Part shown: positions 1-64,000 of the stretch, piece by piece
Layout: the number at the start of each line of letters is the position of its first letter
How positions within the stretch are numbered: the stretch's first letter is position 1
Position numbers and translations under genes: made by a program
Assembly (NCBI GenBank): GCA_944388995.1
Contig: CALXKN010000008.1
Coordinates: 17,160 to 81,159 of the forward strand
DNA: 64,000 bases
DNA from: an uncultured Spirochaetota bacterium
GTDB lineage: Bacteria; Spirochaetota; Spirochaetia; JAFGXN01
Direction of reading: 5' to 3'
Notes under the pieces: generated by a model
Told to the model about the DNA's origin: nothing
What the model saw: only the letters and a program-made list of their open reading frames with translations
Database searches by the model: none

Positions 1-1
1 G

Positions 2-826
2 CATTCGGTAGCGTTTCAGGGTGAGCACGGTGCGTTCAGCGAAATCGCACTGAAAAAATTTTTCGATCCTGAAAAATACTGCTCTCTGCCGTGTAAAACT
101 TTTCACGATGTTTTCGAATCGGTTCTGAAAGGCGAAGCCGAATTCGGTATTGTTCCGATTGAAAATTCGCTGGCTGGGTCGATTCATACAAACTACGATT
201 TACTGCTGCGCTATCCCGACCTGACGATTTGCGGCGAAACAAAAATTCGCGTTTCACACAACCTTATCGGTATCAAAACCACAGAATTGAAAAATATCAA
301 ACGGGTTTATTCGCATCCTCAGGCGCTTAGTCAGTGCGCGCGGTTTATCGAAGAGCACGGTTACCGGACATTCGCCGTTGTCGATACGTCGGGCTCCGTC
401 GCCATGGTGAAAGAGATGAACGACCCGCAGGCGGCCGCCATTGCCGGCGACGCGGCGGCCGAATACTGGGACATGAAAATCCTCAAACCGGGAATCGAGT
501 CCGATCCGAAAAATTTCACCCGTTTCTACATCGTCTGCCGCAAAGAAAACAAACCGAAAACCGAAAATCCGGACAAAGTGTCGATTGTCTTTTCAACAAA
601 GGACGAACCGGGCGCCTTGCTGAAAATTCTGAAAATCTTTGCCGACGGCGGCCTGAACCTTTCCAAACTCGAATCGCGGCCGATTTTCGGCAAACCGTGG
701 GAATACCTTTTCTACGCCGCTCTCGATACGGACGGAAAAACCGACACAAAGGGGATTTTCGAAAGCGTCAAAGACCACTCCGAATTTTTTAAAGTGCTCG
801 GCAGCTTTAAAAAAATGCAGGACTGA
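2..826 (+). CDS. pheA: Prephenate dehydratase (PDT catalytic domain plus C-terminal ACT regulatory domain); the 5' end is cut by the window edge
   Basis: The frame of ORF 287..826 stays open back to nt 2 (..FQGEHGAFSEIALKKFF..GIVPIENSLAGSIHTNYDLL..). PDT-type sequence is followed by an ACT-like tail (IVFSTKDEPGALLKILKIFADGGLNLSKLESRP). Confidence 0.85.
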   Translation, partial: HSVAFQGEHGAFSEIALKKFFDPEKYCSLPCKTFHDVFESVLKGEAEFGIVPIENSLAGSIHTNYDLLLRYPDLTICGETKIRVSHNLIGIKTTELKNIKRVYSHPQALSQCARFIEEHGYRTFAVVDTSGSVAMVKEMNDPQAAAIAGDAAAEYWDMKILKPGIESDPKNFTRFYIVCRKENKPKTENPDKVSIVFSTKDEPGALLKILKIFADGGLNLSKLESRPIFGKPWEYLFYAALDTDGKTDTKGIFESVKDHSEFFKVLGSFKKMQD

Positions 827-839
827 AATCCGGCGGCAG

Positions 840-2429
840 TCAGCAGACTGTCCGCCGTTTTTTTATTTTTCTTTTGAAATACAGATAACCAAATGTTATC
901 GGCAAAAAAGCTCCGATCAGTAATAAGCAGGCATAAAGCGCTAAATTTAAAAAATTCCACTGTATTGTTTTCAGAACGGGAAGAACCTGAAAAAAAACTC
1001 CCGCCGCAATTAACAGAACAAGAACAGAACATCCCCATTTGAAAATCAAAACAAACGGAGACCGTCCTAAAACAATTTTATTAACCGTAAACATCTGTAG
1101 CAAATCATACGTTAAAAACGATACGACAGGAGCTGTACTGACCGTTAAAAGCTGCTTATCCGGCGTTTCAAAAATAAGCAGTCCGACAATGGAAAATGTA
1201 AAAATGACGACAGCCTCAATAACAGCGATATACTTTGTCTTTTTATAATTTCCGGTAATATCGATTAAAATTGTAAAAGGAATCCTTATGCTTCTGAAAT
1301 AGTAGTGCGCGGAAAACAGAACCATCAGTGAAATAATCGAATAATCGGGCTTGTCGTGCAGATACCACTGCATAAACGGATAAAATCCGAACAGCAGTAA
1401 TATTGTAAAACAAGTAATCAGAATAAATGAAAAATTTTCATATTTCTTATATATAAGAGAAAACCGTTCTTTATTTTCGTTAAGTAAATTCCCCAAAGAA
1501 TTTTGAGGCGCCCGCAGCATTAACCCGGCAATAATGCTCACATAACCGATTAGCAAATAATAGACGCTGTATACAGAAACCGTTTTTAATGTAGAGAAAA
1601 ATGACAGCAGAATCGGAATTGTATTAAAAACCAATAAATCCGCTATTTTATGCGGAAGCAAGTCTTTTGTCATTCCGAAAATAGATGTGTCTTTTTCTTC
1701 CTTGTGCCTGTATAAAAACGGATAATGTCTGCGTACATAAGTGACGGTTATCAGCGATGAAAGAAAAGAAATCCCCGCTTTACAACATAAAATAACAATA
1801 TATAAAAAATTTTTATCCGTTTCAGGAAAAAACCGAACCGAATAAAAAATAATAATTGAAACCAACGGAATTCCCAGTGATGAAAAAATTCCTAAAATTC
1901 GTTGAATATAACCCTTTTGATTTGCCGTCAAAAACAACGATTCGGGAGCGGAAATAAAATATCCGTATATAGAAGAAAGACCCAACAGTAAAATTGTTAA
2001 AAAAGGCAAAATAAAAGGGAATTGTCCGCTACGGACATCTTTTATAAGAAAAGGATATAAAAAAGCCGCTGTTATCAACAAGGTTGCAAAAACATACCCT
2101 ATGCGTCTCATAATAATTTTTGCGCCGTTAAAAACAGCGCAAATTCTCAGCGTATCCCGCTCCGCCAACGGCTTGTAAAAATGAAAAATAAAAGCAGATC
2201 CGACGCCTAATTCGATAATATTCAAATAAGCCAAAACCTGCCCGGCTGTGCTTTGCAGTCCGTTGATTTCATCTCCCAGAACGGATAAAAAAAGCCGTAC
2301 TTCAAAAAACTTCAGAAATACGGTTCCGATCATAAACAAAGTCGGTATGAAAAAATTATAAAAGGTGTTTTTCTTTCTGGACTCGCCGGCCATGGAATAG
2401 AGTAAAACACAGAAAGCCGATATTGTCAA
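840..2429 (-). CDS. Polytopic membrane protein, MOP-superfamily flippase-like (Wzx/MurJ-type polysaccharide biosynthesis protein)
   Basis: 529 aa with about 12-14 hydrophobic segments, the size and architecture typical of polysaccharide-biosynthesis flippases. No diagnostic motif was recognised. Confidence 0.5.
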   Translation of the reverse strand: MTISAFCVLLYSMAGESRKKNTFYNFFIPTLFMIGTVFLKFFEVRLFLSVLGDEINGLQSTAGQVLAYLNIIELGVGSAFIFHFYKPLAERDTLRICAVFNGAKIIMRRIGYVFATLLITAAFLYPFLIKDVRSGQFPFILPFLTILLLGLSSIYGYFISAPESLFLTANQKGYIQRILGIFSSLGIPLVSIIIFYSVRFFPETDKNFLYIVILCCKAGISFLSSLITVTYVRRHYPFLYRHKEEKDTSIFGMTKDLLPHKIADLLVFNTIPILLSFFSTLKTVSVYSVYYLLIGYVSIIAGLMLRAPQNSLGNLLNENKERFSLIYKKYENFSFILITCFTILLLFGFYPFMQWYLHDKPDYSIISLMVLFSAHYYFRSIRIPFTILIDITGNYKKTKYIAVIEAVVIFTFSIVGLLIFETPDKQLLTVSTAPVVSFLTYDLLQMFTVNKIVLGRSPFVLIFKWGCSVLVLLIAAGVFFQVLPVLKTIQWNFLNLALYACLLLIGAFLPITFGYLYFKRKIKKRRTVC

Positions 2430-2744
2430 TTATTGCAATAACAAGAAGTTCCGTTCAAGGCGCTCCGGTTACCGGCGTATATTCTCCGGTAAGGGAATAT
2501 TGTTTTACCCGGAAATGCCATGTTTATATGCCTCTCCGATAAACATGAAGAAACAAAAAAGAAAGAATTCTTTTTCCAATATCTTTAAACAAATAAGGAA
2601 TCATTTCTTCCTTTGTTTTCGGAAAAAAAGACCTTCGGAATACAGTTCTTTCTAATTTTGTTTGCGTCAAAATAAACAGACAGCAAAAGTTCGCCAAAGA
2701 AACCCACCAATAATCATACATTGCGGTTGCATTATATAATAAAA

Positions 2745-3389
2745 TTATTTCACCTGCAAGAGACTGATAATCGCCTGGTTGCGGTTTAAAACCGGATTGA
2801 CAAGAGCGTAGTCGTAAGCGGTGCGGCCGGAGTAGTCGGTGAGGGAAATGTCGGCGCCGCCGTTAATCAGAGCGATGATAATCTGCGGATTGTAACTTTC
2901 ATCGGCGGCAATCATCAGCGCGGTCTGACCGTCTTCGTCCTGTAAATCGGGATTGGCGCCCGCTTCCAACAGCGCGACAATGATATCCGGATTGCTATTT
3001 TCCTCAGCCGCACACATCAGCGCCGTTTCGCCGTCTTCTTCGACGGCATTCACGTCGGCTCCGAGACGGATCAGCGTTTTAATGATTTCGACATTACGGT
3101 TTTTTTCAGCCGCCATCATCAAAGCGGTCTTCTGATCTTCCTCGCGGGCGTTGACGTCGATTCCGAGTCCGACCAGCCATTCGATCACTTCGGGATGCTG
3201 ATTGCGTTCCGCGGCAATCATCAGTGCGGTTTCCATGTCATCAAAACGGAAAGTGAAGTCGGCTCCCGCGTCGCGGGCGGCCTGCAACTCCTTCACCGTT
3301 GCAACCCGCAGCAAATCTTCAAGATAATTTGCAAAAAGCAGAGACGGTAAAAATAAAAGAACTGCCAATAAGCCGACTTTTTTCATCAA
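2745..3389 (-). CDS. Secreted ankyrin-repeat protein
   Basis: N-terminal signal peptide (MMKKVGLLAVLLFLPSLLFA). At least five tandem ANK repeats (..TALMIAAERNQHPEVIEWLVGLGIDVNAREEDQKTALMMAAEKN..GADVNAVEEDGETALMCAA..). Confidence 0.85.
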   Translation of the reverse strand: MMKKVGLLAVLLFLPSLLFANYLEDLLRVATVKELQAARDAGADFTFRFDDMETALMIAAERNQHPEVIEWLVGLGIDVNAREEDQKTALMMAAEKNRNVEIIKTLIRLGADVNAVEEDGETALMCAAEENSNPDIIVALLEAGANPDLQDEDGQTALMIAADESYNPQIIIALINGGADISLTDYSGRTAYDYALVNPVLNRNQAIISLLQVK

Positions 3390-3448
3390 TTAAAGATACC
3401 ACGAGAAATTCTTTTTGTACAGAGCGGCGGTTTAAATATAATGAAAAT

Positions 3449-3781
3449 TTAATCTGTTTTTAAAGGAATCCACAGCTGGTAAGCGGTTTGTCCGTCCTCA
3501 AAAACCGTCCGGAAAACCGCCTGCTCAGGCCGGATTCCGATATTTTTATGAAGACAGAAGCTCTCCAAATCCGCCCGGTTTTGAGCGATAAAATCATCAG
3601 AAAGCGGTTCCCTCGACTGAAGAAAGACGTAAACGCCGCGGGGAATTGTCTTTCCGCCCTCCGGAGAACGGACGTAAAGCGCGGTTTCGCCGAAAAACCG
3701 GACGGTTTCCGCCGCGTTTTCATGACTTGCGGACGAGTAAAAAAAATCTTCGTACAAGCGCAGCCGTTTCCAGTTCAGCAT
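3449..3781 (-). CDS. Hypothetical protein, possibly translationally coupled to pepD (7-nt overlap)
   Basis: 110-aa ORF with no recognisable domain. Its start overlaps the pepD stop. Confidence 0.35.
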   Translation of the reverse strand: MLNWKRLRLYEDFFYSSASHENAAETVRFFGETALYVRSPEGGKTIPRGVYVFLQSREPLSDDFIAQNRADLESFCLHKNIGIRPEQAVFRTVFEDGQTAYQLWIPLKTD

Positions 3782-5160
3782 AGCGATAAAAGCATTTTCA
3801 GAACTTCGTAGGTACGGTCGGCAGAAGCGACGTCAAGAAATTCGCTGACCGAATGGACGTTTTCTGTCTGCGGTCCGAAGGAAATCATGTCAAGCCGCGG
3901 TTTCAGCGAAGCAAAGATTCCGCACTCCAATCCGGCGTGGATGACGGCAATCTGCGGCGGGCGGCCGGTTACTTTACGGAAGGCGGTCTGCGCCAGCTCT
4001 GACAGCGGCGATCGGGAAGCCGGTTCCCACATCGGATATTCGTCGGTTTTTTCGGCCTGAAAGCCGCAGGCGGCAAAAACGGCCGCGGTTTTTTCTTTGA
4101 CGGCGTTCAGTCCGCCGGCCGTCAGCGATCGGACGGAAACGGTCACCTGAACTTCTCCCCCTTCTTTGCAGCGGACAACCGCGACGTTGGCCGAAGTCTC
4201 CACCGTATCCGCAAAACGGCGGCTCATGGTTCCGACGCCGTTCGGCAGCGACGTTAAAAGCCGCAGAAGCGTTCCGCTTTCGTCAGCCGGAAAACATTCG
4301 GTTTCGGAAACCGGTGAAAGTCTGAATTCCGCTTCTTTCGGTAAAAATCCGGAAAGCCGCATCTGAAGTTCGGCCGCCGTCAGAGCGGTATTGACAACCG
4401 CCGACGAGCGCGACGGAATGACGTTGTGTTTGTCTCCGCCTTCAAAAGAAGCGATCCGAACGGGAGAGGTCCTGTTTACCTCCGCCAACGCTGCGGCGAG
4501 TGCGACAACCGCGTTCGGCCGGTTTTTACCGATGTCGCTTCCCGAATGACCGCCGGGAAGTCCGCTCAGTTCAATCCGGAAAAAACCCGCGGATTCTCCT
4601 TTTTCCCGTCTGATTTTCCGTCGGCCGCAAAACGTCGCGCCGCCGGCGCAGCCGACAATGATGACGCCGTCTTCTTCGGAATCCAGATTGATCAGCCGGT
4701 CGAAAGCAAGCGTTTCGGCGGACAGGGCGGCCGCACCGCAGAGACCTTCCTCTTCGCAGACGGTGAACAGCAGCCGCAGCGGCGGGTGAACGGCCTGCGG
4801 ATCATCGCATAACGCCAGCGCCATTGCCAGCGCTATGCCGTTATCGGCTCCCAACGACGTTCCGTCGGCCGAAAGCCGCTTTCCGTCGTCAATAACCGGA
4901 ATCGGATCGCGTTCAAAATCGACCGGCGAGGTTTCCGTTTTGACGCAGACCATGTCCATATGCCCCTGAATGAGGACGCCCGCATGCGTTTCAAAGCCGG
5001 CCGCCGCGGGAACGTCAATGCTCAGATTGCCGGCGCCGTCAACCGAATGCGCAAATTTTTTTTCTTCGGCAAACCGAATCAAATAACCGCGGATTTTTTC
5101 CTCCTTTCCGGACGGCCGCGGGATTTTCGCGATTTCCAAAAAGTAATCTTTCCAAGTCAT
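3775..5160 (-). CDS. pepD: Aminoacyl-histidine (Xaa-His) dipeptidase, M20 family
   Basis: HMDMVCVK, GADNGIALA and CEEEGL motifs with PepD-like length. The preferred start is MTWKDYFLEIAKIPRPSGKEE, which aligns with the E. coli PepD N-terminus. The longer track ORF starting at 5196 would overlap a TTGTCC-17-TATAAT promoter. Confidence 0.85.
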   Translation of the reverse strand: MTWKDYFLEIAKIPRPSGKEEKIRGYLIRFAEEKKFAHSVDGAGNLSIDVPAAAGFETHAGVLIQGHMDMVCVKTETSPVDFERDPIPVIDDGKRLSADGTSLGADNGIALAMALALCDDPQAVHPPLRLLFTVCEEEGLCGAAALSAETLAFDRLINLDSEEDGVIIVGCAGGATFCGRRKIRREKGESAGFFRIELSGLPGGHSGSDIGKNRPNAVVALAAALAEVNRTSPVRIASFEGGDKHNVIPSRSSAVVNTALTAAELQMRLSGFLPKEAEFRLSPVSETECFPADESGTLLRLLTSLPNGVGTMSRRFADTVETSANVAVVRCKEGGEVQVTVSVRSLTAGGLNAVKEKTAAVFAACGFQAEKTDEYPMWEPASRSPLSELAQTAFRKVTGRPPQIAVIHAGLECGIFASLKPRLDMISFGPQTENVHSVSEFLDVASADRTYEVLKMLLSLC

Positions 5161-5167
5161 CGTTCCG

Positions 5168-5196
5168 ATTATACCGTTTTTTAAAAACGCGGACAA
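5168..5196 (-). promoter_or_regulatory. Sigma70-like promoter for pepD (TTGTCC-17nt-TATAAT), with the -10 box 7 nt from the ATG (leaderless candidate)
   Basis: Minus-strand sequence reads ttgtccgcgtttttaaaaaacggtataatcggaacgATG. Confidence 0.4.
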
Positions 5197-5266
5197 GCGG
5201 AGTTAAAAGAGAAAATCGGGAAAAAACGTCCGGAATTTCTGTTTTAAACCGGAAAATTTCCCCCGC

Positions 5267-5295
5267 TTGCAAGATTTACTTTAAAAAGGTATAGT
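5267..5295 (+). promoter_or_regulatory. Sigma70-like promoter for rsmI (TTGCAA-17nt-TATAGT), with the -10 box 5 nt from the ATG (leaderless candidate)
   Basis: ttgcaagatttactttaaaaaggtatagtcggttATG. No Shine-Dalgarno sequence is present. Confidence 0.45.
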
Positions 5296-5300
5296 CGGTT

Positions 5301-6020
5301 ATGGGCGAATTGTACATGGTGGCCACACCGATCGGAAATCTCGGTGACATTACGCTGCGCGCGCTTGAAACGCTGAAATCGGTCGATTTGATCGCGTGCG
5401 AAGACACCCGCCGCACGCTGCAGCTTTTAAACCGTTTTTCGATTGCCAAAAAACTGATCAGCTGCCGGGCTCAGAACGAAGCGGCCGCCGCGCAAACCGT
5501 CTGCCGCGCCCTGGAAGCGGGGCAGTCGGTGGCCTACTGCAGCGATGCGGGAACTCCCGGCGTCAGCGACCCCGGAGCGCGTCTGGCGCAGACCGTCCGC
5601 CGGAACGGTTTCCGCGTCGTACCGATTCCGGGAGCGTCGGCAGTTACTGCGTTAATCAGCGTCTCTGCAACGGAAAGTAAAGGCTTTCGATTTGAAGGCT
5701 TTCTCAGTCCGAAAGAAGGCCGCCGTAAACGACGTCTCGAAGAGCTGATGAACGGCGACGTTCCGTTTATTCTGTACGAATCTCCGTTCCGCATTATTAA
5801 ACTTTTGCACAACATAGCCGATACAGACAGTGAACGGCTTATTACCGTCGGCCGCGAACTGACGAAACAGCATGAAGAAATCGCCGAAGGAACGGCCGCT
5901 TCGATTCTGAATTTATTTGAATCGAGAAATATGATCAAAGGCGAGTGGGTTTTACTGATAAACGGAAAAAAAGAGTTAAAGTCGGAAATCAAAAAAACCG
6001 ATAATAAAAAAGAGAGGTAA
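5301..6020 (+). CDS. rsmI: 16S rRNA (cytidine1402-2'-O)-methyltransferase
   Basis: Tetrapyrrole-methylase fold with RsmI-type N-terminus (LYMVATPIGNLGDITLRALETLKSVDLIACEDTRRT) and typical length. Confidence 0.9.
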   Translation: MGELYMVATPIGNLGDITLRALETLKSVDLIACEDTRRTLQLLNRFSIAKKLISCRAQNEAAAAQTVCRALEAGQSVAYCSDAGTPGVSDPGARLAQTVRRNGFRVVPIPGASAVTALISVSATESKGFRFEGFLSPKEGRRKRRLEELMNGDVPFILYESPFRIIKLLHNIADTDSERLITVGRELTKQHEEIAEGTAASILNLFESRNMIKGEWVLLINGKKELKSEIKKTDNKKER

Positions 6021-6022
6021 TC

Positions 6023-6304
6023 ATGTTGGGAAAAATCAACGGAATCAATCCAATTTCTAATACGACTCGAATCGAAGAAACGGTAAAAACGAAATCGGTT
6101 GCGGGATCCGATTCTATTTCGATTTCTTCCGATGCCGAAAAAATGAGCCGCCTTCACGCCCTGTGCGAAAAAGTAGCTCAAACTCCCGATATCCGCCAGG
6201 ACAAAATCGACGAGGTGATGAATCAAATGAAAAATCCGGACTTCATCAACGACAAGGTTTTATCCGTTGTTGCGGATAAGTTAATGGAGATTTTCAAAAT
6301 CTGA
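6023..6304 (+). CDS. flgM: Anti-sigma-28 factor FlgM-like protein
   Basis: 93 aa. The C-terminal region (IRQDKIDEVMNQMKNPDFINDKVLSVVADKLMEIF) matches the FlgM sigma-28-binding helix pattern. A rho-independent terminator follows. Confidence 0.5.
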   Translation: MLGKINGINPISNTTRIEETVKTKSVAGSDSISISSDAEKMSRLHALCEKVAQTPDIRQDKIDEVMNQMKNPDFINDKVLSVVADKLMEIFKI

Positions 6305-6330
6305 AAACCGGCTTTTGCCGGTTTTTTTTT
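6304..6330 (+). terminator. Rho-independent terminator after flgM
   Basis: ccggc-tttt-gccgg hairpin followed by a T9 run. Confidence 0.65.
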
Positions 6331-6355
6331 ATCTCCGGCGCGGTGAAAGAAAGGG

Positions 6356-6384
6356 TTGAAAAAACGAATTTTTCCGTCTATAAT
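6356..6384 (+). promoter_or_regulatory. Sigma70-like promoter (TTGAAA-17nt-TATAAT) for the nif3-like gene, with the -10 box 5 nt from the ATG (leaderless candidate)
   Basis: ttgaaaaaacgaatttttccgtctataatgcgttATG. Confidence 0.5.
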
Positions 6385-6389
6385 GCGTT

Positions 6390-7145
6390 ATGAAGTTGAA
6401 AGAGCTTTGCGCCTATTACGAATCGCTGCTGCGGATTTCCGAAACCGACGACATCAGCCTGAACGGACTTCAGGTCGGCGACGACGAGGCGGAAATCAAA
6501 ACCGTCGCGTTTGCCGTTGACGCGGCGAAGGAAACCATCGGAAAAGCGGCCGATGCGGGCGCCGATTTGCTCTTTGTTCATCACGGTCTGTTTTGGGGGA
6601 AGCCGTACCCGCTGACCGGCTCCGTTTACAGACGTTTTGATTTGCTTTTCCGGCGGCCGCTGGCGTTGTTTGCCGTTCATCTTCCGCTGGATCTGCACCC
6701 GACGCTCGGCAACAACGCCCGGCTGGCGCAGACGCTCGGCCTGCGGAATCTCCGCCCGTTCGGCGAATACCGCGGCGTTAAAATCGGTTTCAAAGGGGAG
6801 TGGAGCCAACCGCTTTCAGTTGACGACGTCCTCGGCCGTTTGGGGCTGACCCGCGGCGACTGCCTGAAAGTGTACGGCTTCGGCAAAAAAGAAGTTCGGA
6901 ACGCCGCCGTCATTTCGGGCGGAGCGGTCGACGAACTCTCCCAAGCGGTCGCCGAAAACCTCGATTTGTACATCACGGGCGACGCCGGACACGAGATTTA
7001 CCACTTCTGCAAAGAATCGCATATCAATATGCTGAGTATCGGTCACTACGCAAGCGAAACTTACGGCGTGAAAGCCGTCGCCGCCCAAACGGAAAAAGAC
7101 TGCGGTTTGAAAACGCTGTTTATCGATTGTCCGACCGGACTGTAG
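6390..7145 (+). CDS. Nif3-family dinuclear metal-centre protein (YqfO/YbgI, GTP cyclohydrolase 1 type 2 homologue)
   Basis: NIF3 signatures (LLFVHHGLFWG, ITGDAGHEIYHF). Confidence 0.85.
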   Translation: MKLKELCAYYESLLRISETDDISLNGLQVGDDEAEIKTVAFAVDAAKETIGKAADAGADLLFVHHGLFWGKPYPLTGSVYRRFDLLFRRPLALFAVHLPLDLHPTLGNNARLAQTLGLRNLRPFGEYRGVKIGFKGEWSQPLSVDDVLGRLGLTRGDCLKVYGFGKKEVRNAAVISGGAVDELSQAVAENLDLYITGDAGHEIYHFCKESHINMLSIGHYASETYGVKAVAAQTEKDCGLKTLFIDCPTGL

Positions 7146-7153
7146 GAGATTTT

Positions 7154-7795
7154 ATGGGAATCATTGCTAAAAAGAAAAAAGACAAAAAAAGTTTTCAAAC
7201 CGTTTTGAAGGAATTTCCGTCCGAAGTGAAAAAAAATTGGAAAATGAAGACGGCGATTTTGATGATTGCACCGATTGCGCTGCTGATCGATCAGATTACA
7301 AAATCGTTGGTCGTCCGCTTCATTCCGCTTTACGGTTCGCTTTGGGGCGATCCTTACGAAGGGATTCTGCGCATTATTCACGTCCGCAATACGGCGATCG
7401 CTTTCGGTTTGGGACGCGGTTTTGCCGACGAGGTGAAAGCGGTTCTGTTTATTCTGCTGCCGCTGATCATCGTCGTCGCGCTGATTGTTTATTCACTTTA
7501 CAAAAACGAACAGCCGCTTTATCAGCGGATTGCGTTTGCGCTGATTATCGGCGGCGGTTTGGGAAATCTGACGGACCGGATTTTCCGGCCCGGAAACGTC
7601 GTTGATTTTGTTGACACGGTTTGGTTCGGTATCGACGCGCTGCGCGATATTCCGCTTCTCAAGCTGCTGTCGTATGAACGGTGGCCGACCTGGAATTTTG
7701 CCGACGCCTGCGTTGTCGCCGCCGTCGCCATTCTTTTGGTCGGAATGATTGCCGAAGAAATTCAAATGAAGAAAAAAAAGAAACGGCCGGCTTAA
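7154..7795 (+). CDS. lspA: Lipoprotein signal peptidase II
   Basis: NTAIAFG, GNLTDRIFRPGNVVDFV and WPTWNFADA motifs across four transmembrane segments. The start was chosen at MGIIAKKKK, after a ggag RBS. Confidence 0.85.
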   Translation: MGIIAKKKKDKKSFQTVLKEFPSEVKKNWKMKTAILMIAPIALLIDQITKSLVVRFIPLYGSLWGDPYEGILRIIHVRNTAIAFGLGRGFADEVKAVLFILLPLIIVVALIVYSLYKNEQPLYQRIAFALIIGGGLGNLTDRIFRPGNVVDFVDTVWFGIDALRDIPLLKLLSYERWPTWNFADACVVAAVAILLVGMIAEEIQMKKKKKRPA

Positions 7796-8073
7796 ACGCC
7801 GACTGTTTCCGTTAACGCCGCAGTTTCCGCTTGAAATTCAGCAATCAGTTTTTCTTTTTGCTTTTTTGTCAGCTTTTTCAGGCGCGCCTCTTCCTTTAAT
7901 GCTTCCGGCCAGCCGGCTGTTTCGCGTAAAAAAACGACAGACAGCGGCTGACGGCCGCGGGTGTATTTGGCGCCTTTTCCGCTGCGGTGCTCTTCAAGCC
8001 GCGCCTTCCAGTCAGCCGCGGCTCCGGTGTAAAACGTTCCGTCACCGCAGGCCAGAATGTAAACGAATGCCAT
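7792..8073 (-). CDS. GIY-YIG nuclease family protein (UPF0213-like)
   Basis: MAFVYILACGDGTFYTG....KGAKYT matches the GIY-YIG signature. Confidence 0.8.
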   Translation of the reverse strand: MAFVYILACGDGTFYTGAAADWKARLEEHRSGKGAKYTRGRQPLSVVFLRETAGWPEALKEEARLKKLTKKQKEKLIAEFQAETAALTETVGV

Positions 8074-8076
8074 TTT

Positions 8077-9729
8077 TCAGTACCCGTCTGACTGGCTGCG
8101 GTTGATGTCCTTTTTGTACAGCTCGTTGTAGGCGAATCCGCGGTTTCTCAAATCGTCTTTGATTTCCTGCTTAAACGGCAGATACCGCCAAAAAATCTGA
8201 CGGACTTCCTTGTCAAGTTTCTGAATTCCGTGACTTTCCTTGGTAATCCAAATGACGTAATCGCGGATGAAATAATCTTTCAGATTACCTTTGAGTTTGT
8301 TATCATAAGCCCACTGATAGTAATTGCCGGTAATGCCTTCTTCCATCCAGTATTGAGCCGCCTTTTCCTTGGCAGTTTGCCAACGAAGATCGGCTACCGC
8401 AGTTAATACGGCAAATTCCAAATTTTTCGGATACATCGGAACGGCAACGCGGCCGCGGCTGGTAGCGCGGTTGTATTTTTCAAACGGCTCCCAACAGATT
8501 CCGAAATCCCCGTAACAAGGAACGGCAATGACATACGGTGGAATTCGATACTCTTCCCGTTTATACGGTCGCTTGAAAACCCCCGGTTCGATGTCTTCAA
8601 TTTTTGCCAAAATCCGCAAAATGTTTTCCCTGGTTCCCAAATTGTTTTTATCGGCAACAAAGTATGAAGAAAAGAAAATCGGAAAATGGTTTCCCTGACG
8701 ACCGACGCACATTTTCATCATCTGCCGAACGATTCCGAATTCCTCTTTCATGACATCTTCGTCAAAAACTGCGGAACTGCCGCCGGCTTCTGCAAGCGTT
8801 CCTTTCACCTGTTTGAGATTTTCCCGATACCGCTCCAAACTGTTCATGTCGGCGGTTAATTCGGCATCGATAGATTTGGCTTTTTGCATCAACATTCCGA
8901 ACTGATTAAATAGCTGCTTCTGCTGCGCATCATAAGGAAACAAAACACCGGGATATGACTGCGATTCTTTCTTTTGAAGGAAACAGGTCACCAACCGCTC
9001 CAACTCGGATTCCAGCTCCCTGCGCTGTGAAGATTTGGTTTTCGCATGATCGACGGTTGCCTGAATACTGGCTTCCACCCGCTGAATCTGTGATTCAAGA
9101 TGGCGGTTTTTGTTGTTGGCGTTAACGGTTTTCGTCTCGTCACCGGCAGAAGCTCCGATTTGGTTCTGTGCTACGCATTTCAGCCATTCGTCGACGTAAT
9201 ACACCGGGTTGTCGTTTTCTTTATCCAAAATCACGTGCGACAAAAGCAGTTTCGCATCACTGTTCATCAACGCCAAATTCAATACTCCGAAACGAATCAA
9301 ACCTTCCCGTTCCGGCGTCGGCTGCAGAATCATTTCGCGAATATGGTTTTCCAAAAAATTCCAAAAAGCGGAAATAACCTTTCCGCGGTACATGGTTTTT
9401 TCCTGCGAATCGGTCGCTTTTACGAATGCATTTAGATTTTTATGAAGAGCCGCCGCTTCCGTGCCGCCGTTTTCCAACAGCTTTCGGTAATAATCGGAAT
9501 CTTGGAAAAGACCGTTGGGGTCCGCCGAAAAAAATGAAGTAATTTCTTTGAATTGTGTTTGCGTTAAATCAACTGTCAGCCGCGTTTTTTTCTCTGCCTG
9601 CGGTTCATCCTGAGATCCGACCGTTTCTGAACCGCCGATGACATCGGAAGTTTCCGCATCGCGGTCGATTTGACCTTCAAACCGGTCAAGCATATCGCTC
9701 AAATCACCGAAATCATTCTGTTCGTCCAT
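8077..9729 (-). CDS. Hypothetical protein with an acidic N-terminus and a coiled-coil-like middle region
   Basis: 550-aa ORF with no recognisable domain. The C-terminal half is rich in conserved-looking aromatic residues. Confidence 0.5.
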   Translation of the reverse strand: MDEQNDFGDLSDMLDRFEGQIDRDAETSDVIGGSETVGSQDEPQAEKKTRLTVDLTQTQFKEITSFFSADPNGLFQDSDYYRKLLENGGTEAAALHKNLNAFVKATDSQEKTMYRGKVISAFWNFLENHIREMILQPTPEREGLIRFGVLNLALMNSDAKLLLSHVILDKENDNPVYYVDEWLKCVAQNQIGASAGDETKTVNANNKNRHLESQIQRVEASIQATVDHAKTKSSQRRELESELERLVTCFLQKKESQSYPGVLFPYDAQQKQLFNQFGMLMQKAKSIDAELTADMNSLERYRENLKQVKGTLAEAGGSSAVFDEDVMKEEFGIVRQMMKMCVGRQGNHFPIFFSSYFVADKNNLGTRENILRILAKIEDIEPGVFKRPYKREEYRIPPYVIAVPCYGDFGICWEPFEKYNRATSRGRVAVPMYPKNLEFAVLTAVADLRWQTAKEKAAQYWMEEGITGNYYQWAYDNKLKGNLKDYFIRDYVIWITKESHGIQKLDKEVRQIFWRYLPFKQEIKDDLRNRGFAYNELYKKDINRSQSDGY

Positions 9730-9761
9730 TTACTCCTCCTTTTTTCTGTCCTCTTCGGGAT

Positions 9762-10583
9762 TCAATTCACTTTTTCGGCTAAAACGGTTCGTTCGCGTTC
9801 ACTCAAATCGGGTTCTTCACCGGCCAGCAGCGCTTTGACCGCTTTTTTCTCTTTTTCCGACAATTTTACGCTTTTCAAAACGTGGTTACGGAACGCTTCG
9901 CATGCATATGGGCATACTTTTTCAGCAATCATCAGCAGAACTTCGGCATAACTTCGAATTTCTTTTTGCGCATGACCGTCGAGCCGCAATTTTAGAAAGT
10001 GAAACAGATTATGCAAATCGATTTGCCAATACCATTCCGTGTATAAACTGAGCGGCAGGTTGATTCGCGACAGTTCACGTGCAATGTTTTCGCCGATCAA
10101 CTTTTCGTAAGAATCGTAAGCGGCAGTTTGCTGATCAATTAAATTTTGCAGAACCGCTTCCCGAAGCACGGCAGGAACTTCTTCCTCCGAACGCCCTTGT
10201 TTATTATTCTGACTTTGAAACGCAATATCTTCGGCGGCCGGAACGTAAAACTCATTACGCATAACAGAATAACGGCCGGAAATTTCGTTCAGCCGCGCTG
10301 TTCGGTGACGAATCCATTGACGAGCAACAAAAATCGGCAGTTTGACGTGAAATGTGAAAACCACCTGTTCGAACGGAGAAGTGTGTTCGTTTCGCAGTAA
10401 ATAATTGATAAGCCCCTGATCTTCCCGAACTGTTTTCGTTCCGTCGCCGTAGGAAACGCGTGCCGACTGCACAATCCGCGAATCGCTTCCCATATAATCG
10501 ACCAAGCGAACAAATCCTTTATCCAAAACGGGAAACGCTTTGTCCAATACGGCTTCCGCTTCCGGAACGACACAATGCGCCAT
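9762..10583 (-). CDS. thyX: FAD-dependent thymidylate synthase
   Basis: ThyX motif RHRTARLNEISGRYS (RHRx7S). Confidence 0.9.
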   Translation of the reverse strand: MAHCVVPEAEAVLDKAFPVLDKGFVRLVDYMGSDSRIVQSARVSYGDGTKTVREDQGLINYLLRNEHTSPFEQVVFTFHVKLPIFVARQWIRHRTARLNEISGRYSVMRNEFYVPAAEDIAFQSQNNKQGRSEEEVPAVLREAVLQNLIDQQTAAYDSYEKLIGENIARELSRINLPLSLYTEWYWQIDLHNLFHFLKLRLDGHAQKEIRSYAEVLLMIAEKVCPYACEAFRNHVLKSVKLSEKEKKAVKALLAGEEPDLSERERTVLAEKVN

Positions 10584-10636
10584 AATCTTACCTCAATTTC
10601 GATTATAATATATTGAACGAAATTTGTCACGTCTTT

Positions 10637-11974
10637 TTAAAAAACAACCGAAACCGCCGGCGCTTCCGGCAAAGGCAGAGCGGCGGCTGGGTTTTCCGCC
10701 GCGCCGTTTTTTTGGACAATGACAACGGAACCGTCGGGCGCGTTTCCGTTGTCCGTATCGTAAGTCGAAAAATTGTACCGGTACAGATAATCCTGCATGG
10801 TGCGGCCGTCGGCGTAAGTATAAACGGCCTTTTCAGGATTTTTCAGTTCGCCGTCATAATAGGAAACGTCGTAGGCGTAGACAAATGTGCCGTCCGCACT
10901 GTAATACTCGCCGCGGACAATGGCAGATCCGTTGACGGCAAAAGTGTAGTAAAAAGTGATTTCTCCGGAGGAAGAGTAGTGGTTTTCCTTAATGGACCGC
11001 GGTGAGCCGCCGCTGTAATTGTAAATCCGTTCCTTTGAAAGAACAAAATACTGCGTCAGAAACTCATTGTCGGACAAACCGGCGCCGGTTTCGTTTTCCG
11101 TTCCCGGACGGCGGGTAAAGTATTCGATCCGTTCGATTTTACCGCTGCGGATGACGCGCCGCTCCGTTCCCTCCCACCGCGTGCGGTCGGGTTCGGTTTG
11201 GTTAAAATCTTTCGAATAATACTGATTGATGTTCAGATAGCGAACCTCCGAATCGGCATTCGCTGTTTCTTCTGTTACTGAGTAATAAAAATGGGCGCGG
11301 TAATGCGACGGCTGTGCTTTCGGATCGGTGTAAATTCCTTCATATCTCAAAAGTCCGTCGCTGTCGTAACCGTAAACGATTGTTTCGATATGCCGCTCTT
11401 CGGAGACGCCCGAAACGGAGGTGTAAAGATAATACGTATCTTCTTTTTTGTACAATCCGTCGTTGGTGTAACTGTAAACCGAATAATTTGAATCATCCGC
11501 CCAGCCTGCTTTGATTTGCTTCAGTTTTTGTGTGAACGTTGTCGGCCGCGACCATGTGACGAAGCGATTGCCGGTCGATTCATTGGAGACGGAAGCGCGC
11601 ACAAAATACGTTCCGGCACCTAAGCGATCCAAATACTGTGAATTGTAGGCAATAAACCAGCCGCCGTTTTGCGTAAAGGTTTCTGTCGTAATCAATCGAG
11701 AGGCGGAAAAAACGCCTTGATAGTTGTCGATATGATATGAAAAATCTTCGTTTTTAGAGAATTCCAGATAATAAACTGAATCGGAAATTGAAGTCCAAAC
11801 GAGGGCAGGATAGTAACACTCCCCGTAATCGGTTTTCGAAAAGACAACCGCATTGGTTCCGATCTCAACAGGAAAACCGACGTAATTTCCGCTTTTCGGA
11901 TCAACGGGATTTTCGAATGCAAAACAGGAAAAAAGAAAAAAAACCGACAATAAGACTAAAATTTTCTTTTTCAC
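10637..11974 (-). CDS. Lipoprotein with YD-repeat-like motifs (beta-rich, Tyr/Asp/Thr-rich)
   Basis: Signal peptide with lipobox (LLSVFFLFSCF). Repeated Y-x-YD/G motifs (YGYDSDGLLRYEGIY, YTYADGRTMQDYLYRY, YAYDVSYYDGELK). Confidence 0.5.
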   Translation of the reverse strand: MKKKILVLLSVFFLFSCFAFENPVDPKSGNYVGFPVEIGTNAVVFSKTDYGECYYPALVWTSISDSVYYLEFSKNEDFSYHIDNYQGVFSASRLITTETFTQNGGWFIAYNSQYLDRLGAGTYFVRASVSNESTGNRFVTWSRPTTFTQKLKQIKAGWADDSNYSVYSYTNDGLYKKEDTYYLYTSVSGVSEERHIETIVYGYDSDGLLRYEGIYTDPKAQPSHYRAHFYYSVTEETANADSEVRYLNINQYYSKDFNQTEPDRTRWEGTERRVIRSGKIERIEYFTRRPGTENETGAGLSDNEFLTQYFVLSKERIYNYSGGSPRSIKENHYSSSGEITFYYTFAVNGSAIVRGEYYSADGTFVYAYDVSYYDGELKNPEKAVYTYADGRTMQDYLYRYNFSTYDTDNGNAPDGSVVIVQKNGAAENPAAALPLPEAPAVSVVF

Positions 11975-12579
11975 AGACTGTTCCTGTTTAAATAAGTCTG
12001 GCGATATTTTTCTTCAGCTGCATTGATAAATGCCGTCTTTTGAGGTCGGTCTCCGGAAAACAGAACCGCCGCCGCAATCAAAAAACCGCCGGCCGCTGCA
12101 GTGCAAACTCCGGCAGGAACCAGACAAGCAACCGTTTCTTTGCGTGCCTGAACGGCAATCGATGTTTCGACAGCGGCTGTGTAGCGGCTGTACGGAACGA
12201 GCGCACCGCCGAACAAGGCGGCGCCCGCAGCCGCCAGCCCGGCGCCGCTGCCGAGAAACTGAAACGCCAACCGATCACGTTTGCGTCTTGTTTCCAGACG
12301 ACCGATTTTTCCATCGGTTTTTTCGCTCTCTTTTGAAACAATCCGCCTCGATACGTCGAAAAATCGGGCAACAGTCGCCGGTGATTCTTCGGCGATCATC
12401 CGGTCAAAGGCGGCCGTCAGCGTTTGAAATTCATGCAGCAGATCTTCGTCTAAAGGCAGCGGATTCGCCAAAGAGGCTTCGGCTTTTATCAAAAAAAGTT
12501 CCGTCCGGCTGCCGTCAATTCTCTGAGCCGCCGCCGAAAGAGCCGTAAAAAGAAAAACCGTTACAATAAAATTTTTCAT
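11971..12579 (-). CDS. Secreted hypothetical protein
   Basis: The preferred start is the internal MKNFIVTVFLFTALSAAAQ signal peptide. A C-terminal Gly/Ala-rich hydrophobic segment is present. Confidence 0.45.
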   Translation of the reverse strand: MKNFIVTVFLFTALSAAAQRIDGSRTELFLIKAEASLANPLPLDEDLLHEFQTLTAAFDRMIAEESPATVARFFDVSRRIVSKESEKTDGKIGRLETRRKRDRLAFQFLGSGAGLAAAGAALFGGALVPYSRYTAAVETSIAVQARKETVACLVPAGVCTAAAGGFLIAAAVLFSGDRPQKTAFINAAEEKYRQTYLNRNSL

Positions 12580-12643
12580 GCCGCAAAAAAAAGCATCAAC
12601 CGTTATTTTAAACCGATTGATGCTTTTGTCACTGATTTTTATC

Positions 12644-13891
12644 TTATTCGGCAACCGTTTCCGCAGCTGTCTCTTCTCCCGTTCCGGCATCATCGGTTTC
12701 GGTTTCCATCACCGAATCGTCGATTCCGTCATCAACAACGGGGGAATCTTCCGGAGGCAGAACAATCTCTTCCTCTTCCAAAATGATTTCTTCTTCGGCC
12801 GCAAGACGGTCGGCTTCATTGTAAACCACGTCGGCCGCGGCAATTTTCTCGTTGAACTGACGGACAGCTTCCTGATTCAGCTGAAAGCCGGTTTCGATTT
12901 CGGCAAACGCCCGGATTTGATCCAACTCAATCGTGTGTTCGGGAATCATCGAATAAACGTAAAAAACAATATAAGCGTTATAATCACTGTAATCGTACAC
13001 AGCGCTGACGCCGCCGTTCGGAACATCTTTCAATAAATCATCCACGTCTTTTGTGTTCTCGGTGATATAAACAAATCCACGGTTGGCTTTGTAGTCTTTT
13101 CTATCAAAATACGGATTGTCTTTCATGTATTTGGCTGCGGTCTTCATAAAGGCTTTTTCGGAATCGATTTTTGCAATATCCGCTTCCAGTTCTTTGAGAA
13201 GTTTTTCCGCAGCCGTCTCTTCGACAACCTCTTCGACGGTTTCCTCAACGCCTTCCACAATTCCGACCGTTTCTTCCGTTCCGTCGGCATTTTCTTCCGT
13301 AATTTCGCCTTCAATGACCTCTTCCGTTACTTCTTCCTCAACCGGTTTTGTAACAAACAGCTGACTGACATAATAACATTTCGGAACTGTGAAAAAATCT
13401 TCTTTTCTTTCGTCGTACCAACTCCGAACCTGATCTTCCGTCGGTTTTTGGTAAGTGTCGGCATAAATGGTTTCAATCAGTTTGTTCTGTAAAAGCGCAT
13501 CGGCCGTCATCTGACGGACTTCTTCCTTTGTTTTTCTTTCATAATAAGGAAACAACTCTTCGGCAATTTCCAGCGTCGGATAACGGCGGGCGCTTAAAAC
13601 AAAGTAATTGTAAATTTGATCGATTTCTTCATCTTCCAACTGAATCTGATACTCTTGCTGTAATTGCTCTACAACTGTTTCCCGAATAAACTGAGATTCA
13701 ACCATGCTTTTGGCCTGTTCTTCAATTCCCGGAAACCTCTCTTCTTCAGGCGGCAGAATATCTTCTACGGCTTTATTGAATTCGCTGACCGTAATGACTT
13801 TTCCGTTAACGGTCATATACGGACGGTTTCCGCAAGCGGCAACAGTCAAAATAAAAATTACGGACAAAGCCGCAAATAAAGATCTTTTCAT
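12644..13891 (-). CDS. Lipoprotein with an acidic E/T-rich linker (possible SurA/PpiD-like periplasmic chaperone)
   Basis: Lipobox LTVAAC. Low-complexity EEVTEEVIEGEITEENADGTEETVG linker. No PPIase motif recognised. Confidence 0.45.
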   Translation of the reverse strand: MKRSLFAALSVIFILTVAACGNRPYMTVNGKVITVSEFNKAVEDILPPEEERFPGIEEQAKSMVESQFIRETVVEQLQQEYQIQLEDEEIDQIYNYFVLSARRYPTLEIAEELFPYYERKTKEEVRQMTADALLQNKLIETIYADTYQKPTEDQVRSWYDERKEDFFTVPKCYYVSQLFVTKPVEEEVTEEVIEGEITEENADGTEETVGIVEGVEETVEEVVEETAAEKLLKELEADIAKIDSEKAFMKTAAKYMKDNPYFDRKDYKANRGFVYITENTKDVDDLLKDVPNGGVSAVYDYSDYNAYIVFYVYSMIPEHTIELDQIRAFAEIETGFQLNQEAVRQFNEKIAAADVVYNEADRLAAEEEIILEEEEIVLPPEDSPVVDDGIDDSVMETETDDAGTGEETAAETVAE

Positions 13892-13982
13892 GCGTTTTGC
13901 TCCTTGATATCATTTATTAAATTATAAACCGATTTTCCGCCGCCGTCAAGTCATTTTTACGCCGCGCGGAGATTACGGACCA

Positions 13983-14696
13983 CTACCAACAACCGCCGCG
14001 CTCCAAAATCAATGCCGCGGCGGCGGCCGCTGCCGTTTCGGTCCGCAAAATCCGCTCACCGAGAGCGTAAACGGAAAAACCGTAATCCGCAAACAGCCGC
14101 CGTTCATTGTCGGTCCAGCCGCGTTCACTGCCGACTGCCGCCGTTGCCGGAAGTAAAAACGCACTCTGATGCCGAAACGAAACGGCATTAGGCCGATTAT
14201 CGAAAACAAACCGCGGCTCTTCCGGCGGAAGTTTTTCCAAGGCGGCTTTCAGCGAATAAGGAACGGCAATTTCCGGAAGACGGGTTTCTCCTGCCTGAAC
14301 CGCGCCTTCAATCAGAAATTTTCGATAATTTTCCTCCTTCCACAAAGATCCGGCGCGGTAACTTTTATCGGTCAGTTCGGTCTGTGCAAACCAAATCCGG
14401 CCGACGCCCATGGCGGTTAAATCCTTTAAAAGCCGCCGCGCGGTAATCGGTCTTACCATGCCGACAATCAGGGTCAGTGCAAACAGCGGCGGCGATTCCG
14501 ACTGCGGCTCAAACCGGCAAACGCACTCTTTTCCGTCCATCGCCTCGATGTAAGCCGTTCCTTTCATGCCGTTGACAATACCGGCGGAAAAAGTGTCGCC
14601 TTTGCCTTTTTTCAGGATTTCTTTTAAATGACGGTAGCGTCCGTCATCCGAGGGCAGCACAAATGCCCCCGGTTCGAACAAAATCAGGTTCATCAA
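13983..14696 (-). CDS. rsmE: 16S rRNA (uracil1498-N3)-methyltransferase
   Basis: RsmE/SPOUT-type architecture (PUA-like N-terminus, GPEGGW-like C-terminal GSERGWTDNE). Confidence 0.8.
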   Translation of the reverse strand: MMNLILFEPGAFVLPSDDGRYRHLKEILKKGKGDTFSAGIVNGMKGTAYIEAMDGKECVCRFEPQSESPPLFALTLIVGMVRPITARRLLKDLTAMGVGRIWFAQTELTDKSYRAGSLWKEENYRKFLIEGAVQAGETRLPEIAVPYSLKAALEKLPPEEPRFVFDNRPNAVSFRHQSAFLLPATAAVGSERGWTDNERRLFADYGFSVYALGERILRTETAAAAAAALILERGGCW

Positions 14697-15718
14697 GCCT
14701 CCGGAACCGCATCGTATTCCAAAGAGAAAACGATTTCGGCATCCTCAAAAAGCAAATCGGTGAGCCGGTAATAAAGATTTTCATTTTTTTGAAGCGTGAG
14801 CAGCAACGCCGCCCAATCCCTCCACTGCGCTTCGGGAAGCGTTTCCGCCGGCAAAATTTCCCCGACATAAAAAACGGAAAAGGAGAGCGGTTCGCCCTCA
14901 TACACGGCGGAACATTCTCCCGGCTCCAACGCCCAAACCGTATCAGTCACGGCCTTTCCGTAACCTCGAAACTCCGGCCAAAAAGCGCCTAAAAATGTTG
15001 CCGGATCATCGAATTCCAAATCAGAGTATTTTTTGACGGCTTTCTCGAATTCCATGCCGTTCTCGACAGCTTTTTTCGCTTTTTCAAGCGTTTTTCGCGC
15101 TTTTTGTTTCCCTTTTTCTGTTCCGTCATGACGTTTCAGAATTTGAAAAACGATTTTGCGCTGCGGTTTTTCGGCAAAAGTTTTTCGATTCTCTTCGACA
15201 AATTGATCGATTTCGGCATTCGTCGGCTTTTCAGCTTCGGGCAAACCGGCTAAAAATTTCATCTTTTTATATTCAATTAAATTATCTCGCAGCATTTCCG
15301 AAACGGGAATATTTTTGTATGCGGCGGCTTTTTCAATCCGGCTTCTGTCTTTGTAAACGAACTCCATAAGAATTTCGGTTTGAGCATCTTCTTCGGCCGT
15401 TGTCATCGTTCCGTTTTCAGCCGCTTTTTGATCAAGCAGCAGCGCTTCGGCTATAGACAGTGCAACGGTTTTTCGAGCGCCGCGAATGTCGTCTTCGCCC
15501 GCAAACGGGTTGTAAATAAGGTAGGCGCCGAGTTTGGCGTCCGTCATGTCTTCCGTGATTTCGGTTCCGTTGACGGTTAAAACGACCTGTTCCGGACTGC
15601 CTTCCGGTACTTCCGGAATATTGTCTGAATTTTCTTTTTTGCAGCCGCTCATCAAAAAGAGGGCGCACAAAACAAACACAATTCTGTTCTTAACAAATAA
15701 ATCCTGCAAAACCGACAT
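14693..15718 (-). CDS. Lipoprotein, possibly SurA-N-like chaperone
   Basis: Lipobox LMSGC. Lys-rich helical middle region. Confidence 0.45.
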   Translation of the reverse strand: MSVLQDLFVKNRIVFVLCALFLMSGCKKENSDNIPEVPEGSPEQVVLTVNGTEITEDMTDAKLGAYLIYNPFAGEDDIRGARKTVALSIAEALLLDQKAAENGTMTTAEEDAQTEILMEFVYKDRSRIEKAAAYKNIPVSEMLRDNLIEYKKMKFLAGLPEAEKPTNAEIDQFVEENRKTFAEKPQRKIVFQILKRHDGTEKGKQKARKTLEKAKKAVENGMEFEKAVKKYSDLEFDDPATFLGAFWPEFRGYGKAVTDTVWALEPGECSAVYEGEPLSFSVFYVGEILPAETLPEAQWRDWAALLLTLQKNENLYYRLTDLLFEDAEIVFSLEYDAVPEA

Positions 15719-16703
15719 AATCTCCTTTATAAAATACGCAAAGTTGTCCCGGCGTCACGGCGCGAACCGACGTTTCCCATTCGATAACAATACGACCGTC
15801 GGCTTTCACCTCTTTTACGCGGCCGGGGCGGCCTTCGTCGCGGTAACGGATTTTAACGGTTCCTTCCGTTCCGACGGAACACTCTGTCAGAGCCGAAAAA
15901 TTGACATCACGAATAGTGACTGTTTTGCTAAGAAGCATCTCTTCTTTACCGACGTAAACGGTATCCGATTCGGCGTCAATTTTCAATACAAACAGCGGAT
16001 AGCCGATTCCGATATTTAATCCGCGCCGCTGTCCGACTGTGTAACGGTGAATTCCGCGATGGCGGCCGACTTCTTTTCCGTTCGGCAGCTCTATAAACGG
16101 ACCGTCGGTTTCATCGGAAAAAAACCGTTTGTAATCACCGACGCACAAATCCTGACTCTCTTTTTTTTCGGCTGTCGGAAGACCGGCTGCCGCCGCTATT
16201 TTGCGTACTTCCGCTTTTGTCATTTCTCCCAGAGGAAAAATCGTTTTCGCTAACTGCCGCTGTGAAAGCATCGCTAAAAAATACACCTGATCTTTTTCGG
16301 CATGAGCACCCTTTTTTAAGCGATAGCGCCTCATTTTTTCGTCGTAATCAATGACGGCATAGTGTCCGGTTGCAAAACGGTCGAATTCGATTCCAAGTTC
16401 TTCCGCTTTCTCCCAAAAAATTCCGAATTTAACTTCTCGATTGCAGCGGACGCACGGATTGGGCGTTCTCCCGTTTTCATAATCTTCTTTGACATAAGCG
16501 ATAATTTTTTCGCGATACTCTTTTGTCAAATCAATTTCATAAAACGGGATCTTTAAAAATTCCGCCGTTTTCTTGGCGTCACTGTGGTCATCTTCGGAGG
16601 TCAGTTTCATGGTAATTGCCGTCACATCATGTCCCTGTTGTTGCAGCAAATAAGCACAGACGGAAGAATCGACTCCGCCGCTGAGTCCGATAGCAATTTT
16701 CAT
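15690..16703 (-). CDS. mnmA: tRNA-specific 2-thiouridylase
   Basis: PP-loop SGGVDSSV; conserved TGHYA motif. Confidence 0.9.
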   Translation of the reverse strand: MKIAIGLSGGVDSSVCAYLLQQQGHDVTAITMKLTSEDDHSDAKKTAEFLKIPFYEIDLTKEYREKIIAYVKEDYENGRTPNPCVRCNREVKFGIFWEKAEELGIEFDRFATGHYAVIDYDEKMRRYRLKKGAHAEKDQVYFLAMLSQRQLAKTIFPLGEMTKAEVRKIAAAAGLPTAEKKESQDLCVGDYKRFFSDETDGPFIELPNGKEVGRHRGIHRYTVGQRRGLNIGIGYPLFVLKIDAESDTVYVGKEEMLLSKTVTIRDVNFSALTECSVGTEGTVKIRYRDEGRPGRVKEVKADGRIVIEWETSVRAVTPGQLCVFYKGDYVGFAGFIC

Positions 16704-16792
16704 GTTGTTATTATAACAGAATTCGTGTAAATTTTAAATATTTTTATTGAAAATTCGCCCGTCATCCTCCATAATAAAAATAGGAGTTTTTT

Positions 16793-17659
16793 ATGAAAGA
16801 GATTAAAGGTATTATTCCGGCAATGGTGACTCCGTTTGACCAAAACGGCGAAGTCAATACCGATTCCGTAAAAAAATTGGTCAACGTTTTGATTGATGAA
16901 AACGCTGACGGGTTTTATGTCTGCGGCAGCACGGGTGAATCGCTTTTGCTTTCCTTAAACGAACGGAAACTGATCCTGGATACGGTTTTGGAAGCCGTCA
17001 ATGGCCGCGTACCGGTTATTACGCAGGTTGGCTGTATTGCTACCCGCGAAGCGGTTGAATTGGCGGCGCACGCAAAAAAAGCCGGCGCCGATGCGGTCTC
17101 TTCTCTTCCCCCGTTTTATTACAAATTCTCCGGAAAAGAGTTGGAGACCTACTACAAAACCGTTATGGATGCTGCCGAACTGCCTATGATTGTTTATAAC
17201 ATTCCGGCTCTGACAGGCGTCAATATGTTTTCCCAGTGTCCGAATTTATTTAAAGATGAGCGCGTTTACGGCGTAAAACACACCACAACAGACTTATACC
17301 AAATGTCGATGTTCAGGGAATTAAACCCGAAACTGAAACTTTATTTCGGAAGTGACGAGCAAATGATTGCCGGACTTTCCATGGGAGCCGACGGCGCCAT
17401 CGGTTCAACATTTAACTTTCAGTGCAAAGAAACCGTCGCTTTATACCGAACGCTGCAGAACAATGATTTCATCGGAGGGCTGCCGCTTCAAAAGAAACTG
17501 AACGAAGCGATTACACTGATTTTGGAAACCGGTTTATATAACTCGATTAAATATATTATCGAGAAAAAATACGGCTTCCCGATGGGAGAATGCCGCAAAC
17601 CGTTCGCTTCTTTGCCCGATGCGGAAAAGACCAAACTGAACCGGTTTTTCGGATTTTAA
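16793..17659 (+). CDS. nanA: N-acetylneuraminate lyase (DapA/NanA family)
   Basis: GSTGE motif and IVYNIPALTGV (Schiff-base Lys region), which is NanA-like rather than DapA-like (GTTGE). A ggag RBS is present. Confidence 0.7.
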   Translation: MKEIKGIIPAMVTPFDQNGEVNTDSVKKLVNVLIDENADGFYVCGSTGESLLLSLNERKLILDTVLEAVNGRVPVITQVGCIATREAVELAAHAKKAGADAVSSLPPFYYKFSGKELETYYKTVMDAAELPMIVYNIPALTGVNMFSQCPNLFKDERVYGVKHTTTDLYQMSMFRELNPKLKLYFGSDEQMIAGLSMGADGAIGSTFNFQCKETVALYRTLQNNDFIGGLPLQKKLNEAITLILETGLYNSIKYIIEKKYGFPMGECRKPFASLPDAEKTKLNRFFGF

Positions 17660-18252
17660 TTGTTTTCGAGAAAGCGGACGCGGGCGGCTGTCAGTTCCGA
17701 AATTCCGCTTCGAAATTCGCCGGCTTTCGACAGCGGAACAACAACGGAACAGCCGACCGTTTCTCCGAAATTTTCTTTTTGCCATTCGCCGCCGTTTTTC
17801 TCTGCAAAACGGCGGATTTTTTCGTAATCGGCGTAAGAAACTTCAAACGTCACAGCCGCTTTTTCCGTCAATTCTTCGGTTTCCAAATGCGTCAGCAGCT
17901 CTTTGACCGCATCGGAGTATGCACGCACCAATCCGCCGGTTCCCAGCTTGGTTCCGCCAAACCATCGGACGACAGTCACCAAAATGTCGGTCAGTCCGCT
18001 GCCTTTCAAAACTTCCAGCATCGGCCGCCCAGCCGTTCCGGAAGGTTCATGATCATCGGAACAGCCGGCAAACTCTCTTCTTGGGCCGCAAAGGAATGCA
18101 TGACAGACGTGCGTCGCGTCGGGATAACGTTCTTTTTGCCGCCTGATAATTTCTTTGACTTGAGCCGGATTATCAATAAGAAAGTTTTCAGCAAGAAATT
18201 TCGATTTGCAGACAACTGTTTCGCTTTGTCCGCTGCCGACAGCTCTTTTCAT
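17656..18252 (-). CDS. yigZ: YigZ/IMPACT-family protein (UPF0029)
   Basis: DDHEPSGTAGRPML......RWFGGTKLGTGGLVRAY matches the IMPACT signature. Confidence 0.85.
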   Translation of the reverse strand: MKRAVGSGQSETVVCKSKFLAENFLIDNPAQVKEIIRRQKERYPDATHVCHAFLCGPRREFAGCSDDHEPSGTAGRPMLEVLKGSGLTDILVTVVRWFGGTKLGTGGLVRAYSDAVKELLTHLETEELTEKAAVTFEVSYADYEKIRRFAEKNGGEWQKENFGETVGCSVVVPLSKAGEFRSGISELTAARVRFLENN

Positions 18253-19289
18253 ACGATCAGCTTTTCAAATAAACTGCCGATTTTGTTCTTCAATGATGGA
18301 TTTTCATTGAATTTTGAACGAATCAGGCGGGAAATCTCTTCGAAACGATATAAAACAATGCGCTCAAAGTTGAAATGTTTTGCCAACACATCGGCAACGG
18401 CAATTTCCGGTTTGATATAATAACGCAGATTTTTCGGCATAAGACGGCGGTATTCTTCCGATAATCCGGGATTCAGCAGTTTTCCGCGGGCTTTCAGGGC
18501 GCATTCGTCCTCTTCTATAAAATAATCGGTTCCGAAACAGCGGCCGAAAATTTTCAGCGTATCCAAATATCCCAAACGGCAGAAACGATCCAGAAATTCG
18601 CTTTCAAAATCAAAAACGCCGAAAAGCGTCGAAATTTTTCCGAAATCAATCGAATTTTTGATGTAAATCAGATTGACGCCTTCGTAATCGGGCGCTTTAT
18701 TCCGTCCCAATCCGGAAATATCGACGGTAATGATGTTTTTGTATCCGCTGTCGCGGACAATCCGGAAAGGGATATTGTCGGCAATACCGCCGTCCATGCA
18801 CCGTTTTCCGTGAAGCGGCTGCGTTTTGATGCCGGGAAAGGCTGTGGCCGCCAGAAGATACGGAATCAGTTCTCCTTCGGGAATCTCTTCGATAAACAGC
18901 TCTTCCTGCCGAAGCCGGGAGAGGTTAAACGTTGTCAGACCGTAACGGATTCCGCTTGTTCTGATTTTTTTCTCGTCAATATGCCGTTCAAGCAGCCGTT
19001 TCAGAGGCGCGGCGCTGACGCCGAAATTTTTAACAACTCCGATAAGGAAATCTTTTACTCCGGCGTCCGGCGGCAGTCCGAGAATTTTTTCGAGGGTAAC
19101 GGCGCGCCACAACTCAAAGGCCGAATCCCAATCGTTTTGCGCCATCAGAGCGCCGTTTACGGCGCCGATACTGGAACCGATAACAACGTCGTAACAAATG
19201 CCAAGCTCCCGCAACGCTTTCCATACGCCGATTTGGTAAATGCCTTTGGCGCCTCCGCCGGCCAAAACCAGCGCATACCGGTTTTCCAT
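18249..19289 (-). CDS. Patatin-like phospholipase
   Basis: GGGAKG oxyanion motif, GSSIG (GxSxG) nucleophile and DGG catalytic Asp. Confidence 0.85.
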   Translation of the reverse strand: MENRYALVLAGGGAKGIYQIGVWKALRELGICYDVVIGSSIGAVNGALMAQNDWDSAFELWRAVTLEKILGLPPDAGVKDFLIGVVKNFGVSAAPLKRLLERHIDEKKIRTSGIRYGLTTFNLSRLRQEELFIEEIPEGELIPYLLAATAFPGIKTQPLHGKRCMDGGIADNIPFRIVRDSGYKNIITVDISGLGRNKAPDYEGVNLIYIKNSIDFGKISTLFGVFDFESEFLDRFCRLGYLDTLKIFGRCFGTDYFIEEDECALKARGKLLNPGLSEEYRRLMPKNLRYYIKPEIAVADVLAKHFNFERIVLYRFEEISRLIRSKFNENPSLKNKIGSLFEKLIV

Positions 19290-19299
19290 ATACGCCTCC

Positions 19300-20673
19300 T
19301 TAAATCCCGGAATTTTCCTGCCCGATTTTCCGTCTCAGCCGGAAAATCAAGGCGGCCGAAATCAAAAGCGTTACGGCTTCGGCGGCGGGAACGGCCGTAT
19401 AAATTCCGTGAATTCCGAACGCTTTCGGGAAAAAGGTCAGAAACAAAACCGGCAGAACCAAGGCCCGCGCTCCGGAAATCAAAAGCGATTCGACGGGCCG
19501 GTGAACGGCCGTCATCCACGCCGAATTAATCATATTAAAACCGATAAAGAAAAACGCAAACCGGATGTACTTCGTAAATTCGCAGCCGATTTCATACGCC
19601 TTCGAAGATTTGTCGTCCAAAAAGAGATGAACCGCCGCGTCGCCGAAAAACGTTAAGAACAGAATACAGCCGGCGGAAAAGGCAAACGCGGTTATCCTCG
19701 AAATTTTTAAAATTCCGCGGATTCGGTCGCGGCGCCCGGCGCCGTAATTGACAGAAACCAACGGAGTAATGGCGTCGCTGACGGCGTACAAAGTCATTTG
19801 CCCGAACCATAAAATGTAATTGATTGCCGTAAAGGCAGCGACCCCGTCCGTACCAAAACCGGCAATCATAATCCGGTTGAAGAGAAAAACCACCACTCCC
19901 GCCGAAATTTCCGACAGAAATTCTGAGGAACCGTTAAACGCCGCCAGAAGCAGTTCATGCCAACGCCCGTCCGGCCGTTTCAGTTTCAGATTTTTCGAGA
20001 AAAAGAGAATGTAAACCAAAAACACGGCTGTCGGTCCGACCGAAGAGAGTCCGGTTGCCAACGCGGCGCCGGAAACGCCCCATTGAAAACCGACAATGAA
20101 CAGCGCGTCCAAAGCAATGTTAATGACAGCCGTCGATAACAAGCCGAACGTTGCCAGCTTCGGTCTGCCGTCAACCCGGATAAACAACGAAAACGTGTAA
20201 ACGAGTCCCCATGTCAGAAAAAACGGACTGACAGCGCGCAAATAAGCGACTGCCAGCGTGTGAAGCGAACCTTCTTTGGCTCCCAAAAAAGAGGTGACTT
20301 CTTCGGCAAAAACGAAAAAGAAAACCGAGAAAAAAATCATAACGGAAGAAACGGCTACAACCGTTTTTGTGAACATGGCGTGCGCTTTATCAAAGCGGTT
20401 TTCACCCAGATATTTTCCGACCCTCACCGATCCGCCGCTGCCGAAAACCAAATTCAGTCCGCTCATCAGCGACATAACGGGGGAAATCAGGTTGACGGCC
20501 GCCAATGACTCTTTTCCGCAAAAATTCCCGACAAACATGGCGTCGATCATGCTCGCCGACGATAACGCCAACAATGAAATGACGTTGGCAATTCCGAATT
20601 TAAAAAAAAGAGGCGTAATGCTTTTTGTCAGAATTTCGTTTTGGTTTTCATTCATAGCCGAAATGTTCGTCAT
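19300..20673 (-). CDS. MATE-family efflux transporter
   Basis: 12-TM MATE architecture. The start was chosen at MTNISAM; the track ORF extends to 20760. Confidence 0.75.
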   Translation of the reverse strand: MTNISAMNENQNEILTKSITPLFFKFGIANVISLLALSSASMIDAMFVGNFCGKESLAAVNLISPVMSLMSGLNLVFGSGGSVRVGKYLGENRFDKAHAMFTKTVVAVSSVMIFFSVFFFVFAEEVTSFLGAKEGSLHTLAVAYLRAVSPFFLTWGLVYTFSLFIRVDGRPKLATFGLLSTAVINIALDALFIVGFQWGVSGAALATGLSSVGPTAVFLVYILFFSKNLKLKRPDGRWHELLLAAFNGSSEFLSEISAGVVVFLFNRIMIAGFGTDGVAAFTAINYILWFGQMTLYAVSDAITPLVSVNYGAGRRDRIRGILKISRITAFAFSAGCILFLTFFGDAAVHLFLDDKSSKAYEIGCEFTKYIRFAFFFIGFNMINSAWMTAVHRPVESLLISGARALVLPVLFLTFFPKAFGIHGIYTAVPAAEAVTLLISAALIFRLRRKIGQENSGI

Positions 20674-20774
20674 TCTATTAAATTTACTCCGAAAAGTAAA
20701 GCAACGGAATATTTTTTTCTTGTTTTTCAAAAAAATCATGGTATAATTTTGTATAATCAAACAAGAGGTATTTT

Positions 20775-21587
20775 ATGCATCCGTTTTTTTCTCCGAACCC
20801 GGTTGTTTTGGCTCACCGCGGCGATTCAAAACGTTTTCCCGAAAATACGATGCCGGCTTTCCGTTCCGCACTGCAAATGAAAGTCGATGTTATCGAAACC
20901 GACGTTCACATTACAAAAGACGGAACGGTTGTTATCTGGCACGACGACGACTTGTCCCGGCTTTGCGGAGAAGCGGTTCCCGTTTACGAAAAAACCTATG
21001 AACAACTGCTGACGTATGACGCCGGCTGTTTTTACGTTGACGAAAACGGAAACAAACCGTTTGAAGGAAAAGGAATCACGATTGCCCGTTTTGACGAGCT
21101 TCTTGAGGCGGATGCGAATCAAAGAATCAACGTTGACATGAAAGACCCTAAACCGGAACTGGTGCGGGCCATGGCGGATCTGCTGCAGAAATACAACGCG
21201 GCCGGACGGGTTTGCGTAGCGTCGTTCCATCCGCAGAATATCCTGCTTCTGAGAAAAATCATGCCGGAAGCGTTAACGTCTTTTACTTCAAAAGAGGTGG
21301 CAAAATATGTTCTGACTGTCAATTTGGGACTCGGATTTTTATGGAAGCGTTTTCCCTCCTGTGTGTTTCAGATGCCGGAACGGATGCCGGAAACCAAACA
21401 CGGAATCCGGCTGCTGACAAAGCGTTTCATCAGATATTGCCATAAAAGAGACATCAAAATTCAAATTTGGACGATTAACGAAGCCGACGAAATGCGGCGG
21501 CTTTTGGCGATGGGAGTCGACGGATTGTTTACCGATGATCCGTCGCTGATGCTCGAAGTTCTGAAACGGCCGGTTCAAAATCCATGA
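20775..21587 (+). CDS. Glycerophosphodiester phosphodiesterase
   Basis: GDPD motifs HRGDS..ENT and IETDVHITKDG. Confidence 0.85.
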   Translation: MHPFFSPNPVVLAHRGDSKRFPENTMPAFRSALQMKVDVIETDVHITKDGTVVIWHDDDLSRLCGEAVPVYEKTYEQLLTYDAGCFYVDENGNKPFEGKGITIARFDELLEADANQRINVDMKDPKPELVRAMADLLQKYNAAGRVCVASFHPQNILLLRKIMPEALTSFTSKEVAKYVLTVNLGLGFLWKRFPSCVFQMPERMPETKHGIRLLTKRFIRYCHKRDIKIQIWTINEADEMRRLLAMGVDGLFTDDPSLMLEVLKRPVQNP

Positions 21588-22246
21588 CACTTTCAATCAC
21601 CGGTATTCTGATTCTCTTTGCCCTTTACGCTTTTTTGCTGGCGGATATTTTTGCCATTTCGTTTCACAAACCGTATTTACGGTGGGTTTTGGGGAAACCG
21701 GAACTGATGCCGATTCTGGCGCTGTTCTACTGGTACAATGCGCCGGAAATCAACCCGTTTATTATGGCGGCACTGTTCTTCGGATGGATCGGGGATCTTT
21801 TTCTTCTGAAAAAAGAAAAAACGGTATGTTTCCTTGCCGGAACGGGAGCTTTTCTCATCGGACATATTTTTTACATTCTGACCTTTGCCGAAATTTCCGG
21901 GTTTTACAAAACCGTTCCGCCGTTTGCATGGCTGATTTTAGCGGTCGGAATCGTTTTGTTGTTCGCCGCTTACTTTATTGTTCTTCAATACAAAAAAATT
22001 ATGATCCTTCCCGGACTGATTTATTATTCAGCCGTTATTTTTCTGAATTTCACTATTGCCTGTTGTTATTCTCATTTAAATCAAACGGCTTTCACTGTGA
22101 CGCTTTTAGGAAGTCTGCTTTTTTTGATTTCCGACTCACTCTTGGCTTTGCGCTCCATCGCCAAAAAACTGCCGCCGCATACGCCGTTGATTATTCTGAC
22201 TTATGTACCGGCTCAGTTTTTATTGATTATGGGAACGCTGCTGTAA
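21584..22246 (+). CDS. YhhN-family membrane protein (lysoplasmalogenase-like)
   Basis: About seven TM segments with YhhN-like conserved positions (GWIGDLFLL, FLIGHIFY). Overlaps the GDPD stop. Confidence 0.55.
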   Translation: MTLSITGILILFALYAFLLADIFAISFHKPYLRWVLGKPELMPILALFYWYNAPEINPFIMAALFFGWIGDLFLLKKEKTVCFLAGTGAFLIGHIFYILTFAEISGFYKTVPPFAWLILAVGIVLLFAAYFIVLQYKKIMILPGLIYYSAVIFLNFTIACCYSHLNQTAFTVTLLGSLLFLISDSLLALRSIAKKLPPHTPLIILTYVPAQFLLIMGTLL

Positions 22247-22248
22247 TT

Positions 22249-23049
22249 TTACCGCCACAAATAAATTTTGTACAATTTCCTCGCATAAAAATAATAGACC
22301 GCAAAATACAGAACCGTCAGAACCGCCAGAACGGGAAGCCGGTTCAAGCTGTAAATCGCCAGAAACAGGAACGAAAAAACCAGCTCGGAAAACATCAGCA
22401 GCAAATTGTCTTTCAGAGTGTTGACCTTCCGATCCGCCAGATAAATAACAGCCGTCAGCAATTCCAAAAGAATAAAAAGCAGACAAATGTACAAAAGAAC
22501 ATAAGAACGGTAATAAAGTTCCTTTCCAACGGTTGCCGAATCAATCGGAATCAGAACGGAAAGAAACGCGAATCCGACAAGCAGAACGTAAAAAATGACA
22601 TCAAACCGGTTGTTTTCGCTTCCCAGAGAAAAAAACGCGCCGCAAAACGAGTAGAGCGGAACCAGCAAAATCACCGCATAAAAAATTTTCATCCCGTAAA
22701 CGAAGAAAAAATCAAGTCCGGTTAAAATCGGATAATTCAGAAAAAATGTCTTTAAGTGAATGAACAACAGAACAAAAAGGGACAGAATATGGAAAAAAAT
22801 CTCATTGGACATAATCGTGCGGAACCGGTAATAAGTCAGTCCGATAAAACCGTAAATGAGAATCGTCAGAACAAAGAGAAAAACATAAAACGCTGCTATC
22901 GAAAAAAAATCGGGAAAATCGGCAAAACGGTAATCGTAATGGCTGCGGTTCGTCAAAAAAAAGACAAAGTTGAAAACCGATAGCAGCGGCAAAAAAAGTC
23001 CCGCCGCAAAAACGATTTTCAGCAATCGGTTGCGCATTCGGAGTGTCAT
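22249..23049 (-). CDS. Hypothetical polytopic membrane protein
   Basis: 266-aa ORF with 7-8 hydrophobic segments. Confidence 0.5.
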   Translation of the reverse strand: MTLRMRNRLLKIVFAAGLFLPLLSVFNFVFFLTNRSHYDYRFADFPDFFSIAAFYVFLFVLTILIYGFIGLTYYRFRTIMSNEIFFHILSLFVLLFIHLKTFFLNYPILTGLDFFFVYGMKIFYAVILLVPLYSFCGAFFSLGSENNRFDVIFYVLLVGFAFLSVLIPIDSATVGKELYYRSYVLLYICLLFILLELLTAVIYLADRKVNTLKDNLLLMFSELVFSFLFLAIYSLNRLPVLAVLTVLYFAVYYFYARKLYKIYLWR

Positions 23050-23126
23050 ACTTCATTATTATAAAAAAACGAAAATCATTCAAGGATTTTTTCGTTTTGT
23101 TCGATAATATAAAGACGGGAGGTTCC

Positions 23127-23804
23127 ATGAAGAAATTCGTTTTTATCGCTTTTTGTCTGCTGTCCGCGTTTTCGGCAACCGCAAACGATGTCGCTTCTTT
23201 TGCCAATTTAGGTTTTTCAAATGATTCCCGGTTCTTTTTGTTTGCCGAAACGGGGCAAAATCTCGAAAAAGGGCAAATTTACGCCAACGGATATTTGGTT
23301 GACGTTGTTAAAAATCAGTTTGTCAGAAACGGTATAAAAAAAGCCGTTTACGAAGGATCGGTCAATGCCGGTTATTCCGATGCGGGCGCTTTATTTAATT
23401 TACTTGCCGAATGGAACAATTTTTTGAAACCGTACGCCATCAACCATTTGAACACCGGCCGTTTGATTTATTCGTTGGAACCGGGAGCCGAAGCGAAGAA
23501 CGTTTTGACTTACCGTGATTTTTTTACAAAGAAAAATTACGAAATCGAGCTGAACCAAATGAAAATCGAAAATCCGTTAAAGTCGTCGTTTTTCATTTCA
23601 GTGAAGGTGACGGACGCCGACGGAAACCGGCTGGCGAAAGCGGTCGGAATGCCCGATTTTCAGCGGGAAAATGTTTCCGATTACTTTATCCGGCAAGTCA
23701 TCATATCTCCGGATAACAAACAGATCGTATTTGTAATAGCAAAAACCGTTATTATTGACGGAGAGACCTCCATTCGTTATATGGTGGAAACGCTTTCGTT
23801 ATAA
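23127..23804 (+). CDS. Secreted hypothetical protein
   Basis: The preferred start is the internal MKKFVFIAFCLLSAFSATA signal peptide. Confidence 0.55.
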   Translation: MKKFVFIAFCLLSAFSATANDVASFANLGFSNDSRFFLFAETGQNLEKGQIYANGYLVDVVKNQFVRNGIKKAVYEGSVNAGYSDAGALFNLLAEWNNFLKPYAINHLNTGRLIYSLEPGAEAKNVLTYRDFFTKKNYEIELNQMKIENPLKSSFFISVKVTDADGNRLAKAVGMPDFQRENVSDYFIRQVIISPDNKQIVFVIAKTVIIDGETSIRYMVETLSL

Positions 23805-23893
23805 TATTGTCTTTGAAAGAAGAACGACGCTTTTGTGAAAACCTTTTCGGTATCGTTGACAAAACGCCGTTCTCTCTTTATAATAATTCCATT

Positions 23894-23980
23894 GGAGAGA
23901 TGTCCGAGTGGTTTAAGGTGCACGCTTGGAAAGCGTGTGTACGGTAACACGTACCGGGGGTTCGAATCCCCCTCTTTCCG
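23894..23980 (+). tRNA. tRNA-Ser (anticodon GGA) with a long variable arm
   Basis: Cloverleaf with acceptor stem GGAGAGA/TCTTTCC (one G-U pair), D-arm GTCCGAGTGG, anticodon loop TTGGAAA, T-arm GGGGGTTCGAATCCCCC. The encoded end is discriminator G, without CCA. Confidence 0.9.
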
Positions 23981-23989
23981 TTTCCCTTG

Positions 23990-24085
23990 GGTAAGACGGC
24001 AGACAAATCGGAGCGGCTCAACCCTGCCAGGTTCGGAAGAAAGCAACAGTCGGCTGTTTCCGGTTGTGCCTGTTTTGTTTTATTC
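23990..24085 (+). ncRNA. ffs: Probable SRP RNA (4.5S, ffs) immediately upstream of dnaX
   Basis: Domain-IV-like core CCAGG-TTC-GGAA-GAA-AGCA (compare E. coli CAGG-UCC-GGAA-GGA-AGCA) with a GGAA tetraloop at 24035-24038. Lies within a long imperfect hairpin ending in a U-rich tract. An ffs-dnaX linkage is common in bacteria. Confidence 0.5.
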
Positions 24086-24108
24086 AAGGGTTTTCTTTGG
24101 GAAAAGCC

Positions 24109-25830
24109 ATGTCCTACGAAGTCACAGCCATCCGAAAGCGTCCCCATACCTTTGAATCCCTCGTCGGGCAGGAATTTGTTGTCTCTGCCTTAACGAATTC
24201 CATTGCCAACGGAAATTTTGCCCGCGCCTACCTTTTTTCCGGTCCCCACGGGGTCGGAAAAACATCCGTTGCGCGTATTTTGGCGGCCGCTTTAAACTGT
24301 GAACACGGTCCGACGCCCCATCCGTGCTGCCGGTGCGCTTCCTGCAAAGAAATCATTGCCGGCAATTCCCTTGACGTTACCGAAATTGACGGTGCTTCCA
24401 ACACATCAGTCAGCGATATCCGCGTGATAAAAGACGAAATTCTTTTTCCTCCGAATTCATCGCGTTTTAAAATCTATATTATTGACGAAGTTCATATGCT
24501 TTCCAACAGCGCGTTCAACGCTTTATTGAAAACCATTGAAGAGCCGCCTGAACACGTTGTTTTTATTTTCGCCACAACCGAAGTTCACAAAGTTTTGCCG
24601 ACCATCCGCAGCCGCTGCCAGCAGTTTCATTTCCGGTTAATCGATACCGACGTCGTTAAAAATCTGCTGAAGGACCGCTGTCTGGAAAGAACCATCCGTT
24701 TCGAAGACGACGCCCTGCTCTGGATTGCGAAGGAAGCGGCCGGTTCCGTGCGCGATGCCTATATGCTTTTCGATCAGATTTTAACCTTTTCTAATGGAGA
24801 AATAACGCTTCAAAAAATCCGGGAAAACATGGGCGTCATCGGGTTCGACCGTATCAACGATTTGGTCGTGCTGATGGCGGAGGGAAAGGAAAAAGAAGTC
24901 TTGGAAACCGCTTCCGCAATTCTTTCAGCCGGCGTTTCCATCGAACAATTAATCAACGATTTGGCCGAATATTTCCGCGGAATTCTGCTGATAAAAACCG
25001 GTATTGAAAAGGAATCTTTAATCGGAGTGCGGAAAGACCGTTATCATGCGGAAGCCGTCGGGGCATTCTCCGTTTCCGGAGTCGAAAACGCTTTATCCCT
25101 TCTGTTTTCTCTTTACAGGGATATCCGCTTTTCCGTCAACCCCCGATTTGAATTGGAATTGATTTTAAGCCGTTTATCCCGTCTAAAAGATTTTCTGACA
25201 AAAACGGAAATTTTGGAAGAACTCGGCATTCTGAAGCAACAGCTTTTAAAACAGATTTCCCTGCACGGCTCGTCCGTTTCTGTACCGGAAAAAGAGAGGG
25301 AAATTCCTGCTAAAACAACGGAGCGTCCTCCTGCCGAAGACTTGCTGTCGTCTCCGGCCGAAACGGTTTTCCGCCAACCGCCTGCCGGGTTCGCGCAACG
25401 GTCGGAGCAACCGCTGCCGGCGGCCGCGGAAACACACTCTGCCGGCGGAACGGCGGAACGGCCGCTGACCTCAAAAGAAATTCTGCCGCTTTTAATCCGG
25501 ATTGCGGTCGAAAACAAAAAACCTCTTTTGAAAACCGTCCTGTCGGAAATCAAAAAAGCGCACGCCGACGGAACGCGGCTGACGCTTTACTGTAAAAATG
25601 ATTACGGCCGGGATGCGGTTTGCCAATCGGCTCCGCTGCTTGAAAGAGAGGTTTTTGAGAAAACCGGTATCGCTTACAAAATCGACGCGGAAACCGCCCC
25701 CGATTTATCGGCCAACCTTCAGACGCCGTCGGAAGCGGCCGAACTCGAACTTTTCAGGCAGGTCTTCAACGCCGAACCGGTCGGGAAGAATCCTGTTCCT
25801 TCCGCAGAAAGCGGGGACTTGAATTTTTAA
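24109..25830 (+). CDS. dnaX: DNA polymerase III subunit gamma/tau
   Basis: Walker A GPHGVGKTS, zinc module CxxC..CxxC and DExH box IIDEVHML. The start was chosen at MSYEV. Confidence 0.9.
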   Translation: MSYEVTAIRKRPHTFESLVGQEFVVSALTNSIANGNFARAYLFSGPHGVGKTSVARILAAALNCEHGPTPHPCCRCASCKEIIAGNSLDVTEIDGASNTSVSDIRVIKDEILFPPNSSRFKIYIIDEVHMLSNSAFNALLKTIEEPPEHVVFIFATTEVHKVLPTIRSRCQQFHFRLIDTDVVKNLLKDRCLERTIRFEDDALLWIAKEAAGSVRDAYMLFDQILTFSNGEITLQKIRENMGVIGFDRINDLVVLMAEGKEKEVLETASAILSAGVSIEQLINDLAEYFRGILLIKTGIEKESLIGVRKDRYHAEAVGAFSVSGVENALSLLFSLYRDIRFSVNPRFELELILSRLSRLKDFLTKTEILEELGILKQQLLKQISLHGSSVSVPEKEREIPAKTTERPPAEDLLSSPAETVFRQPPAGFAQRSEQPLPAAAETHSAGGTAERPLTSKEILPLLIRIAVENKKPLLKTVLSEIKKAHADGTRLTLYCKNDYGRDAVCQSAPLLEREVFEKTGIAYKIDAETAPDLSANLQTPSEAAELELFRQVFNAEPVGKNPVPSAESGDLNF

Positions 25831-25853
25831 CCGAAATTCTCTTTAATACCGGT

Positions 25854-26174
25854 ATGAATCCTTTTGAAGCCTTTAAAAATTTAGGAAAAATCCAGTCCCA
25901 AATGAAAGAAATTCAGGATAAACTTGACCGCCTGTCTGAAACGGGATGTTCATTGGGGGAAACCGTCCGTGTCACACTGAACGGAAAATTTGAAATGACC
26001 GACATTCAGATCGATCCCACGTCTCTGAAGCCGGAAGATTGGGATTTGCTTCCGCCGCTCATCAAAGCCGCCCACGCCGACGCCGTTGAAAAAATTCGCA
26101 GCGCCGTGCAACGAGAAACGGCCGCTTTAACCGGCAGTTTAAATATTCCCGGTTTTCCCGGATTCGGAATGTGA
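25854..26174 (+). CDS. ybaB: YbaB/EbfC nucleoid-associated protein
   Basis: YbaB-type sequence in the canonical dnaX-ybaB-recR arrangement. Confidence 0.85.
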   Translation: MNPFEAFKNLGKIQSQMKEIQDKLDRLSETGCSLGETVRVTLNGKFEMTDIQIDPTSLKPEDWDLLPPLIKAAHADAVEKIRSAVQRETAALTGSLNIPGFPGFGM

Positions 26175-26175
26175 A

Positions 26176-26760
26176 ATGGACGCGCTTGACGCTTTGGCAC
26201 TCAGTTTTTCCAAACTGCCGGGAATCGGCCGCAAAAGCGCCCGGCGGATTGCTTTCTCGCTTTTAAAAACCGATGACCGTTTCAACGCGCTTTTGGCTTC
26301 TCAAATCATTGAACTGAAAGAAAAAATCCGGGAGTGTTCGGTTTGCGGCGCTTACTGCGAAGGAGAAATTTGTCCGATTTGCGATAACCCGCAGCGGGAC
26401 AGAACTCAAATCTGCGTTGTGGAACAGTCATCCGATTCGGCTTCGATTGAAAGCACGGGAGAATTCCACGGTCTGTACCACGTTCTGCACGGAACCATTT
26501 CCCCGCTGGACGGCGTCGGCCCTCAGGATCTGACCATTGACAAGCTGCTCAGGCGGTGCGACGGAACCGTCAGAGAGGTGATCATTGCAACAAACGCAAC
26601 GGTTGAAGGCGACACGACAGCGCTTTACCTTGTTTCATTGTTAAAAGAAAAAAACGTCAAAGTTTCCCGATTGGCATCGGGGCTTCCTGTCGGAGGCGAT
26701 TTGGAATACATCGACAAAATCACGCTTTCCCGCTCGCTGCGGGGACGAATTGAATTTTAA
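26176..26760 (+). CDS. recR: Recombination protein RecR
   Basis: HhH region (LPGIGRKSARRIAF), C4 zinc finger (CSVCGAYCEGEICPIC) and Toprim domain. Confidence 0.9.
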   Translation: MDALDALALSFSKLPGIGRKSARRIAFSLLKTDDRFNALLASQIIELKEKIRECSVCGAYCEGEICPICDNPQRDRTQICVVEQSSDSASIESTGEFHGLYHVLHGTISPLDGVGPQDLTIDKLLRRCDGTVREVIIATNATVEGDTTALYLVSLLKEKNVKVSRLASGLPVGGDLEYIDKITLSRSLRGRIEF

Positions 26761-26773
26761 CGCTTTGAATCGC

Positions 26774-29700
26774 TTATTCAGTCAGTTGCTGAACAAGAAG
26801 ATCCATTCGGTATTCAGCCGCTTCAAACGCCGACAGATGACGGAAAAATTCTTTTGCCGCCTTTTCGGGCGCGGCACCGCTCAAAACGCGGTAAAAAGCA
26901 AAAACCGCAATCAAATCAAGCATTTTTTCGCCGCGGAACCAATACTTTTCCCGGTACAGATTGACTTCCGCAAACGACAAGATTTTTTTATCTTTTAAAG
27001 CGGAAGCAAGCGTTTTATCTTTGCGGCACAACAACCGCGCAAAAACCGACAGCAAAGCGAATGTCCGGCTGCGATCTGCCTTAACGGAAGAGCGGCCGTT
27101 CAATGCTTCGAAAACCGTTTCAAACAGAATCTGTCCGTTTAAAAACTCTTCGGTCTCGGGAATACCGGCTAAAAGAGACAAAGCGGCGGTAAACGTCCAC
27201 TCTTCATGATAACCGATAAGAGAAGCCAACCACTCTGTTTGTGACGGAGAGGCGTCCGAAAGCGTTTGAGCAATTTTACCGAGCTTTTCGCAATTTTTCC
27301 CGATTCGGCTGAAAATCCGTTCCTTCCGGGTAAAAAGCGTCTGAAAGCGTTCTTTTTCTTTCAGTTTTTCGGCTGCCTTTTCGGTCTCTTTCCGGATTTT
27401 TTCGTCAAATTTCCACTGCGGAAGCTTTCCGGTTTTTTTTCCGAGAACAACGGCCGTCAGTTTTTCAAAATTCGCTTTATTTTTGTCAAAAAACGGTCTG
27501 AAAAATGCCGAAACTGCTTCAAATTCGAGTTTTTCAGCTTCAAACGCGACATCTTCGCAGCCGCTGCCGTTTAACTTCGCTCTCAGATTTTCATAACGGC
27601 CATCGAAATCTTCAACGATATGAAAATCGGTGAACAACTGATATTCGTAACCTGCCAAAAGGCAAAACAAACCGTTGTCAACCAGATCGCGAGCAGAACG
27701 AATGTACGACAAGCTTTTAATGAAATCGGTAAAAATAACATACCGCCGCTCCGTCTCTTCTATTCCGATAAAATCAGCCAACACAGTGTGTTTCATTTGC
27801 CCATCAGCTTTGTCTTTATATAAAACAGTGTGTTTTATGGTTCCGGCTGTTGATTCGTATTTATTGTTGTAAACAACCAATGCGTTTTCGTTACCGCATT
27901 TATTGGAATAGGCAAAAACATTTTCGTTTAGTCGTCCTTCGGTATCATTGAAATTGTAAAGCCGAAAATTGACGACTTCCGAAAATAGATAGCGTTTGCG
28001 AAAAATGGGGAAAATTTCCCTTTCATGCCGGTCTATCAGCCACTGATCGGGTTTTTCGTCCCATTGCGGACGGGAAAATTCCATTCCGTACTTTTCGTAA
28101 AAACCTTCGATTTGACCGTGACCGATCATCGGTAAACCCGGCATGGTTGCCAGGAGCAGACAAACTCCGAAGTATTTATCTCCTTTTCCGAATTGTTCGG
28201 CAGCAGTCTTTTCATCGGGATTGTTCATGAAATTAACATACCGCTTGAGAATATCGGGATCAAACTCCAGTGTTTCCCGAATCAAATAACGGTATTTCGC
28301 ATTTTCTTCTTTTTTGAGCATATTCATAAAAGCGCTGTTGTAAACGCGGTGCATTCCGAGAGTCCGGACAAAATAACCTTCCATCATCCAGAACGCTTCC
28401 GCCAACAGCAGTGTGTCGGGAACTTCCGCCGCCACTCGATCAACCACTTCCCGCCAAAACTCCTGCGGCATAGCTTTATTGAAATCAACCGTCAGCATTC
28501 CGTGTTCGGCACGCGTCGGAATATCTCCGCCTTGCCCGGGAGCAGGGAACCACAGCCGCTGAATGTGACGCTTGGCAAGCGTCATTGCCGCGTCAAAACG
28601 GATAATTGGAAAATTGCGGGCCACATGAAGAATCACCTGAATGACTGCTTCTTTTGCTTCCGTATTCAAAAAATTAATTTGCGCCGTATCGTTCCACGGC
28701 AAACCGGTCCCGTCGTTTCCATGGTAAATGTAACGGTTTTCATTTTTGTTTTTATCGTAGCGGCGGAACACAACGGCGCAGTCTTCTTTGCTGTAATATT
28801 TATCTTCGATTTGAACCGTAATGTTCGGATCGCCGCTCAGATCGGGTCCGTTAAAGTTGTACTGCGGATACGGATTCTCCGGCAGCTGAAGAAACCAATC
28901 CGGATGGATACTGATCCACCGCGAATCGATGGCCGTATGATTGGGAACCATGTCAGCCGAAAGCCGAATTCCCCGTTTGGAACACCGCTCTTTTAAACGT
29001 GTCAACGCCGGCCAACCGCCGAGCGAAGCGGCAATTTCGTAATCGTAAAGGGAATAAGCTGAAGCTTCCGCATCCGGATTTCCGCAAATCTGTTTGATAC
29101 GCTTGGAAGCGGCACTTCGTTCCCACAAACCGATCAGCCATAATGCTGTAATTCCTCTATCCCGTAAAATATCCAATTCGGCGTCAGGAATTTGATCCAA
29201 ACGGCGGATTTCTTTTTCGTATTTTTGCGACAGCTGCGAAAGCCAAACCAGAGTGCTTTTAGCAATCATAATGACTTTTGGCATCCAGTCGCGGTCTTCA
29301 CTGTACGCTTCAAATTCATCCAGTCCCAACCCGTAATCCGGAATTTCCGATGAACCCTCTTCGCCGCCGCTCCAAGGAAGTTTGTAATCTTCCTTGAGCA
29401 TATTGAGCGCCAGCTGCAGATCGAACAAAAAATCGGGAATTAAATCTGCCCAATTTTCAGCAATAAACGCCAACTGATCAAAAATCGAATTTGGAAAGCG
29501 CTTAAACGGTTCCCTTAAAAAATCATCAAATGAAAGCCCTTTCAATTTTCCTGAAGTTTTAAAAACCGCAGCATCGCTTTTGATTTTTTTCCGGTACAGA
29601 CTGTTTTGAAGAAGTTTTGTATTATCAAAAACCGGTTTGTATCTTAAAAGAGCCGGATTTTCATTATTTAAATCAATAATCAGGGATTTAACAAAAAATC

Positions 29701-30076
29701 CTTCAAATAAATCGAATTTTTCTCTTTTTTCGGGAAATTCGGTAAAAAATTCTTTTTTTAAATCTTCCTGTTCGGTTGTTGTCAAAGCCGCGTTTAACGA
29801 TTTTTCCAATCTTTCAGCCAAATCCGGCTGAACGGTTTCTGTGTAAACGCGGACAATCGTCAGATAAACGGCATTAATCAATCCGATGGCGCTGATTTCC
29901 GCCGGACCGGCAAAAGATGTCTCGGAACGACTGTTTAAAGCAAATGCCAATCTCCGAGCAACCGTTGCCGACTTGATTTTAAGATACGTTTCAGGAGAAA
30001 ACTCAAATTCTGTCAACCGATAGCGGGTAACAGCGTTTTTATTTACGGGAATGAAAGAATCTGCTTTCTTTGCCAT
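26774..30076 (-). CDS. Large (1100-aa) alpha-amylase-family (GH13-like) protein
   Basis: GH13 conserved regions are present: region I DMVPNHT, region II IIRFDAAMTLAKRH (nucleophile Asp), region III LLAEAFW (acid/base Glu), and region IV-like FMNNPD with Asn in place of the usual His. Long N- and C-terminal extensions. Confidence 0.55.
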   Translation of the reverse strand: MAKKADSFIPVNKNAVTRYRLTEFEFSPETYLKIKSATVARRLAFALNSRSETSFAGPAEISAIGLINAVYLTIVRVYTETVQPDLAERLEKSLNAALTTTEQEDLKKEFFTEFPEKREKFDLFEGFFVKSLIIDLNNENPALLRYKPVFDNTKLLQNSLYRKKIKSDAAVFKTSGKLKGLSFDDFLREPFKRFPNSIFDQLAFIAENWADLIPDFLFDLQLALNMLKEDYKLPWSGGEEGSSEIPDYGLGLDEFEAYSEDRDWMPKVIMIAKSTLVWLSQLSQKYEKEIRRLDQIPDAELDILRDRGITALWLIGLWERSAASKRIKQICGNPDAEASAYSLYDYEIAASLGGWPALTRLKERCSKRGIRLSADMVPNHTAIDSRWISIHPDWFLQLPENPYPQYNFNGPDLSGDPNITVQIEDKYYSKEDCAVVFRRYDKNKNENRYIYHGNDGTGLPWNDTAQINFLNTEAKEAVIQVILHVARNFPIIRFDAAMTLAKRHIQRLWFPAPGQGGDIPTRAEHGMLTVDFNKAMPQEFWREVVDRVAAEVPDTLLLAEAFWMMEGYFVRTLGMHRVYNSAFMNMLKKEENAKYRYLIRETLEFDPDILKRYVNFMNNPDEKTAAEQFGKGDKYFGVCLLLATMPGLPMIGHGQIEGFYEKYGMEFSRPQWDEKPDQWLIDRHEREIFPIFRKRYLFSEVVNFRLYNFNDTEGRLNENVFAYSNKCGNENALVVYNNKYESTAGTIKHTVLYKDKADGQMKHTVLADFIGIEETERRYVIFTDFIKSLSYIRSARDLVDNGLFCLLAGYEYQLFTDFHIVEDFDGRYENLRAKLNGSGCEDVAFEAEKLEFEAVSAFFRPFFDKNKANFEKLTAVVLGKKTGKLPQWKFDEKIRKETEKAAEKLKEKERFQTLFTRKERIFSRIGKNCEKLGKIAQTLSDASPSQTEWLASLIGYHEEWTFTAALSLLAGIPETEEFLNGQILFETVFEALNGRSSVKADRSRTFALLSVFARLLCRKDKTLASALKDKKILSFAEVNLYREKYWFRGEKMLDLIAVFAFYRVLSGAAPEKAAKEFFRHLSAFEAAEYRMDLLVQQLTE

Positions 30077-30181
30077 GATGACTCCTTCCAGATTATAGCA
30101 CAGCTTTTAAATTTCGGCTACTTTTTTATTTTTTCTTTTCAAAAGCCATTTTTTATTGTATAGTGATAATGGAGAGAAATC

Positions 30182-31438
30182 ATGAAACAAATTCAAATAG
30201 CCGAAAATACGTGGAAAATCGGCAGTAATTTGGGAAACGAAGAACTTTTTGAAGGAATTTGGCCGACTCCCGACGGAGTTTCCGTCAATTCGTATTTTAT
30301 CCGTGAAGAGAAATCGGTTTTAATTGATATTGTCAAAAAAGACAGCGGATTCATTGACGAATACGAAGAAGAACTGAACGCCGTCGGCGCTTCCCTGAAA
30401 ACCATCGATTATTTGATTGTCAACCATATGGAACCGGATCACACCGGCGCGCTGCTGCAATTAACCCGCTTCAATCCGGAGGTCAGGATATTCTGCACAA
30501 AAAAATCCGTTCCGATGCTCAAAGCGTTTTACGGAATCGAAAAAAACGTGACCGCCGTTTCCGACGGCGAAACTTTGGATTTAGGCAACGGACGGGTTTT
30601 AACCTTTCTGGAAACGCCTAATATTCATTGGCCGGAAACAATGATGACCTACGATTCAAAAAACCAAATTCTGTTTTCCTGCGACGCTTTCGGTTCGTTT
30701 AAAGCGCTTCCGGAGGGAAAAACCTTCGACGATGAAATGACCGGGCAGGAGATGAATGAATTTCAGGCGGAAACGCTGCGTTATTATTCCAACATTGTTT
30801 CGACTTTTACGCCGTTTGTCATTAACGGACTGAAAAAACTCGAGGCTCTGAAGGTTAAAATCATCGCGCCTTCCCACGGAATGGTGTGGAGAAAAAATCC
30901 GCAAACCATTGTTTCCTGGTACCAAAAACTGTGCGACTTTGCTGTCCGCGGCGGCCGGCGTATCACGGTGATTTGGAGCAGCATGTATGGCAATACGGAA
31001 GCGATGTTAAAAACCGTTACCGATACTCTGAACGAAACCGGAATTCCGTATTCAGTCTACCGCATTCCCGACGAACCGAAACTTTCGTATATTTTGGCCG
31101 ACTGTTGGCGTTCGGAAGGCATCATTCTCGGAATGCCGACATACGAATACCGGATGTTTCCGCCGATGGCGCACGTCATCGATTTGCTTGACAGAAGCCA
31201 CATAAAAAACCGGCTGGCGTTCCGTTTCGGTTCGTTCGGTTGGTCCGGAGGCGCCCAAAAACAGCTTGATGAACTGACAGCCAAACTGAACTGGACGTTT
31301 TTGAATCCGGTTGAATTTCAAGGCGCGCCGAAAGAGGAAGACAAGGCTAAAGCTGCCGCTGAAATCCGCGAAATGGCAAACCGGATTAACGCCGGACGCG
31401 GTAATGATTCTCCGCTGAAAGACGGCGCCGTTTTCTGA
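30182..31438 (+). CDS. Flavodiiron protein (A-type flavoprotein FprA; metallo-beta-lactamase plus flavodoxin domains)
   Basis: Di-iron HxEPDH motif (NHMEPDHTG). C-terminal flavodoxin-like domain (WSSMYGNTE). Confidence 0.85.
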   Translation: MKQIQIAENTWKIGSNLGNEELFEGIWPTPDGVSVNSYFIREEKSVLIDIVKKDSGFIDEYEEELNAVGASLKTIDYLIVNHMEPDHTGALLQLTRFNPEVRIFCTKKSVPMLKAFYGIEKNVTAVSDGETLDLGNGRVLTFLETPNIHWPETMMTYDSKNQILFSCDAFGSFKALPEGKTFDDEMTGQEMNEFQAETLRYYSNIVSTFTPFVINGLKKLEALKVKIIAPSHGMVWRKNPQTIVSWYQKLCDFAVRGGRRITVIWSSMYGNTEAMLKTVTDTLNETGIPYSVYRIPDEPKLSYILADCWRSEGIILGMPTYEYRMFPPMAHVIDLLDRSHIKNRLAFRFGSFGWSGGAQKQLDELTAKLNWTFLNPVEFQGAPKEEDKAKAAAEIREMANRINAGRGNDSPLKDGAVF

Positions 31439-31444
31439 CGCCCG

Positions 31445-31490
31445 TCCGTAAAAAAAATCCCGCGCCGAAAAAAGCGCCGGGATTTTTTTT
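31445..31490. terminator. Bidirectional rho-independent terminator between fprA and jag
   Basis: A8-tcccgcgcc...gcgccggga-T8. Confidence 0.6.
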
Positions 31491-31509
31491 ACGTTAAAAT
31501 ACCGCGGAA

Positions 31510-32184
31510 TCAGGCGTTGAAATTCTTCTTGTAAATAACCCTTACTTTTTTGTAAAGCCCTTCGCCTTCGCTGATGGTTTCAATATCTTCCCATTCCGCC
31601 AACGTCAAATGAATAATTCTCCGTTCAAACGGATTCATCGGATCCAGTAAATGCGAAGTTTTCGTCCGCCGCACGTGTCTTGCCGTTTTTTCCGCCAAAT
31701 CCTGCAGCGAATGCTCGCGGCGGCCGCGGTAATTTTCGATGTCAACGACGATTTTCAAATCTTCTTTTTTCTTGGAAACAAAAACATTCGCCAATAATTG
31801 AAGCGCGTCCAATGTTGAACCTTTGCGGCCGATTAACAGGTTGGTTTTATCGCTTTCAATATTAATGTGAATTTTGTTTTCTTCCGTTTTGTTGATTTCC
31901 AAAGTCGCCGAAATACCCATTTTTTCAACGATATTTTTCAGAAAATCAACGGTTTCCAGTTCGATTTCCGTAATTTCATACGATTCGGCGGATGATTCCT
32001 CCTCCTCTTCTTCTTTTTCCTCAATCCCGTCGTCAATATAAACCTTGATTTTGACGGGGCCTTTTTTGAAAAAACCTTTTTTTTCTACGACTTCAACGTC
32101 AAAAGCGTCTCTTTCCAATCCGAGCTCGTTGACGGCATTCTGAACGGCTTCTTCTTCTGTTTTTCCTGTAAACTCATATGTCAT
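31510..32184 (-). CDS. jag: Jag/KhpB RNA-binding protein (KH plus R3H domains)
   Basis: Jag-N, an acidic linker and an R3H motif (RRIIHLTL), directly downstream of yidC. Confidence 0.85.
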   Translation of the reverse strand: MTYEFTGKTEEEAVQNAVNELGLERDAFDVEVVEKKGFFKKGPVKIKVYIDDGIEEKEEEEEESSAESYEITEIELETVDFLKNIVEKMGISATLEINKTEENKIHINIESDKTNLLIGRKGSTLDALQLLANVFVSKKKEDLKIVVDIENYRGRREHSLQDLAEKTARHVRRTKTSHLLDPMNPFERRIIHLTLAEWEDIETISEGEGLYKKVRVIYKKNFNA

Positions 32185-32201
32185 ATTTTTCTCCTTAAAA
32201 A

Positions 32202-33974
32202 TTATTTTGCAAACGCTTTTTTCTTTCCGGCAATTTTCTTTCCGCCGGAAGAAGAATTTTTATTCCGGGCATTTTTCTTTACCGCGTTGTAAATCAACTG
32301 CTGAATGACCGACAGAATATTCATGACAATCCAGTAAACAAACAGACCGGACGGCATATTGTAAAGCGTAAAAAAGAAAATAACCGGCAGCAGATACATC
32401 ATGATTTTCATCTGTTTATTGGCCGCCTGTTCCGTTCCGATTTGCATGATTTTCATCGACAAAAGCTGAGTGACAATGAACAAAATCGGCAGAATCCGGA
32501 TACTGTTTTGCGAAAACGCGGTAATTAACGGAATATTCTTTTCCCAAGTATAAACCGAATCGGGCGATGAAAGGTCGGTAATCCACCAAATAAACGGTTC
32601 CTGAAAAAGATCATAATCGGAACGCAGTAAATTGAACAGCGGAATTAAAATCAGCATCTGCAAAATCATCGGCAGACAGCCTTTCATCGGATTGATTTTA
32701 TTATCGCGGTAAAAATTAGCCATTTCGGCCTGCATTTTCTGCGGATTGTTTTTGTATTTATCCTGAATTTCTTTGATTTTCGGTTGGAGTTTCTGCATCG
32801 CCGCCGAAGATTTCATTTGTGACATGGAAAAAGGAACCAAAATCAACTTGATAAAAATCGTCAGAAGAACGATGACCCAACCCCAGTTATGAATGTGAAG
32901 AATATTGTGAAAGAAATTCATCACTCCTTTCAGAGCAACCGAAATGATGCCGCGGCCGGCGCCGGCTTTATCCAGCGACATTCCGCTGTAACCGAATGCG
33001 TTGTCATTGCTGTTGTTGTAAACGGCCAAAAAATGTTTGACGCGCGGACCGATGTAAAACCGGTACGTATCCGTAATTTCGATTTCGTTAAAAGGCTTCC
33101 GTTCAAAGAAAATTTCGCTGAAGACATAACCGTTATCGGAATATTTATCCATAACGATTCTGTGAGTTGTCAGTTTCGGTTCGACGCCGATAGCGGCAAA
33201 ATAACGGCTTTCGATTCCGACCCAATCAACCCGCGTCGTAATCAGAACCCGTTCATAGTCGGAATATTTTCTCAGTTTTTCATCTTTATAGATGATAAAA
33301 TCCCTGTAATTGGCCGAACCGGATTTGTTTTTTTTGGAGGTTTCGACAAACGCCGGACCGATTTGCGGTAAAAATTCCAATGTGTAGGAAGGCTGTTCGT
33401 TGGACAAAAACGGAATTTTCGTTTCCTGACTGAGAATTTCAACGGTCAGTTCAATCATGAACTCACCGTTAAAAATCCTGTATTTCTTGTTCAAAGTGAA
33501 AGGAACGCTGTTTTTATCCGTAAAATCTCGGGTAAAAACAACCGATGTTTCATTTTCCTTCTGTTCAACCGTGTAATCAAAAACGGAATCAATGTCGTTG
33601 CCGCGGTAATTCCCGAATCTCAAATCGAAAGCCTTTTCCGTTCCGTTACCGTGAACCAAATCAATCACTTCCTGAGATTTTTCATTCGGTCTGACAAAAA
33701 TATGGGAAACGGTTCCGCCGACAGGGGAAAACACAATATCGTAGACATCGGTTTTAACCGAAAACTCTTCCTTATCTGCCGCATCCTCTCCGATCGGCAG
33801 AACGGGAACGTTGTTAAATTCAGCGTTTTCCGGCCGCGTATCGGCAACAGCGGATCGGTTTTCGCCGACAGTATTGTTCCGGTTTTCGAACGAACGGTTA
33901 AACCAGAAAATAATCAAAAACGAAACGGTTCCCAAAAAAAGGAAGAACATAAAATTCTTTATAAAATTAACCAC
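32202..33974 (-). CDS. yidC: Membrane protein insertase YidC
   Basis: Large periplasmic domain followed by a 5-TM insertase core (NWGWVIVLLTIFIKL...). Conserved rnpA-yidD-yidC-jag order. Confidence 0.9.
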   Translation of the reverse strand: MVNFIKNFMFFLFLGTVSFLIIFWFNRSFENRNNTVGENRSAVADTRPENAEFNNVPVLPIGEDAADKEEFSVKTDVYDIVFSPVGGTVSHIFVRPNEKSQEVIDLVHGNGTEKAFDLRFGNYRGNDIDSVFDYTVEQKENETSVVFTRDFTDKNSVPFTLNKKYRIFNGEFMIELTVEILSQETKIPFLSNEQPSYTLEFLPQIGPAFVETSKKNKSGSANYRDFIIYKDEKLRKYSDYERVLITTRVDWVGIESRYFAAIGVEPKLTTHRIVMDKYSDNGYVFSEIFFERKPFNEIEITDTYRFYIGPRVKHFLAVYNNSNDNAFGYSGMSLDKAGAGRGIISVALKGVMNFFHNILHIHNWGWVIVLLTIFIKLILVPFSMSQMKSSAAMQKLQPKIKEIQDKYKNNPQKMQAEMANFYRDNKINPMKGCLPMILQMLILIPLFNLLRSDYDLFQEPFIWWITDLSSPDSVYTWEKNIPLITAFSQNSIRILPILFIVTQLLSMKIMQIGTEQAANKQMKIMMYLLPVIFFFTLYNMPSGLFVYWIVMNILSVIQQLIYNAVKKNARNKNSSSGGKKIAGKKKAFAK

Positions 33975-33990
33975 AACATCTCCTTATATC

Positions 33991-34278
33991 TCATTTTAAA
34001 GGATCGTAACCGCCCGGATGAAAAGGGTGACACTTTAAAATTCTTTTGACAGTCAGAAACAAACCTTTAACCGGTCCGTATTTTTTCAGCGCCTGAACCG
34101 CATAAGCGGAACAGGTCGGATAAAACCGGCAGGTCGGCGGAAAAAGAGGAGAGATGCAAATCTGATAGAAACGAATCGGTAAAATCAAAAGAGCCGAAAA
34201 AAACGAACCGGCTTTAACACACAAAAAATTTATTTTTGAGAATTTTATTAAATTGTTTTTCCCGTTCTTCGTATTCAT
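33991..34278 (-). CDS. yidD: Membrane protein insertion efficiency factor YidD (start uncertain; overlaps the rnpA 3' end)
   Basis: [34 protein letters not shown]....[14 protein letters not shown] matches the YidD signature. Confidence 0.75.
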
Positions 34279-34555
34279 ACAGACCCGGATAAACGATAAA
34301 AACAAAATCAAATCCCGTTTTGATTTTTTTCTTGTTTTTTCTGAAAATTTCTTTTAACTGTCTTCTGATTTTGTTTCTTTTGACGGAACACCCGAATTTT
34401 CTGACAGGACAAATTAAAACACGGCTGTAGTTTAAACCGTTTTTCCGATAGCGTAAACTCATCCCTTCCGCAGAAATTTTTTCCGCCTCCGCAAAGAGCG
34501 TTTTTATGTCTTTACGGAGGCGGATAATTTCTTTCTTAGTAAGGCTTTCTCTCAT
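34214..34555 (-). CDS. rnpA: RNase P protein component
   Basis: Basic 113-aa protein with the RNR-like motif (KIRRQLKE) and conserved position after rpmH. Confidence 0.85.
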
Positions 34556-34691
34556 CGGAAACGGTTAAATTCTTTCTGCCTTTTTTTCTTCTTCTGGCCA
34601 AAACCAAACGGCCGCCTTTGGTTGCCATTCTCGCTCTGAAACCGAATTTTCTGTTTCTTTTAACCCGACTGGGCTGATAAGTCATTTTCAT
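34536..34691 (-). CDS. rpmH: 50S ribosomal protein L34 (absent from the ORF track because it is under 60 aa)
   Basis: Manual translation gives [44 protein letters not shown]..., matching the L34 consensus. Its 3' end overlaps the rnpA start. Confidence 0.8.
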
Positions 34692-34793
34692 CTTCTTTTC
34701 TCCAATTCAGCAATTTATCTTTATATTAAATTAAGACGATTCAGATTGATTGTCCTGTCAGTATAAATTTTACATCCAAGATTGTCAAGGGCT

Positions 34794-35228
34794 TCAATTT
34801 TCCGATATTATTTTTTTGATTTCTTTTATAACGGAATTTAGTTTTTTCTGTTCTTCTTTACTTTTCGGAATCAAGTCGGAGCAGTAGCGGTCTTTAAATA
34901 AATCGGGACGGGAAACATAAAAAATTTCTTTGAGATTTTCACATCCTTTGTTTTTTCTCAAACCGTCAATGATTTTTCCCTCTATGAATTTCATCGTAAT
35001 TTGGAACGATGAATGGGAAACGGCTGCAATCAGTCTGGTTCCGTTTTTATCAAAATATAAAGGATAACTGTTTTCAGCCAAACCGGCGCCAACAATTTCC
35101 TTCCAGTTATGAAAAGGCGATTTTTTTACAATTTTTGATTCTTCCAGTAAAGAAGCGAGTGAAACCGTTTTTATAACTTTTCCGTATTCTTTTAATTTCA
35201 ATTCTTCAAAAAACGGACGACCGTTCAC
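34794..35228 (-). CDS. DUF721-like protein downstream of recF
   Basis: 144 aa at the position of the conserved recF-DUF721 partner. Overlaps the recF stop. Confidence 0.5.
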   Translation of the reverse strand: MNGRPFFEELKLKEYGKVIKTVSLASLLEESKIVKKSPFHNWKEIVGAGLAENSYPLYFDKNGTRLIAAVSHSSFQITMKFIEGKIIDGLRKNKGCENLKEIFYVSRPDLFKDRYCSDLIPKSKEEQKKLNSVIKEIKKIISEN

Positions 35229-36291
35229 TGATTTCTCCTCCTTCGACGAATAAAACCGTTGTCTCTTTCTTCATATAATCGCTGTAATTTTCTTCCGGTA
35301 AAAAAGTAAAAAAAATTTGGTCGTAAAAATTCAGTCGTTTTAAAAATCTTTTTCTTTTTTCGCCGTCCACTTCGAGAATTACGTCGTCAAGAAGCAGAAT
35401 CGGTCTGATTCCGGCTTCTTTTAAAAATTCGGTCTGAATCAGCTTCAAAATAAGCGACAGAATGCGTTTTTGTCCTGTCGAAGCGGTTTTTGAAAAGTCT
35501 TTTTTTTCCGAAACAAAAACAAAGTTGTCGCGGTGAGGCCCTTTTGAAGTTGTTAAAAACCGGATATCGTCGTTTCTGGCCCCGCGGATTTCTTTCAGCT
35601 GTTCTTCTTCCGTTTTTCCTTTTAACGAAGAACGGTAAACCAGCTCAATATCTTTTCTTTGGCCTGTGATGTCTTTATAAATTTCCGAAAACATTCCGTT
35701 GATTTTTTTTACCTGTTCTTCCCTGAAACGGAAAACGGAGAATGCCGTTTGAGACAACTGACGGTCGTAAATATCAAGAAGATGGTAGTTTTTTTCTTTC
35801 AGTAAAGTATTCCTTTGGTTTAAAATCAGTTTGTATCTGCGTTTCAAATCGATATATTCGCAGTGATAAAAACAGATAATCTGATCAATGTATTTCCGTC
35901 TCAAATCCGGTTCTCCGGTAATAATGTGAAAATCCTCATGAGAAAACAAGACAACGGGATTAAGACGAATCATCTCCTTTCTGTCTTTTAAAGGATTTCC
36001 GTTCAGTAAAATCTGACGGTTTTTTTCTTCTTTGAAGCGGATTTCGTTGTCTTCGTCTTCTTCAATATTGAATTTTCCGGTTAAAGAACAGCTGTTGGTT
36101 CCGTATTTTTTGAAAATTTGTTCGCTTTTCCGTTTAAAAGAGGAACCGTAAGAGAGAATATACAATGATTCGAGAATGTTTGTTTTTCCCTGTCCGTTAT
36201 TCCCGACAAGAAAAATTTCTCTGGACGGAAAGCGGACGGTTCCGTTCCGGATGTTGCGGAAATTATAAAATGTAACCGATCGGAAACTCAT
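35206..36291 (-). CDS. recF: DNA replication and repair protein RecF
   Basis: Walker A GNNGQGKTN, signature and D-loop (LLLDDV). Confidence 0.9.
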   Translation of the reverse strand: MSFRSVTFYNFRNIRNGTVRFPSREIFLVGNNGQGKTNILESLYILSYGSSFKRKSEQIFKKYGTNSCSLTGKFNIEEDEDNEIRFKEEKNRQILLNGNPLKDRKEMIRLNPVVLFSHEDFHIITGEPDLRRKYIDQIICFYHCEYIDLKRRYKLILNQRNTLLKEKNYHLLDIYDRQLSQTAFSVFRFREEQVKKINGMFSEIYKDITGQRKDIELVYRSSLKGKTEEEQLKEIRGARNDDIRFLTTSKGPHRDNFVFVSEKKDFSKTASTGQKRILSLILKLIQTEFLKEAGIRPILLLDDVILEVDGEKRKRFLKRLNFYDQIFFTFLPEENYSDYMKKETTVLFVEGGEISERSSVF

Positions 36292-37400
36292 TGAGATGCT
36301 GTCATCGGCATAACGATGTGCAGAAATTTCTCCTGAGGCACGCTGTAAACCGTCACGGCTTTTTCCGGATGAGAAAAACGGATTTCGATGTTTTCGGAAT
36401 CAATGATTTTTAAAGGATCAAGAAGAAACATATAATTCAGTGAAATCGTAACGTTACCGCCGCCGGTATAAACGCACGGAATTTTTCCGAACGCCTTTCC
36501 GAACGTGTTTTCTTTATCGGTTTCGACCGACATTTCATTGTCCGTAATCCGCAAGTTGATTCTGTTGGTCTTATTCTCAATCATAACGGAAATTCTGTTG
36601 ATAACGCTGATCAGCTCGTTTTTATTCACAACGATTGATTTGTCGTCGTCTTTGGGAATGATTCTTTCGTAGTCGGGATAGGAATTATTGATGATAAACG
36701 AATACAGATAAGTGCTGCCGAATTTAAAGACGATTTTTTTATCGCCGATCATAATTTCAAAATCACCATCGTTGCCGGTCAGTCTTTTGAAAAGGGTCAG
36801 CGCTTTTTTCGGAATGATGATGTCTTTAAAGTCGGGAACTTCCGTTTCGGAAGAATCAATAATCGACATCTGTTTCATATCGGTGGAAACCATTCTCAGC
36901 GAAGAGTTTTTTTTGCAGAAGAGAACGCCGGTCAGATAAATTCTGTTTTCGTCGTTGGAAACGGAAAACAGAGTGTGATTAATCATTTTCAGAAATTCTT
37001 TTTGTGAAAATGAAAAAGAAACGACATTCTCATCCATACCGATTTCGGGAAAGGTATCGGAAACAGTCATTTTCAGAGTATAAAAAAGACTGTCGTTGTT
37101 TTTTAAAGATACATTGAAATCCGTATGAACCGATTCAAAAAGAAGTTCTTCATCGGGACAGCTTCTCAGCACTGTTAAAAACTTATCGCAGTAAACGACG
37201 GCCGATCCTTCTTCCAGAACATCGACCTTCAGCGAAGTTTCATAACTGAAATTGGAGTCGGTTGCTTTGATAATCAGTATATTGTCGGCAGCCTGAAGAT
37301 AAACGCTCGACATGAAAGAGGCAAAATTCCTCGAAGAAGCAATTTCGTAAGCGATACCGATTTCTTTTAAAAGAGCTTCTTTTTGACAGGTGAATTTCAT
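36288..37400 (-). CDS. dnaN: DNA polymerase III beta sliding clamp
   Basis: 370 aa with three-domain clamp architecture, in a dnaA-dnaN-recF operon. Confidence 0.9.
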   Translation of the reverse strand: MKFTCQKEALLKEIGIAYEIASSRNFASFMSSVYLQAADNILIIKATDSNFSYETSLKVDVLEEGSAVVYCDKFLTVLRSCPDEELLFESVHTDFNVSLKNNDSLFYTLKMTVSDTFPEIGMDENVVSFSFSQKEFLKMINHTLFSVSNDENRIYLTGVLFCKKNSSLRMVSTDMKQMSIIDSSETEVPDFKDIIIPKKALTLFKRLTGNDGDFEIMIGDKKIVFKFGSTYLYSFIINNSYPDYERIIPKDDDKSIVVNKNELISVINRISVMIENKTNRINLRITDNEMSVETDKENTFGKAFGKIPCVYTGGGNVTISLNYMFLLDPLKIIDSENIEIRFSHPEKAVTVYSVPQEKFLHIVMPMTASQ

Positions 37401-37646
37401 AAAATTTCTCCTTATAAACAGATAACGATTAATATATTAATATATATTAATTCATTATCTTTATTACACTGTTGATTTGTTGATAATCCTTTTAAATCCT
37501 TTTAACATATAAAATAAGCTGTATAACAGTCTGTCAGTTAAAAGTGTTTTCATGTATGTAAATTGTCAGTTTCTCCTTTTTCTTTTAAAAAGCATATTCA
37601 TATCATATCAAAAAAAACAGAGTTTGCACAGTTTTTATATAAGTTA
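37401..37646. other. Candidate oriC in the dnaA-dnaN intergenic region
   Basis: 246-bp AT-rich region (aatatattaatatatattaattcattatctttatta) with DnaA-box-like TTATCAACA on both strands (37478-37486 on the minus strand, 37633-37641 on the plus strand). Confidence 0.45.
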
Positions 37647-39029
37647 TCAACAGTTTTTCAGACTGTTTTGAATTTCATTGATGTCGGATTTTAAAATGGA
37701 GTCAAACTGAATGCGGTTCGAAATTTTATTTTTTGAATTAATGACTGTTGAGTGATCCTGTCCGAAATACTCTCCGATTTCGGTTGTGGTCAGTTCCGTC
37801 ATTTGAGTTGCGATGTAAACGGCGGCTTGTCTGTGTATGATAATATTTTTTTTTCTGCTTTTTGATTTTATATCGGCGGTCGGAATATTGTAAAAGTCGG
37901 CAACTTTTTTGACAATCAAATCCATGGAAATTTTTGTATTGTTCTGAACTTTGGACATATTTTTATTCTCTTTGATATACTCTTTTGCATCTTCCAAAGT
38001 TCCCGTATCCGAATTAAAATCGATAAAGAAGAGAAAGGATTTTAAAATTCCTTCCAAATCACGGACGTTTCCGAAAATATTTTCCGAAAGATAAAAGTAG
38101 ACCTCCTCTTCCAGTTTTAAATTTTTATGATTGAAGATATTCTCTTTTTTCAGCTGTTCGGTTTTCTGCTTTAAAATTTTGAATTTAACGTCTGCCGTCG
38201 GTTCGGAAATATCAACCGTAATTCCGCTTTTAATCCGCGAAGCCAGTCTGTCGGTAAAATTCGGAAGTTCCGAAATCGGTCTGTCGCAGGTAAAACAAAT
38301 CTGTTTTCCGTTATCTTTCAGTTTATTGAAAAGAATAAAAAGTTCATGCTGAAGACCGTCTTTGCCTTTAAAAAGATGAATGTCGTCAATTAAAAAAGCG
38401 TCGGCATTTTCGAATAAAGAAAAACTTGTGTTGTTTTTTTTATCCATTTTGGATTTTACATTGTCGTAAAGGGCGTCAATTAAATCCTGGGAACTGATAC
38501 AGATGACATTCATTTCCGGATTTTCTTTGAGAATACGGTGGGCAATGGCCTGCATTAAATGGGTTTTTCCCATTCCGACCTGACCTAAAATCAAAAGCGG
38601 GTTACAGGCTTCCGATCCGATGTGTGACGCTGCCAGCAAAGCGATTTTTTTTGCGTGGCTGTTGTTCTGTCCTTCGATAAAAGTTTCGAATGTGTACAGC
38701 GGATTCAATTTACAGAATCTGTTTTCCTTGTTTTGTTTTTCCGGTGTTTCCGACGGGGATTCTTTTTTTGACGGATTCGCTACCGCAACCGGTTCTTCGC
38801 TGATGACGTAGTTTAAGGAAATTTCGTCGTCAAAACTGATGTTCAGATAGTTTTCGATATCGGACTGATAATTTTTTTTGATTTTTGATTCGATGAAAGA
38901 AGGACAGGTGATTGTCAGTGTTTTTCCGTTCAGAGAAAACGAAACATAGTCGAAAAAAGGAGTAAAATTTTTCTTTTTAATCTTTTTCAGATAATCAACC
39001 AAGTCTTCTTTCAACTCATCGTTATTCAT
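37647..39029 (-). CDS. dnaA: Chromosomal replication initiator DnaA
   Basis: AAA+ Walker A GQVGMGKTHL and a C-terminal DnaA-box-binding HTH (TEIGEYFGQDHSTVI). Confidence 0.95.
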   Translation of the reverse strand: MNNDELKEDLVDYLKKIKKKNFTPFFDYVSFSLNGKTLTITCPSFIESKIKKNYQSDIENYLNISFDDEISLNYVISEEPVAVANPSKKESPSETPEKQNKENRFCKLNPLYTFETFIEGQNNSHAKKIALLAASHIGSEACNPLLILGQVGMGKTHLMQAIAHRILKENPEMNVICISSQDLIDALYDNVKSKMDKKNNTSFSLFENADAFLIDDIHLFKGKDGLQHELFILFNKLKDNGKQICFTCDRPISELPNFTDRLASRIKSGITVDISEPTADVKFKILKQKTEQLKKENIFNHKNLKLEEEVYFYLSENIFGNVRDLEGILKSFLFFIDFNSDTGTLEDAKEYIKENKNMSKVQNNTKISMDLIVKKVADFYNIPTADIKSKSRKKNIIIHRQAAVYIATQMTELTTTEIGEYFGQDHSTVINSKNKISNRIQFDSILKSDINEIQNSLKNC

Positions 39030-39089
39030 AAATATCCCCTCACCATCATAACACAGGATTTGAAAAAGTCCAAGGAAAAAAAGCGAATG

Positions 39090-39118
39090 TTTACTTTTTA
39101 TCGGAAAAAATGTATAAT
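39090..39118 (+). promoter_or_regulatory. Promoter for gyrB (TTTACT-17nt-TGTATAAT extended -10), with the -10 box 5 nt from the ATG (leaderless candidate)
   Basis: tttactttttatcggaaaaaatgtataatgacctATG. Confidence 0.4.
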
Positions 39119-39123
39119 GACCT

Positions 39124-41058
39124 ATGCAGAAAGATTATTCGGCAAGTAATATTCAGATTTTAAAAGGTTTGGAAGCGGTCAGAAAAAGGCCTGGTATGTA
39201 CATCGGTACGACAGGCGAAGAGGGGCTTCATCATCTTGTTTATGAGATTGTCGATAACAGTATTGACGAGGCTTTAGCCGGTTACTGCGATCAAGTTGAT
39301 GTTTTCATCGAACAAGGAAATATTATAAGAGTTGAAGATAACGGACGCGGAATTCCGACAGATATTCATCCCGAAGAGGGAGTTAGCGCTCTGGAGGTGG
39401 TTTTAACTAAACTTCATGCCGGAGGAAAATTTGATAAGAATTCGTATAAAGTTTCCGGAGGTTTGCACGGCGTCGGTGTTTCTGTTGTCAACGCTCTTTC
39501 GGAATGGCTGGAAGTAACCGTTTACAGAAACGGAAAGATTTTTTATCAGCGTTATAAAAGAGGAATTCCGGAAAAGGCGGTTGCCGTCCTGGGAGAAACG
39601 GAAAGAACGGGAACGGTTGTCAGATTCAAACCGGACGGGGAAATTTTTAAGGATACGCAGATTTTCAAATTCGACATTCTTTCATCGCGTCTGCGTGAAC
39701 TTTCGTTTTTGAATAAAGGAATCAAAATCAACATTACCGATTTCAGAACTCCCGTTCCGAAAGAAAACAAATTTCTGTTTGAAGGCGGGGTAAAATCGTT
39801 TGTGTCGTTTTTAAACGAGAACAAAAAACCGCTTCAGTCGGAACCGATTTATTTTGAATCCGAAAAAGAGACCGAAAAAGGCGTTGTAAAAATTGAAGTG
39901 GCGATGGAGTACAGCGAGAGCTACAACGAGCTGATTTTGTCTTTTGTCAACAATATCAATACGCGCGAAGGCGGAACCCATCTCAGCGGGTTTAAAACGG
40001 CTTTGACAAGAGTTTTTAACGAAAAGTTAAAAACATCCAAAGTCGGTAAGCGTTCGAAGCTGACCGAACCTTTGAGCGGTGAAGATACCCGCTTCGGTTT
40101 GACGGCCGTCGTCTCGGCAAAAGTTCCCGACCCTCAGTTTGAAGGGCAGACAAAAGCCAAACTGGGAAATACCGAAATCAGAAAAATTACGGAAACAATC
40201 GTTTACGATAATCTGCTGCTGTATTTTGAGCAGAATCCCGATACGGTCGAAGTGATACTTTCAAAAGCGGTGGAATCTTCCATGGCGCGGATGGCCGCTC
40301 AGCGCGCGCGCGCGAATGTGCTTCGGAAAAACAGTCTGGAAAGCGGATCCCTTCCCGGAAAATTGGCCGACTGTTCGGAAAAAGATCCGTCGCTTTGTGA
40401 GATTTACATCGTTGAGGGAGATTCAGCAGGAGGAAGCGCCAAAGGAGGGCGTGATAGCAAACATCAGGCCATTCTTCCTCTTTGGGGAAAAATGCTGAAT
40501 GTCGAAAAAGCCAGAATCGAGCAGGTGGTAGACAACGATAAACTGAAGCCGGTGATTCAGGCTTTGGGAACAAACGTCGGAAAGCACTTTAATTTGGAAA
40601 AGTTACGGTATGACAAAGTCATCATTATGGCCGATGCCGACGTTGACGGTTCCCATATCCGTACACTGCTGCTGGCGTTTTTTTTCCGCTATATGACGCA
40701 GTTAATCGAGACCGGGCATGTTTATCTGGCAATGCCGCCGCTTTATAAAATCGAATATAAAAAAAAGCACCATTACGCATACGACGATAATGAAAAAGAC
40801 CGGATTCTGAACGAGATCGGCGTTTCGGAAGAAGAGAATTCTGTAAAAATTCAACGGTACAAAGGTCTCGGAGAGATGAATCCGGAACAACTTTGGGATA
40901 CAACGATGAATCCGGAAACAAGGCAAATGATGAAAGTGACAATGGAAGATGCCGTTGAAGCCGACAGAATTTTTACCGTTTTAATGGGAAGCGAAGTCGA
41001 GCCCAGGAAAAAATTCATTGAAGAAAACGCGTTGTCGGTCACTAATCTGGATATTTAG
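39124..41058 (+). CDS. gyrB: DNA gyrase subunit B
   Basis: GHKL ATPase motifs, Toprim EGDSAGG and a C-terminal tail. Confidence 0.95.
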   Translation: MQKDYSASNIQILKGLEAVRKRPGMYIGTTGEEGLHHLVYEIVDNSIDEALAGYCDQVDVFIEQGNIIRVEDNGRGIPTDIHPEEGVSALEVVLTKLHAGGKFDKNSYKVSGGLHGVGVSVVNALSEWLEVTVYRNGKIFYQRYKRGIPEKAVAVLGETERTGTVVRFKPDGEIFKDTQIFKFDILSSRLRELSFLNKGIKINITDFRTPVPKENKFLFEGGVKSFVSFLNENKKPLQSEPIYFESEKETEKGVVKIEVAMEYSESYNELILSFVNNINTREGGTHLSGFKTALTRVFNEKLKTSKVGKRSKLTEPLSGEDTRFGLTAVVSAKVPDPQFEGQTKAKLGNTEIRKITETIVYDNLLLYFEQNPDTVEVILSKAVESSMARMAAQRARANVLRKNSLESGSLPGKLADCSEKDPSLCEIYIVEGDSAGGSAKGGRDSKHQAILPLWGKMLNVEKARIEQVVDNDKLKPVIQALGTNVGKHFNLEKLRYDKVIIMADADVDGSHIRTLLLAFFFRYMTQLIETGHVYLAMPPLYKIEYKKKHHYAYDDNEKDRILNEIGVSEEENSVKIQRYKGLGEMNPEQLWDTTMNPETRQMMKVTMEDAVEADRIFTVLMGSEVEPRKKFIEENALSVTNLDI

Positions 41059-41067
41059 GAGTCGGCC

Positions 41068-43518
41068 ATGGAAGAAACGCAGCCGGGAAATATCATTCCC
41101 GTATCCATAGAAGATGAAGTCAAACAGTCTTATCTGAATTATGCCATGTCGGTTATCGTCAGCCGCGCGTTGCCGGACGTCCGCGACGGACTGAAACCGG
41201 TTCACCGCAGAATCTTATACGCGATGAATGAACTGGGACTGGCGTCAAATAAAGAAACCAAAAAATGCGCCCGCATTGTCGGTGAAGTTTTGGGTAAGTA
41301 CCATCCGCACGGCGATCAGTCGGTTTACGACGCGTTGGTCCGTATGGCGCAATGGTTTTCGCTGAAGTATCCTCTGATTTACGGCCAGGGCAATTTCGGA
41401 AACTTGGACGGCGATTCGGCCGCCGCCATGCGGTATACCGAAGCCAAAATGGAAAAGTACGCTGAATTGATGATGACAGACATCAATAAAGATACGGTTG
41501 ACTGGATGCCGAATTATGATGAATCGACGCAGGAACCGACCGTTCTTCCTTCAGCTTTTCCGAATTTGCTTGTCAACGGATCAAACGGAATTGCTGTCGG
41601 TATGGCGACGAATATGGCTCCGCATAATATCAACGAAGTCTGCGCTGCTGTTTCCGCCTATATCCGGAATCCCGATATTACCGTTGAAGAATTGATGCAG
41701 TATATAAAAGGCCCCGATTTTCCGACCGGCGGTCTTATTTACGGTACAGAAGGAATTAAAAAAGCGTACAGAACGGGTCGCGGAAAAGTTTTGATTCGGT
41801 CAAAGTGTTCGATTGAGACAATGAAATCCGGAAGGATGTGCATTGTTGTTACCGAAATTCCTTACATGGTCAACAAAAAGTCGTTGCTGGAACGGATTGC
41901 CGATTTGGTGAAAGACAAAAAAATCGAAGATATTTCCGCTCTGCGCGATGAATCTTCCGACAGGGTTGGCGTCCGGATCGTTATTGAGTTGAAAAAAGAC
42001 GCCAATGTCAAATTGGCGCTCAATAAACTTTATCTGCTTTCCGATCTCCAGAAAAGTTTCAGTATTATCAATTTGGCTTTGGTGAAAGGCCGTCCGGAAA
42101 CATTAAATTTAAAACAGCTGATTTTTCATTATGTTGAACACCGGAAAGAAGTGGTTACCCGCAGAACGGTTTTCGATTTGAATAAAGCCAAAGCCCGCTG
42201 TCATATTCTGGAAGGGTTAAAAATTGCGCTTGCCAATATCGATGAAATCATCGCCCTTATTAAAGCGTCAAAAACGGTTGATGAGGCAAGAAAGCGCTTG
42301 ATTGAACGTTTTGCCTTTTCCGAAATTCAAGCCAACGCCATCCTCGAAATGAGACTTCAGAAACTGACCAACCTGGAAACGGAAAAAATCCTGAACGAGT
42401 TGGCGGAAATCCTGAAAATGATTGCGTATTACGAAGACTTGCTGACACATGAAGATAAACTGATGGGGGTTGTACGGTCGGAAATCGAGCAAGTTTCCGA
42501 AGCAAATCAGTCAGACCGGCAAACCGAAATTCTGCTGCAGGAAGCGGAAGAAATCGACGCCGAAGACATGATTGCCGAAGAAAACGTGGTTGTTCTGATT
42601 TCAAACAAAGGTTTTATCAAACGGCAGCCCGTTTCATCATACCGGATTCAAAACCGCGGCGGCGCCGGTTCTTCTTCGACAAAATTTCATGTTGACGATT
42701 TTCTTGAACATCTTTTTATTGCCTCAACTCATGAGTACATCGTCTTTCTGACAAACGAAGGACGGGCTTATTATCTGAAAGTTCACGAAATTCCCGAAAG
42801 CAGCAAAGCGGCTAAAGGAACGCATATCAAACAGCTGCTTTCCATTACCGCAAACGAAGAGATTTCCGCTGTAGTAGCTTTAAAGGAATTTAATGAAACT
42901 TCGTTTTTATTTATGGCAACCGGATGCGGAAATGTTAAGCGTCTGGCTACATCAGAGCTGGAAAACGCCAAAACGCGCGGAAAAATCGTAATCCGTCTGC
43001 AGCAGGGCGACCGCCTTGTCAGCGTTATTCCGACAGACGGAAAACGGGAAATGTTTCTCGTTACAAGAAGGGGGCTTGCCCTCCATTTTAAAGAGGAAGA
43101 CGTCCGCGTTATGGGAAGAACCGCCTCCGGCGTGCGCGGAATCAGATTAACCAAAGGTGATGAAGTCGTTGCCGTTCTGTCTTTTAAGGAAAACGAACAG
43201 CTTTTTCTGATTTCCGAATTTGGATTTGCAAAGAGAACTAATCTTGAAAACAGCACTTCGCACTCGCGCGGATCGAAGGGAATCATTTACTATAAAGCCG
43301 GAGAAAAGACAGGCGAACTGGTCGGCGCTCTATGCGTTTCAGAAAAAGACGAATTGGTCTGCATTACCTCTCAAGGAATGACATTAAAATTGAAAGTTGA
43401 TCAAATCCCCGTATTGGGAAGATCTGCTTCAGGCGTGCGTGCGGTTCGCGTAAAAGAACCTGATTGTCTCGTCGGAGTGGCGCGCGTTGTTAACGAAGAT
43501 GCTCCGGATGAAAAATAA
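41068..43518 (+). CDS. gyrA: DNA gyrase subunit A
   Basis: Active-site region AAMRYTEAK (catalytic Tyr), GyrA-box-like C-terminal beta-pinwheel repeats. Confidence 0.95.
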
Positions 43519-43534
43519 TCCGCAGAACGACATC

Positions 43535-43575
43535 AGCACCCCGAAGCCGAATGGCTTCGGGGTGCTTGTTTTATT
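43535..43575 (+). terminator. Rho-independent terminator after gyrA
   Basis: Perfect 14-bp stem (agcaccccgaagcc / ggcttcggggtgct) with a gaat loop, followed by tgttttatt. Confidence 0.75.
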
Positions 43576-43594
43576 ATAAAGACAGTACCGTCAA

Positions 43595-43610
43595 TGTTCC
43601 ACGTGGAACA
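43595..43610. promoter_or_regulatory. parS centromere-like site 1 (TGTTCCACGTGGAACA)
   Basis: Perfect 16-bp palindrome (24-bp with flanks). One mismatch from the B. subtilis parS TGTTCCACGTGAAACA. Lies 1.7 kb from parAB and about 4.5 kb from dnaA. Confidence 0.7.
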
Positions 43611-43645
43611 TTGAGAGCTTCTTCACGGCTTTATCGATTTTTGAA

Positions 43646-43661
43646 TGTTCCACGTGGAACA
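43646..43661. promoter_or_regulatory. parS centromere-like site 2 (TGTTCCACGTGGAACA)
   Basis: Identical 16-bp core to site 1 within a 20-bp perfect palindrome, 51 bp centre-to-centre from site 1. Confidence 0.7.
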
Positions 43662-43696
43662 TTGACATGGATTTTTATCCGTGTTAATTATACGGT

Positions 43697-44992
43697 ATGA
43701 AACGGTGTGTTTTTCTATTTTTAACGGTTTTTACGGCGTTCGGTTCGTTTGCTGAACAAAATGGAATTCGGATTGAAATTGACGGATCCGGGGAAAAGAC
43801 CGTTGCTGTTAAAGAATCTGAAGTTGCGGGAACCTCTGCTTTTGTTTTTTCTTTTAAAAAACAAGTCGGGTTATTTGCCGATAAAGTTACCGTTGAAGAT
43901 GCAGTGAAGGGGTTTAAATTTTATTCCGAGATTCGGGAAAAGGCAAATTTATACCGCAAAGAAGAAGAAAAAATTCGCAGCGATATTCTTGAAAAAGAAA
44001 AACATTTCAAAAAGGAAGCTGATCGCTTATATGATATTTACAACAGAAAACTCGAACCTCTTGTCCGAGCATTGACCGTTTTAGAAAAAAGCCGCTCTTC
44101 CGGCGGAGAAGTCGATGTAAATTCGGTTAAACAAAAGATTATTGAGCTGGAAACGGCACGCGATGAGGAAATTGCCGGCGAGAGAAAAAAATATTTTCCC
44201 GACGGATTGCAAACGAATATTGAAGTGACGATTGAAGAAACGGTTGAGGAAAAAATTATCGAAGAGTTCCGGCTGAACCGTTCTTCGTTTTCGGGGACAC
44301 AGATGTCACTTTCCGATGTAAAGAATTCCGTTTCTCTTCAAAATGCTGTACTTTCTTTTGTTCCGGTGAAAAATCTTAAATTGATTTATGAAGACGAAAA
44401 GACGGAAACATCATCAACAGTTTTAAAAAACGCAGCGCCGGACTTTCAAGCCGTAGGATTGCGTTTAAATTTTCCGAATACAGAAAAAACGTTTCGTTTT
44501 GACTGTGAAGAATTTCTTCGTTTGCTTTCGTCTTTTTTTGATTCACAAAACACGGCGCCGGTCGAAGTTCCGAAAACGGCGGCGGCTCAACAGGTCGGTT
44601 ATGTACTGAAAGCAAGGCGCTGCCTTCCCGAGGAATTTGGTTTAAGAAAAACACGACGCATCAGCAAAGAGTTGTTTGTTCCTGTTTCATTTGAAACCAA
44701 AACAGCGAACATTTCCGTTTCAGCGGCTGAGGTCGGCGGAAAGCGTTTTGTGTTTGTTCTTCCCGAAAAACAGGAAGGGAGTTTGGCTGAACATGTTTGC
44801 CTGATTTTTGAAGAAGCCGAAGTTGTCCGTTTGATACGGCTGATTGAAGAAAAACAAAAGTCTGTCGGTACGGTTTCCGTTGATTGGGATTTTCTTTCGT
44901 TCGATTCTGATTTGAAGACGGAAGTCGAAATAACGGATAACGGAGCGATTTTTCCCGAAGAAAAAATGAAGCAGCTGTTTCGGATAAAGTAA
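43697..44992 (+). CDS. Secreted hypothetical protein
   Basis: Signal peptide MKRCVFLFLTVFTAFGSFA. Charged coiled-coil-like N-terminal half. Confidence 0.55.
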   Translation: MKRCVFLFLTVFTAFGSFAEQNGIRIEIDGSGEKTVAVKESEVAGTSAFVFSFKKQVGLFADKVTVEDAVKGFKFYSEIREKANLYRKEEEKIRSDILEKEKHFKKEADRLYDIYNRKLEPLVRALTVLEKSRSSGGEVDVNSVKQKIIELETARDEEIAGERKKYFPDGLQTNIEVTIEETVEEKIIEEFRLNRSSFSGTQMSLSDVKNSVSLQNAVLSFVPVKNLKLIYEDEKTETSSTVLKNAAPDFQAVGLRLNFPNTEKTFRFDCEEFLRLLSSFFDSQNTAPVEVPKTAAAQQVGYVLKARRCLPEEFGLRKTRRISKELFVPVSFETKTANISVSAAEVGGKRFVFVLPEKQEGSLAEHVCLIFEEAEVVRLIRLIEEKQKSVGTVSVDWDFLSFDSDLKTEVEITDNGAIFPEEKMKQLFRIK

Positions 44993-45005
44993 ATTTACAA
45001 AAAAA

Positions 45006-45030
45006 GCGGGCCTTCGCCCGCCTGTCGTTA
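45006..45030. terminator. Bidirectional terminator
   Basis: gcgggc-cttc-gcccgc hairpin flanked by A-rich and T-rich runs, between convergent genes. Confidence 0.6.
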
Positions 45031-45038
45031 AATCCGAA

Positions 45039-45257
45039 TTAAACCGATTCGACGCCTTCCAGTTCAGGAATATTGTCTTTTAAGTATTTTTCGATACCGT
45101 TTTTCAGAGTCATTTGAGCCATCGGACAGCCGTGACAGCTGCCTTTCAGTTTTACATAAGCGATGTTTCCTTCCATTTTAACAAATTCTACATCGCCGCC
45201 GTCGGCTTGAAGGGAAGGGCGGACATGCTCGATATATTGTTTGACTTGTTCTTCCAT
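45039..45257 (-). CDS. NifU-like Fe-S cluster assembly/delivery protein (Nfu C-terminal domain)
   Basis: GSCHGCPMAQMTLKNGIE matches the Nfu CxxC signature. Confidence 0.85.
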   Translation of the reverse strand: MEEQVKQYIEHVRPSLQADGGDVEFVKMEGNIAYVKLKGSCHGCPMAQMTLKNGIEKYLKDNIPELEGVESV

Positions 45258-45369
45258 AAAAATCTCCTTATTTGCAGTTTAACACTTTTTTTGTGCGGAG
45301 ACAAGAAATTTCGATTTTTTTTTGTTTTTATTGAAGAAAAAATCCTTTTTGACTATTATTATTTATAGT

Positions 45370-46131
45370 ATGAAAACAAAAATTACGGCATTTGTCAATC
45401 AAAAGGGCGGCGTCGGAAAAACGACGACAACAGTAAATCTCGGTGCGTATTTAGCCGACGCGGGGAAAAAAGTTCTTTTAATCGATTTTGATCCACAAGG
45501 AAATCTTTCTTCAAATGTCGGTATTGCCGACGTTGAGAAGGGTATTTACGAATTGCTGGCAGGGCAGGCCGATGCAAATGAATGTGTTTATGAAACGCCT
45601 GTTGACAATCTTTTTGTTTGTCCGACCGATATCAATTTGGCGGGAGGAGCTGTCGAATTGATTTCGGTTGATGATCGGGAATTTGTTTTAAAAGAAGCGA
45701 TGGATGAATGGCGCGGCGTTTACGATTATATTTTTATTGACTGTCCGCCCGCATTGGGAGTACTGACTATTAACGCGTTGACGGCAGCCGATGAGGTGAT
45801 TGTTCCGCTTCAATGTGAATATTTTGCGTTGGAAGGTTTGTCACAGTTATTGGATACGATTGAAATGGTGCGGAATACCACTAACCCGAAATTAACATTT
45901 CCTCGTATACTGTTTACAATGTACGATTCAAGAACCCTTCTTTCCCGCGACGTTGTGGATAATTTGAATCAAAACTATCCGGATCGGCTTTTTAAAACCA
46001 TCATTCCTCGGAATGTCAAGTTGGCAGAAGCGCCGTCTCATGGCGTTCCGATTAATTTATACGACAGTTTATGTCTTGGAGCAAAGAGTTACGAAAATTT
46101 GGCAAAGGAGTATATGAACGATGGCAAATGA
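45370..46131 (+). CDS. parA: Chromosome partitioning ATPase ParA/Soj
   Basis: Deviant Walker A KGGVGKTTT. The start was chosen at MKTKI. Confidence 0.9.
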   Translation: MKTKITAFVNQKGGVGKTTTTVNLGAYLADAGKKVLLIDFDPQGNLSSNVGIADVEKGIYELLAGQADANECVYETPVDNLFVCPTDINLAGGAVELISVDDREFVLKEAMDEWRGVYDYIFIDCPPALGVLTINALTAADEVIVPLQCEYFALEGLSQLLDTIEMVRNTTNPKLTFPRILFTMYDSRTLLSRDVVDNLNQNYPDRLFKTIIPRNVKLAEAPSHGVPINLYDSLCLGAKSYENLAKEYMNDGK

Positions 46132-47029
46132 AAATCGTCCTGCAAGAATGAAACGATCGGGATTAGGAAAAGGGATCGAAAATCTGAAACCGAAGGCAGC
46201 GGCTCCTTCCGTAAAAAAGTGGGAAGAAGAGGCGGCCCAAAACGGCGGTATTCGCGAAATTGCGCTCGATGATATTTTTGCCTATACCGATCAGCCGAGA
46301 AAATATTTTGATGAAGAGTCTTTAAACGAACTGGCCGATTCGATTCGGCAAGTCGGCGTTCTGCAGCCGATTTTGGTTATCAGTCGCGAGTCGCGGTATA
46401 TGATTGTTTCCGGAGAACGGCGTTACCGCGCCGCGGTCAAAGCCGGCTTGAAAACCATTCCGGCAGTGGAAATGTCGTTGACTGACGAAAAAGCGGATGA
46501 AATTGCGGTTATTGAAAATATTCAGCGTGAAGATTTAACTCCACTGGAAGAAGCGCGCGCTTATCAGGCGTTAATGCGCCGTTACGGTTATACGCAGGAG
46601 CAGGTTGCCGAAAAAGTCGGAAAAAAGCGTTCGACAATCACCAATGCCGTCCGTTTACTGAAATTACCTGAAGACATTTTAACCGGATTGGAAGAAAATA
46701 AAATTACAGCGGGACATGCACGGAGTTTGGCCGGGTTAAAAAAAGAATCGGAAATGCGGAAGTTTTATCAGATGATTATCTCAAAAGGTTTAAGCGTCCG
46801 CGATATTGAAAAACTTCTGGCAAAAGACGAAAAAAAGGCGGAACCGACAGCGGCCGCCGGAAAACCGTCCAAATCGGAGGATATTCTCGCCGTTGAATCG
46901 CAGTTGATGGAACGGCTGGGAACTCACGTTCTTATCAACGGAACGGAAAAACGGGGAAAAATTGTCATTGATTATTATTCGCTCGATGATTTAAATCGAT
47001 TGATCGAACTGTTGGGAGGCGGTTTTTAA
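46121..47029 (+). CDS. parB: Chromosome partitioning protein ParB/Spo0J
   Basis: ParB box GERRYRAA plus an HTH. Confidence 0.9.
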   Translation: MANENRPARMKRSGLGKGIENLKPKAAAPSVKKWEEEAAQNGGIREIALDDIFAYTDQPRKYFDEESLNELADSIRQVGVLQPILVISRESRYMIVSGERRYRAAVKAGLKTIPAVEMSLTDEKADEIAVIENIQREDLTPLEEARAYQALMRRYGYTQEQVAEKVGKKRSTITNAVRLLKLPEDILTGLEENKITAGHARSLAGLKKESEMRKFYQMIISKGLSVRDIEKLLAKDEKKAEPTAAAGKPSKSEDILAVESQLMERLGTHVLINGTEKRGKIVIDYYSLDDLNRLIELLGGGF

Positions 47030-47046
47030 CCGCCGCGCAGAGAGTT

Positions 47047-48054
47047 TTAAAATTCCAATTCAATCAAAAGCGGGAAGTGATCCGAAACTCCGGTAAATGT
47101 TTTGGTTGAAAACGAACGCGGTTTTCCGTTCCGGTTGACCATAAAATCGTATTCCGGAATTTCGCAGCGAATTAAATTCGGTTTTTGGGTCGGATCGATA
47201 ATCGGTTCATTGACAAAAATGTGATCGATTTTTTCCCATTCGGAGCTGTAAAAATAGCTGCCTTTTTCCGGCGGCAGTTCGCTCCAAATCGAATACAAAA
47301 CATCGCCTTTTACTTCTTCTTTGTTTTCGGAAAAAACCAAACAGCGATTCCGTTCTTCTTTCGGAATACGGTGCAGGTTCTTTTTCGAAACCAGTGCTGT
47401 CGGGTAACGAAACTCCTGTTTTTTGAATTCATACAGATCTTCGTTTAAGTCGCCCGCCACAATCACCGGCAGCGGGTTATTTTGAATCAGCCGTCTCACC
47501 GTTTGAGCTGACAGTTTGCGTTTTTCTTCGGTCTCTTCATCGCCGCCGAGTTTACTCTTCCAATGGTTGAGGATGATTTCGAATTCGATTCCGCGGTATT
47601 CGAAAAAGACTTCATTAATATTGCGTAAAATACTGCGGCCGAGTTCAAGTCGGTGGGTTTTGACTTCGTTTACCGGAATGCGTGAAATCACGGCGGAGTT
47701 AATATTGGAATTTTCCTGATCCAGACAGTAATTAAAACGATACCCGCGCGTCGGTAAATAGAATCGAACAAGAGAGTCAATACAGTTTTGATTTTCGACT
47801 TCAAATAAAAGAACGATGTCGGCATCGGTTTCTCGAATCACCTCTGCCAAATTGTTCAGTTTGTTTTGAAACATTTCCGAACCCCATTGACCGGATTCGG
47901 GATTGTAATTGTGATATTCTCCGCCGTCGGCAACGTCGTCAAAAAGATTTTGAACGTTGTACGACAAAATGGAAAGCGATTCGGCCGGCACAAAACAGCT
48001 GCACGAAAGCAGAAGAACCAAAATCAAAACCGGGAAAATATTTCTTGTTTTCAT
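47047..48054 (-). CDS. Secreted endonuclease/exonuclease/phosphatase (EEP) family protein
   Basis: Signal peptide with lipobox (LLLSCSC). EEP N-terminal motif LSILSYNVQNLFD and C-terminal SDHFPL. Confidence 0.7.
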   Translation of the reverse strand: MKTRNIFPVLILVLLLSCSCFVPAESLSILSYNVQNLFDDVADGGEYHNYNPESGQWGSEMFQNKLNNLAEVIRETDADIVLLFEVENQNCIDSLVRFYLPTRGYRFNYCLDQENSNINSAVISRIPVNEVKTHRLELGRSILRNINEVFFEYRGIEFEIILNHWKSKLGGDEETEEKRKLSAQTVRRLIQNNPLPVIVAGDLNEDLYEFKKQEFRYPTALVSKKNLHRIPKEERNRCLVFSENKEEVKGDVLYSIWSELPPEKGSYFYSSEWEKIDHIFVNEPIIDPTQKPNLIRCEIPEYDFMVNRNGKPRSFSTKTFTGVSDHFPLLIELEF

Positions 48055-48092
48055 ATAAATAATAATGCGGTTTTTAAGCGAATTCTGCATTT

Positions 48093-49121
48093 TTACCACC
48101 ATTTTTTCTTTTTAAAATAAATAATCATTCCGAGTGTCACGGCAGTCATCAGCAAAAGGGCAAACGGATAGCCGAATTTCCAACGCAGCTCCGGCATATC
48201 GGTGAAATTCATCCCATAAACACCGGCAATAAATGACAACGGCATAAAAACAGTTGAAACGATAGTCAGAACCTTCATAATGCGATTGACCGATTGCGCG
48301 TTTTTCGAATCCAAAGAGTCAATTAGAAAAGAAAACGAATCGCGCAGTTTTTCGGTGAGGTTGACTGCCTGTGTGACGTTGTTTGTCAAATTAGCAAACA
48401 GTTTTTTGGTTTTTGAAGAAGCGAATGAAAATTCCGGTTGACAGATTTTGTTCAGAATAACAAGGAGAGGCATCAATGAACGGGAGAGTCGTGTCACTTG
48501 TTTCCGAAATGCGTGAAGCTTCGAAATGTCGTCAAAATCGGAGAAAAAAAGCTGTTCTTCCAAATCATCGTAGTAGTCAAGCATGCTCTTTGCCGTTTTG
48601 TACGCATTGTCAATCAAAAAATTGAGAATCGAAAAAAGTAAATAATCAGATCCGAGGGTACGTACGTTGGAAGAGGGGTCGGTTAATCTTGTTAACAAAA
48701 AGTTTAAATCGCTATTGGCTGCTTCGGAGAGCGAAATCAGCAGTCGTTTTTTCCATAAAAAAGACATTTGATTTTCTTCGATACAGTGTTCCTGCTCGTT
48801 CCAATCGACGGCGTTGAGCGTTAAAAAACAGCTGTCGTCATATTCGTCCAGTTTCGGCGGCTGAGGCACGACGGCGGCGTCTTCGAGAATCAGTTTGTTG
48901 AAGCCGAATCGTTTTCCCAATCGGTCGGTGAGTTCCCGAGAAATGCCGCTGCCGCATTCGATCCACACATTATCGGGTTCCGGCAGTTCACTGAGTTCCG
49001 GTAAGTCTATTCGGCAGGCGTATTTTTCTTTCGAGTACTGGTGATAGAGAATTTTTGCCTCGCCCCTCTCTTTGCGTTTGGAAACAGCGGCCGGCGGCTT
49101 CTGTTTTTGTAAAGAATTCAT
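48093..49121 (-). CDS. corA: CorA-family magnesium/cobalt transporter
   Basis: GMN motif (AGVYGMNF) before the final two TM helices. Confidence 0.85.
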   Translation of the reverse strand: MNSLQKQKPPAAVSKRKERGEAKILYHQYSKEKYACRIDLPELSELPEPDNVWIECGSGISRELTDRLGKRFGFNKLILEDAAVVPQPPKLDEYDDSCFLTLNAVDWNEQEHCIEENQMSFLWKKRLLISLSEAANSDLNFLLTRLTDPSSNVRTLGSDYLLFSILNFLIDNAYKTAKSMLDYYDDLEEQLFFSDFDDISKLHAFRKQVTRLSRSLMPLLVILNKICQPEFSFASSKTKKLFANLTNNVTQAVNLTEKLRDSFSFLIDSLDSKNAQSVNRIMKVLTIVSTVFMPLSFIAGVYGMNFTDMPELRWKFGYPFALLLMTAVTLGMIIYFKKKKWW

Positions 49122-49195
49122 AAAAAACTCCGAAATACGAAAAACCGATGGAAAAAATTTTTCCTTTTATATATTATATCGGCAAGAGGGAAAGA

Positions 49196-50356
49196 ATGAA
49201 ACAGAAAATTGTTTATATTGCCGGCTTTCGTCAGCATGCCGGAAAAACAACCACCTCGCTCGGCATGATCCATTCGTTGAGCCGAATTTTCGATCCCGAC
49301 GACATCGGCTACATTAAACCGGTCGGTCAAGAAACCGTCGAAATCGAGGATGGAAAAAAAATCGATAAAGACGCGGCTGTCATCAAAAAATTCTGTCTGC
49401 CCAATCTCGACCTACGCTATGTTTCTCCTGTTCAAATTGCTTCCGGCGTCACGAAACAGTATTTGACTTCAAAGCATAAATCGCATTTGACAAAAGAGTA
49501 TGCGCAGAAAATTGCCGACTCCGTCGAAAAAATGAAAGATAAAAAAATCATTATCGCTGAAGGAACCGGACACCCCGGCGTCGGCAGCCTCATCGGATTA
49601 TCGAATGCCGACGTCAGCAAAATGCTGAAAGCGCCGGTTTTGTATTTAGCAGGCGGCGGCTTGGGTAAAAGCCTCGATATGCTTTCGCCCGATTTGAGTT
49701 ACTTCACCGTCAACGGCGCCGATTTCCGCGGTGTGATTTTCAATAAACTTTTTCCGCAAAAATTGGATGAGATGAAAGGATACCTCTCCGAAAAAAATAT
49801 CAACGACATTTACCGCCGCCGTCGCTCACTGTCGGTGCTCGGCTATTTTCCCGAAGACGATATTTTGAATCAGCCGTCAATGGCGCTGTTGGTCCGCAAA
49901 TTTCCCAATGCGTATTTAACGGAAATTGTCAGTGAAAAACAGTGGGAGAAGCCGTCGCGTTCGGTAAAAATCATCACTCTTCCTCATCAAATTTTCGAAC
50001 CGGAAGAGTATCTTCATGCCGGAGATATTGTTCTTCTGAATGCGGCTTCGACAAGAAGGTTAAAGAAGATTTTGGAATTCAACAGTGTTCTTGAAGATAA
50101 ACTCGGCGGCATCATCCTCTCTTGCAGTGACAAACAGCCTCGGGAGGTTTTAGAGGAAAAAGCAAAGCTGCTTGAAAAACAGAATCTGCCGTTCTTTTTC
50201 GTTCCGCTGACAACAAGTGAAATTGAGACAACAGTCAGAAAAGCCGCTGAAAATACAAAATTGCAAATCTACGACGATGATAAAATCGCCAAAGTCAAAG
50301 CCATGTTCGATCACTATTTTGACTTGGAAAAATTTCGGAGAATTTATAAAATATGA
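49196..50356 (+). CDS. BioD-like P-loop (AAA_26) plus DRTGG-domain protein, i.e. phosphotransacetylase N-terminal-like domains without the PTA catalytic domain
   Basis: P-loop GFRQHAGKTTTSLG; C-terminal DRTGG-like GDIVLLNAAST..GGIILSC..PFFFVPLTTSE. Confidence 0.5.
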   Translation: MKQKIVYIAGFRQHAGKTTTSLGMIHSLSRIFDPDDIGYIKPVGQETVEIEDGKKIDKDAAVIKKFCLPNLDLRYVSPVQIASGVTKQYLTSKHKSHLTKEYAQKIADSVEKMKDKKIIIAEGTGHPGVGSLIGLSNADVSKMLKAPVLYLAGGGLGKSLDMLSPDLSYFTVNGADFRGVIFNKLFPQKLDEMKGYLSEKNINDIYRRRRSLSVLGYFPEDDILNQPSMALLVRKFPNAYLTEIVSEKQWEKPSRSVKIITLPHQIFEPEEYLHAGDIVLLNAASTRRLKKILEFNSVLEDKLGGIILSCSDKQPREVLEEKAKLLEKQNLPFFFVPLTTSEIETTVRKAAENTKLQIYDDDKIAKVKAMFDHYFDLEKFRRIYKI

Positions 50357-51177
50357 AAAATCCCAATGAAGACTTTAAACGCATTACGGTTGACCAAAAT
50401 CTCTTCGACACCATTCGCCGAAAAAACGCCTTTATCTGCGATATGGATGGTGTTCTGTATCACGGCAATCGCCTGATTCCCGGCGCCAAAGATTTTATCG
50501 AGTGGCTGAAACGGGAAAAGAAAAAATTCCTGTTTCTCACCAACAGCTCCGAACGATCACCGCAGGAGTTGGCTGACAAACTGCACCGGTTGGGAATTGA
50601 TGTTGATAAGGAGCATTTTTATACCAGTGCTCTGGCGACAGCCGAATTTCTGGCGTCCCAAAAACCGGGCGGCAGTGCCTATATTATCGGGGAAGCAGGA
50701 CTGATTAATGCTCTTTACAATGTCGGATATACAATCAATGATGTCAATCCCGATTATGTGGTAGTCGGAGAGGCCCGAACCTACAATTTGGAGGTACTGA
50801 CTCATTCCGTCAATCTGGTTCGACGCGGCGCACGGCTGGTCGGCACCAACCCCGATATTACGGGACCGGTTGAGAAAGGAATTATGCCGGCGACGGGAGC
50901 GCTGGTCAAACCGATCGAGCTGGCAACGGGGAAAAAATGCTACTTTGTCGGAAAACCGAATCCGCTGATGATGCGCACCGCTTTGAAAAAATTGGGGTGT
51001 GTGCGGGAAGAAACGGCGATTATCGGCGACCGGATGGATACCGATATCCTCGCCGGCGTCGAAACCGAAATGGATACCGTTCTCGTCTTATCCGGCGTCA
51101 CATCGCCCGAAGAAATCGACACCTATGCTTACAGGCCGAAAATTGTTATCAATGATGTCGGGGATTTTGCCCGGTAA
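50353..51177 (+). CDS. HAD-IIA family hydrolase (NagD-like sugar phosphatase)
   Basis: DxDG motif I (ICDMDGVLY), LTNSS, GKPN and GDRMDTD motifs. Confidence 0.85.
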   Translation: MKNPNEDFKRITVDQNLFDTIRRKNAFICDMDGVLYHGNRLIPGAKDFIEWLKREKKKFLFLTNSSERSPQELADKLHRLGIDVDKEHFYTSALATAEFLASQKPGGSAYIIGEAGLINALYNVGYTINDVNPDYVVVGEARTYNLEVLTHSVNLVRRGARLVGTNPDITGPVEKGIMPATGALVKPIELATGKKCYFVGKPNPLMMRTALKKLGCVREETAIIGDRMDTDILAGVETEMDTVLVLSGVTSPEEIDTYAYRPKIVINDVGDFAR

Positions 51178-51333
51178 CAGATAACCGGGTTATATCCGAA
51201 AAAAGAGAAAAAAACGGACGAAATATGAACGTCCGCTTTTTTTATATTGACAGAAAAATGAACATAAATTATATTTGTAGTGAGTGTATCACTCATTTTA
51301 AAACATTTTTTATGAGAGGAAGAGGTGGAGTTT

Positions 51334-53007
51334 ATGGGAAGTTTTTCTGTTCGGAAACGGAAACAGTTCGTTTGTTTTTCTGTATTAAAAGCGTTGACAG
51401 CAGCAGCCGTCTTAACGGTCATGTCGTGCGGCGGAGCCGTAGCTGTCGAAAATGTCAAAGTCACGCCGACGGCACTGTCGCTGGGCATCGGCGAAACGGC
51501 GGTTTTAAAAGCGGAAGTGGAACCGGCAGACGCCTCCGTGAACGCGGTGCTTTGGAGCGTTACGCAAGGAACGGCCGTCACGGTGGACGGATACGGCAAG
51601 GTCACGGCAATGACAGCCGGTACGGCAACCGTCACAGCGGAAACGGTCGACGGCGGTAAAACGGCTTCGTGTACGGTGACGGTCGGCAGTATCAGCGACG
51701 GAACAGGCGGAACAGACGGAACAGGAGAAACAGGCGGAACGGTGGCCGTTGAATCCGTTACGCTTGACCGTTCGTCGGTGACGCTGGGAGTCGGCAACTC
51801 GGTCACGCTGCAGGCAACGGTCGAACCGGCGGAAGCAGCCGCCACGGTGGTCTGGAGTCTGGCTTCCGGTGACGGCATTGTGACGGTCGACCAGAAAGGA
51901 CGTATTACGGCAAAAGCGATCGGTGCGGCAACTGTGGCTGTCGAAGCCGGCGGTGAAACGGCCACCTGTCTGGTTACGGTCATTCGGGAAGGTGTCATTG
52001 CCGATTTGGCTTTTATTGACGCGGTTGAAAGAGATATGCAATCAACTTGGGGCCTTAACGACGGTTGGGTTAAAGAAATTGACGGAACCGTACGGATGAA
52101 TTGGCGAAATATGAAAATCGTTAAAGAGGTTACAGAATTGTACTTGAGTAATGAAAATCTTTCTTCTTTGGACGGAATCGAATATTTTACCGGTTTGGAA
52201 TTGTTATCCTGCAGCAATAACCGGCTGACAGCATTGGATGTCGGAAATTTGCACAATTTAAAAACATTGTATTGCGGTAACAATCAGATAGAAACAGGGA
52301 AGCTGATTTTACCGCCGCAGCTTACCTATTTGAGCTGCTCTGATAACCGGTTGGAACAACTGGATGAAACGGTATTACCGGCCGGTCTGACGGAATTGTA
52401 TTGCCAAAATAATCCGCTGACAAAATTGGAAGTGGGAACGCTTACGAAACTGACAAAATTGGACTGTGCCGGAGGACAATTAACACGATTATCGGTAAAC
52501 GGATTAACCGAATTGACCTATCTGGCCTGCGGTTTTAACAATCTTTCTCATCTGGATATAGCAATGGGTAGAGAAGAAATCAATTCAAATCTGGAAACAT
52601 TGTACTGTCAGTATAATAATTTGGCTTATATAAACGTATATGAAATAAAGACATTGAAAGTTCTTGTCTGTGACAATAATAAAATCAGCAGTTTGAACCT
52701 ACCGTACTCGACTTCCACAGAGCAAAGTCCGTTGTACTATCTGACATGTTCCGGAAATAATATAAGCCGGCTGGATGTGGCAAAGTACATAAAGCTCAAC
52801 GCTCTGGATTGCGAAAAAAATGAAATAACCGAATTAAATATTACTAAGCTGACCGGTTTAACATCAACATCTTTTTTCCGCTGCGGAGGGCAGAGAAATG
52901 AAAGCAATCAAATGGTTTTACATCTGACAAGTGATCAGAATACTTTATGGACAAAGAATTGGAAAAAATATAACAACGGTGTCGAAACCCGAATCGCAGA
53001 GCCGTAA
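51334..53007 (+). CDS. Surface lipoprotein with two Big_2 (bacterial Ig-like) domains followed by leucine-rich repeats
   Basis: Lipobox VMSCGG. Two Big_2 units (VTPTALSLGIGETAVLKAEVEPADASVNAVLWSV..GKVTAMTAGTATVTA). Ten or more LRRs (LxxLxCxNNxLTxLDV). Confidence 0.8.
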   Translation: MGSFSVRKRKQFVCFSVLKALTAAAVLTVMSCGGAVAVENVKVTPTALSLGIGETAVLKAEVEPADASVNAVLWSVTQGTAVTVDGYGKVTAMTAGTATVTAETVDGGKTASCTVTVGSISDGTGGTDGTGETGGTVAVESVTLDRSSVTLGVGNSVTLQATVEPAEAAATVVWSLASGDGIVTVDQKGRITAKAIGAATVAVEAGGETATCLVTVIREGVIADLAFIDAVERDMQSTWGLNDGWVKEIDGTVRMNWRNMKIVKEVTELYLSNENLSSLDGIEYFTGLELLSCSNNRLTALDVGNLHNLKTLYCGNNQIETGKLILPPQLTYLSCSDNRLEQLDETVLPAGLTELYCQNNPLTKLEVGTLTKLTKLDCAGGQLTRLSVNGLTELTYLACGFNNLSHLDIAMGREEINSNLETLYCQYNNLAYINVYEIKTLKVLVCDNNKISSLNLPYSTSTEQSPLYYLTCSGNNISRLDVAKYIKLNALDCEKNEITELNITKLTGLTSTSFFRCGGQRNESNQMVLHLTSDQNTLWTKNWKKYNNGVETRIAEP

Positions 53008-53042
53008 TCCGCACCGGACTTATTGATTCAACAGATAAAACG

Positions 53043-53070
53043 AAAACGGCCCGGATTCGGGCCGTTTTCG
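53043..53070. terminator. Bidirectional terminator between convergent genes
   Basis: aaaacggcccggattcgggccgttttcg hairpin. Confidence 0.65.
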
Positions 53071-53403
53071 ATAAGGAATATTGTGCGGAAAGCGGATCAT
53101 AAAGAGAGAAAACACTCATTATAAATGAGATAAAAATTCAATTTAAACAAGGACAAAAAAGAAATCCGTTCGGGCATTCCGAATACTTTAATGAGTACAT
53201 TAATCATTTAAAATGAGTAAACCGGCCGTCTTCCGGGTTGCGCCGGAAAAATGTCTGTTTGTCCTTGGCAGAAATCACTGCCGTCGGAAAGAATCGCCGA
53301 CAGGTTAAACTGTCGACGGTCTGATTCGGTCGGCATGGTTTTACAGCGGCTTTTCAAACCGATCGAGGCGGCGCCATTCTGCCTGAGCACTCATAAATGA
53401 TTC

Positions 53404-55218
53404 CTATTCTTTTTTTTCGAAAACGTATCTGATGTCAAAACTGTCGAGAGCATCAAATGTCACATTTTCCCATTTATTGCGAACGGCCAAAAACGCATAC
53501 GGCCGCACCAGATAAACCAGCGGCACCTCTTCCCAAATGATTGACTGGTAACGGTCCCACAACGCTTTCGCCTTTTCGGCATCCGCGGTGTAGGAGGCTT
53601 CCGTATACAGACGGTCGATTTCGGCTTCCCATTCGGTTGCCGGCGTTTTCTGATTTGGATACCACATATGGAGGTTGCCGCCGCTCGGCCACACGTTGAC
53701 GCCCTGGCTCGGAAACAGGTTGCTGCCGGAAAGCGCAATCGACAACGACTGCCAATCGAACGAGTAGAGGAGGGAGTCTACCATTTTCGCAAAATCGACC
53801 GTGCGGATTTCCATCGCAATTCCCTGTTTTTTCAAATCATCGGCATAAATGTTGGCAATGTCCGACAGCTGCGGATTGTCAGCGGAAATCCAAAAGTCAA
53901 ACGCGACGGCGTTGCCCTCTTTATCGCGTAAAACGCCGGCAGAGTCCTTCTCCATTCCGATAGACGTCAACAGCGCGGCCGCTTTTTCCGGATTGTAAAA
54001 ATAGTTGAAAACAAGACTCTCCTCAAACACCGGCGAGGCTTCATGAAAAAAGTGGGTGACCGGTTTCGCTAAACCACGGTAAACATTGCGGATGATTTTT
54101 TCCCGATCCAGAAGGCAGCTCATTGCCTGCCGGAACTCTTTCTGTGAAAACCAATTATAATACTTGCGAGGCAGCGCACTGCGGTTAGGGTTTTGATTCC
54201 ACGTGATAAAAGCCGCTGTCGGAGCCGGACCGCCGTTAATCACCTCGTAACCGCCTTTTTCCTGTTCGGACAGCACGGAATCCAAATCGGCAGGCATCAC
54301 CGACAGCGTTTCCAGTTCGCCGTTTTTGAAAAGCAGCAGCTGCGTTGAAGGATTGGAAACGAACGAAAAACGCACCGTATCAAGGTAGGGCAGCCGCTGA
54401 CCGACGCTGTCTTCCAAAAAATAGTGCGGGTTGCGCCGCAGCTCCAAAACCAGTCCGGGCGTGTAACGGCTGATGTAAAACGGTCCGGCAGTCGGAACGG
54501 TGCTCGGATCGGTATTAATGGTAATAAAATCAATGACACGTTGAGAGCCGCCTTCCTTCTTTGCCGCCTCATAAAGAAACCGCGGCCCGATTTGCAGATT
54601 CGCCGCCAACAAAGGATCGGCGACAATTCGCGGAAAAGTCAGCCGAAACGACGAATCGGTCAGCTTCTCCGCGGTAATTTCGCCGCGGCTCCCGTCCGGC
54701 ATCGGCACAAACATCCCCGAATATTCAGCCATATTCAAAGCCGGATCTTTGATGATTTCCTCAATCCAAAAAACAGCGTCGTCGGCATTGAATGCGATTG
54801 TTTCGCCTGTCTTCGGCACAAACCAACACAAACCCGACTTAAATGTGAAATCAACCTCGGTGACCTGACGCTGCTCATCAACACGGACTTCAAAATCGGC
54901 AATGTGCCCCGACCATTTTTTTTCATAAACATCATATTCCAACAAATACGGACAAAGGTAACTCATCACAGCGCTCGTTGGTAAATCATTGATACGCGTC
55001 AAATTGAATGTCGACGGGTCCGACTCCATCGCCTCGTTCCAAACCCCACCGTAACGTCCGATTTTCCGCTCTCCGCCGCCCGGCCGAACCGTCATCTGCG
55101 ACAGAAAGCCGTTTTGGGCTTCCGCCCGCAAAGCCGCCGCCTCCTGCGTCGACACTTCCTTTTTCGGACCGCATGAAACTGCAGCCGCCGCCAAAACCGC
55201 CAAAAAAAAGCCCTTCAT
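53404..55218 (-). CDS. ABC transporter substrate-binding lipoprotein, family 5 (OppA/DppA-like peptide or nickel binding)
   Basis: Lipobox AAVSCG. Size of about 600 aa and SBP_bac_5-like sequence. Confidence 0.7.
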   Translation of the reverse strand: MKGFFLAVLAAAAVSCGPKKEVSTQEAAALRAEAQNGFLSQMTVRPGGGERKIGRYGGVWNEAMESDPSTFNLTRINDLPTSAVMSYLCPYLLEYDVYEKKWSGHIADFEVRVDEQRQVTEVDFTFKSGLCWFVPKTGETIAFNADDAVFWIEEIIKDPALNMAEYSGMFVPMPDGSRGEITAEKLTDSSFRLTFPRIVADPLLAANLQIGPRFLYEAAKKEGGSQRVIDFITINTDPSTVPTAGPFYISRYTPGLVLELRRNPHYFLEDSVGQRLPYLDTVRFSFVSNPSTQLLLFKNGELETLSVMPADLDSVLSEQEKGGYEVINGGPAPTAAFITWNQNPNRSALPRKYYNWFSQKEFRQAMSCLLDREKIIRNVYRGLAKPVTHFFHEASPVFEESLVFNYFYNPEKAAALLTSIGMEKDSAGVLRDKEGNAVAFDFWISADNPQLSDIANIYADDLKKQGIAMEIRTVDFAKMVDSLLYSFDWQSLSIALSGSNLFPSQGVNVWPSGGNLHMWYPNQKTPATEWEAEIDRLYTEASYTADAEKAKALWDRYQSIIWEEVPLVYLVRPYAFLAVRNKWENVTFDALDSFDIRYVFEKKE

Positions 55219-55224
55219 GCCGCC

Positions 55225-55253
55225 ATAGTAAAAGAAAGCCGCCGTCCTGTCAA
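55225..55253 (-). promoter_or_regulatory. Promoter for the oppA-like gene (TTGACA-17nt-TACTAT), with the -10 box 6 nt from the ATG (leaderless candidate)
   Basis: Minus-strand sequence reads ttgacaggacggcggctttcttttactatggcggcATG, immediately abutting repeat copy A. Confidence 0.45.
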
Positions 55254-55254
55254 C

Positions 55255-55421
55255 CTTTTCGTTTTTTGGGCGCGCGCCCCTGCGGGGCGCCGGGCTTTCC
55301 GCTGCAATTCGCAGCCTCCCTGCGCCTTCACCGCGGCAAAGCTGCCGCTTTGCCCTGCGCCTTCTCTCCGTCGGCAGCTCATTTCCGCTTCAATCCCTCG
55401 CGCCTTCGGCAAGGTGCTGCG
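55255..55421. repeat. GC-rich 166/167-bp structured repeat, copy A
   Basis: About 99% identical to 56426..56591 (a single 2-bp indel). Contains a GGGCGCGCGCCC palindrome and hairpins gctgc-aattc-gcagc and ggcaaagc-tgcc-gctttgcc. About 68% GC in a genome of about 50% GC. Confidence 0.9.
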
Positions 55422-55616
55422 GAAATCGGCATTTTATTGTTTTAGTGTAAAAATGGGAACTTCCGAAAACAGTCAACCGTTTTTCGGAAAAATAACTGCC
55501 CTAAACGTATTTTTGTGTTATAATAACTCCAATAAAAATTTCGTATGGCAAACACAGCAAAAGCAAAACCCGAAAAAAACGCCGATTAAAACCGGAGCGG
55601 AAGATTCGGGAGAAAC

Positions 55617-55922
55617 TTGGAGCGATCGGGTATGAGCTGTAATCTTCCTGAAAGCGTGGTTTTCGATATTGAACGATTCGCAAAGAAAAACAAGATTAAA
55701 AAGGTCGTTCTGTTTGGCTCCCGCGCGAGGGGCAATCATTCGGAACGAAGCGACATTGATTTGGCGGTCAGCGGTGGAAACGCGGCGGATTTTTATTACG
55801 ACGTCAATGAAGAAGCGCGGACTCTTTTAATTTTTGATGTGGTCAATCTGGACGGACCGGTCAGCGGCGAACTGCGCGCCGAAATAGAAAAGGACGGAGT
55901 TTTACTCTATGAAGAAATTTGA
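55617..55922 (+). CDS. Minimal nucleotidyltransferase (MNT), MntA-like antitoxin of a type VII TA pair
   Basis: GS-x9-DxD nucleotidyltransferase motif (LFGSRARGNHSERSDIDLAV). Overlaps the downstream HEPN gene by 14 nt. Confidence 0.8.
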   Translation: MERSGMSCNLPESVVFDIERFAKKNKIKKVVLFGSRARGNHSERSDIDLAVSGGNAADFYYDVNEEARTLLIFDVVNLDGPVSGELRAEIEKDGVLLYEEI

Positions 55923-56304
55923 CAATTTTTGCAAAGCGCTTTCGAATTTGCGGGAAGGATTGCAGCTTGAAGAACCGTATTCTGTCGTCGAACGGACGGG
56001 CATCATCGGGCTGTTTGAAATTTGCTTTGAGCAGGCATGGAAGCTGATGAAAGCGGTTTTGGAAGAGCACGGCAGGACAATCGACCGCGTCGGTTCCCCG
56101 AAAGTTGTCATTCAGCTTGCATATCAGAGCGGGATGATTGACGACAGCGAAAAATGGCTTTCCCTGCTCAGAGATCGAAATATCCTTGCTCACACCTACA
56201 GCGACGAAGATTCGCTTGCCGTGATTCGAACGTTAAAGACGGACTACGAGCCCTTGTTCGCCACCCTCAAAGAAGAGATTGAAACGCGCCGGCTTTCGGC
56301 GTAA
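55909..56304 (+). CDS. HEPN-domain protein, HepT-like toxin
   Basis: HEPN Rx4-6H motif RNILAH in the C-terminal helix. Size and pairing are typical of HepT/MntA pairs. Confidence 0.75.
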   Translation: MKKFDNFCKALSNLREGLQLEEPYSVVERTGIIGLFEICFEQAWKLMKAVLEEHGRTIDRVGSPKVVIQLAYQSGMIDDSEKWLSLLRDRNILAHTYSDEDSLAVIRTLKTDYEPLFATLKEEIETRRLSA

Positions 56305-56425
56305 AGCGGAGGCGCGAAACAACTGAGTCCGGTATGAAAGTAGAAGAAATGGGAGCGAAAACTCTTTCAATCGCCACTGATTCTGCCAGCATCTTTACAT
56401 TTGGCTCCGCCCCCCCTCGCTGAAT

Positions 56426-56591
56426 CTTTTCGTTTTTTGGGCGCGCGCCCCTGCGGGGCGCCGGGCTTTCCGCTGCAATTCGCAGCCTCCCGCGCCTTCA
56501 CCGCGGCAAAGCTGCCGCTTTGCCCTGCGCCTTCTCTCCGTCGGCAGCTCATTTCCGCTTCAATCCCTCGCGCCTTCGGCAAGGTGCTGCG
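56426..56591. repeat. GC-rich 166-bp structured repeat, copy B
   Basis: Direct repeat of 55255..55421, located between the convergent HEPN gene and the 961-aa gene. Confidence 0.9.
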
Positions 56592-56655
56592 AAAGAGGCG
56601 TCTGAAAACTATAAATATGAGAACAATCTCATTTAAACCTCATCCATTTTTATCT

Positions 56656-59541
56656 TCAGCAGAAATGCGCCATATCGCGCGGATAATACTTGCAGTCGTG
56701 CAGTTCCGTGTCGTCAAGCCCCAGCGCCTTTACCAGGGCAGCAGACGCTATGCACCAGTACCCGCGGTACTGGTTCTTTTTCAAGTCAAATTTTGTTATA
56801 AGCCCATCAGTCTTCGTGTGAATCCACTGTCTTTTAAGATACCGTTTTAACCGCTCAACAGCCGCCGCTTTATTCTCTTTTGAAAGCAGTACCACCTCAT
56901 ATACCGCATTGGAATATTTCGGACAGCAGAGCTTTTCCGTGCGTATCTGCCAGGATGAGTCCAGCGTCTGCATAAGGAAATCCAGATAAAAATCCCGCTG
57001 TTCCGATTTTTGTAACAATTTTCGATAGTCATCCAGAAATTCAGTCCTGTTAAAAAGCATAATCAAGTACAGAACAGTTTCCATATCTTCATAATTATCA
57101 TTGCCGTCCTGTGCGTCTATCAAATGACGCAAAATCAGGTCTACTTCGGGAAGCAGCTCATGCATATCTAGCCCTAAGGAATATCCTGTATAAAATTTGT
57201 AAAATGCATAAGTATATATTTGATATTTAAACGCTCTTATGTCCGATTCTGCCTGATGTTCATCAGTCTCAATATTATGATGATGATACGTTTGCAGTAT
57301 TTCTTTCAGCTTTTGGGAATCTTTCTTGAATCTTTCGTCAAAATATTCCTGGGGTTTGACTTTATCCCTCATCATTCTTACCCGGGGCGGAAGTTTTTCC
57401 CGCTCCTCCTCCGTAAGAAATTGCGACAGTTCAACTAAAAAGGGCTCTATAAACTCCGACATGAGTTTCGCTTTATTCCCGGCTGAGTGATCATAAGGTA
57501 TTTCAATTGCCGATGTCCGCCGTTTCTCATCCTTCCACAAGCGTCCTATTTTAATAAATGAACCGCCTTTCTCAAATATGTACAACGATATAATCAGTGT
57601 GCAGTCTTCATACTCACATTCTATATAATCTTGCTCCCCCAAGCAGTAATCTCTGTAGGTAAGATTCCTCAAAGTGGTTATTATCCAGGGTATCCACTCT
57701 TTTTTGATGACAACACTATCCCATGACTGCCATGACCCGGTACCGAAACGGCTGCCGGTTCTGGTGTTGATTCGTAGTTCGCCTTTGGGACTCCAGGGCG
57801 TGGGAAGTTTTTTCCGTTCTTCTTCAGGAAGAAATTGTGACAAGGCCACTAAGAAGGGTTCTATAAATTCCGACATGATTTTCAAGTCGTTGTCCGATTC
57901 TTCAAAATTAAATTCGAAACGGGTATAACGCCACTTTGATGTCAGGGTATAACTCTGCTCATTTTTTGCATGCCAAGGAAAATAAGGTATTTCAAGTGCC
58001 GGCGATATCTTCTTTTCATCCTTCCACATGGGAAATATTTTTATATAGGAATACCCATCCCCTATAGGACAGATACTTAATGTTAATTGGCACGTTCCCC
58101 ATTTATTTATGATGCTTTCAACTCCTGTTTGATAATTATCAACACTAAGATTTCTCAATGTGCTTATTATCCAGGGTATCCGGTTTTTTTGTATAACAAT
58201 ACTTTTCTGCTGCCCGCCGCCGAATGTACCGGTTCTTTTTCCGTTAATCCGTAATTCATCGTTATCTAATTCCTCGAAGCTGTATTCAAAATCGGCATTC
58301 AGAGTTTTTTTGCTTTGATATTTTGTTATCTTCTCTATTTTGGCTACTATCGATTCGTCGTCCGACTTATCGGTTTCGCCTGCATACCAATCTTTGCCTT
58401 CGAGCCATACCCCGAACCAGAAAGGAAGATCCCCCCAAGGTCTTTGACAGAGTTCTTTCTTTTCGTTGACACTCCAGGGGGGCGACAGTTTACCCCTTTC
58501 TTCTTCCGTGAGAAACTGCGACAATGCAACCAGAAACGGCTCTATAAATTCCGACATTAATTTTGTTTCTTTCCGGGATACATAGGGTATTTCAATATTC
58601 CATGAACTCTTATTTTCATTTTTCCAGACAGGATAAATTTTGATATAGGAATAATCAAAGGGTACTACATTTATAATAAAACTTAAATTACAGTAACCGT
58701 ATTCATATACGAGAGTTTGCGGGGTGTTATAATCGTCGATAGTGGCATTTCTTAGTGTGGTAATGATCAAAGGTATCCACGCTTTTTTTATGATAATACT
58801 TTCCCATTGTCCCCTGCCGAATGAATCTGTTCGCTTTGCATTGATTTCCAACTCGTCATCATTTAATTCTTCATTGTCAGCTTTTTCCTCAAAATAAAAT
58901 TCGAAATGAACATTCCCGCCCTTACTGATCAGGTATTCTTTTTCTGCCAGTCCGTATTGTGTTATACCGGTCATTGCTTTGAAAAAATTGAGGGAACCGC
59001 TTTCCTTATCGGCAAAAATGATGTTCTGTTTTTTGTTTTCCCTCCAGGGAGGCGGAAGTTGTGTTCTTTCTTCTTCGGTAAGGAATTGTGCCAATTCAAC
59101 CAAAACAGGTTCGATAAATTCCGCCATTAACCTGCTTTTATCCCAGGGTAGATATGGTATTTCAATAAACGGTGTCGTTTTTTCCTTCGGTTCCTTCCAT
59201 ATGGGCATTATTTGAAGGGTCGCATAATCTTTGGCAGATGGTAAAAACTCCAGATTGACTTGACATTCTTCATATTCGTGAACGATATGTCTGTTCCAAA
59301 TCCCTTCCGGAAAGTTGATGTCGTAATCCTCAAAAGGAAGGGTTCTCAGTGTGGTGATAATCCGGGAAATCCACGCTTTTTTTATGACGATACAGTAATA
59401 CAAAGGCATACGTTCCGCTTCATCCAACAATGGAAAGGTTATTTTTTCGAAAATCCGTATTTCGTCGTTGTCCGATTCCTCAAAATGAAATTCAAAGGTA
59501 TCGGATATTTCGGCATCTCCCCTTCTGCCTGTAATGAACAT
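56656..59541 (-). CDS. Large modular protein with four rearranged ~170-200-aa tandem repeats plus a C-terminal domain paralogous to ORF 59781..60401
   Basis: Repeats fall at roughly aa 16-212, 213-417, 418-541 and 542-~740, with shared motifs FEFxFEESDNDELRI..KRTxxFGxGQWxSIxIKKxWIPxIITTLRN..DY, ..YIKIxPxWKxExK..EIPY.. and KLMSEFIEPFLVxLSQFLTEEERxKLPPPW. The C-terminal ~200 aa is about 70% identical to the stand-alone ORF upstream. Confidence 0.7.
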   Translation of the reverse strand: MFITGRRGDAEISDTFEFHFEESDNDEIRIFEKITFPLLDEAERMPLYYCIVIKKAWISRIITTLRTLPFEDYDINFPEGIWNRHIVHEYEECQVNLEFLPSAKDYATLQIMPIWKEPKEKTTPFIEIPYLPWDKSRLMAEFIEPVLVELAQFLTEEERTQLPPPWRENKKQNIIFADKESGSLNFFKAMTGITQYGLAEKEYLISKGGNVHFEFYFEEKADNEELNDDELEINAKRTDSFGRGQWESIIIKKAWIPLIITTLRNATIDDYNTPQTLVYEYGYCNLSFIINVVPFDYSYIKIYPVWKNENKSSWNIEIPYVSRKETKLMSEFIEPFLVALSQFLTEEERGKLSPPWSVNEKKELCQRPWGDLPFWFGVWLEGKDWYAGETDKSDDESIVAKIEKITKYQSKKTLNADFEYSFEELDNDELRINGKRTGTFGGGQQKSIVIQKNRIPWIISTLRNLSVDNYQTGVESIINKWGTCQLTLSICPIGDGYSYIKIFPMWKDEKKISPALEIPYFPWHAKNEQSYTLTSKWRYTRFEFNFEESDNDLKIMSEFIEPFLVALSQFLPEEERKKLPTPWSPKGELRINTRTGSRFGTGSWQSWDSVVIKKEWIPWIITTLRNLTYRDYCLGEQDYIECEYEDCTLIISLYIFEKGGSFIKIGRLWKDEKRRTSAIEIPYDHSAGNKAKLMSEFIEPFLVELSQFLTEEEREKLPPRVRMMRDKVKPQEYFDERFKKDSQKLKEILQTYHHHNIETDEHQAESDIRAFKYQIYTYAFYKFYTGYSLGLDMHELLPEVDLILRHLIDAQDGNDNYEDMETVLYLIMLFNRTEFLDDYRKLLQKSEQRDFYLDFLMQTLDSSWQIRTEKLCCPKYSNAVYEVVLLSKENKAAAVERLKRYLKRQWIHTKTDGLITKFDLKKNQYRGYWCIASAALVKALGLDDTELHDCKYYPRDMAHFC

Positions 59542-59780
59542 TGCATCTACCAGTTTAAGAAAAGCTTTTGTATCAGCGGATTGGGCAGATTCTTCATGTT
59601 GATCGTCTTCTTTATTATATTTTATTCCGACTCCTAAGGAACGCAGCCGTCATATCGAAGGGGTGCAACGGTATGACGGCCAACACTCCGCTTTCACGCG
59701 GTGGTCTTATGCTGTTCATGTCGATACCGGACCGCTTCCGACACAACCGAATGAAGTTTTCCGATTTTCCGAATCAATTT

Positions 59781-60401
59781 CTAACAGAAATGGGTCATAT
59801 CGTAGGGATAGTATTTACAGTCTTTCAGTTCCGTATCGTCAAGTTTGAGGGCTTTTACCAAAGCGGCGGCGGCGATGCACCAATACCCCCGGTACCACCC
59901 TATTTTCAGATCCCGGTTGGTTATAACACCTTCGGTTAATGACATAAACCACTGCCTTTTAAGATACCTCTTTAACCGCTGGACGGCTTCCGCCTTGTTT
60001 TCTTTTGACAGCATTACCACCTCGTATACCGAATTGGTCTCTTTGGGGCAACGAAGTTTTTCCGTACTTATCTGCCATGTGGAGTCTACTATCTGTACAA
60101 GATAATCCAGGTAAAAATCCCGCATTTTCGATTTTTGTAATAACTCCTTATATTCATCCAGAAATTCTGTCCGGTTAAAAAGAATGATTAAGTATATAAT
60201 CATTTCCATATCATCATAACCTCTGTCCCTTTCTCTCGTTGTATCAATCAAATTTCTTATGATAAGGTCTACTTCGGGAAGCAGCTCATTCATACCAAGC
60301 CCCAGGGAATAGCCTGCATAAAATTTACAAGCTGCTTCCATATATATGTGATATTTAAACGACCATACATTATATTTTTCCGGATGGCTTATTCTCTTCA
60401 T
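59781..60401 (-). CDS. Stand-alone paralogue of the C-terminal domain of the 961-aa protein (unknown function)
   Basis: FKYHIYMEAACKFYAGYSLGLGMNELLPEVDLIIRNLID...YRGYWCIAAAALVKALKLDDTELKDCKYYPYDMTHFC aligns with FKYQIYTYAFYKFYTGYSLGLDMHELLPEVDLILRHLID...CKYYPRDMAHFC. Confidence 0.65.
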   Translation of the reverse strand: MKRISHPEKYNVWSFKYHIYMEAACKFYAGYSLGLGMNELLPEVDLIIRNLIDTTRERDRGYDDMEMIIYLIILFNRTEFLDEYKELLQKSKMRDFYLDYLVQIVDSTWQISTEKLRCPKETNSVYEVVMLSKENKAEAVQRLKRYLKRQWFMSLTEGVITNRDLKIGWYRGYWCIAAAALVKALKLDDTELKDCKYYPYDMTHFC

Positions 60402-60642
60402 ATTTACTCATCCGTTCAGCAAGATCAGACGCATCCTTATTATATCTTTCCCTAAAATATTCTTCTGTTTTTATGGTGTCTCTCATCTGTTATTCCTTGT
60501 GTATTTTGTAAATTTTTGGTTTATTCTCGTTATACATAACATTGCCATTTTCATCAAGTTGGTAATATGTTACTTTTCCTCCCTTCGGAACGCCTGCGGC
60601 GTGGCTACAATCCTTTGTGCGAGAAGATTTTTATCAATGGTG

Positions 60643-60700
60643 TCCGTACACACCCATTGATGTTGTCAAAGAACTCCTTCTGTACGGAGATAGGGGGAGG
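60643..60700. repeat. 58-bp perfect direct repeat, copy 1 (copy 2 at 63943..64000)
   Basis: tccgtacacacccattgatgttgtcaaagaactccttctgtacggagatagggggagg is identical at both sites. Contains an internal 8-bp inverted repeat (tccgtaca/tgtacgga). Confidence 0.9.
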
Positions 60701-60701
60701 G

Positions 60702-60929
60702 TTATTCAAAAGTTATTACCATATGCGAACCTGCCGTTTTTTCGGTTACTTTCTGTATAATCTCTTTTTTGTCATCTTCAGTTAATGGCTCGTTTTCTGG
60801 AACAAGCCAATTTTTCATTGAACTTTTATAACAGACAAAACCGCCTACTATCATTTCGCCTGCGATTCTCGCAGTTCTGCCATCGAGTTCTACATCTATG
60901 TATGTGTTTGTTCCGGTTATTTTTGTCAT
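60702..60929 (-). CDS. Small hypothetical protein, possibly an immunity protein; a truncated copy of its 5' end lies at 62318..62350
   Basis: 75-aa ORF 8 nt downstream of a DUF600-like gene. Its first ~10 codons recur after the second DUF600-like gene. Confidence 0.45.
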   Translation of the reverse strand: MTKITGTNTYIDVELDGRTARIAGEMIVGGFVCYKSSMKNWLVPENEPLTEDDKKEIIQKVTEKTAGSHMVITFE

Positions 60930-60938
60930 ATATTAATC

Positions 60939-61271
60939 CTATGCATTATCCCATTCGTCTTGAAGAGCCTGATCCCATTCAAAGGTCATATCAAAGTGAC
61001 CGTTCTTTTCAAGGGTGTAAATAGCTTTGTTCCATTGTGCAAAATGTAACTCTTTTGCACTATTATGAAATTTTATTAAATCAATTTTTGTTTCTCGATT
61101 AAGTGCTAAGTTTAAAGCATTTTTCCATTCTCCATTAATCTGATATTTTGCATTCGTACCAATATATTTATCACTACATTCAATATTCAGTTCAATTTTA
61201 TCCCAAGAGGAATCAATACTATCATTCAATTGCGAACCAATATTTTTATATATATCTTCAATATTTTTCAT
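60939..61271 (-). CDS. DUF600/EsaG(YezG)-like immunity protein, paralogue 1
   Basis: N-terminus IYKNIGSQLNDSIDSSWDKIEL resembles EsaG IYNEIANEISSMIPVEWEKVY. Its C-terminal block NGHFDMTFEWDQ is shared with paralogue 2. Sits immediately downstream of the nuclease toxin fragment. Confidence 0.55.
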   Translation of the reverse strand: MKNIEDIYKNIGSQLNDSIDSSWDKIELNIECSDKYIGTNAKYQINGEWKNALNLALNRETKIDLIKFHNSAKELHFAQWNKAIYTLEKNGHFDMTFEWDQALQDEWDNA

Positions 61272-61283
61272 AAATACTCCTAT

Positions 61284-61648
61284 TAATTTAAGAAGAACAA
61301 ATTTTCTGTTTTTTCTATTTTTCCATCCGATGTTTTTATAATGTATGTTACATCAAAATCTGTCGGTCTTAGATTATCAGCATAGTTTATTTTTATATCA
61401 ACTTCAACCTTTTTTCCCTCTGAAAGTGCATCGTTCCATTTTTTTTCCATGGTTTTCCATTCACCATTATTTAGTGTGGCGGTTTGTGGAACATAATTTA
61501 TTTGTTCTCCAGGACCATTGAAAATTCTTGCAATAATATGTCCGCCCTGGTCATCACCTTTAATACCATCTTTTATATCAACTGATTTTCCTTGTTGATA
61601 AACATTTCTGTCTTTTGTTTCAAGTTTTAATTCTCCGCTTACTTTGTT
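61284..61648 (-). pseudogene. Orphan C-terminal fragment of a His-Me-finger (Serratia-type / Endonuclease_NS) non-specific nuclease toxin domain; no start codon
   Basis: A stop-to-stop frame translates to ..KDGIKGDDQGGHIIARIFNGPGEQINYVPQTATLNNGEWKTMEKKWNDALSEGKKVEVDIKINY.., with the His-Me-finger catalytic His in GGH (canonical DRGH) and the metal-ligating Asn in N-Y-VPQ (Serratia nuclease N-I-TPQ..LNQGAW). In-frame tag and taa stops lie upstream and there is no ATG before the motif. Confidence 0.55.
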
Positions 61649-61731
61649 TTACAACTATTTTCTTTTACTTGCAATTGTTCCAAAACGATTAAGTGCAGCA
61701 ACAATATCTTCATAATCAGCATCTATTTCAT

Positions 61732-62262
61732 CTAACTGTCCCAGATTTCCTTAAATTTTAAACCTTTGATACTGTTTTTCTTAACAATATCTATAAACTC
61801 ATCTGTTACAAAATAATCTCGAATAATTAATTGATTTTGTAGTTTAACTTGAAAAAGAGGTGGATAATTGTTTTCCTTAAAATAATATTGCTCAACACCT
61901 AAAATATCATTCTCAAAATACTTATATTTAGTTTTTTTTCGATCTAAGCAGTCCAAAACAGTTAAATTATTTAATAGTACAAAATCGTCATTAAGCGGAA
62001 CAAATCTTATATTTATTTGAGAAATGTCAGAAAGTACTGCCATAAATTTTTTATTTATGAAGAATCCTCTACAATCATAACATTCACAAATATCCCCTGC
62101 AGGATTATTAGAATCTCTATCGTATTCTAATTGAAAATCAGAAGGAATGCTTATTTCTATACCTTTATTAAACTGACGTAAAATTTTTCTATCAGTTTCT
62201 TCGTTTTTTATATAGCATCCTTTGTAATTATCAATATCTGTTTCTAAAATGTATATTTTCAT
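61732..62262 (-). CDS. Hypothetical protein (putative immunity protein) with a G8 tract in its RBS
   Basis: 176-aa ORF in the immunity-gene array. The run ggggggggatatATG sits immediately upstream of its start. Confidence 0.5.
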   Translation of the reverse strand: MKIYILETDIDNYKGCYIKNEETDRKILRQFNKGIEISIPSDFQLEYDRDSNNPAGDICECYDCRGFFINKKFMAVLSDISQINIRFVPLNDDFVLLNNLTVLDCLDRKKTKYKYFENDILGVEQYYFKENNYPPLFQVKLQNQLIIRDYFVTDEFIDIVKKNSIKGLKFKEIWDS

Positions 62263-62266
62263 ATAT

Positions 62267-62274
62267 CCCCCCCC
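62267..62274 (-). repeat. Homopolymeric G8 tract (C8 on the plus strand) 4 nt upstream of the start codon of ORF 61732..62262
   Basis: Plus strand reads atatatccccccccTAATTG; the ATG of the minus-strand gene is at 62260-62262. Confidence 0.9.
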
Positions 62275-62362
62275 TAATTGTGAATTTTTAAGAAACCACT
62301 CAATAATTCCTTTCGGATTGTTTGTATGTGTTTGTTCCGGTTATTTTTGTCATATATTAATC

Positions 62363-62686
62363 CTATGCATTATCCCATTCGTCTTGGAGAGTTTGATCCC
62401 ATTCAAATGTCATATCAAAATGACCATTCCTTTCAAGAGAGTAAACAGCTTTGTTCCATTTATGCTCAGGCGACATAGATTCTTGAAGTTCAAAAACGCT
62501 ATCCATTAAAGTATTTACAGTTAATAAAGGAAACTTTAATTCTTTTTTTTCAAACGATGATAAAGTATATTCTGCCTGAAATGAACACATTTTATTTAGA
62601 CTTGATTCTATTTTTACAGTCACTTTTTCCCATTTACCGGAAATATTATCTTGAACCGCCTTGCCTAATTCTTTATATAAATCCAT
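62363..62686 (-). CDS. DUF600/EsaG(YezG)-like immunity protein, paralogue 2
   Basis: GKWEKVTVKIE ... WNKAVYSLERNGHFDMTFEWDQTLQDEWDNA. Its C-terminal 40 aa is nearly identical to 60939..61271. Confidence 0.55.
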   Translation of the reverse strand: MDLYKELGKAVQDNISGKWEKVTVKIESSLNKMCSFQAEYTLSSFEKKELKFPLLTVNTLMDSVFELQESMSPEHKWNKAVYSLERNGHFDMTFEWDQTLQDEWDNA

Positions 62687-62732
62687 AGCATCTCCATTAA
62701 TTGTTGAATATTTTTTTGAATAGTTGGCTCAT

Positions 62733-63842
62733 TTATTTCTCTTTATTTAAAATAAACAGATACTCAGAGACGTGTATATTACGGTTATTCAAATTTCTGC
62801 TTCCCCGGAATGTATTATAAGTCATTTCAACGGTTTTCAGTTTTCCGTAGTGTTCCAGCATTGTTTTCATTTGCTCAAAAGTAATAAATCCTTCAGAATT
62901 ATAAGAGATAATGACAAACTTTGAATCAATTTTATCTATGATTTTTTCCATGGATTTTAAGGCTGAATAAGGTTTGTTGAATTCCGAGCGGTTCCAATCC
63001 TGAGTTATCCCTGAAACTTTACTGATTTCAGCATCCAGCCTGTTCTTTATGATAAGATTCAGCATAAAATAATTTGAACCATAGGGATGCTGGTTATACG
63101 GGGGATCCAGATAAGTAATATCTATTTTTTTTAATTCCCCGGCAAGTTCCACAGCATCTTTTTTATAGATTTTAACCTTTGAATTGAAATTGCTTAAAAC
63201 CGGCTCTTTCAGTTCTATTTTTCCAAAAATGCGGGTTAAAGCGTTTTTCCCGGCAGCGCCGAAACATCCGATTCCGGTATTTTTGTCCTTGTAAAACCCT
63301 TTGAAAACCCCGCTTGTATTGACATGAACCGAAGCCTCCGTTACGAGCGGCGCTAAAAAAAATTTTTTCATGTCTTCTTCCTGCACCACTTTATCAATCA
63401 GACTGCGGTAAGTGTCGATTAACAGAGCGTTCTCATGGGTATAAAAAACCCTTTCTCCTCTTTGAATATTTCCGTCATCCTGAGGGGCATAATTTTTTGT
63501 GATAATTCTCGGTTCTTTTTTGCTGCGGCACATTTCTTCTATTATTGATTTATATTCCCGCCATTTTTCATGCGGAAAATCTTTTTTGTCAGTCAGATAG
63601 CATTCATTGATGAGGCGGGAATATTCTTCCAGATCATTGGCAATTAAAACACTGCTGTATTTTTTCAGCATCCGGGCAACAATTCCCGAACCGGAGAAAA
63701 TATCCGCACAAACAAGTTTTTCTTTTCCCAATAAACCGGCAATTTTTTTGACTTCTTCTTCTATATTCCTGATAAGCTGCCGTTTGTTCCTGATATAAGT
63801 AATGATCTGTGCAGTAAGATATTCTTTATTTTCTTCTTTCAT
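62733..63842 (-). CDS. DNA N6-adenine methyltransferase (DPPY motif), either orphan or part of an R-M system beyond the window
   Basis: Motif I DIFSGSG and motif IV TYLDPPYNQHPYGSNYF. No restriction endonuclease gene is visible within the window. Confidence 0.7.
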   Translation of the reverse strand: MKEENKEYLTAQIITYIRNKRQLIRNIEEEVKKIAGLLGKEKLVCADIFSGSGIVARMLKKYSSVLIANDLEEYSRLINECYLTDKKDFPHEKWREYKSIIEEMCRSKKEPRIITKNYAPQDDGNIQRGERVFYTHENALLIDTYRSLIDKVVQEEDMKKFFLAPLVTEASVHVNTSGVFKGFYKDKNTGIGCFGAAGKNALTRIFGKIELKEPVLSNFNSKVKIYKKDAVELAGELKKIDITYLDPPYNQHPYGSNYFMLNLIIKNRLDAEISKVSGITQDWNRSEFNKPYSALKSMEKIIDKIDSKFVIISYNSEGFITFEQMKTMLEHYGKLKTVEMTYNTFRGSRNLNNRNIHVSEYLFILNKEK

Positions 63843-63942
63843 GGCTGTAAAGATTTATATTGTTCCAAATTTCCGGTTTATTCTATGCTTTTTGACAGAC
63901 CTTTATACTCAGTATCCCTCTCCGCAAAAATCAACCCGGATT

Positions 63943-64000
63943 TCCGTACACACCCATTGATGTTGTCAAAGAACTCCTTCTGTACGGAGATAGGGGGAGG
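63943..64000. repeat. 58-bp perfect direct repeat, copy 2 (cut by the window end)
   Basis: Identical to 60643..60700, about 100 bp upstream of the methyltransferase start. Confidence 0.9.

What the first reader, a model, noticed from the sequence alone, without database searches (positions are those of the whole stretch)
59781..60401. Stand-alone gene duplicating the C-terminal domain of the adjacent 961-aa protein
The 206-aa ORF is about 70% identical over its full length to the last ~200 residues of the downstream 961-aa protein, from FKYxIY...GYSLGL.M.ELLPEVDLI through to ...CKYYPxDMxHFC. A free-standing copy plus a fused copy of the same domain is the pattern seen both for toxin CT/immunity swapping and for decoy or anti-defence modules. 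The domain itself could not be identified.
Basis: seen in the sequence. Interest (0 to 1): 0.55.

Follow-up and report, generated by a model that had tools for sequence, protein, structure and literature searches.

The report
Orphan PoNi antitoxin-immunity gene pair
The repeated domain is PoNi, a known bacterial immunity protein against an injected DNase toxin. It occurs once as a frameshifted stand-alone gene and once fused to four copies of a rare second immunity-like domain, inside an ordinary multi-immunity gene island of a gut Treponema.

Summary
The 206-aa ORF (59781-60401, minus strand) matches residues 762-961 of the 961-aa ORF (56656-59541, minus strand) at 68% identity (E=7e-93). dN/dS is about 0.18 and dS about 1.2, so these are old paralogs that have been kept under selection.

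The domain can be identified. Both copies are PoNi (Pfam PoNi_N/PoNi_C, formerly DUF1910/DUF1911, also called Imm-PA2201), the immunity protein for PoNe DNase toxins.

The stand-alone copy is a frameshifted allele. A 2-bp deletion splits a normal 235-aa gene into 38-aa and 206-aa ORFs, and intact alleles exist in other strains.

The first 720 residues of the 961-aa protein are four diverged copies of a rare domain of about 150 aa, which I call REP. REP has no Pfam, NCBIfam or PADLOC match. Its predicted fold is Pur-alpha/Whirly-like (sPC4L), a fold already reported for immunity proteins. Stand-alone REP genes elsewhere always follow the 3' end of one uncharacterised toxin-like gene.

Both genes sit in a toxin-less island with Imm74, YezG-like and Imm11-like genes and a nuclease-toxin remnant. 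This is a polyimmunity locus containing a polyimmunity protein. Alleles in the population are mosaics of the two copies, which points to recombination between them.

This is a new variant of a known kind and of modest interest.

The parts
59781..60401 (-). Stand-alone PoNi gene, downstream part (206-aa ORF). It covers most of PoNi_N and all of PoNi_C.
   Evidence: PF08929 PoNi_C E=6e-20 on residues 94-202. It is 98% identical to intact 235-aa alleles such as P0018. The GYWCIA and YPYD motifs are at residues 172 and 198.
60370..60486 (-). 38-aa ORF holding the original start and N-terminus of the stand-alone PoNi gene (MRDTIKTEEYFRERYNKD...). A 2-bp deletion between 60394 and 60393 puts it out of frame with the rest of the gene.
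   Evidence: A DNA alignment with the intact allele in L011 shows GAAGAG--AATAAG against GAAGAGGTAATAAG. The same split (38 + 206 aa) was called on several independent metagenome contigs.
56656..57375 (-). PoNi module fused at the C-terminus of the 961-aa protein (residues 723-961). It starts at an internal MRDKVKPQEYF that corresponds to the start codon of stand-alone PoNi genes.
   Evidence: PF08929 E=1.4e-17 on residues 849-957 and PF08928 E=1.1e-4 on residues 725-831. The alignment to the free copy begins at this ATG.
59014..59505 (-). REP unit 1 of the 961-aa protein (residues about 13-176).
   Evidence: Internal-repeat HMM hit, E=1e-57. Aligned in A2.
58471..58917 (-). REP unit 2 (residues 209-357). 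This unit was used for the structure model.
57790..58311 (-). REP unit 3 (residues 411-584). The first strand of unit 4 (RFEFNFEESDND, residues 541-552) is interleaved before the last helix of unit 3.
   Evidence: HMM hits at 411-532 and 534-584. The arrangement is conserved in all 17 homologues. The secondary structure in the full-length model agrees.
57379..57789 (-). REP unit 4 (residues 585-721).
   Evidence: HMM hit E=1e-57.
60702..60929 (-). Imm74 immunity gene (75 aa), directly upstream of the stand-alone PoNi.
   Evidence: PF15603 E=1.3e-15.
60939..61271 (-). YezG-like immunity gene (110 aa).
   Evidence: PF04634 E=4.5e-4, just below the curated cut-off. It is a paralog of the 107-aa gene at 62363-62686.
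61283..61450 (-). 55-aa C-terminal remnant of an Endonuclea_NS_2 nuclease toxin. This is an orphan toxin-tail cassette.
   Evidence: A weak precomputed PF13930 hit on the identical product in several contigs. A full 212-aa Endonuclea_NS_2 ORF (E=1.9e-33) lies at the far end of the same island in L020.
61732..62262 (-). Imm11-like gene (176 aa). The match is weak.
   Evidence: PF07791 E=5.3e-4, below the cut-off.
62363..62686 (-). YezG-like immunity gene (107 aa).
   Evidence: PF04634 E=7.5e-5, 23.4 bits against a cut-off of 21.7.
62733..63842 (-). D12-class N6-adenine DNA methyltransferase embedded in the island.
   Evidence: PF02086 E=9e-18. PADLOC MTase_II E=4e-118.

Best explanation
The two similar sequences are paralogous PoNi immunity modules (DUF1910+DUF1911, also called Imm-PA2201). 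They sit in a toxin-less polyimmunity island on the chromosome of a gut Treponema whose closest named relative is Candidatus Treponema excrementipullorum.

PoNi proteins bind the PoNe family of PD-(D/E)xK DNase toxins directly and block them. Competitors inject these toxins through type V, VI or VII secretion systems. Each PoNi protects only against its own toxin variant.

The stand-alone gene is normally 235 aa. In this strain a 2-bp deletion splits it into 38-aa and 206-aa ORFs, so it is either N-terminally truncated or inactive.

The second copy is the C-terminal module of a polyimmunity protein. Its N-terminal 720 residues are four diverged copies (43-51% identical) of a second domain, REP. 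I infer that REP is also an immunity domain, directed at a different and still uncharacterised toxin.

No PoNe toxin lies in the island, so the most likely role is pre-emptive protection against incoming toxins. Keeping two diverged PoNi copies widens the range of toxin variants that are covered. Recombination between the copies generates new alleles.

What is shown: the homology, the family membership, the frameshift, the island content, the mosaic alleles, and the linkage of REP to one toxin-like gene. What is inferred: toxin binding and neutralisation, the immunity role of REP, and the orphan (defensive) role.
For: Family: PoNi_C is far above the curated cut-off in both copies and PoNi_N is found in the fused copy. 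The family motifs GxW and YPxD are present. The only PDB sequence matches are weak ones to DUF1911 proteins (E about 0.03).

Function of the family: PoNi binds and neutralises PoNe specifically, and orphan PoNi genes have been noted (PMC6688995).

Selection: dN/dS is 0.18.

Free versus fused: 101 of the 120 listed homologues are 225-245 aa, and 105 of 120 start with MRD. The fused form occurs in only 17 clusters, with 3 to 5 REP units.

Frameshift.

Island: Imm74, two YezG-like genes, an Imm11-like gene and an Endonuclea_NS_2 remnant. The full island in L020 adds Endonuclea_NS_2 and AHH toxin tails and contains no full-length toxin. This matches the published definitions of polyimmunity loci and polyimmunity proteins (PMC3482391).

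Recombination: block mosaics are seen at 67 informative sites in both fused alleles (P0039, P0005) and free alleles (P0041, P0030, P0037, P0035, P0051).
Against: No PoNe or other intact toxin was found next to any of the Treponema PoNi genes examined, so the cognate toxin is unknown. The free copy is frameshifted here, so its activity is doubtful. The immunity role of REP rests only on gene context and fold, and its partner gene has no recognisable domain and only one other homologous cluster. Some mosaic alleles could be chimeras from metagenome assembly. The full-length structure model is poor (pLDDT 54), so nothing can be said about how the five modules are arranged.
Confidence: 0.75

Rival explanations
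1. The stand-alone copy is simply a decaying pseudogene. The fused copy is the only functional PoNi, and the free copy matters at most as a silent donor for gene conversion. This is compatible with the main explanation for the fused copy.
For: A 2-bp deletion removes the first 29 or so residues from the frame. The same lesion is seen on several contigs from different samples. Intact alleles are 235 aa. Mosaic alleles show exchange between the copies.
Against: An in-frame ATG directly follows the lesion and leaves a 206-aa ORF with no further stops. That ORF is 98% identical to intact alleles, so the lesion is recent. dN/dS of 0.18 shows long-term constraint, although it says nothing about the time since the deletion.
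Confidence: 0.4
2. The PoNi genes are not orphans. They provide self-immunity to a PoNe-type toxin encoded elsewhere in the same Treponema genome.
For: Of PoNe genes, 90% sit directly upstream of a DUF1911 gene (PMC6688995), so a cognate toxin normally exists somewhere. Only 64 kb of this genome was available.
Against: No toxin lies in the island or next to the related Treponema PoNi genes examined. The island fits the toxin-less polyimmunity pattern.
Confidence: 0.25
3. The 961-aa protein is a nucleic-acid-binding or regulatory protein. Its four Pur-alpha/Whirly-like units bind single-stranded DNA or RNA, and they are not immunity domains.
For: The best structural matches are the ssDNA/RNA binders Pur-alpha and Whirly.
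Against: Sequence identity to those matches is 7-13%. The same fold is used by known immunity proteins. The domain is fused to PoNi, forms tandem gene arrays, and is strictly linked to the tail of a toxin-like gene.
Confidence: 0.07
4. This is the first reader's alternative: the free copy is a toxin C-terminal cassette, or a phage-type decoy or anti-defence module.
For: Free-plus-fused copies are typical of toxin cassettes. Orphan toxin tails do occur in this island.
Against: The domain is the immunity partner, not the toxin. There are no PADLOC hits and no phage genes, and the locus lies on the chromosome near dnaA and gyrBA.
Confidence: 0.03

Closest known systems
PoNi (PoNe immunity protein; Pfam PoNi_N PF08928 + PoNi_C PF08929, formerly DUF1910/DUF1911; Imm-PA2201 of Zhang et al. 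2012)
   Same: Both copies match the family HMMs and carry the GxW and YPxD motifs. The size of the intact stand-alone allele (235 aa) and its predicted all-alpha structure are typical of the family.
   Different: There is no adjacent PoNe toxin. One copy is frameshifted and the other is fused behind four copies of another domain. The E of the GxWxxE motif is replaced by A in both copies (GYWCIA). The family has not, to my knowledge, been reported from spirochaetes: the phyla listed for Imm-PA2201 do not include them.
Polyimmunity loci and polyimmunity proteins (Zhang et al. 2012, PMC3482391), for example tandem-SUKH proteins
   Same: The island is a co-directional array of unrelated immunity genes with no full-length toxin, and its content varies between strains. 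One protein combines several immunity-type domains, both repeats of one kind and a second kind.
   Different: The domain combination (REP x3-5 plus PoNi) is not among those listed. The paper found extended polyimmunity loci only in proteobacteria, bacteroidetes, firmicutes and actinobacteria, whereas this one is in a Treponema.
sPC4L-fold immunity families (sPC4L-Imm1/2 and some CdiI proteins; PMC9424270), with the Pur-alpha/Whirly fold
   Same: [quoted passage not shown] Like them, REP is encoded directly after a toxin-like gene.
   Different: No sequence match to any Pfam or NCBIfam model was found. The partner toxin is different and uncharacterised. REP also occurs as 3-5 tandem units in a single polypeptide.
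Acquired interbacterial defence (orphan immunity) gene clusters of gut Bacteroidales
   Same: Both are islands of orphan immunity genes in a gut bacterium, thought to protect against the toxins of neighbours. The concept is cited in the abstract of PMC10470768; the rest is from my own knowledge.
   Different: This island is in a different phylum. No mobile-element or recombinase genes were seen in the part of the island covered here.

Membership tests
PoNi (PF08928/PF08929) | Match to PoNi_C (DUF1911) above the curated Pfam cut-off | tested here: met
   72.5 bits (free copy) and 64.9 bits (fused copy) against a cut-off of 25.
PoNi (PF08928/PF08929) | An N-terminal PoNi_N (DUF1910) domain, which often accompanies PoNi_C | tested here: met
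   Fused copy: 22.7 bits against a cut-off of 22.4, on residues 725-831. The match is marginal. The free copy lacks the first 29 or so residues because of the frameshift. A related 237-aa homologue (L014) scores 22.5 bits.
PoNi (PF08928/PF08929) | Conserved motifs listed for Imm-PA2201 (GxWxxE, YPxD) | tested here: inconclusive
   GYWCIA and YP[YR]D are present in both copies. The E of GxWxxE is replaced by A.
PoNi (PF08928/PF08929) | Encoded immediately downstream of a PoNe (PD-(D/E)xK DNase) toxin gene | tested here: not met
   The upstream neighbours are Imm74 and the other PoNi copy. There is no toxin in the whole island or beside the related genes examined. Orphan PoNi genes are explicitly allowed for in PMC6688995, so this does not exclude membership.
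PoNi (PF08928/PF08929) | Binds and neutralises a cognate PoNe DNase | not testable with these tools
   This needs co-expression rescue and pull-down experiments.
Polyimmunity protein (Zhang et al. 2012) | Several immunity domains in one polypeptide | tested here: met
   One PoNi module plus four REP units. The immunity nature of REP is inferred from context and fold, not shown.
Polyimmunity locus (Zhang et al. 2012) | A tandem, co-directional array of immunity genes without an intact toxin, variable between strains | tested here: met
   All island genes are on the minus strand. The island's content differs between contigs L011, L020 and L040 and the window.
sPC4L / Pur-alpha-Whirly fold superfamily (Pfam clan CL0609) | Two beta-sheet-plus-helix halves (beta-beta-beta-beta-alpha twice) packed helix to helix | tested here: met
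sPC4L-Imm1/2 immunity families (PMC9424270) | Sequence membership in those families | not tested
   Their profiles were not available here. No Pfam, NCBIfam or PADLOC model matches REP.

The most novel reading that the evidence does not exclude
REP is a previously undescribed immunity family with the Pur-alpha/Whirly (sPC4L) fold. Its cognate toxin is the unannotated C-terminal domain (about 350 aa) of a protein encoded next to an eCIS_core (DUF4157) gene, which would make that toxin a new effector of a contractile-injection or polymorphic toxin system. In gut Treponema the free PoNi gene, even when frameshifted, would serve as a silent cassette that re-tunes the specificity of the fused polyimmunity protein by gene conversion. 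This would be an immunity-side counterpart of toxin-tip cassette switching.
Probability: 0.3. Interest if true: 0.5.

Novelty: new variant of a known kind. Interest (0 to 1): 0.33.

Why it matters
The core finding is ordinary. It is a known immunity family duplicated inside a polyimmunity island. It shows that this defensive strategy, best documented in Bacteroidales, Firmicutes and Proteobacteria, also operates in gut Treponema.

Two by-products could be useful. The first is a rare, unannotated immunity-like domain (REP) with a consistent toxin-like partner, which gives a ready-made candidate toxin/immunity pair to test. The second is a natural series of mosaic PoNi alleles that could help map what determines PoNe/PoNi specificity.

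Tried and rejected
- The promoter and terminator scan of 56300-64000 gave no more sites than shuffled sequence (26 against 24.6, and 8 against 6.1). It says nothing about co-transcription.
- The AlphaFold2 model of the full-length 961-aa protein had pLDDT 54 and pTM 0.29. I used it only for secondary structure and not for a fold search.
- The afdb50 fold library was unavailable.
- The third large homologue search, with the 801-aa partner of REP, returned only itself and one relative. It gave no trafficking domain or name. Pfam and the PDB sequence search also found nothing for that protein.
- PADLOC and NCBIfam gave no hits for the PoNi ORFs or for REP.
- I suspected that the 186-aa form of the free gene on some contigs was a second lesion. 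The DNA is identical to the window over the first 240 aligned bases, through and beyond the alternative ATG, so it is only a different start-codon call.
- I considered that the 410-aa gene upstream of a related PoNi (L046) might be the missing toxin. It is a REP-repeat protein separated from PoNi by a frame change at the junction.
- Toxin-cassette and anti-defence readings were rejected (see the rival explanations).

Full report
**Observation**

The two ORFs are exactly as described: 59781-60401(-) encodes 206 aa and 56656-59541(-) encodes 961 aa. BLASTP aligns 201 residues of the short ORF to residues 762-961 of the long one at 68% identity and 82% positives with one single-residue gap, E=7e-93. 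Nucleotide identity over the aligned codons is 72.5%. Nei-Gojobori gives dN=0.22 and dS=1.22, so dN/dS is about 0.18, and synonymous divergence rises towards the 3' end. The copies are therefore old paralogs that have both been under purifying selection. They are not a recent tandem duplication.

**What the domain is**

Pfam identifies both copies as PoNi_C (PF08929, formerly DUF1911), at E=6e-20 and 1.4e-17. The long protein also has PoNi_N (PF08928, formerly DUF1910) at residues 725-831.

PoNi is the cognate immunity protein of PoNe, a PD-(D/E)xK DNase toxin domain delivered by type V, VI and VII systems. It binds the toxin directly and protects only against its own partner. The authors also note that PoNi can occur as an orphan gene (PMC6688995). 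[quoted passage not shown] Both copies carry GYWCIA and YP[YR]D. The only sequence matches in the PDB are weak ones to proteins named 'DUF1911 domain-containing protein' (E about 0.03).

**The free copy is a frameshifted allele**

The DNA alignment of the two copies does not stop at the ATG of the 206-aa ORF. It runs on to an upstream ATG at 60486. A 38-aa ORF there (60370-60486, MRDTIKTEEYFRERYNKD...) matches residues 723-750 of the long protein.

Database homologues of the short ORF are overwhelmingly stand-alone proteins. Of the 120 listed, 101 are 225-245 aa and 105 begin with MRD. The closest is P0018, which is 98% identical, 235 aa long and uninterrupted. Alignment with its DNA (L011) shows a 2-bp deletion in the window between 60394 and 60393: GAAGAG--AATAAG against GAAGAGGTAATAAG. 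The same 38 + 206 aa split was called on several contigs from different samples, so it is a real allele and not a sequencing error. Whether the truncated 206-aa product is made or active is unknown.

The '186-aa' variant on other contigs has DNA identical to the window over the first 240 aligned bases, which run through and beyond the alternative ATG. It is only a different start-codon call.

**The fused copy**

The PoNi module of the 961-aa protein begins at an internal MRDKVKPQEYF. This is the position where stand-alone PoNi genes begin.

The preceding 720 residues are four copies of a unit of about 150 aa, which I call REP. The units are 43-51% identical to one another. One oddity is conserved in all relatives: the first strand of unit 4 lies before the last helix of unit 3.

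Only 17 database clusters share this fused architecture, with three or four REP units. A scan of species-representative genomes adds a five-unit version (1142 aa) and a frameshifted one. Almost all are in gut Treponema or other spirochaete genomes assembled from metagenomes. One contig of Candidatus Treponema excrementipullorum is 100% identical over REP unit 2. In one relative (L046) the REP-repeat ORF and the PoNi ORF are separate and overlap by 14 nt. The fusion is therefore a junction between two neighbouring genes that can open and close.

**What REP is**

REP has no Pfam, NCBIfam or PADLOC match. An exhaustive profile search of 1.84 billion representative proteins found only 42 clusters. 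Several of these are stand-alone proteins of 150-195 aa.

Gene context agrees with an immunity role. I fetched ten distinct stand-alone-REP cassette contexts that reach upstream, on 14 contigs: L012, L013, L016-L019, L028, L029, L030, L032, L034, L036 and L037. In every one, the REP gene directly follows the 3' end of one conserved gene, often with a 4-nt overlap. That upstream gene is either full-length (801 aa, downstream of an eCIS_core/DUF4157 gene) or a C-terminal remnant of 33-170 aa. This is the classic signature of a toxin-tail/immunity cassette. REP genes also form tandem arrays of two or three paralogs.

The partner protein has no recognisable domain and only one other homologous cluster. 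'Toxin' is therefore an inference. No remnant of it occurs in the window.

**The neighbourhood**

Upstream of the free PoNi, on the same strand, lie these genes:
- Imm74
- a YezG-like gene
- a 55-aa remnant of an Endonuclea_NS_2 toxin
- an Imm11-like gene
- a second YezG-like gene
- a D12 DNA methyltransferase

A contig that continues beyond the end of the window (L020) shows the rest of the island: a 212-aa Endonuclea_NS_2 ORF, a YezG-N::AHH chimera, a 180-aa gene and another Imm74, followed by housekeeping genes on the opposite strand. It has no full-length toxin and no PoNe. Other strains carry different cassettes upstream of the PoNi pair.

This matches the published descriptions of heterogeneous polyimmunity loci and of polyimmunity proteins (PMC3482391). 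The rest of the window is ordinary chromosome, including dnaA, dnaN, recF, gyrB and gyrA.

**Recombination between the copies**

I scored 67 alignment columns at which the two window copies differ. Many database alleles are block mosaics of the two types.
- The fused proteins P0039 and P0005 switch from the 'fused' type to the 'free' type near ELLPEVDLI or further downstream.
- The free proteins P0041, P0030, P0037, P0035, P0038, P0051 and P0054 carry internal 'fused-type' blocks.
- P0031, P0032 and P0042 end in the 'fused' type.

This indicates repeated exchange between paralogs. There is a caveat. These are metagenome assemblies, contigs often break in this island, and short identical stretches could produce chimeras. 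Several of the mosaic clusters, however, have many member sequences or occur on many contigs.

**Mechanism (inferred)**

Each PoNi module would bind and block one variant of an incoming PoNe-type DNase, and each REP unit one variant of the uncharacterised partner toxin. The 961-aa protein would then be a polyvalent shield, and the free gene a second specificity. In this strain the free gene is probably weakened or silent, but it would still be available as a recombination donor.

**Verdict**

The domain is known and the arrangement is an established type. What is new is limited to three things: the REP family and its partner, the REPxN-PoNi architecture, and the presence of such an island in Treponema.

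Noticed in passing
window 55252-55424 and 56423-56594: A 173-bp direct repeat (98.8% identical) flanks the MNT/HepT-type toxin-antitoxin pair (55617-55922 and 55909-56304, plus strand). One metagenome contig (L008) has a single repeat copy and no MNT/HepT between the 961-aa gene and the solute-binding-protein gene. The pair therefore appears to be gained or lost by recombination between the repeats.
   Followed up: partly
window 57790-57917 (residues 542-584 of the 961-aa protein): The first beta-strand of REP unit 4 (RFEFNFEESDND) sits before the last helix of unit 3. This interleaved or segment-swapped junction is conserved in all 17 homologues. Its structural meaning is unknown, because the full-length model was too poor to judge.
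   Followed up: partly
P0138, P0139, P0144, P0152, P0153 (stand-alone REP proteins); window 57340-57384: Many stand-alone REP proteins end in a conserved tail, ...FVxEIxPxDYF. It resembles the first residues of PoNi (MRDxxKxxEYF) and the REP/PoNi junction in the window protein (RVRMMRDKVKPQEYF). It could be a shared docking segment, a recombination junction, or coincidence.
   Followed up: no
L016 2450-4855, L012 1-1098, and remnants in L028-L037: An unannotated protein family has a conserved C-terminal region of about 350 aa (47% identity between two distant members). It always lies directly upstream of stand-alone REP genes. In L016-L019 it follows an eCIS_core (DUF4157) gene. It is a candidate new toxin.
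   Followed up: partly
window 61283-61450 (-) and L020 6316-6744: Orphan toxin-tail remnants occur in the island. One is a 55-aa Endonuclea_NS_2 tail in front of a YezG-like gene. In a related contig, a 142-aa ORF joins a YezG-like N-terminus to an AHH nuclease tail, which looks like a recombination scar.
   Followed up: partly
window 59542-59620: Homologues of the 961-aa protein start 26 residues further upstream (MKDKEDDQHEEYVPSADTKAFLKLVDA...). In the window that start codon is lost (…IKYNKEDDQHEE…), so translation probably begins at the internal ATG at 59541.
   Followed up: partly
window 62733-63842 (-): A D12-class N6-adenine DNA methyltransferase (PADLOC MTase_II, E=4e-118) is embedded among the immunity genes. 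No restriction enzyme was recognised next to it in the window or in L020-L023.
   Followed up: no
window about 34800-43500: This is the replication-origin region: DciA-like, recF, dnaN and dnaA on the minus strand, and gyrB and gyrA on the plus strand. G+C is low (0.36-0.39), and the GC skew changes sign near 36-38 kb.
   Followed up: no
L028 (binned as Paludibacteraceae) and L029 (binned as Methanobrevibacter): REP cassettes nearly identical to those in Treponema appear on short contigs assigned to unrelated taxa. Mis-binning is the most likely cause, and horizontal transfer is the alternative.
   Followed up: no

Follow-up and report, generated by a model that had tools for sequence, protein, structure and literature searches.

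A duplicated Imm74 immunity gene at the 58-bp direct repeats of a mosaic toxin-immunity array in an uncultured spirochaete

At the end of the 64-kb stretch of gut spirochaete chromosome analysed here (the window), which also has dnaN, recF and parAB, two copies of a 58-mer bracket an AT-rich block of 3.3 kb, raising the question of whether they are the ends of an integrated element, a repeated regulatory site or a duplication. The observations from which an earlier note on this DNA started are sound. The 58-mer is identical at 60643-60700 and 63943-64000 and has no further copy in the window, an exact recurrence with an estimated chance probability in 64 kb of ~1e-26. Copy 1 indeed lies between a 75-aa ORF and a 206-aa gene, starting 1 nt past the stop of the former, and copy 2 lies 101 nt from the start of a DNA methyltransferase gene at 63842, while the intervening DNA has a GC content of 0.28-0.30 at 61-63 kb compared with ~0.45 for the whole window. 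The internal 8-bp inverted repeat (TCCGTACA...TGTACGGA) is perfect, but only mildly unusual, as inverted repeats of at least 8 bp arise in 94 of 5000 dinucleotide shuffles (p about 0.02).

The length of 58 bp, however, proved to be an artefact of the window end. Sequence past 64000 was read from near-identical (99.9%) metagenome contigs rather than from the window's own genome, and contigs 99.9% identical to the window tail run into a 75-aa Imm74 gene (L001 7300-7527, L002 1980-2207). The full direct repeat is 288 nt, with 99% identity between 1979-2266 and 5279-5566 of L002, and both of its copies are spanned by four independent metagenome assemblies (L002, L003, L004 and L007). It extends from the ATG of Imm74 to the final base of the 58-mer (the whole ORF, one base and the 58-mer) and is therefore mostly coding, a duplicated gene rather than a short non-coding site. 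A repeat that touches a window edge should not be taken for a short site. The features between the two copies and next to them are as follows.

59781..60487, minus strand: PoNi-type predicted immunity gene, ORF of 206 aa (PF08929, E = 6e-20)
60490..60577, minus strand: short C-terminal toxin remnant, a 38-aa ORF whose product ends in ...KIYKIHKE before the stop, just upstream of the PoNi gene (translation)
60582..60620, minus strand: relic (first 39 nt) of a structured repeat, SE, with the same sequence as the 5' portion of the complete SE in L038
60643..60700, minus strand: copy 1 of the 58-mer, non-coding, directly 3' of Imm74 (exact repeat)
60702..60929, minus strand: Imm74, predicted orphan immunity gene of 75 aa, the body of copy 1 of the 288-nt repeat (PF15603, E = 1.3e-15)
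60939..61271, minus strand: YezG-like predicted immunity gene, 110 aa (PF04634, sub-threshold)
61283..61649, minus strand: frameshifted remnant of an Endonuclea_NS_2 toxin cassette (PF13930 on a 55-aa ORF)
61732..62262, minus strand: Imm11-like predicted immunity gene, 176 aa (PF07791, sub-threshold)
62323..62362, minus strand: truncated third Imm74, of which roughly 31 nt from the 5' end of the ORF are left, after the 107-aa YezG-like gene (repeat D4)
62363..62686, minus strand: YezG-like predicted immunity gene, 107 aa (PF04634, E = 7.5e-5)
62733..63842, minus strand: solitary D12-class N6-adenine DNA methyltransferase, 369 aa (PF02086, E = 9e-18)
63943..64000, minus strand: copy 2 of the 58-mer, the 3' flank of the second Imm74 just past the window end (exact repeat)

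All genes of the array lie on the minus strand, and the locus is a mosaic of toxin fragments, orphan immunity genes and the solitary D12 methyltransferase, in which the toxin-domain cassettes lack N-terminal trafficking regions and adjoin immunity genes. A homologue of the methyltransferase in L016 (86% identical) is followed by an EcoRI-family endonuclease gene, where the window has an immunity gene instead. In L011 and L012 an AHH toxin is followed by a gene whose DNA is 99.5% identical by BLAST to that of the Imm11-like gene; Imm11 is reported to pair with Tox-AHH (PMC3482391). The 38-aa toxin remnant is called as a gene in L003 and L021. The PoNi gene, one of two PoNi_C domain matches in the array (E = 6e-20 and 1.4e-17), probably has its true start at 60487 together with a frameshift, its N-terminal peptide MRDTIKTEEYF matching MMRDKVKPQEYF of a 961-aa paralogue but in another frame. 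The 7.5 kb past the window end, as represented by L001, hold toxin fragments, an immunity gene, transporters and a 157-aa gene without a Pfam match, and include an intact 212-aa Endonuclea_NS_2 gene (5659-6297), to which the remnant in the window is 93% identical, and a 142-aa AHH gene. Repeat D4 (138 nt, 60899-61036 against 62323-62460, 93% identity) carries the third Imm74 remnant, in place of which L015 has an intact 71-aa Imm74; D4, this stub and the endonuclease remnant are internal repeats that bear the signs of repeated shuffling.

We consider that the 58-mers are the visible ends of a direct 288-nt duplication generated by homologous recombination within a toxin-immunity array, a reading to which we assign a probability of about 0.8. 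Imm74 with its flank would act as portable homology because this organism and its relatives carry multiple copies of the module, the exact Imm74 protein alone being indexed in 236 collection blocks. RecA-type recombination between copies could then lead to unequal crossing-over, or to the gain or loss of the looped-out segment, while occasional illegitimate joins would also shuffle the adjacent toxin and immunity modules. The 3.3-kb block, which contains the methyltransferase, a YezG-like gene, the Imm74 stub, the Imm11-like gene, the endonuclease remnant, a second YezG-like gene and Imm74, may be one product of such shuffling. Where the repeat ends on its right, with the final base of the 58-mer, a methyltransferase-bearing piece of an EcoRI-type restriction-modification unit may have been joined in a one-off illegitimate event, and this edge would not be the target of a recombinase. 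What is observed is how far the repeat extends and what it contains, its multicopy mosaic contexts, the conversion patches, a relative without the segment and a lack of recombinases in the regions covered; the pathway and the order of its events are our inference.

The 58-mer does recur elsewhere, the Imm74 and 58-mer module being present in at least six other contexts, among them an eCIS_core/AHH array and the vicinity of a transposase, of MmeI and of an MFS gene with restriction-modification and IS3 genes, and its neighbours differ among L011, L012, L015, L016, L024 and L025. Downstream homology ends at +0, +3, +26, +47, +67, about +110 and about +270 nt past the 58-mer, and an inverted partial copy of the module is cut within the 58-mer at base 41. 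The related MAG L025 has a single Imm74 with its 58-mer and lacks the 3.3-kb segment with the methyltransferase. Its identity to L001 6467-7586 is 99.9%, in the left flank of copy 2 and on to where the 58-mer ends. Beyond this point come CAC (the three bases that also begin the sequence after copy 1), DNA of no relation and then a PoNi gene (91%). Thus the suggestion in the earlier note of a duplicated cassette holds, in the sense that Imm74 with 59 nt of its 3' flank occurs twice and that a relative lacks the block between. L025 provides an empty-site-like allele, but no deletion or excision allele was found within the same strain population, in which all contigs that reach the region keep the arrangement or break inside the repeats. 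The breakpoints of L025 (+3) and copy 2 (+0) nearly coincide, and the end of the 58-mer could therefore be fragile or targeted, but the breakpoint of L025 can be accounted for by microhomology-mediated deletion (GGTGTGTACGG / GGGTGTACCGG).

Most differences between the Imm74 copies themselves affect the third base of a codon and are grouped in conversion-like patches. About 12 linked changes, for the most part at third positions, form a block that lies in copy 2 in L001, L008 and L010 and in copy 1 in L003, L004, L007 and L022, with a shorter tract in L027 and L028, although these strains are otherwise 99.5-99.9% identical. The two copies therefore exchange gene-conversion patches between near-identical strains.

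These substitution patterns also bear on the possibility that the 58-mer is a functional cis element, such as a promoter or operator, a hairpin that stabilises or processes mRNA or a protein-binding site, which travels with Imm74 and is kept by selection. All full-length 58-mers show 0-1 substitutions among contigs fetched by exact-protein or exact-pattern look-up, and conservation is 100% in four species-level MAGs in a search that required an exact match. Differences in the Imm74 coding sequence, by contrast, reach ~8% overall (17-18/232 nt) and 11% (18/161 nt) over the available stretch of one copy. They are, however, concentrated in one conversion-like patch, and the rest of the coding sequence varies no more than the flank does, which makes an extra constraint on the 58-mer unnecessary. 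The inverted repeat and the position of copy 2 upstream of the methyltransferase start are in keeping with a regulatory role, but neither a sigma-70-like promoter nor a terminator consensus was found in the 58-mer on the gene (minus) strand, and its RNA fold is no more stable than chance (z = 0.0); the repeated promoter or operator module proposed earlier thus draws no support from consensus scans or folding. Moreover, Imm74 homologues of 89-97% amino-acid identity occur without the 58-mer (L039-L041), and the one divergent copy, in L038, has uncompensated changes in each arm of the second hairpin. We regard selection on the 58-mer as an improbable explanation of the repeat.

Still less likely is that the 58-mers are att-like cores of an integrated 3.3-kb cassette or island, or sites of the attC type, served by a recombinase encoded elsewhere. 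A low-GC block bracketed by direct repeats would be expected of such an element, and in L025, which lacks the block, the end of the only copy is no more than 3 nt away from the corresponding point; chromosomal integrons are known in Treponema, some of their arrays lacking intI (PMC3607928). Against this, the repeat is 288 nt and comprises an entire gene with its flank, and the breakpoints vary among contexts with no single precise boundary. That no recombinase is visible, as had been remarked, remains the case on extending past 64000: no recombinase domain was detected in the 3.3-kb block, in the 7.5 kb past the window end (L001), in 14 kb of the opposite flank (L027) or in the ten recombinase-sized ORFs of the window. 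An attC site is recognized by R'' (RYYYAAC) and R' (GTTRRRY) boxes that are mutually complementary and 45-140 nt apart (PMC3607928), and a scan of both strands over 54-64 kb gave one chance palindrome in the 176-aa ORF and no RYYYAAC...GTTRRRY pair at the 58-mer or SE. The predicted hairpin of the 58-mer (-12.9 kcal/mol) equals the mean of its shuffles (z = 0.0). The att-like boundary put forward in the earlier note is accordingly not supported. A mis-join of the multicopy Imm74 module during metagenome assembly is just as improbable, for although many contigs of the locus end in or beside Imm74 or the 58-mer (L009, L021/L029, L030, L031), the same order runs through both copies in the four separate samples, each copy has distinct flanks and its own SNP pattern, and the window itself contains copy 1 complete and the unique junction of copy 2.

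The arrangement is best described as a duplication made by recombination in an array of a familiar type. It resembles polymorphic toxin loci that have orphan toxin/immunity modules, and polyimmunity loci or proteins (Zhang et al. 2012, PMC3482391; Jamet & Nassif 2015, PMC4436062), in that co-oriented toxin C-terminal fragments are followed by immunity genes. The resemblance extends to the families (Imm74, Imm11, YezG and PoNi) and the 961-aa multi-domain immunity protein found here, to a content that varies between strains and species, and to recombination via shared homology. Toxin remnants are interleaved with the immunity genes, however, and it is therefore not a 'pure' polyimmunity locus; furthermore, the recombining homology is an immunity gene with its 3' flank and not the conserved pre-toxin part of a full-length toxin gene, and the array includes a gene for a DNA methyltransferase. 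In the rearrangement, duplication and deletion of modules by recombining repeats it is akin to the process by which orphan Rhs/CdiA-CT modules recombine and are amplified (Koskiniemi et al. 2014, as cited in PMC4436062), but differs from that process in that no full-length toxin gene is involved at the locus and that immunity genes and a methyltransferase are gained or lost with no silent toxin being activated.

Low GC and short, co-oriented orphan immunity genes are also features of the rAID-1 arrays of Bacteroidales (2019, bioRxiv 10.1101/471110), for which the GC criterion is at least two co-oriented downstream genes at GC <=41%; the array agrees with this at 0.28-0.43 over 57-64 kb. The host here is, however, a spirochaete, and a XerD-like recombinase of the rAID-1 type was found neither at the array head, which in L001 adjoins a Na/Ala symporter gene, nor in the flanks. 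With the integron arrays of Treponema (Wu et al. 2013, PMC3607928) the locus shares cassettes bracketed by repeats, such as an MNT-HEPN pair between 173-nt repeats, but the AAC/GTT R''/R' boxes, with T. denticola attC sequences as the comparison, are absent from both the 58-mer and SE, no intI was seen and most of the 58-mer repeat is duplicated coding sequence. The locus is an ordinary example of toxin-immunity array diversification: with a multicopy immunity gene as portable homology, blocks of defence genes may come and go, or undergo conversion, among strains and also among species-level genomes.

The structured repeat SE was found in passing. It is a covarying element that marks module boundaries in related arrays, 98-142 nt in full, with the conserved parts GCRCAAAGGAUUGUAGC, a variable arm, GCGGAAAGCCUGG, a hairpin and UGCGCCC, and in the eCIS_core(DUF4157)-type arrays of gut spirochaetes it separates one toxin-immunity module from the next, in every case on the strand of the genes. 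Full copies occur in the related arrays; the window has the relic and two short forms of 60 nt. Homology between arrays repeatedly begins or ends at the ends of SE. The relic, separated from copy 1 of the 58-mer by a 22-nt spacer, matches L015 over about its first 24 nt, and most downstream homology breakpoints fall at its start, within it or just past it. The MNT-HEPN toxin-antitoxin pair is flanked by two SE-containing repeats of 173 nt (55252-55424 and 56423-56594).

Tentatively, SE may bound the cassettes of a new, integron-like shuffling system that lacks canonical attC or IntI features, or it may be a new cis-acting RNA that insulates or regulates each of the toxin modules. Its marking of cassette boundaries in related loci and its variable-length arm within a conserved structure recall integron sites, but SE has a branched fold with a side hairpin rather than the single R/L-box hairpin of attC. 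If SE is a boundary, Imm74 with the 58-mer, spacer and SE relic would constitute a decayed 3' cassette end and the MNT-HEPN pair a recent cassette insertion. If functional, SE would offer a way to test what bounds, moves or regulates the toxin-immunity modules of spirochaetes, a question that also concerns polyimmunity and rAID-like arrays generally. The rAID-1 arrays are characterised by a conserved repetitive intergenic motif, to which SE in the related arrays may be a counterpart. SE has no Rfam family match at threshold; the tandem short form in the window scores 21.6 bits against Flavo-1 (RF01705), for which the gathering threshold is 42, and none of the full-length copies matches Flavo-1 at E <= 1. 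Flavo-1 (Weinberg et al. 2010, PMC2864571), matches to which occur in either orientation relative to transcripts (PMC9723704), nevertheless has the signatures GAUUG(A/U)AGC and GCGGAAAGC in common with SE, which differs from it by the additional variable arm and 3' hairpin.

The window contains two exact copies of the 58-mer (TCCGTACACACCCATTGATGTTGTCAAAGAACTCCTTCTGTACGGAGATAGGGGGAGG) and no others, at 60643-60700 and 63943-64000, and the block between the copies is AT-rich as the earlier note had reported, with a GC content of 0.28-0.30 at 61-63 kb against approximately 0.45 for the whole window. The 8-bp inverted repeat within the 58-mer is likewise real but only mildly unusual, since one of at least 8 bp arose in 94 of 5000 dinucleotide shuffles. 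A look-up of the exact methyltransferase protein returned ten metagenome contigs 99.5-100% identical to the tail of the window, all ten of which carry a second gene for Imm74, the 75-aa orphan immunity protein, upstream of copy 2; both copies are spanned by four independent assemblies (L002, L003, L004 and L007). The repeat in L002 is 288 nt long at 99% identity, and base-by-base comparison places its start at the Imm74 ATG and its end at the last base of the 58-mer, while the genes upstream of the two Imm74 copies differ (a 180-aa gene versus a 110-aa gene). It follows that a gene has been duplicated and that the 58-mer is its 3' flank. The repeats described in the earlier note are thus real but were truncated by the window edge, and its interpretation is half right, in that they represent a duplicated cassette rather than an att site.

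The best-supported reading, to which we assign a probability of about 0.8, is a recombination-generated duplication in a polymorphic-toxin/orphan-immunity array. The locus belongs to a kind already described (Zhang et al., 2012, PMC3482391; Jamet and Nassif, 2015, PMC4436062); what is unusual, on the best-supported reading, is that the portable homology consists of the Imm74 gene and its flank. All real genes in the 56.6-64 kb region lie on the minus strand and are given here in transcription order.

63842-62733, minus strand: D12 methyltransferase
minus strand: YezG-like gene, 107 aa
minus strand: stub of the Imm74 start, 31 nt
minus strand: Imm11-like gene, 176 aa
minus strand: Endonuclea_NS_2 remnant, frameshifted
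minus strand: YezG-like gene, 110 aa
60929-60702, minus strand: Imm74, 75 aa, with copy 1 of the 58-mer next
minus strand: toxin-tail remnant, 38 aa, after copy 1
minus strand: PoNi, 206 aa, 5' end apparently frameshifted
56656-59541, minus strand: 961-aa protein, four tandem repeats fused to PoNi_N and PoNi_C

The PoNi gene seems to be frameshifted near its 5' end (60402-60487, minus strand). In the 961-aa paralogue the N-terminus of the PoNi part is matched by MRDTIKTEEYFRERY..., which in the window starts at 60487 and is in a different frame from the 206-aa ORF. The 961-aa protein itself appears to be a polyimmunity protein; its repeat domain has no Pfam match, and the repeats, of approximately 190 aa each, correspond at the DNA level to the window repeat families D2, D3 and D7 with a period of approximately 570-600 nt.

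The distribution of variants between the two Imm74 copies is the pattern that gene conversion between paralogues would leave. About 12 linked substitutions are carried by copy 2 in L001, L008 and L010 and by copy 1 in L003, L004, L007 and L022, in strains that are otherwise 99.5-99.9% identical. This patch covers coding positions about 120-200, and third codon positions take 11-13 of its changes; a 3-change tract is present in the Imm74 gene of L027 and L028. Outside the patch the Imm74 gene is no more variable than the 58-mer flank. The proposal that the 58-mer is under selection, being better conserved than the Imm74 coding sequence, was dropped, the coding differences amounting to one or two conversion-like patches.

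The DNA that separates the two repeats is itself mosaic. Between the 176-aa gene and the gene following AHH in L011 identity is 99.5%, the endonuclease remnant shares 93% identity with the intact upstream copy, and D4, a 138-nt repeat, preserves the YezG-3'/Imm74-5' junction. The window methyltransferase has 86% protein identity to a homologue in L016 that is paired with an EcoRI-family endonuclease; the solitary D12 methyltransferase (62733-63842, minus strand) therefore resembles the surviving half of a restriction-modification unit, and looks like such a leftover among immunity genes. At 8074-9909 of L016 the methyltransferase homologue is followed directly by genes for the EcoRI-family endonuclease and an IS3 transposase.

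The module, comprising Imm74, one base and the 58-mer, is multicopy. The exact Imm74 protein is indexed in 236 collection blocks, and the 58-mer (with at most one substitution) follows Imm74 in every fetched contig encoding the exact protein. The module lies within an eCIS_core/AHH toxin array where Imm74 is present twice, 6 kb apart (L011 and L013), beside a Mutator-type transposase (L012), in a YezG-Imm74-Imm11-Imm74 array adjoining MmeI (L015), and next to an MFS transporter, methyltransferase, EcoRI-family endonuclease and IS3 (L016). Nearly everywhere in this set the 58-mer leads into the copy-1 continuation (CACCATTGATAAAAATC...), copy 2 being the odd one. Homology past the 58-mer ends at +0 in copy 2, +3 in L025, +26 in L024, +47 in L015, +67 between the window and L011, about +110 in L016 and about +270 in L012. 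At 11544-11639 of L016 there is also an inverted partial copy that keeps 55 nt from the end of Imm74 and runs 41 nt into the 58-mer, where it is cut at base 41. It sits past the MFS, methyltransferase, EcoRI-family endonuclease and IS3 genes, and inverted Imm74 fragments therefore bracket the restriction-modification/IS block there.

Bearing on the att-like reading of the earlier note is an empty-site-like allele. L025, a contig of the Spirochaetia MAG SUG3664, matches L001 6467-7586 at 99.9% identity, across AHH, the 180-aa gene and Imm74 through to the last base of the 58-mer, after which it continues with CAC, identical to the first three bases after copy 1, a fragment of an SH3-like gene, and a PoNi gene 91% identical to that of the window. 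L025 is therefore a related genome with a single Imm74 and 58-mer, the left flank of copy 2 and PoNi at the right, without the 3.3-kb block. The undeleted version of its right side is found in L024, and the L025 junction presents microhomology (GGTGTGTACGG against GGGTGTACCGG). Look-ups with the methyltransferase, Imm74, PoNi and HEPN proteins found no allele of this kind in the strain population of the window; the contigs recovered there either show the window's arrangement or are broken at the repeats. The spread of homology ends does not fit a site-specific crossover. A canonical attC search of the 58-mer, using the criterion and the Treponema denticola attC sequences of PMC3607928, was negative, with no R''/R' boxes; for T. 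succinifaciens and T. brennaborense the same paper reports 'long attC' sites of 115-132 bp. When the stretch was extended past base 64000 with L001 as proxy for the window's genome, no recombinase domain was called: upstream of copy 2 lie in turn the 180-aa Imm11-like gene, a 142-aa AHH toxin cassette and an intact 212-aa Endonuclea_NS_2 toxin, followed by a Na/Ala symporter gene transcribed divergently, then genes for an ABC transporter and LysE and a 157-aa gene lacking a Pfam hit.

As to the other proposal of the earlier note, a repeated promoter/operator, neither copy holds a sigma-70-like promoter or an intrinsic terminator on the gene strand, and overall counts are at shuffle level. Nor was there a signal of RNA structure relative to shuffles in the 58-mer (z = 0.0) or in the whole spacer from Imm74 to the next gene (z = -0.2), and the 58-mer has no Rfam match. 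In other metagenomes, homologues of Imm74 with 89-97% amino-acid identity lack the 58-mer. A candidate hairpin across the 58-mer end (ATCAATGG/CCATTGAT) was rejected, the sole variant copy, in L038, altering both arms without compensation.

To return to a duplication by recombination, its steps are inferred, while the structures, the patches and the presence/absence allele are observed. The right edge of copy 2 would be one illegitimate junction to a methyltransferase-bearing fragment, and the two 288-nt repeats would now be able to mediate deletion, further duplication and conversion.

On the other side of the array are the MNT-HEPN pair and genes for a peptide-binding protein, a BIG2/LRR protein, a HAD hydrolase, CorA and ParB/ParA. 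Ten further ORFs of recombinase size in the window proved to be housekeeping genes, among them dnaN, recF, mnmA, dapA and thyX, and Rfam at the gathering threshold identified only tRNA-Ser and SRP RNA in the window. The window is chromosomal, and dnaN, recF and parAB suggest that it lies near the replication origin. At 35206-37400 and 45322-47029, Pfam confirms recF and dnaN, and the annotation carried by identical contigs identifies parA and parB; the large ORFs between recF/dnaN and parA/parB are probably dnaA, gyrB and gyrA. If these identities are true, the toxin-immunity array would be approximately 20 kb from the likely replication origin.

Among GTDB species representatives the 58-mer (one Y in the pattern) occurs once per MAG in four MAGs, three labelled as spirochaetes and one as Mucispirillum. 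Module DNA is essentially identical across the four species-level MAGs (L023-L026), which implies either recent horizontal spread of the module or a mis-binned Mucispirillum contig. Contigs of the locus (L009, L021/L029, L027, L028, L030 and L031) end at differing repeats, namely the 58-mer, Imm74, the relic of the structured repeat SE, and D4, which leaves the region systematically fragmented in public assemblies.

SE, an intergenic structured repeat without a Rfam match at threshold, is the lead worth following at a locus of otherwise modest interest. Its relic near copy 1 is 39 nt long (60620-60582, minus strand), starts 22 nt past copy 1, and agrees at every base with the 5' part of the L038 full copy, with a match in L015 over about the first 24 nt. 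The conserved parts of SE are GCRCAAAGGATTGTAGC, a variable arm, GCGGAAAGCCTGG, a hairpin and TGCGCCC. RNAalifold on five full copies gave a structure with compensatory changes, and a covariance model built from these five recovered 16 copies in 10 sources. In the alignment of the 16 copies 95.6% of cells are paired, against 32-46% with slid partners, although this alignment was fitted to the model and so favours structure; covariation is strong in the same model-fitted alignment, where 14 of 31 pairs show double changes, one pair being seen as C-G, A-U and U-A. The conserved G.U pairs are on the gene strand. Full copies are as follows.

L015: 6310-6429
L038: 613-712
L042: 821-962
L054: 9711-9826 and 10435-10550
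L055: 158-273 and 882-996
L056: 3856-3970
L058: 1566-1701, 4702-4826 and 9087-9184
L059: 5108-5243 and 7807-7923
L060: 3049-3173

Full copies gave no Rfam hit at E <= 1 (including a scan of L038 and L022). Viral contigs scanned with the SE 5' core gave two matches, the first within a phage ORF and the second where a contig ends, which we estimate to be about chance. We rejected the idea that the 58-mer, together with what follows it, is the decayed 'pre-toxin' coding region of a toxin (..TDTIDKNLLAQRIVATP.., open in L015): SE copies range from 98-142 nt with length differences that are not multiples of 3, their reading frame varies by locus and the paired positions covary.

SE always has the orientation of the array genes and is located past immunity genes, ahead of the next eCIS_core/toxin module, and homology between arrays repeatedly starts or stops at it. 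The L054/L055 break is the exact SE 3' end, those of L058/L059, L058/L060 and L059/L060 lie at most 3 nt from it, and L054 and L056 differ by the presence or absence of a cassette of 104-aa and 55-aa genes just after SE (at most 8 nt from its 3' end). Some junctions are less exact: an orphan 107-aa gene retains 106 nt of the 3' end of its toxin, with the junction 68 nt from SE. Homologous recombination within SE therefore accounts for the data at least as well as a dedicated recombinase would.

Short forms of SE are present in the window within direct repeats of approximately 173 nt that flank the MNT-HEPN toxin-antitoxin pair.

55252-55424 and 56423-56594: direct repeats
55265-55325, minus strand: SE short form, 27-30 bits
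56436-56495, minus strand: SE short form, 27-30 bits
55617-55922, opposite to the array: Polbeta nucleotidyltransferase gene of the pair
55909-56304, opposite to the array: NTase_sub_bind/HepT gene of the pair

The pair looks like a cassette inserted between the 961-aa gene and the peptide-binding protein gene. The flanking repeats are 98-99% identical at a spacing of 1171 nt and hold two tandem SE-like units each; this unit gave the sole Rfam match for SE, to Flavo-1, at 21.6 bits and so below the threshold of 42.
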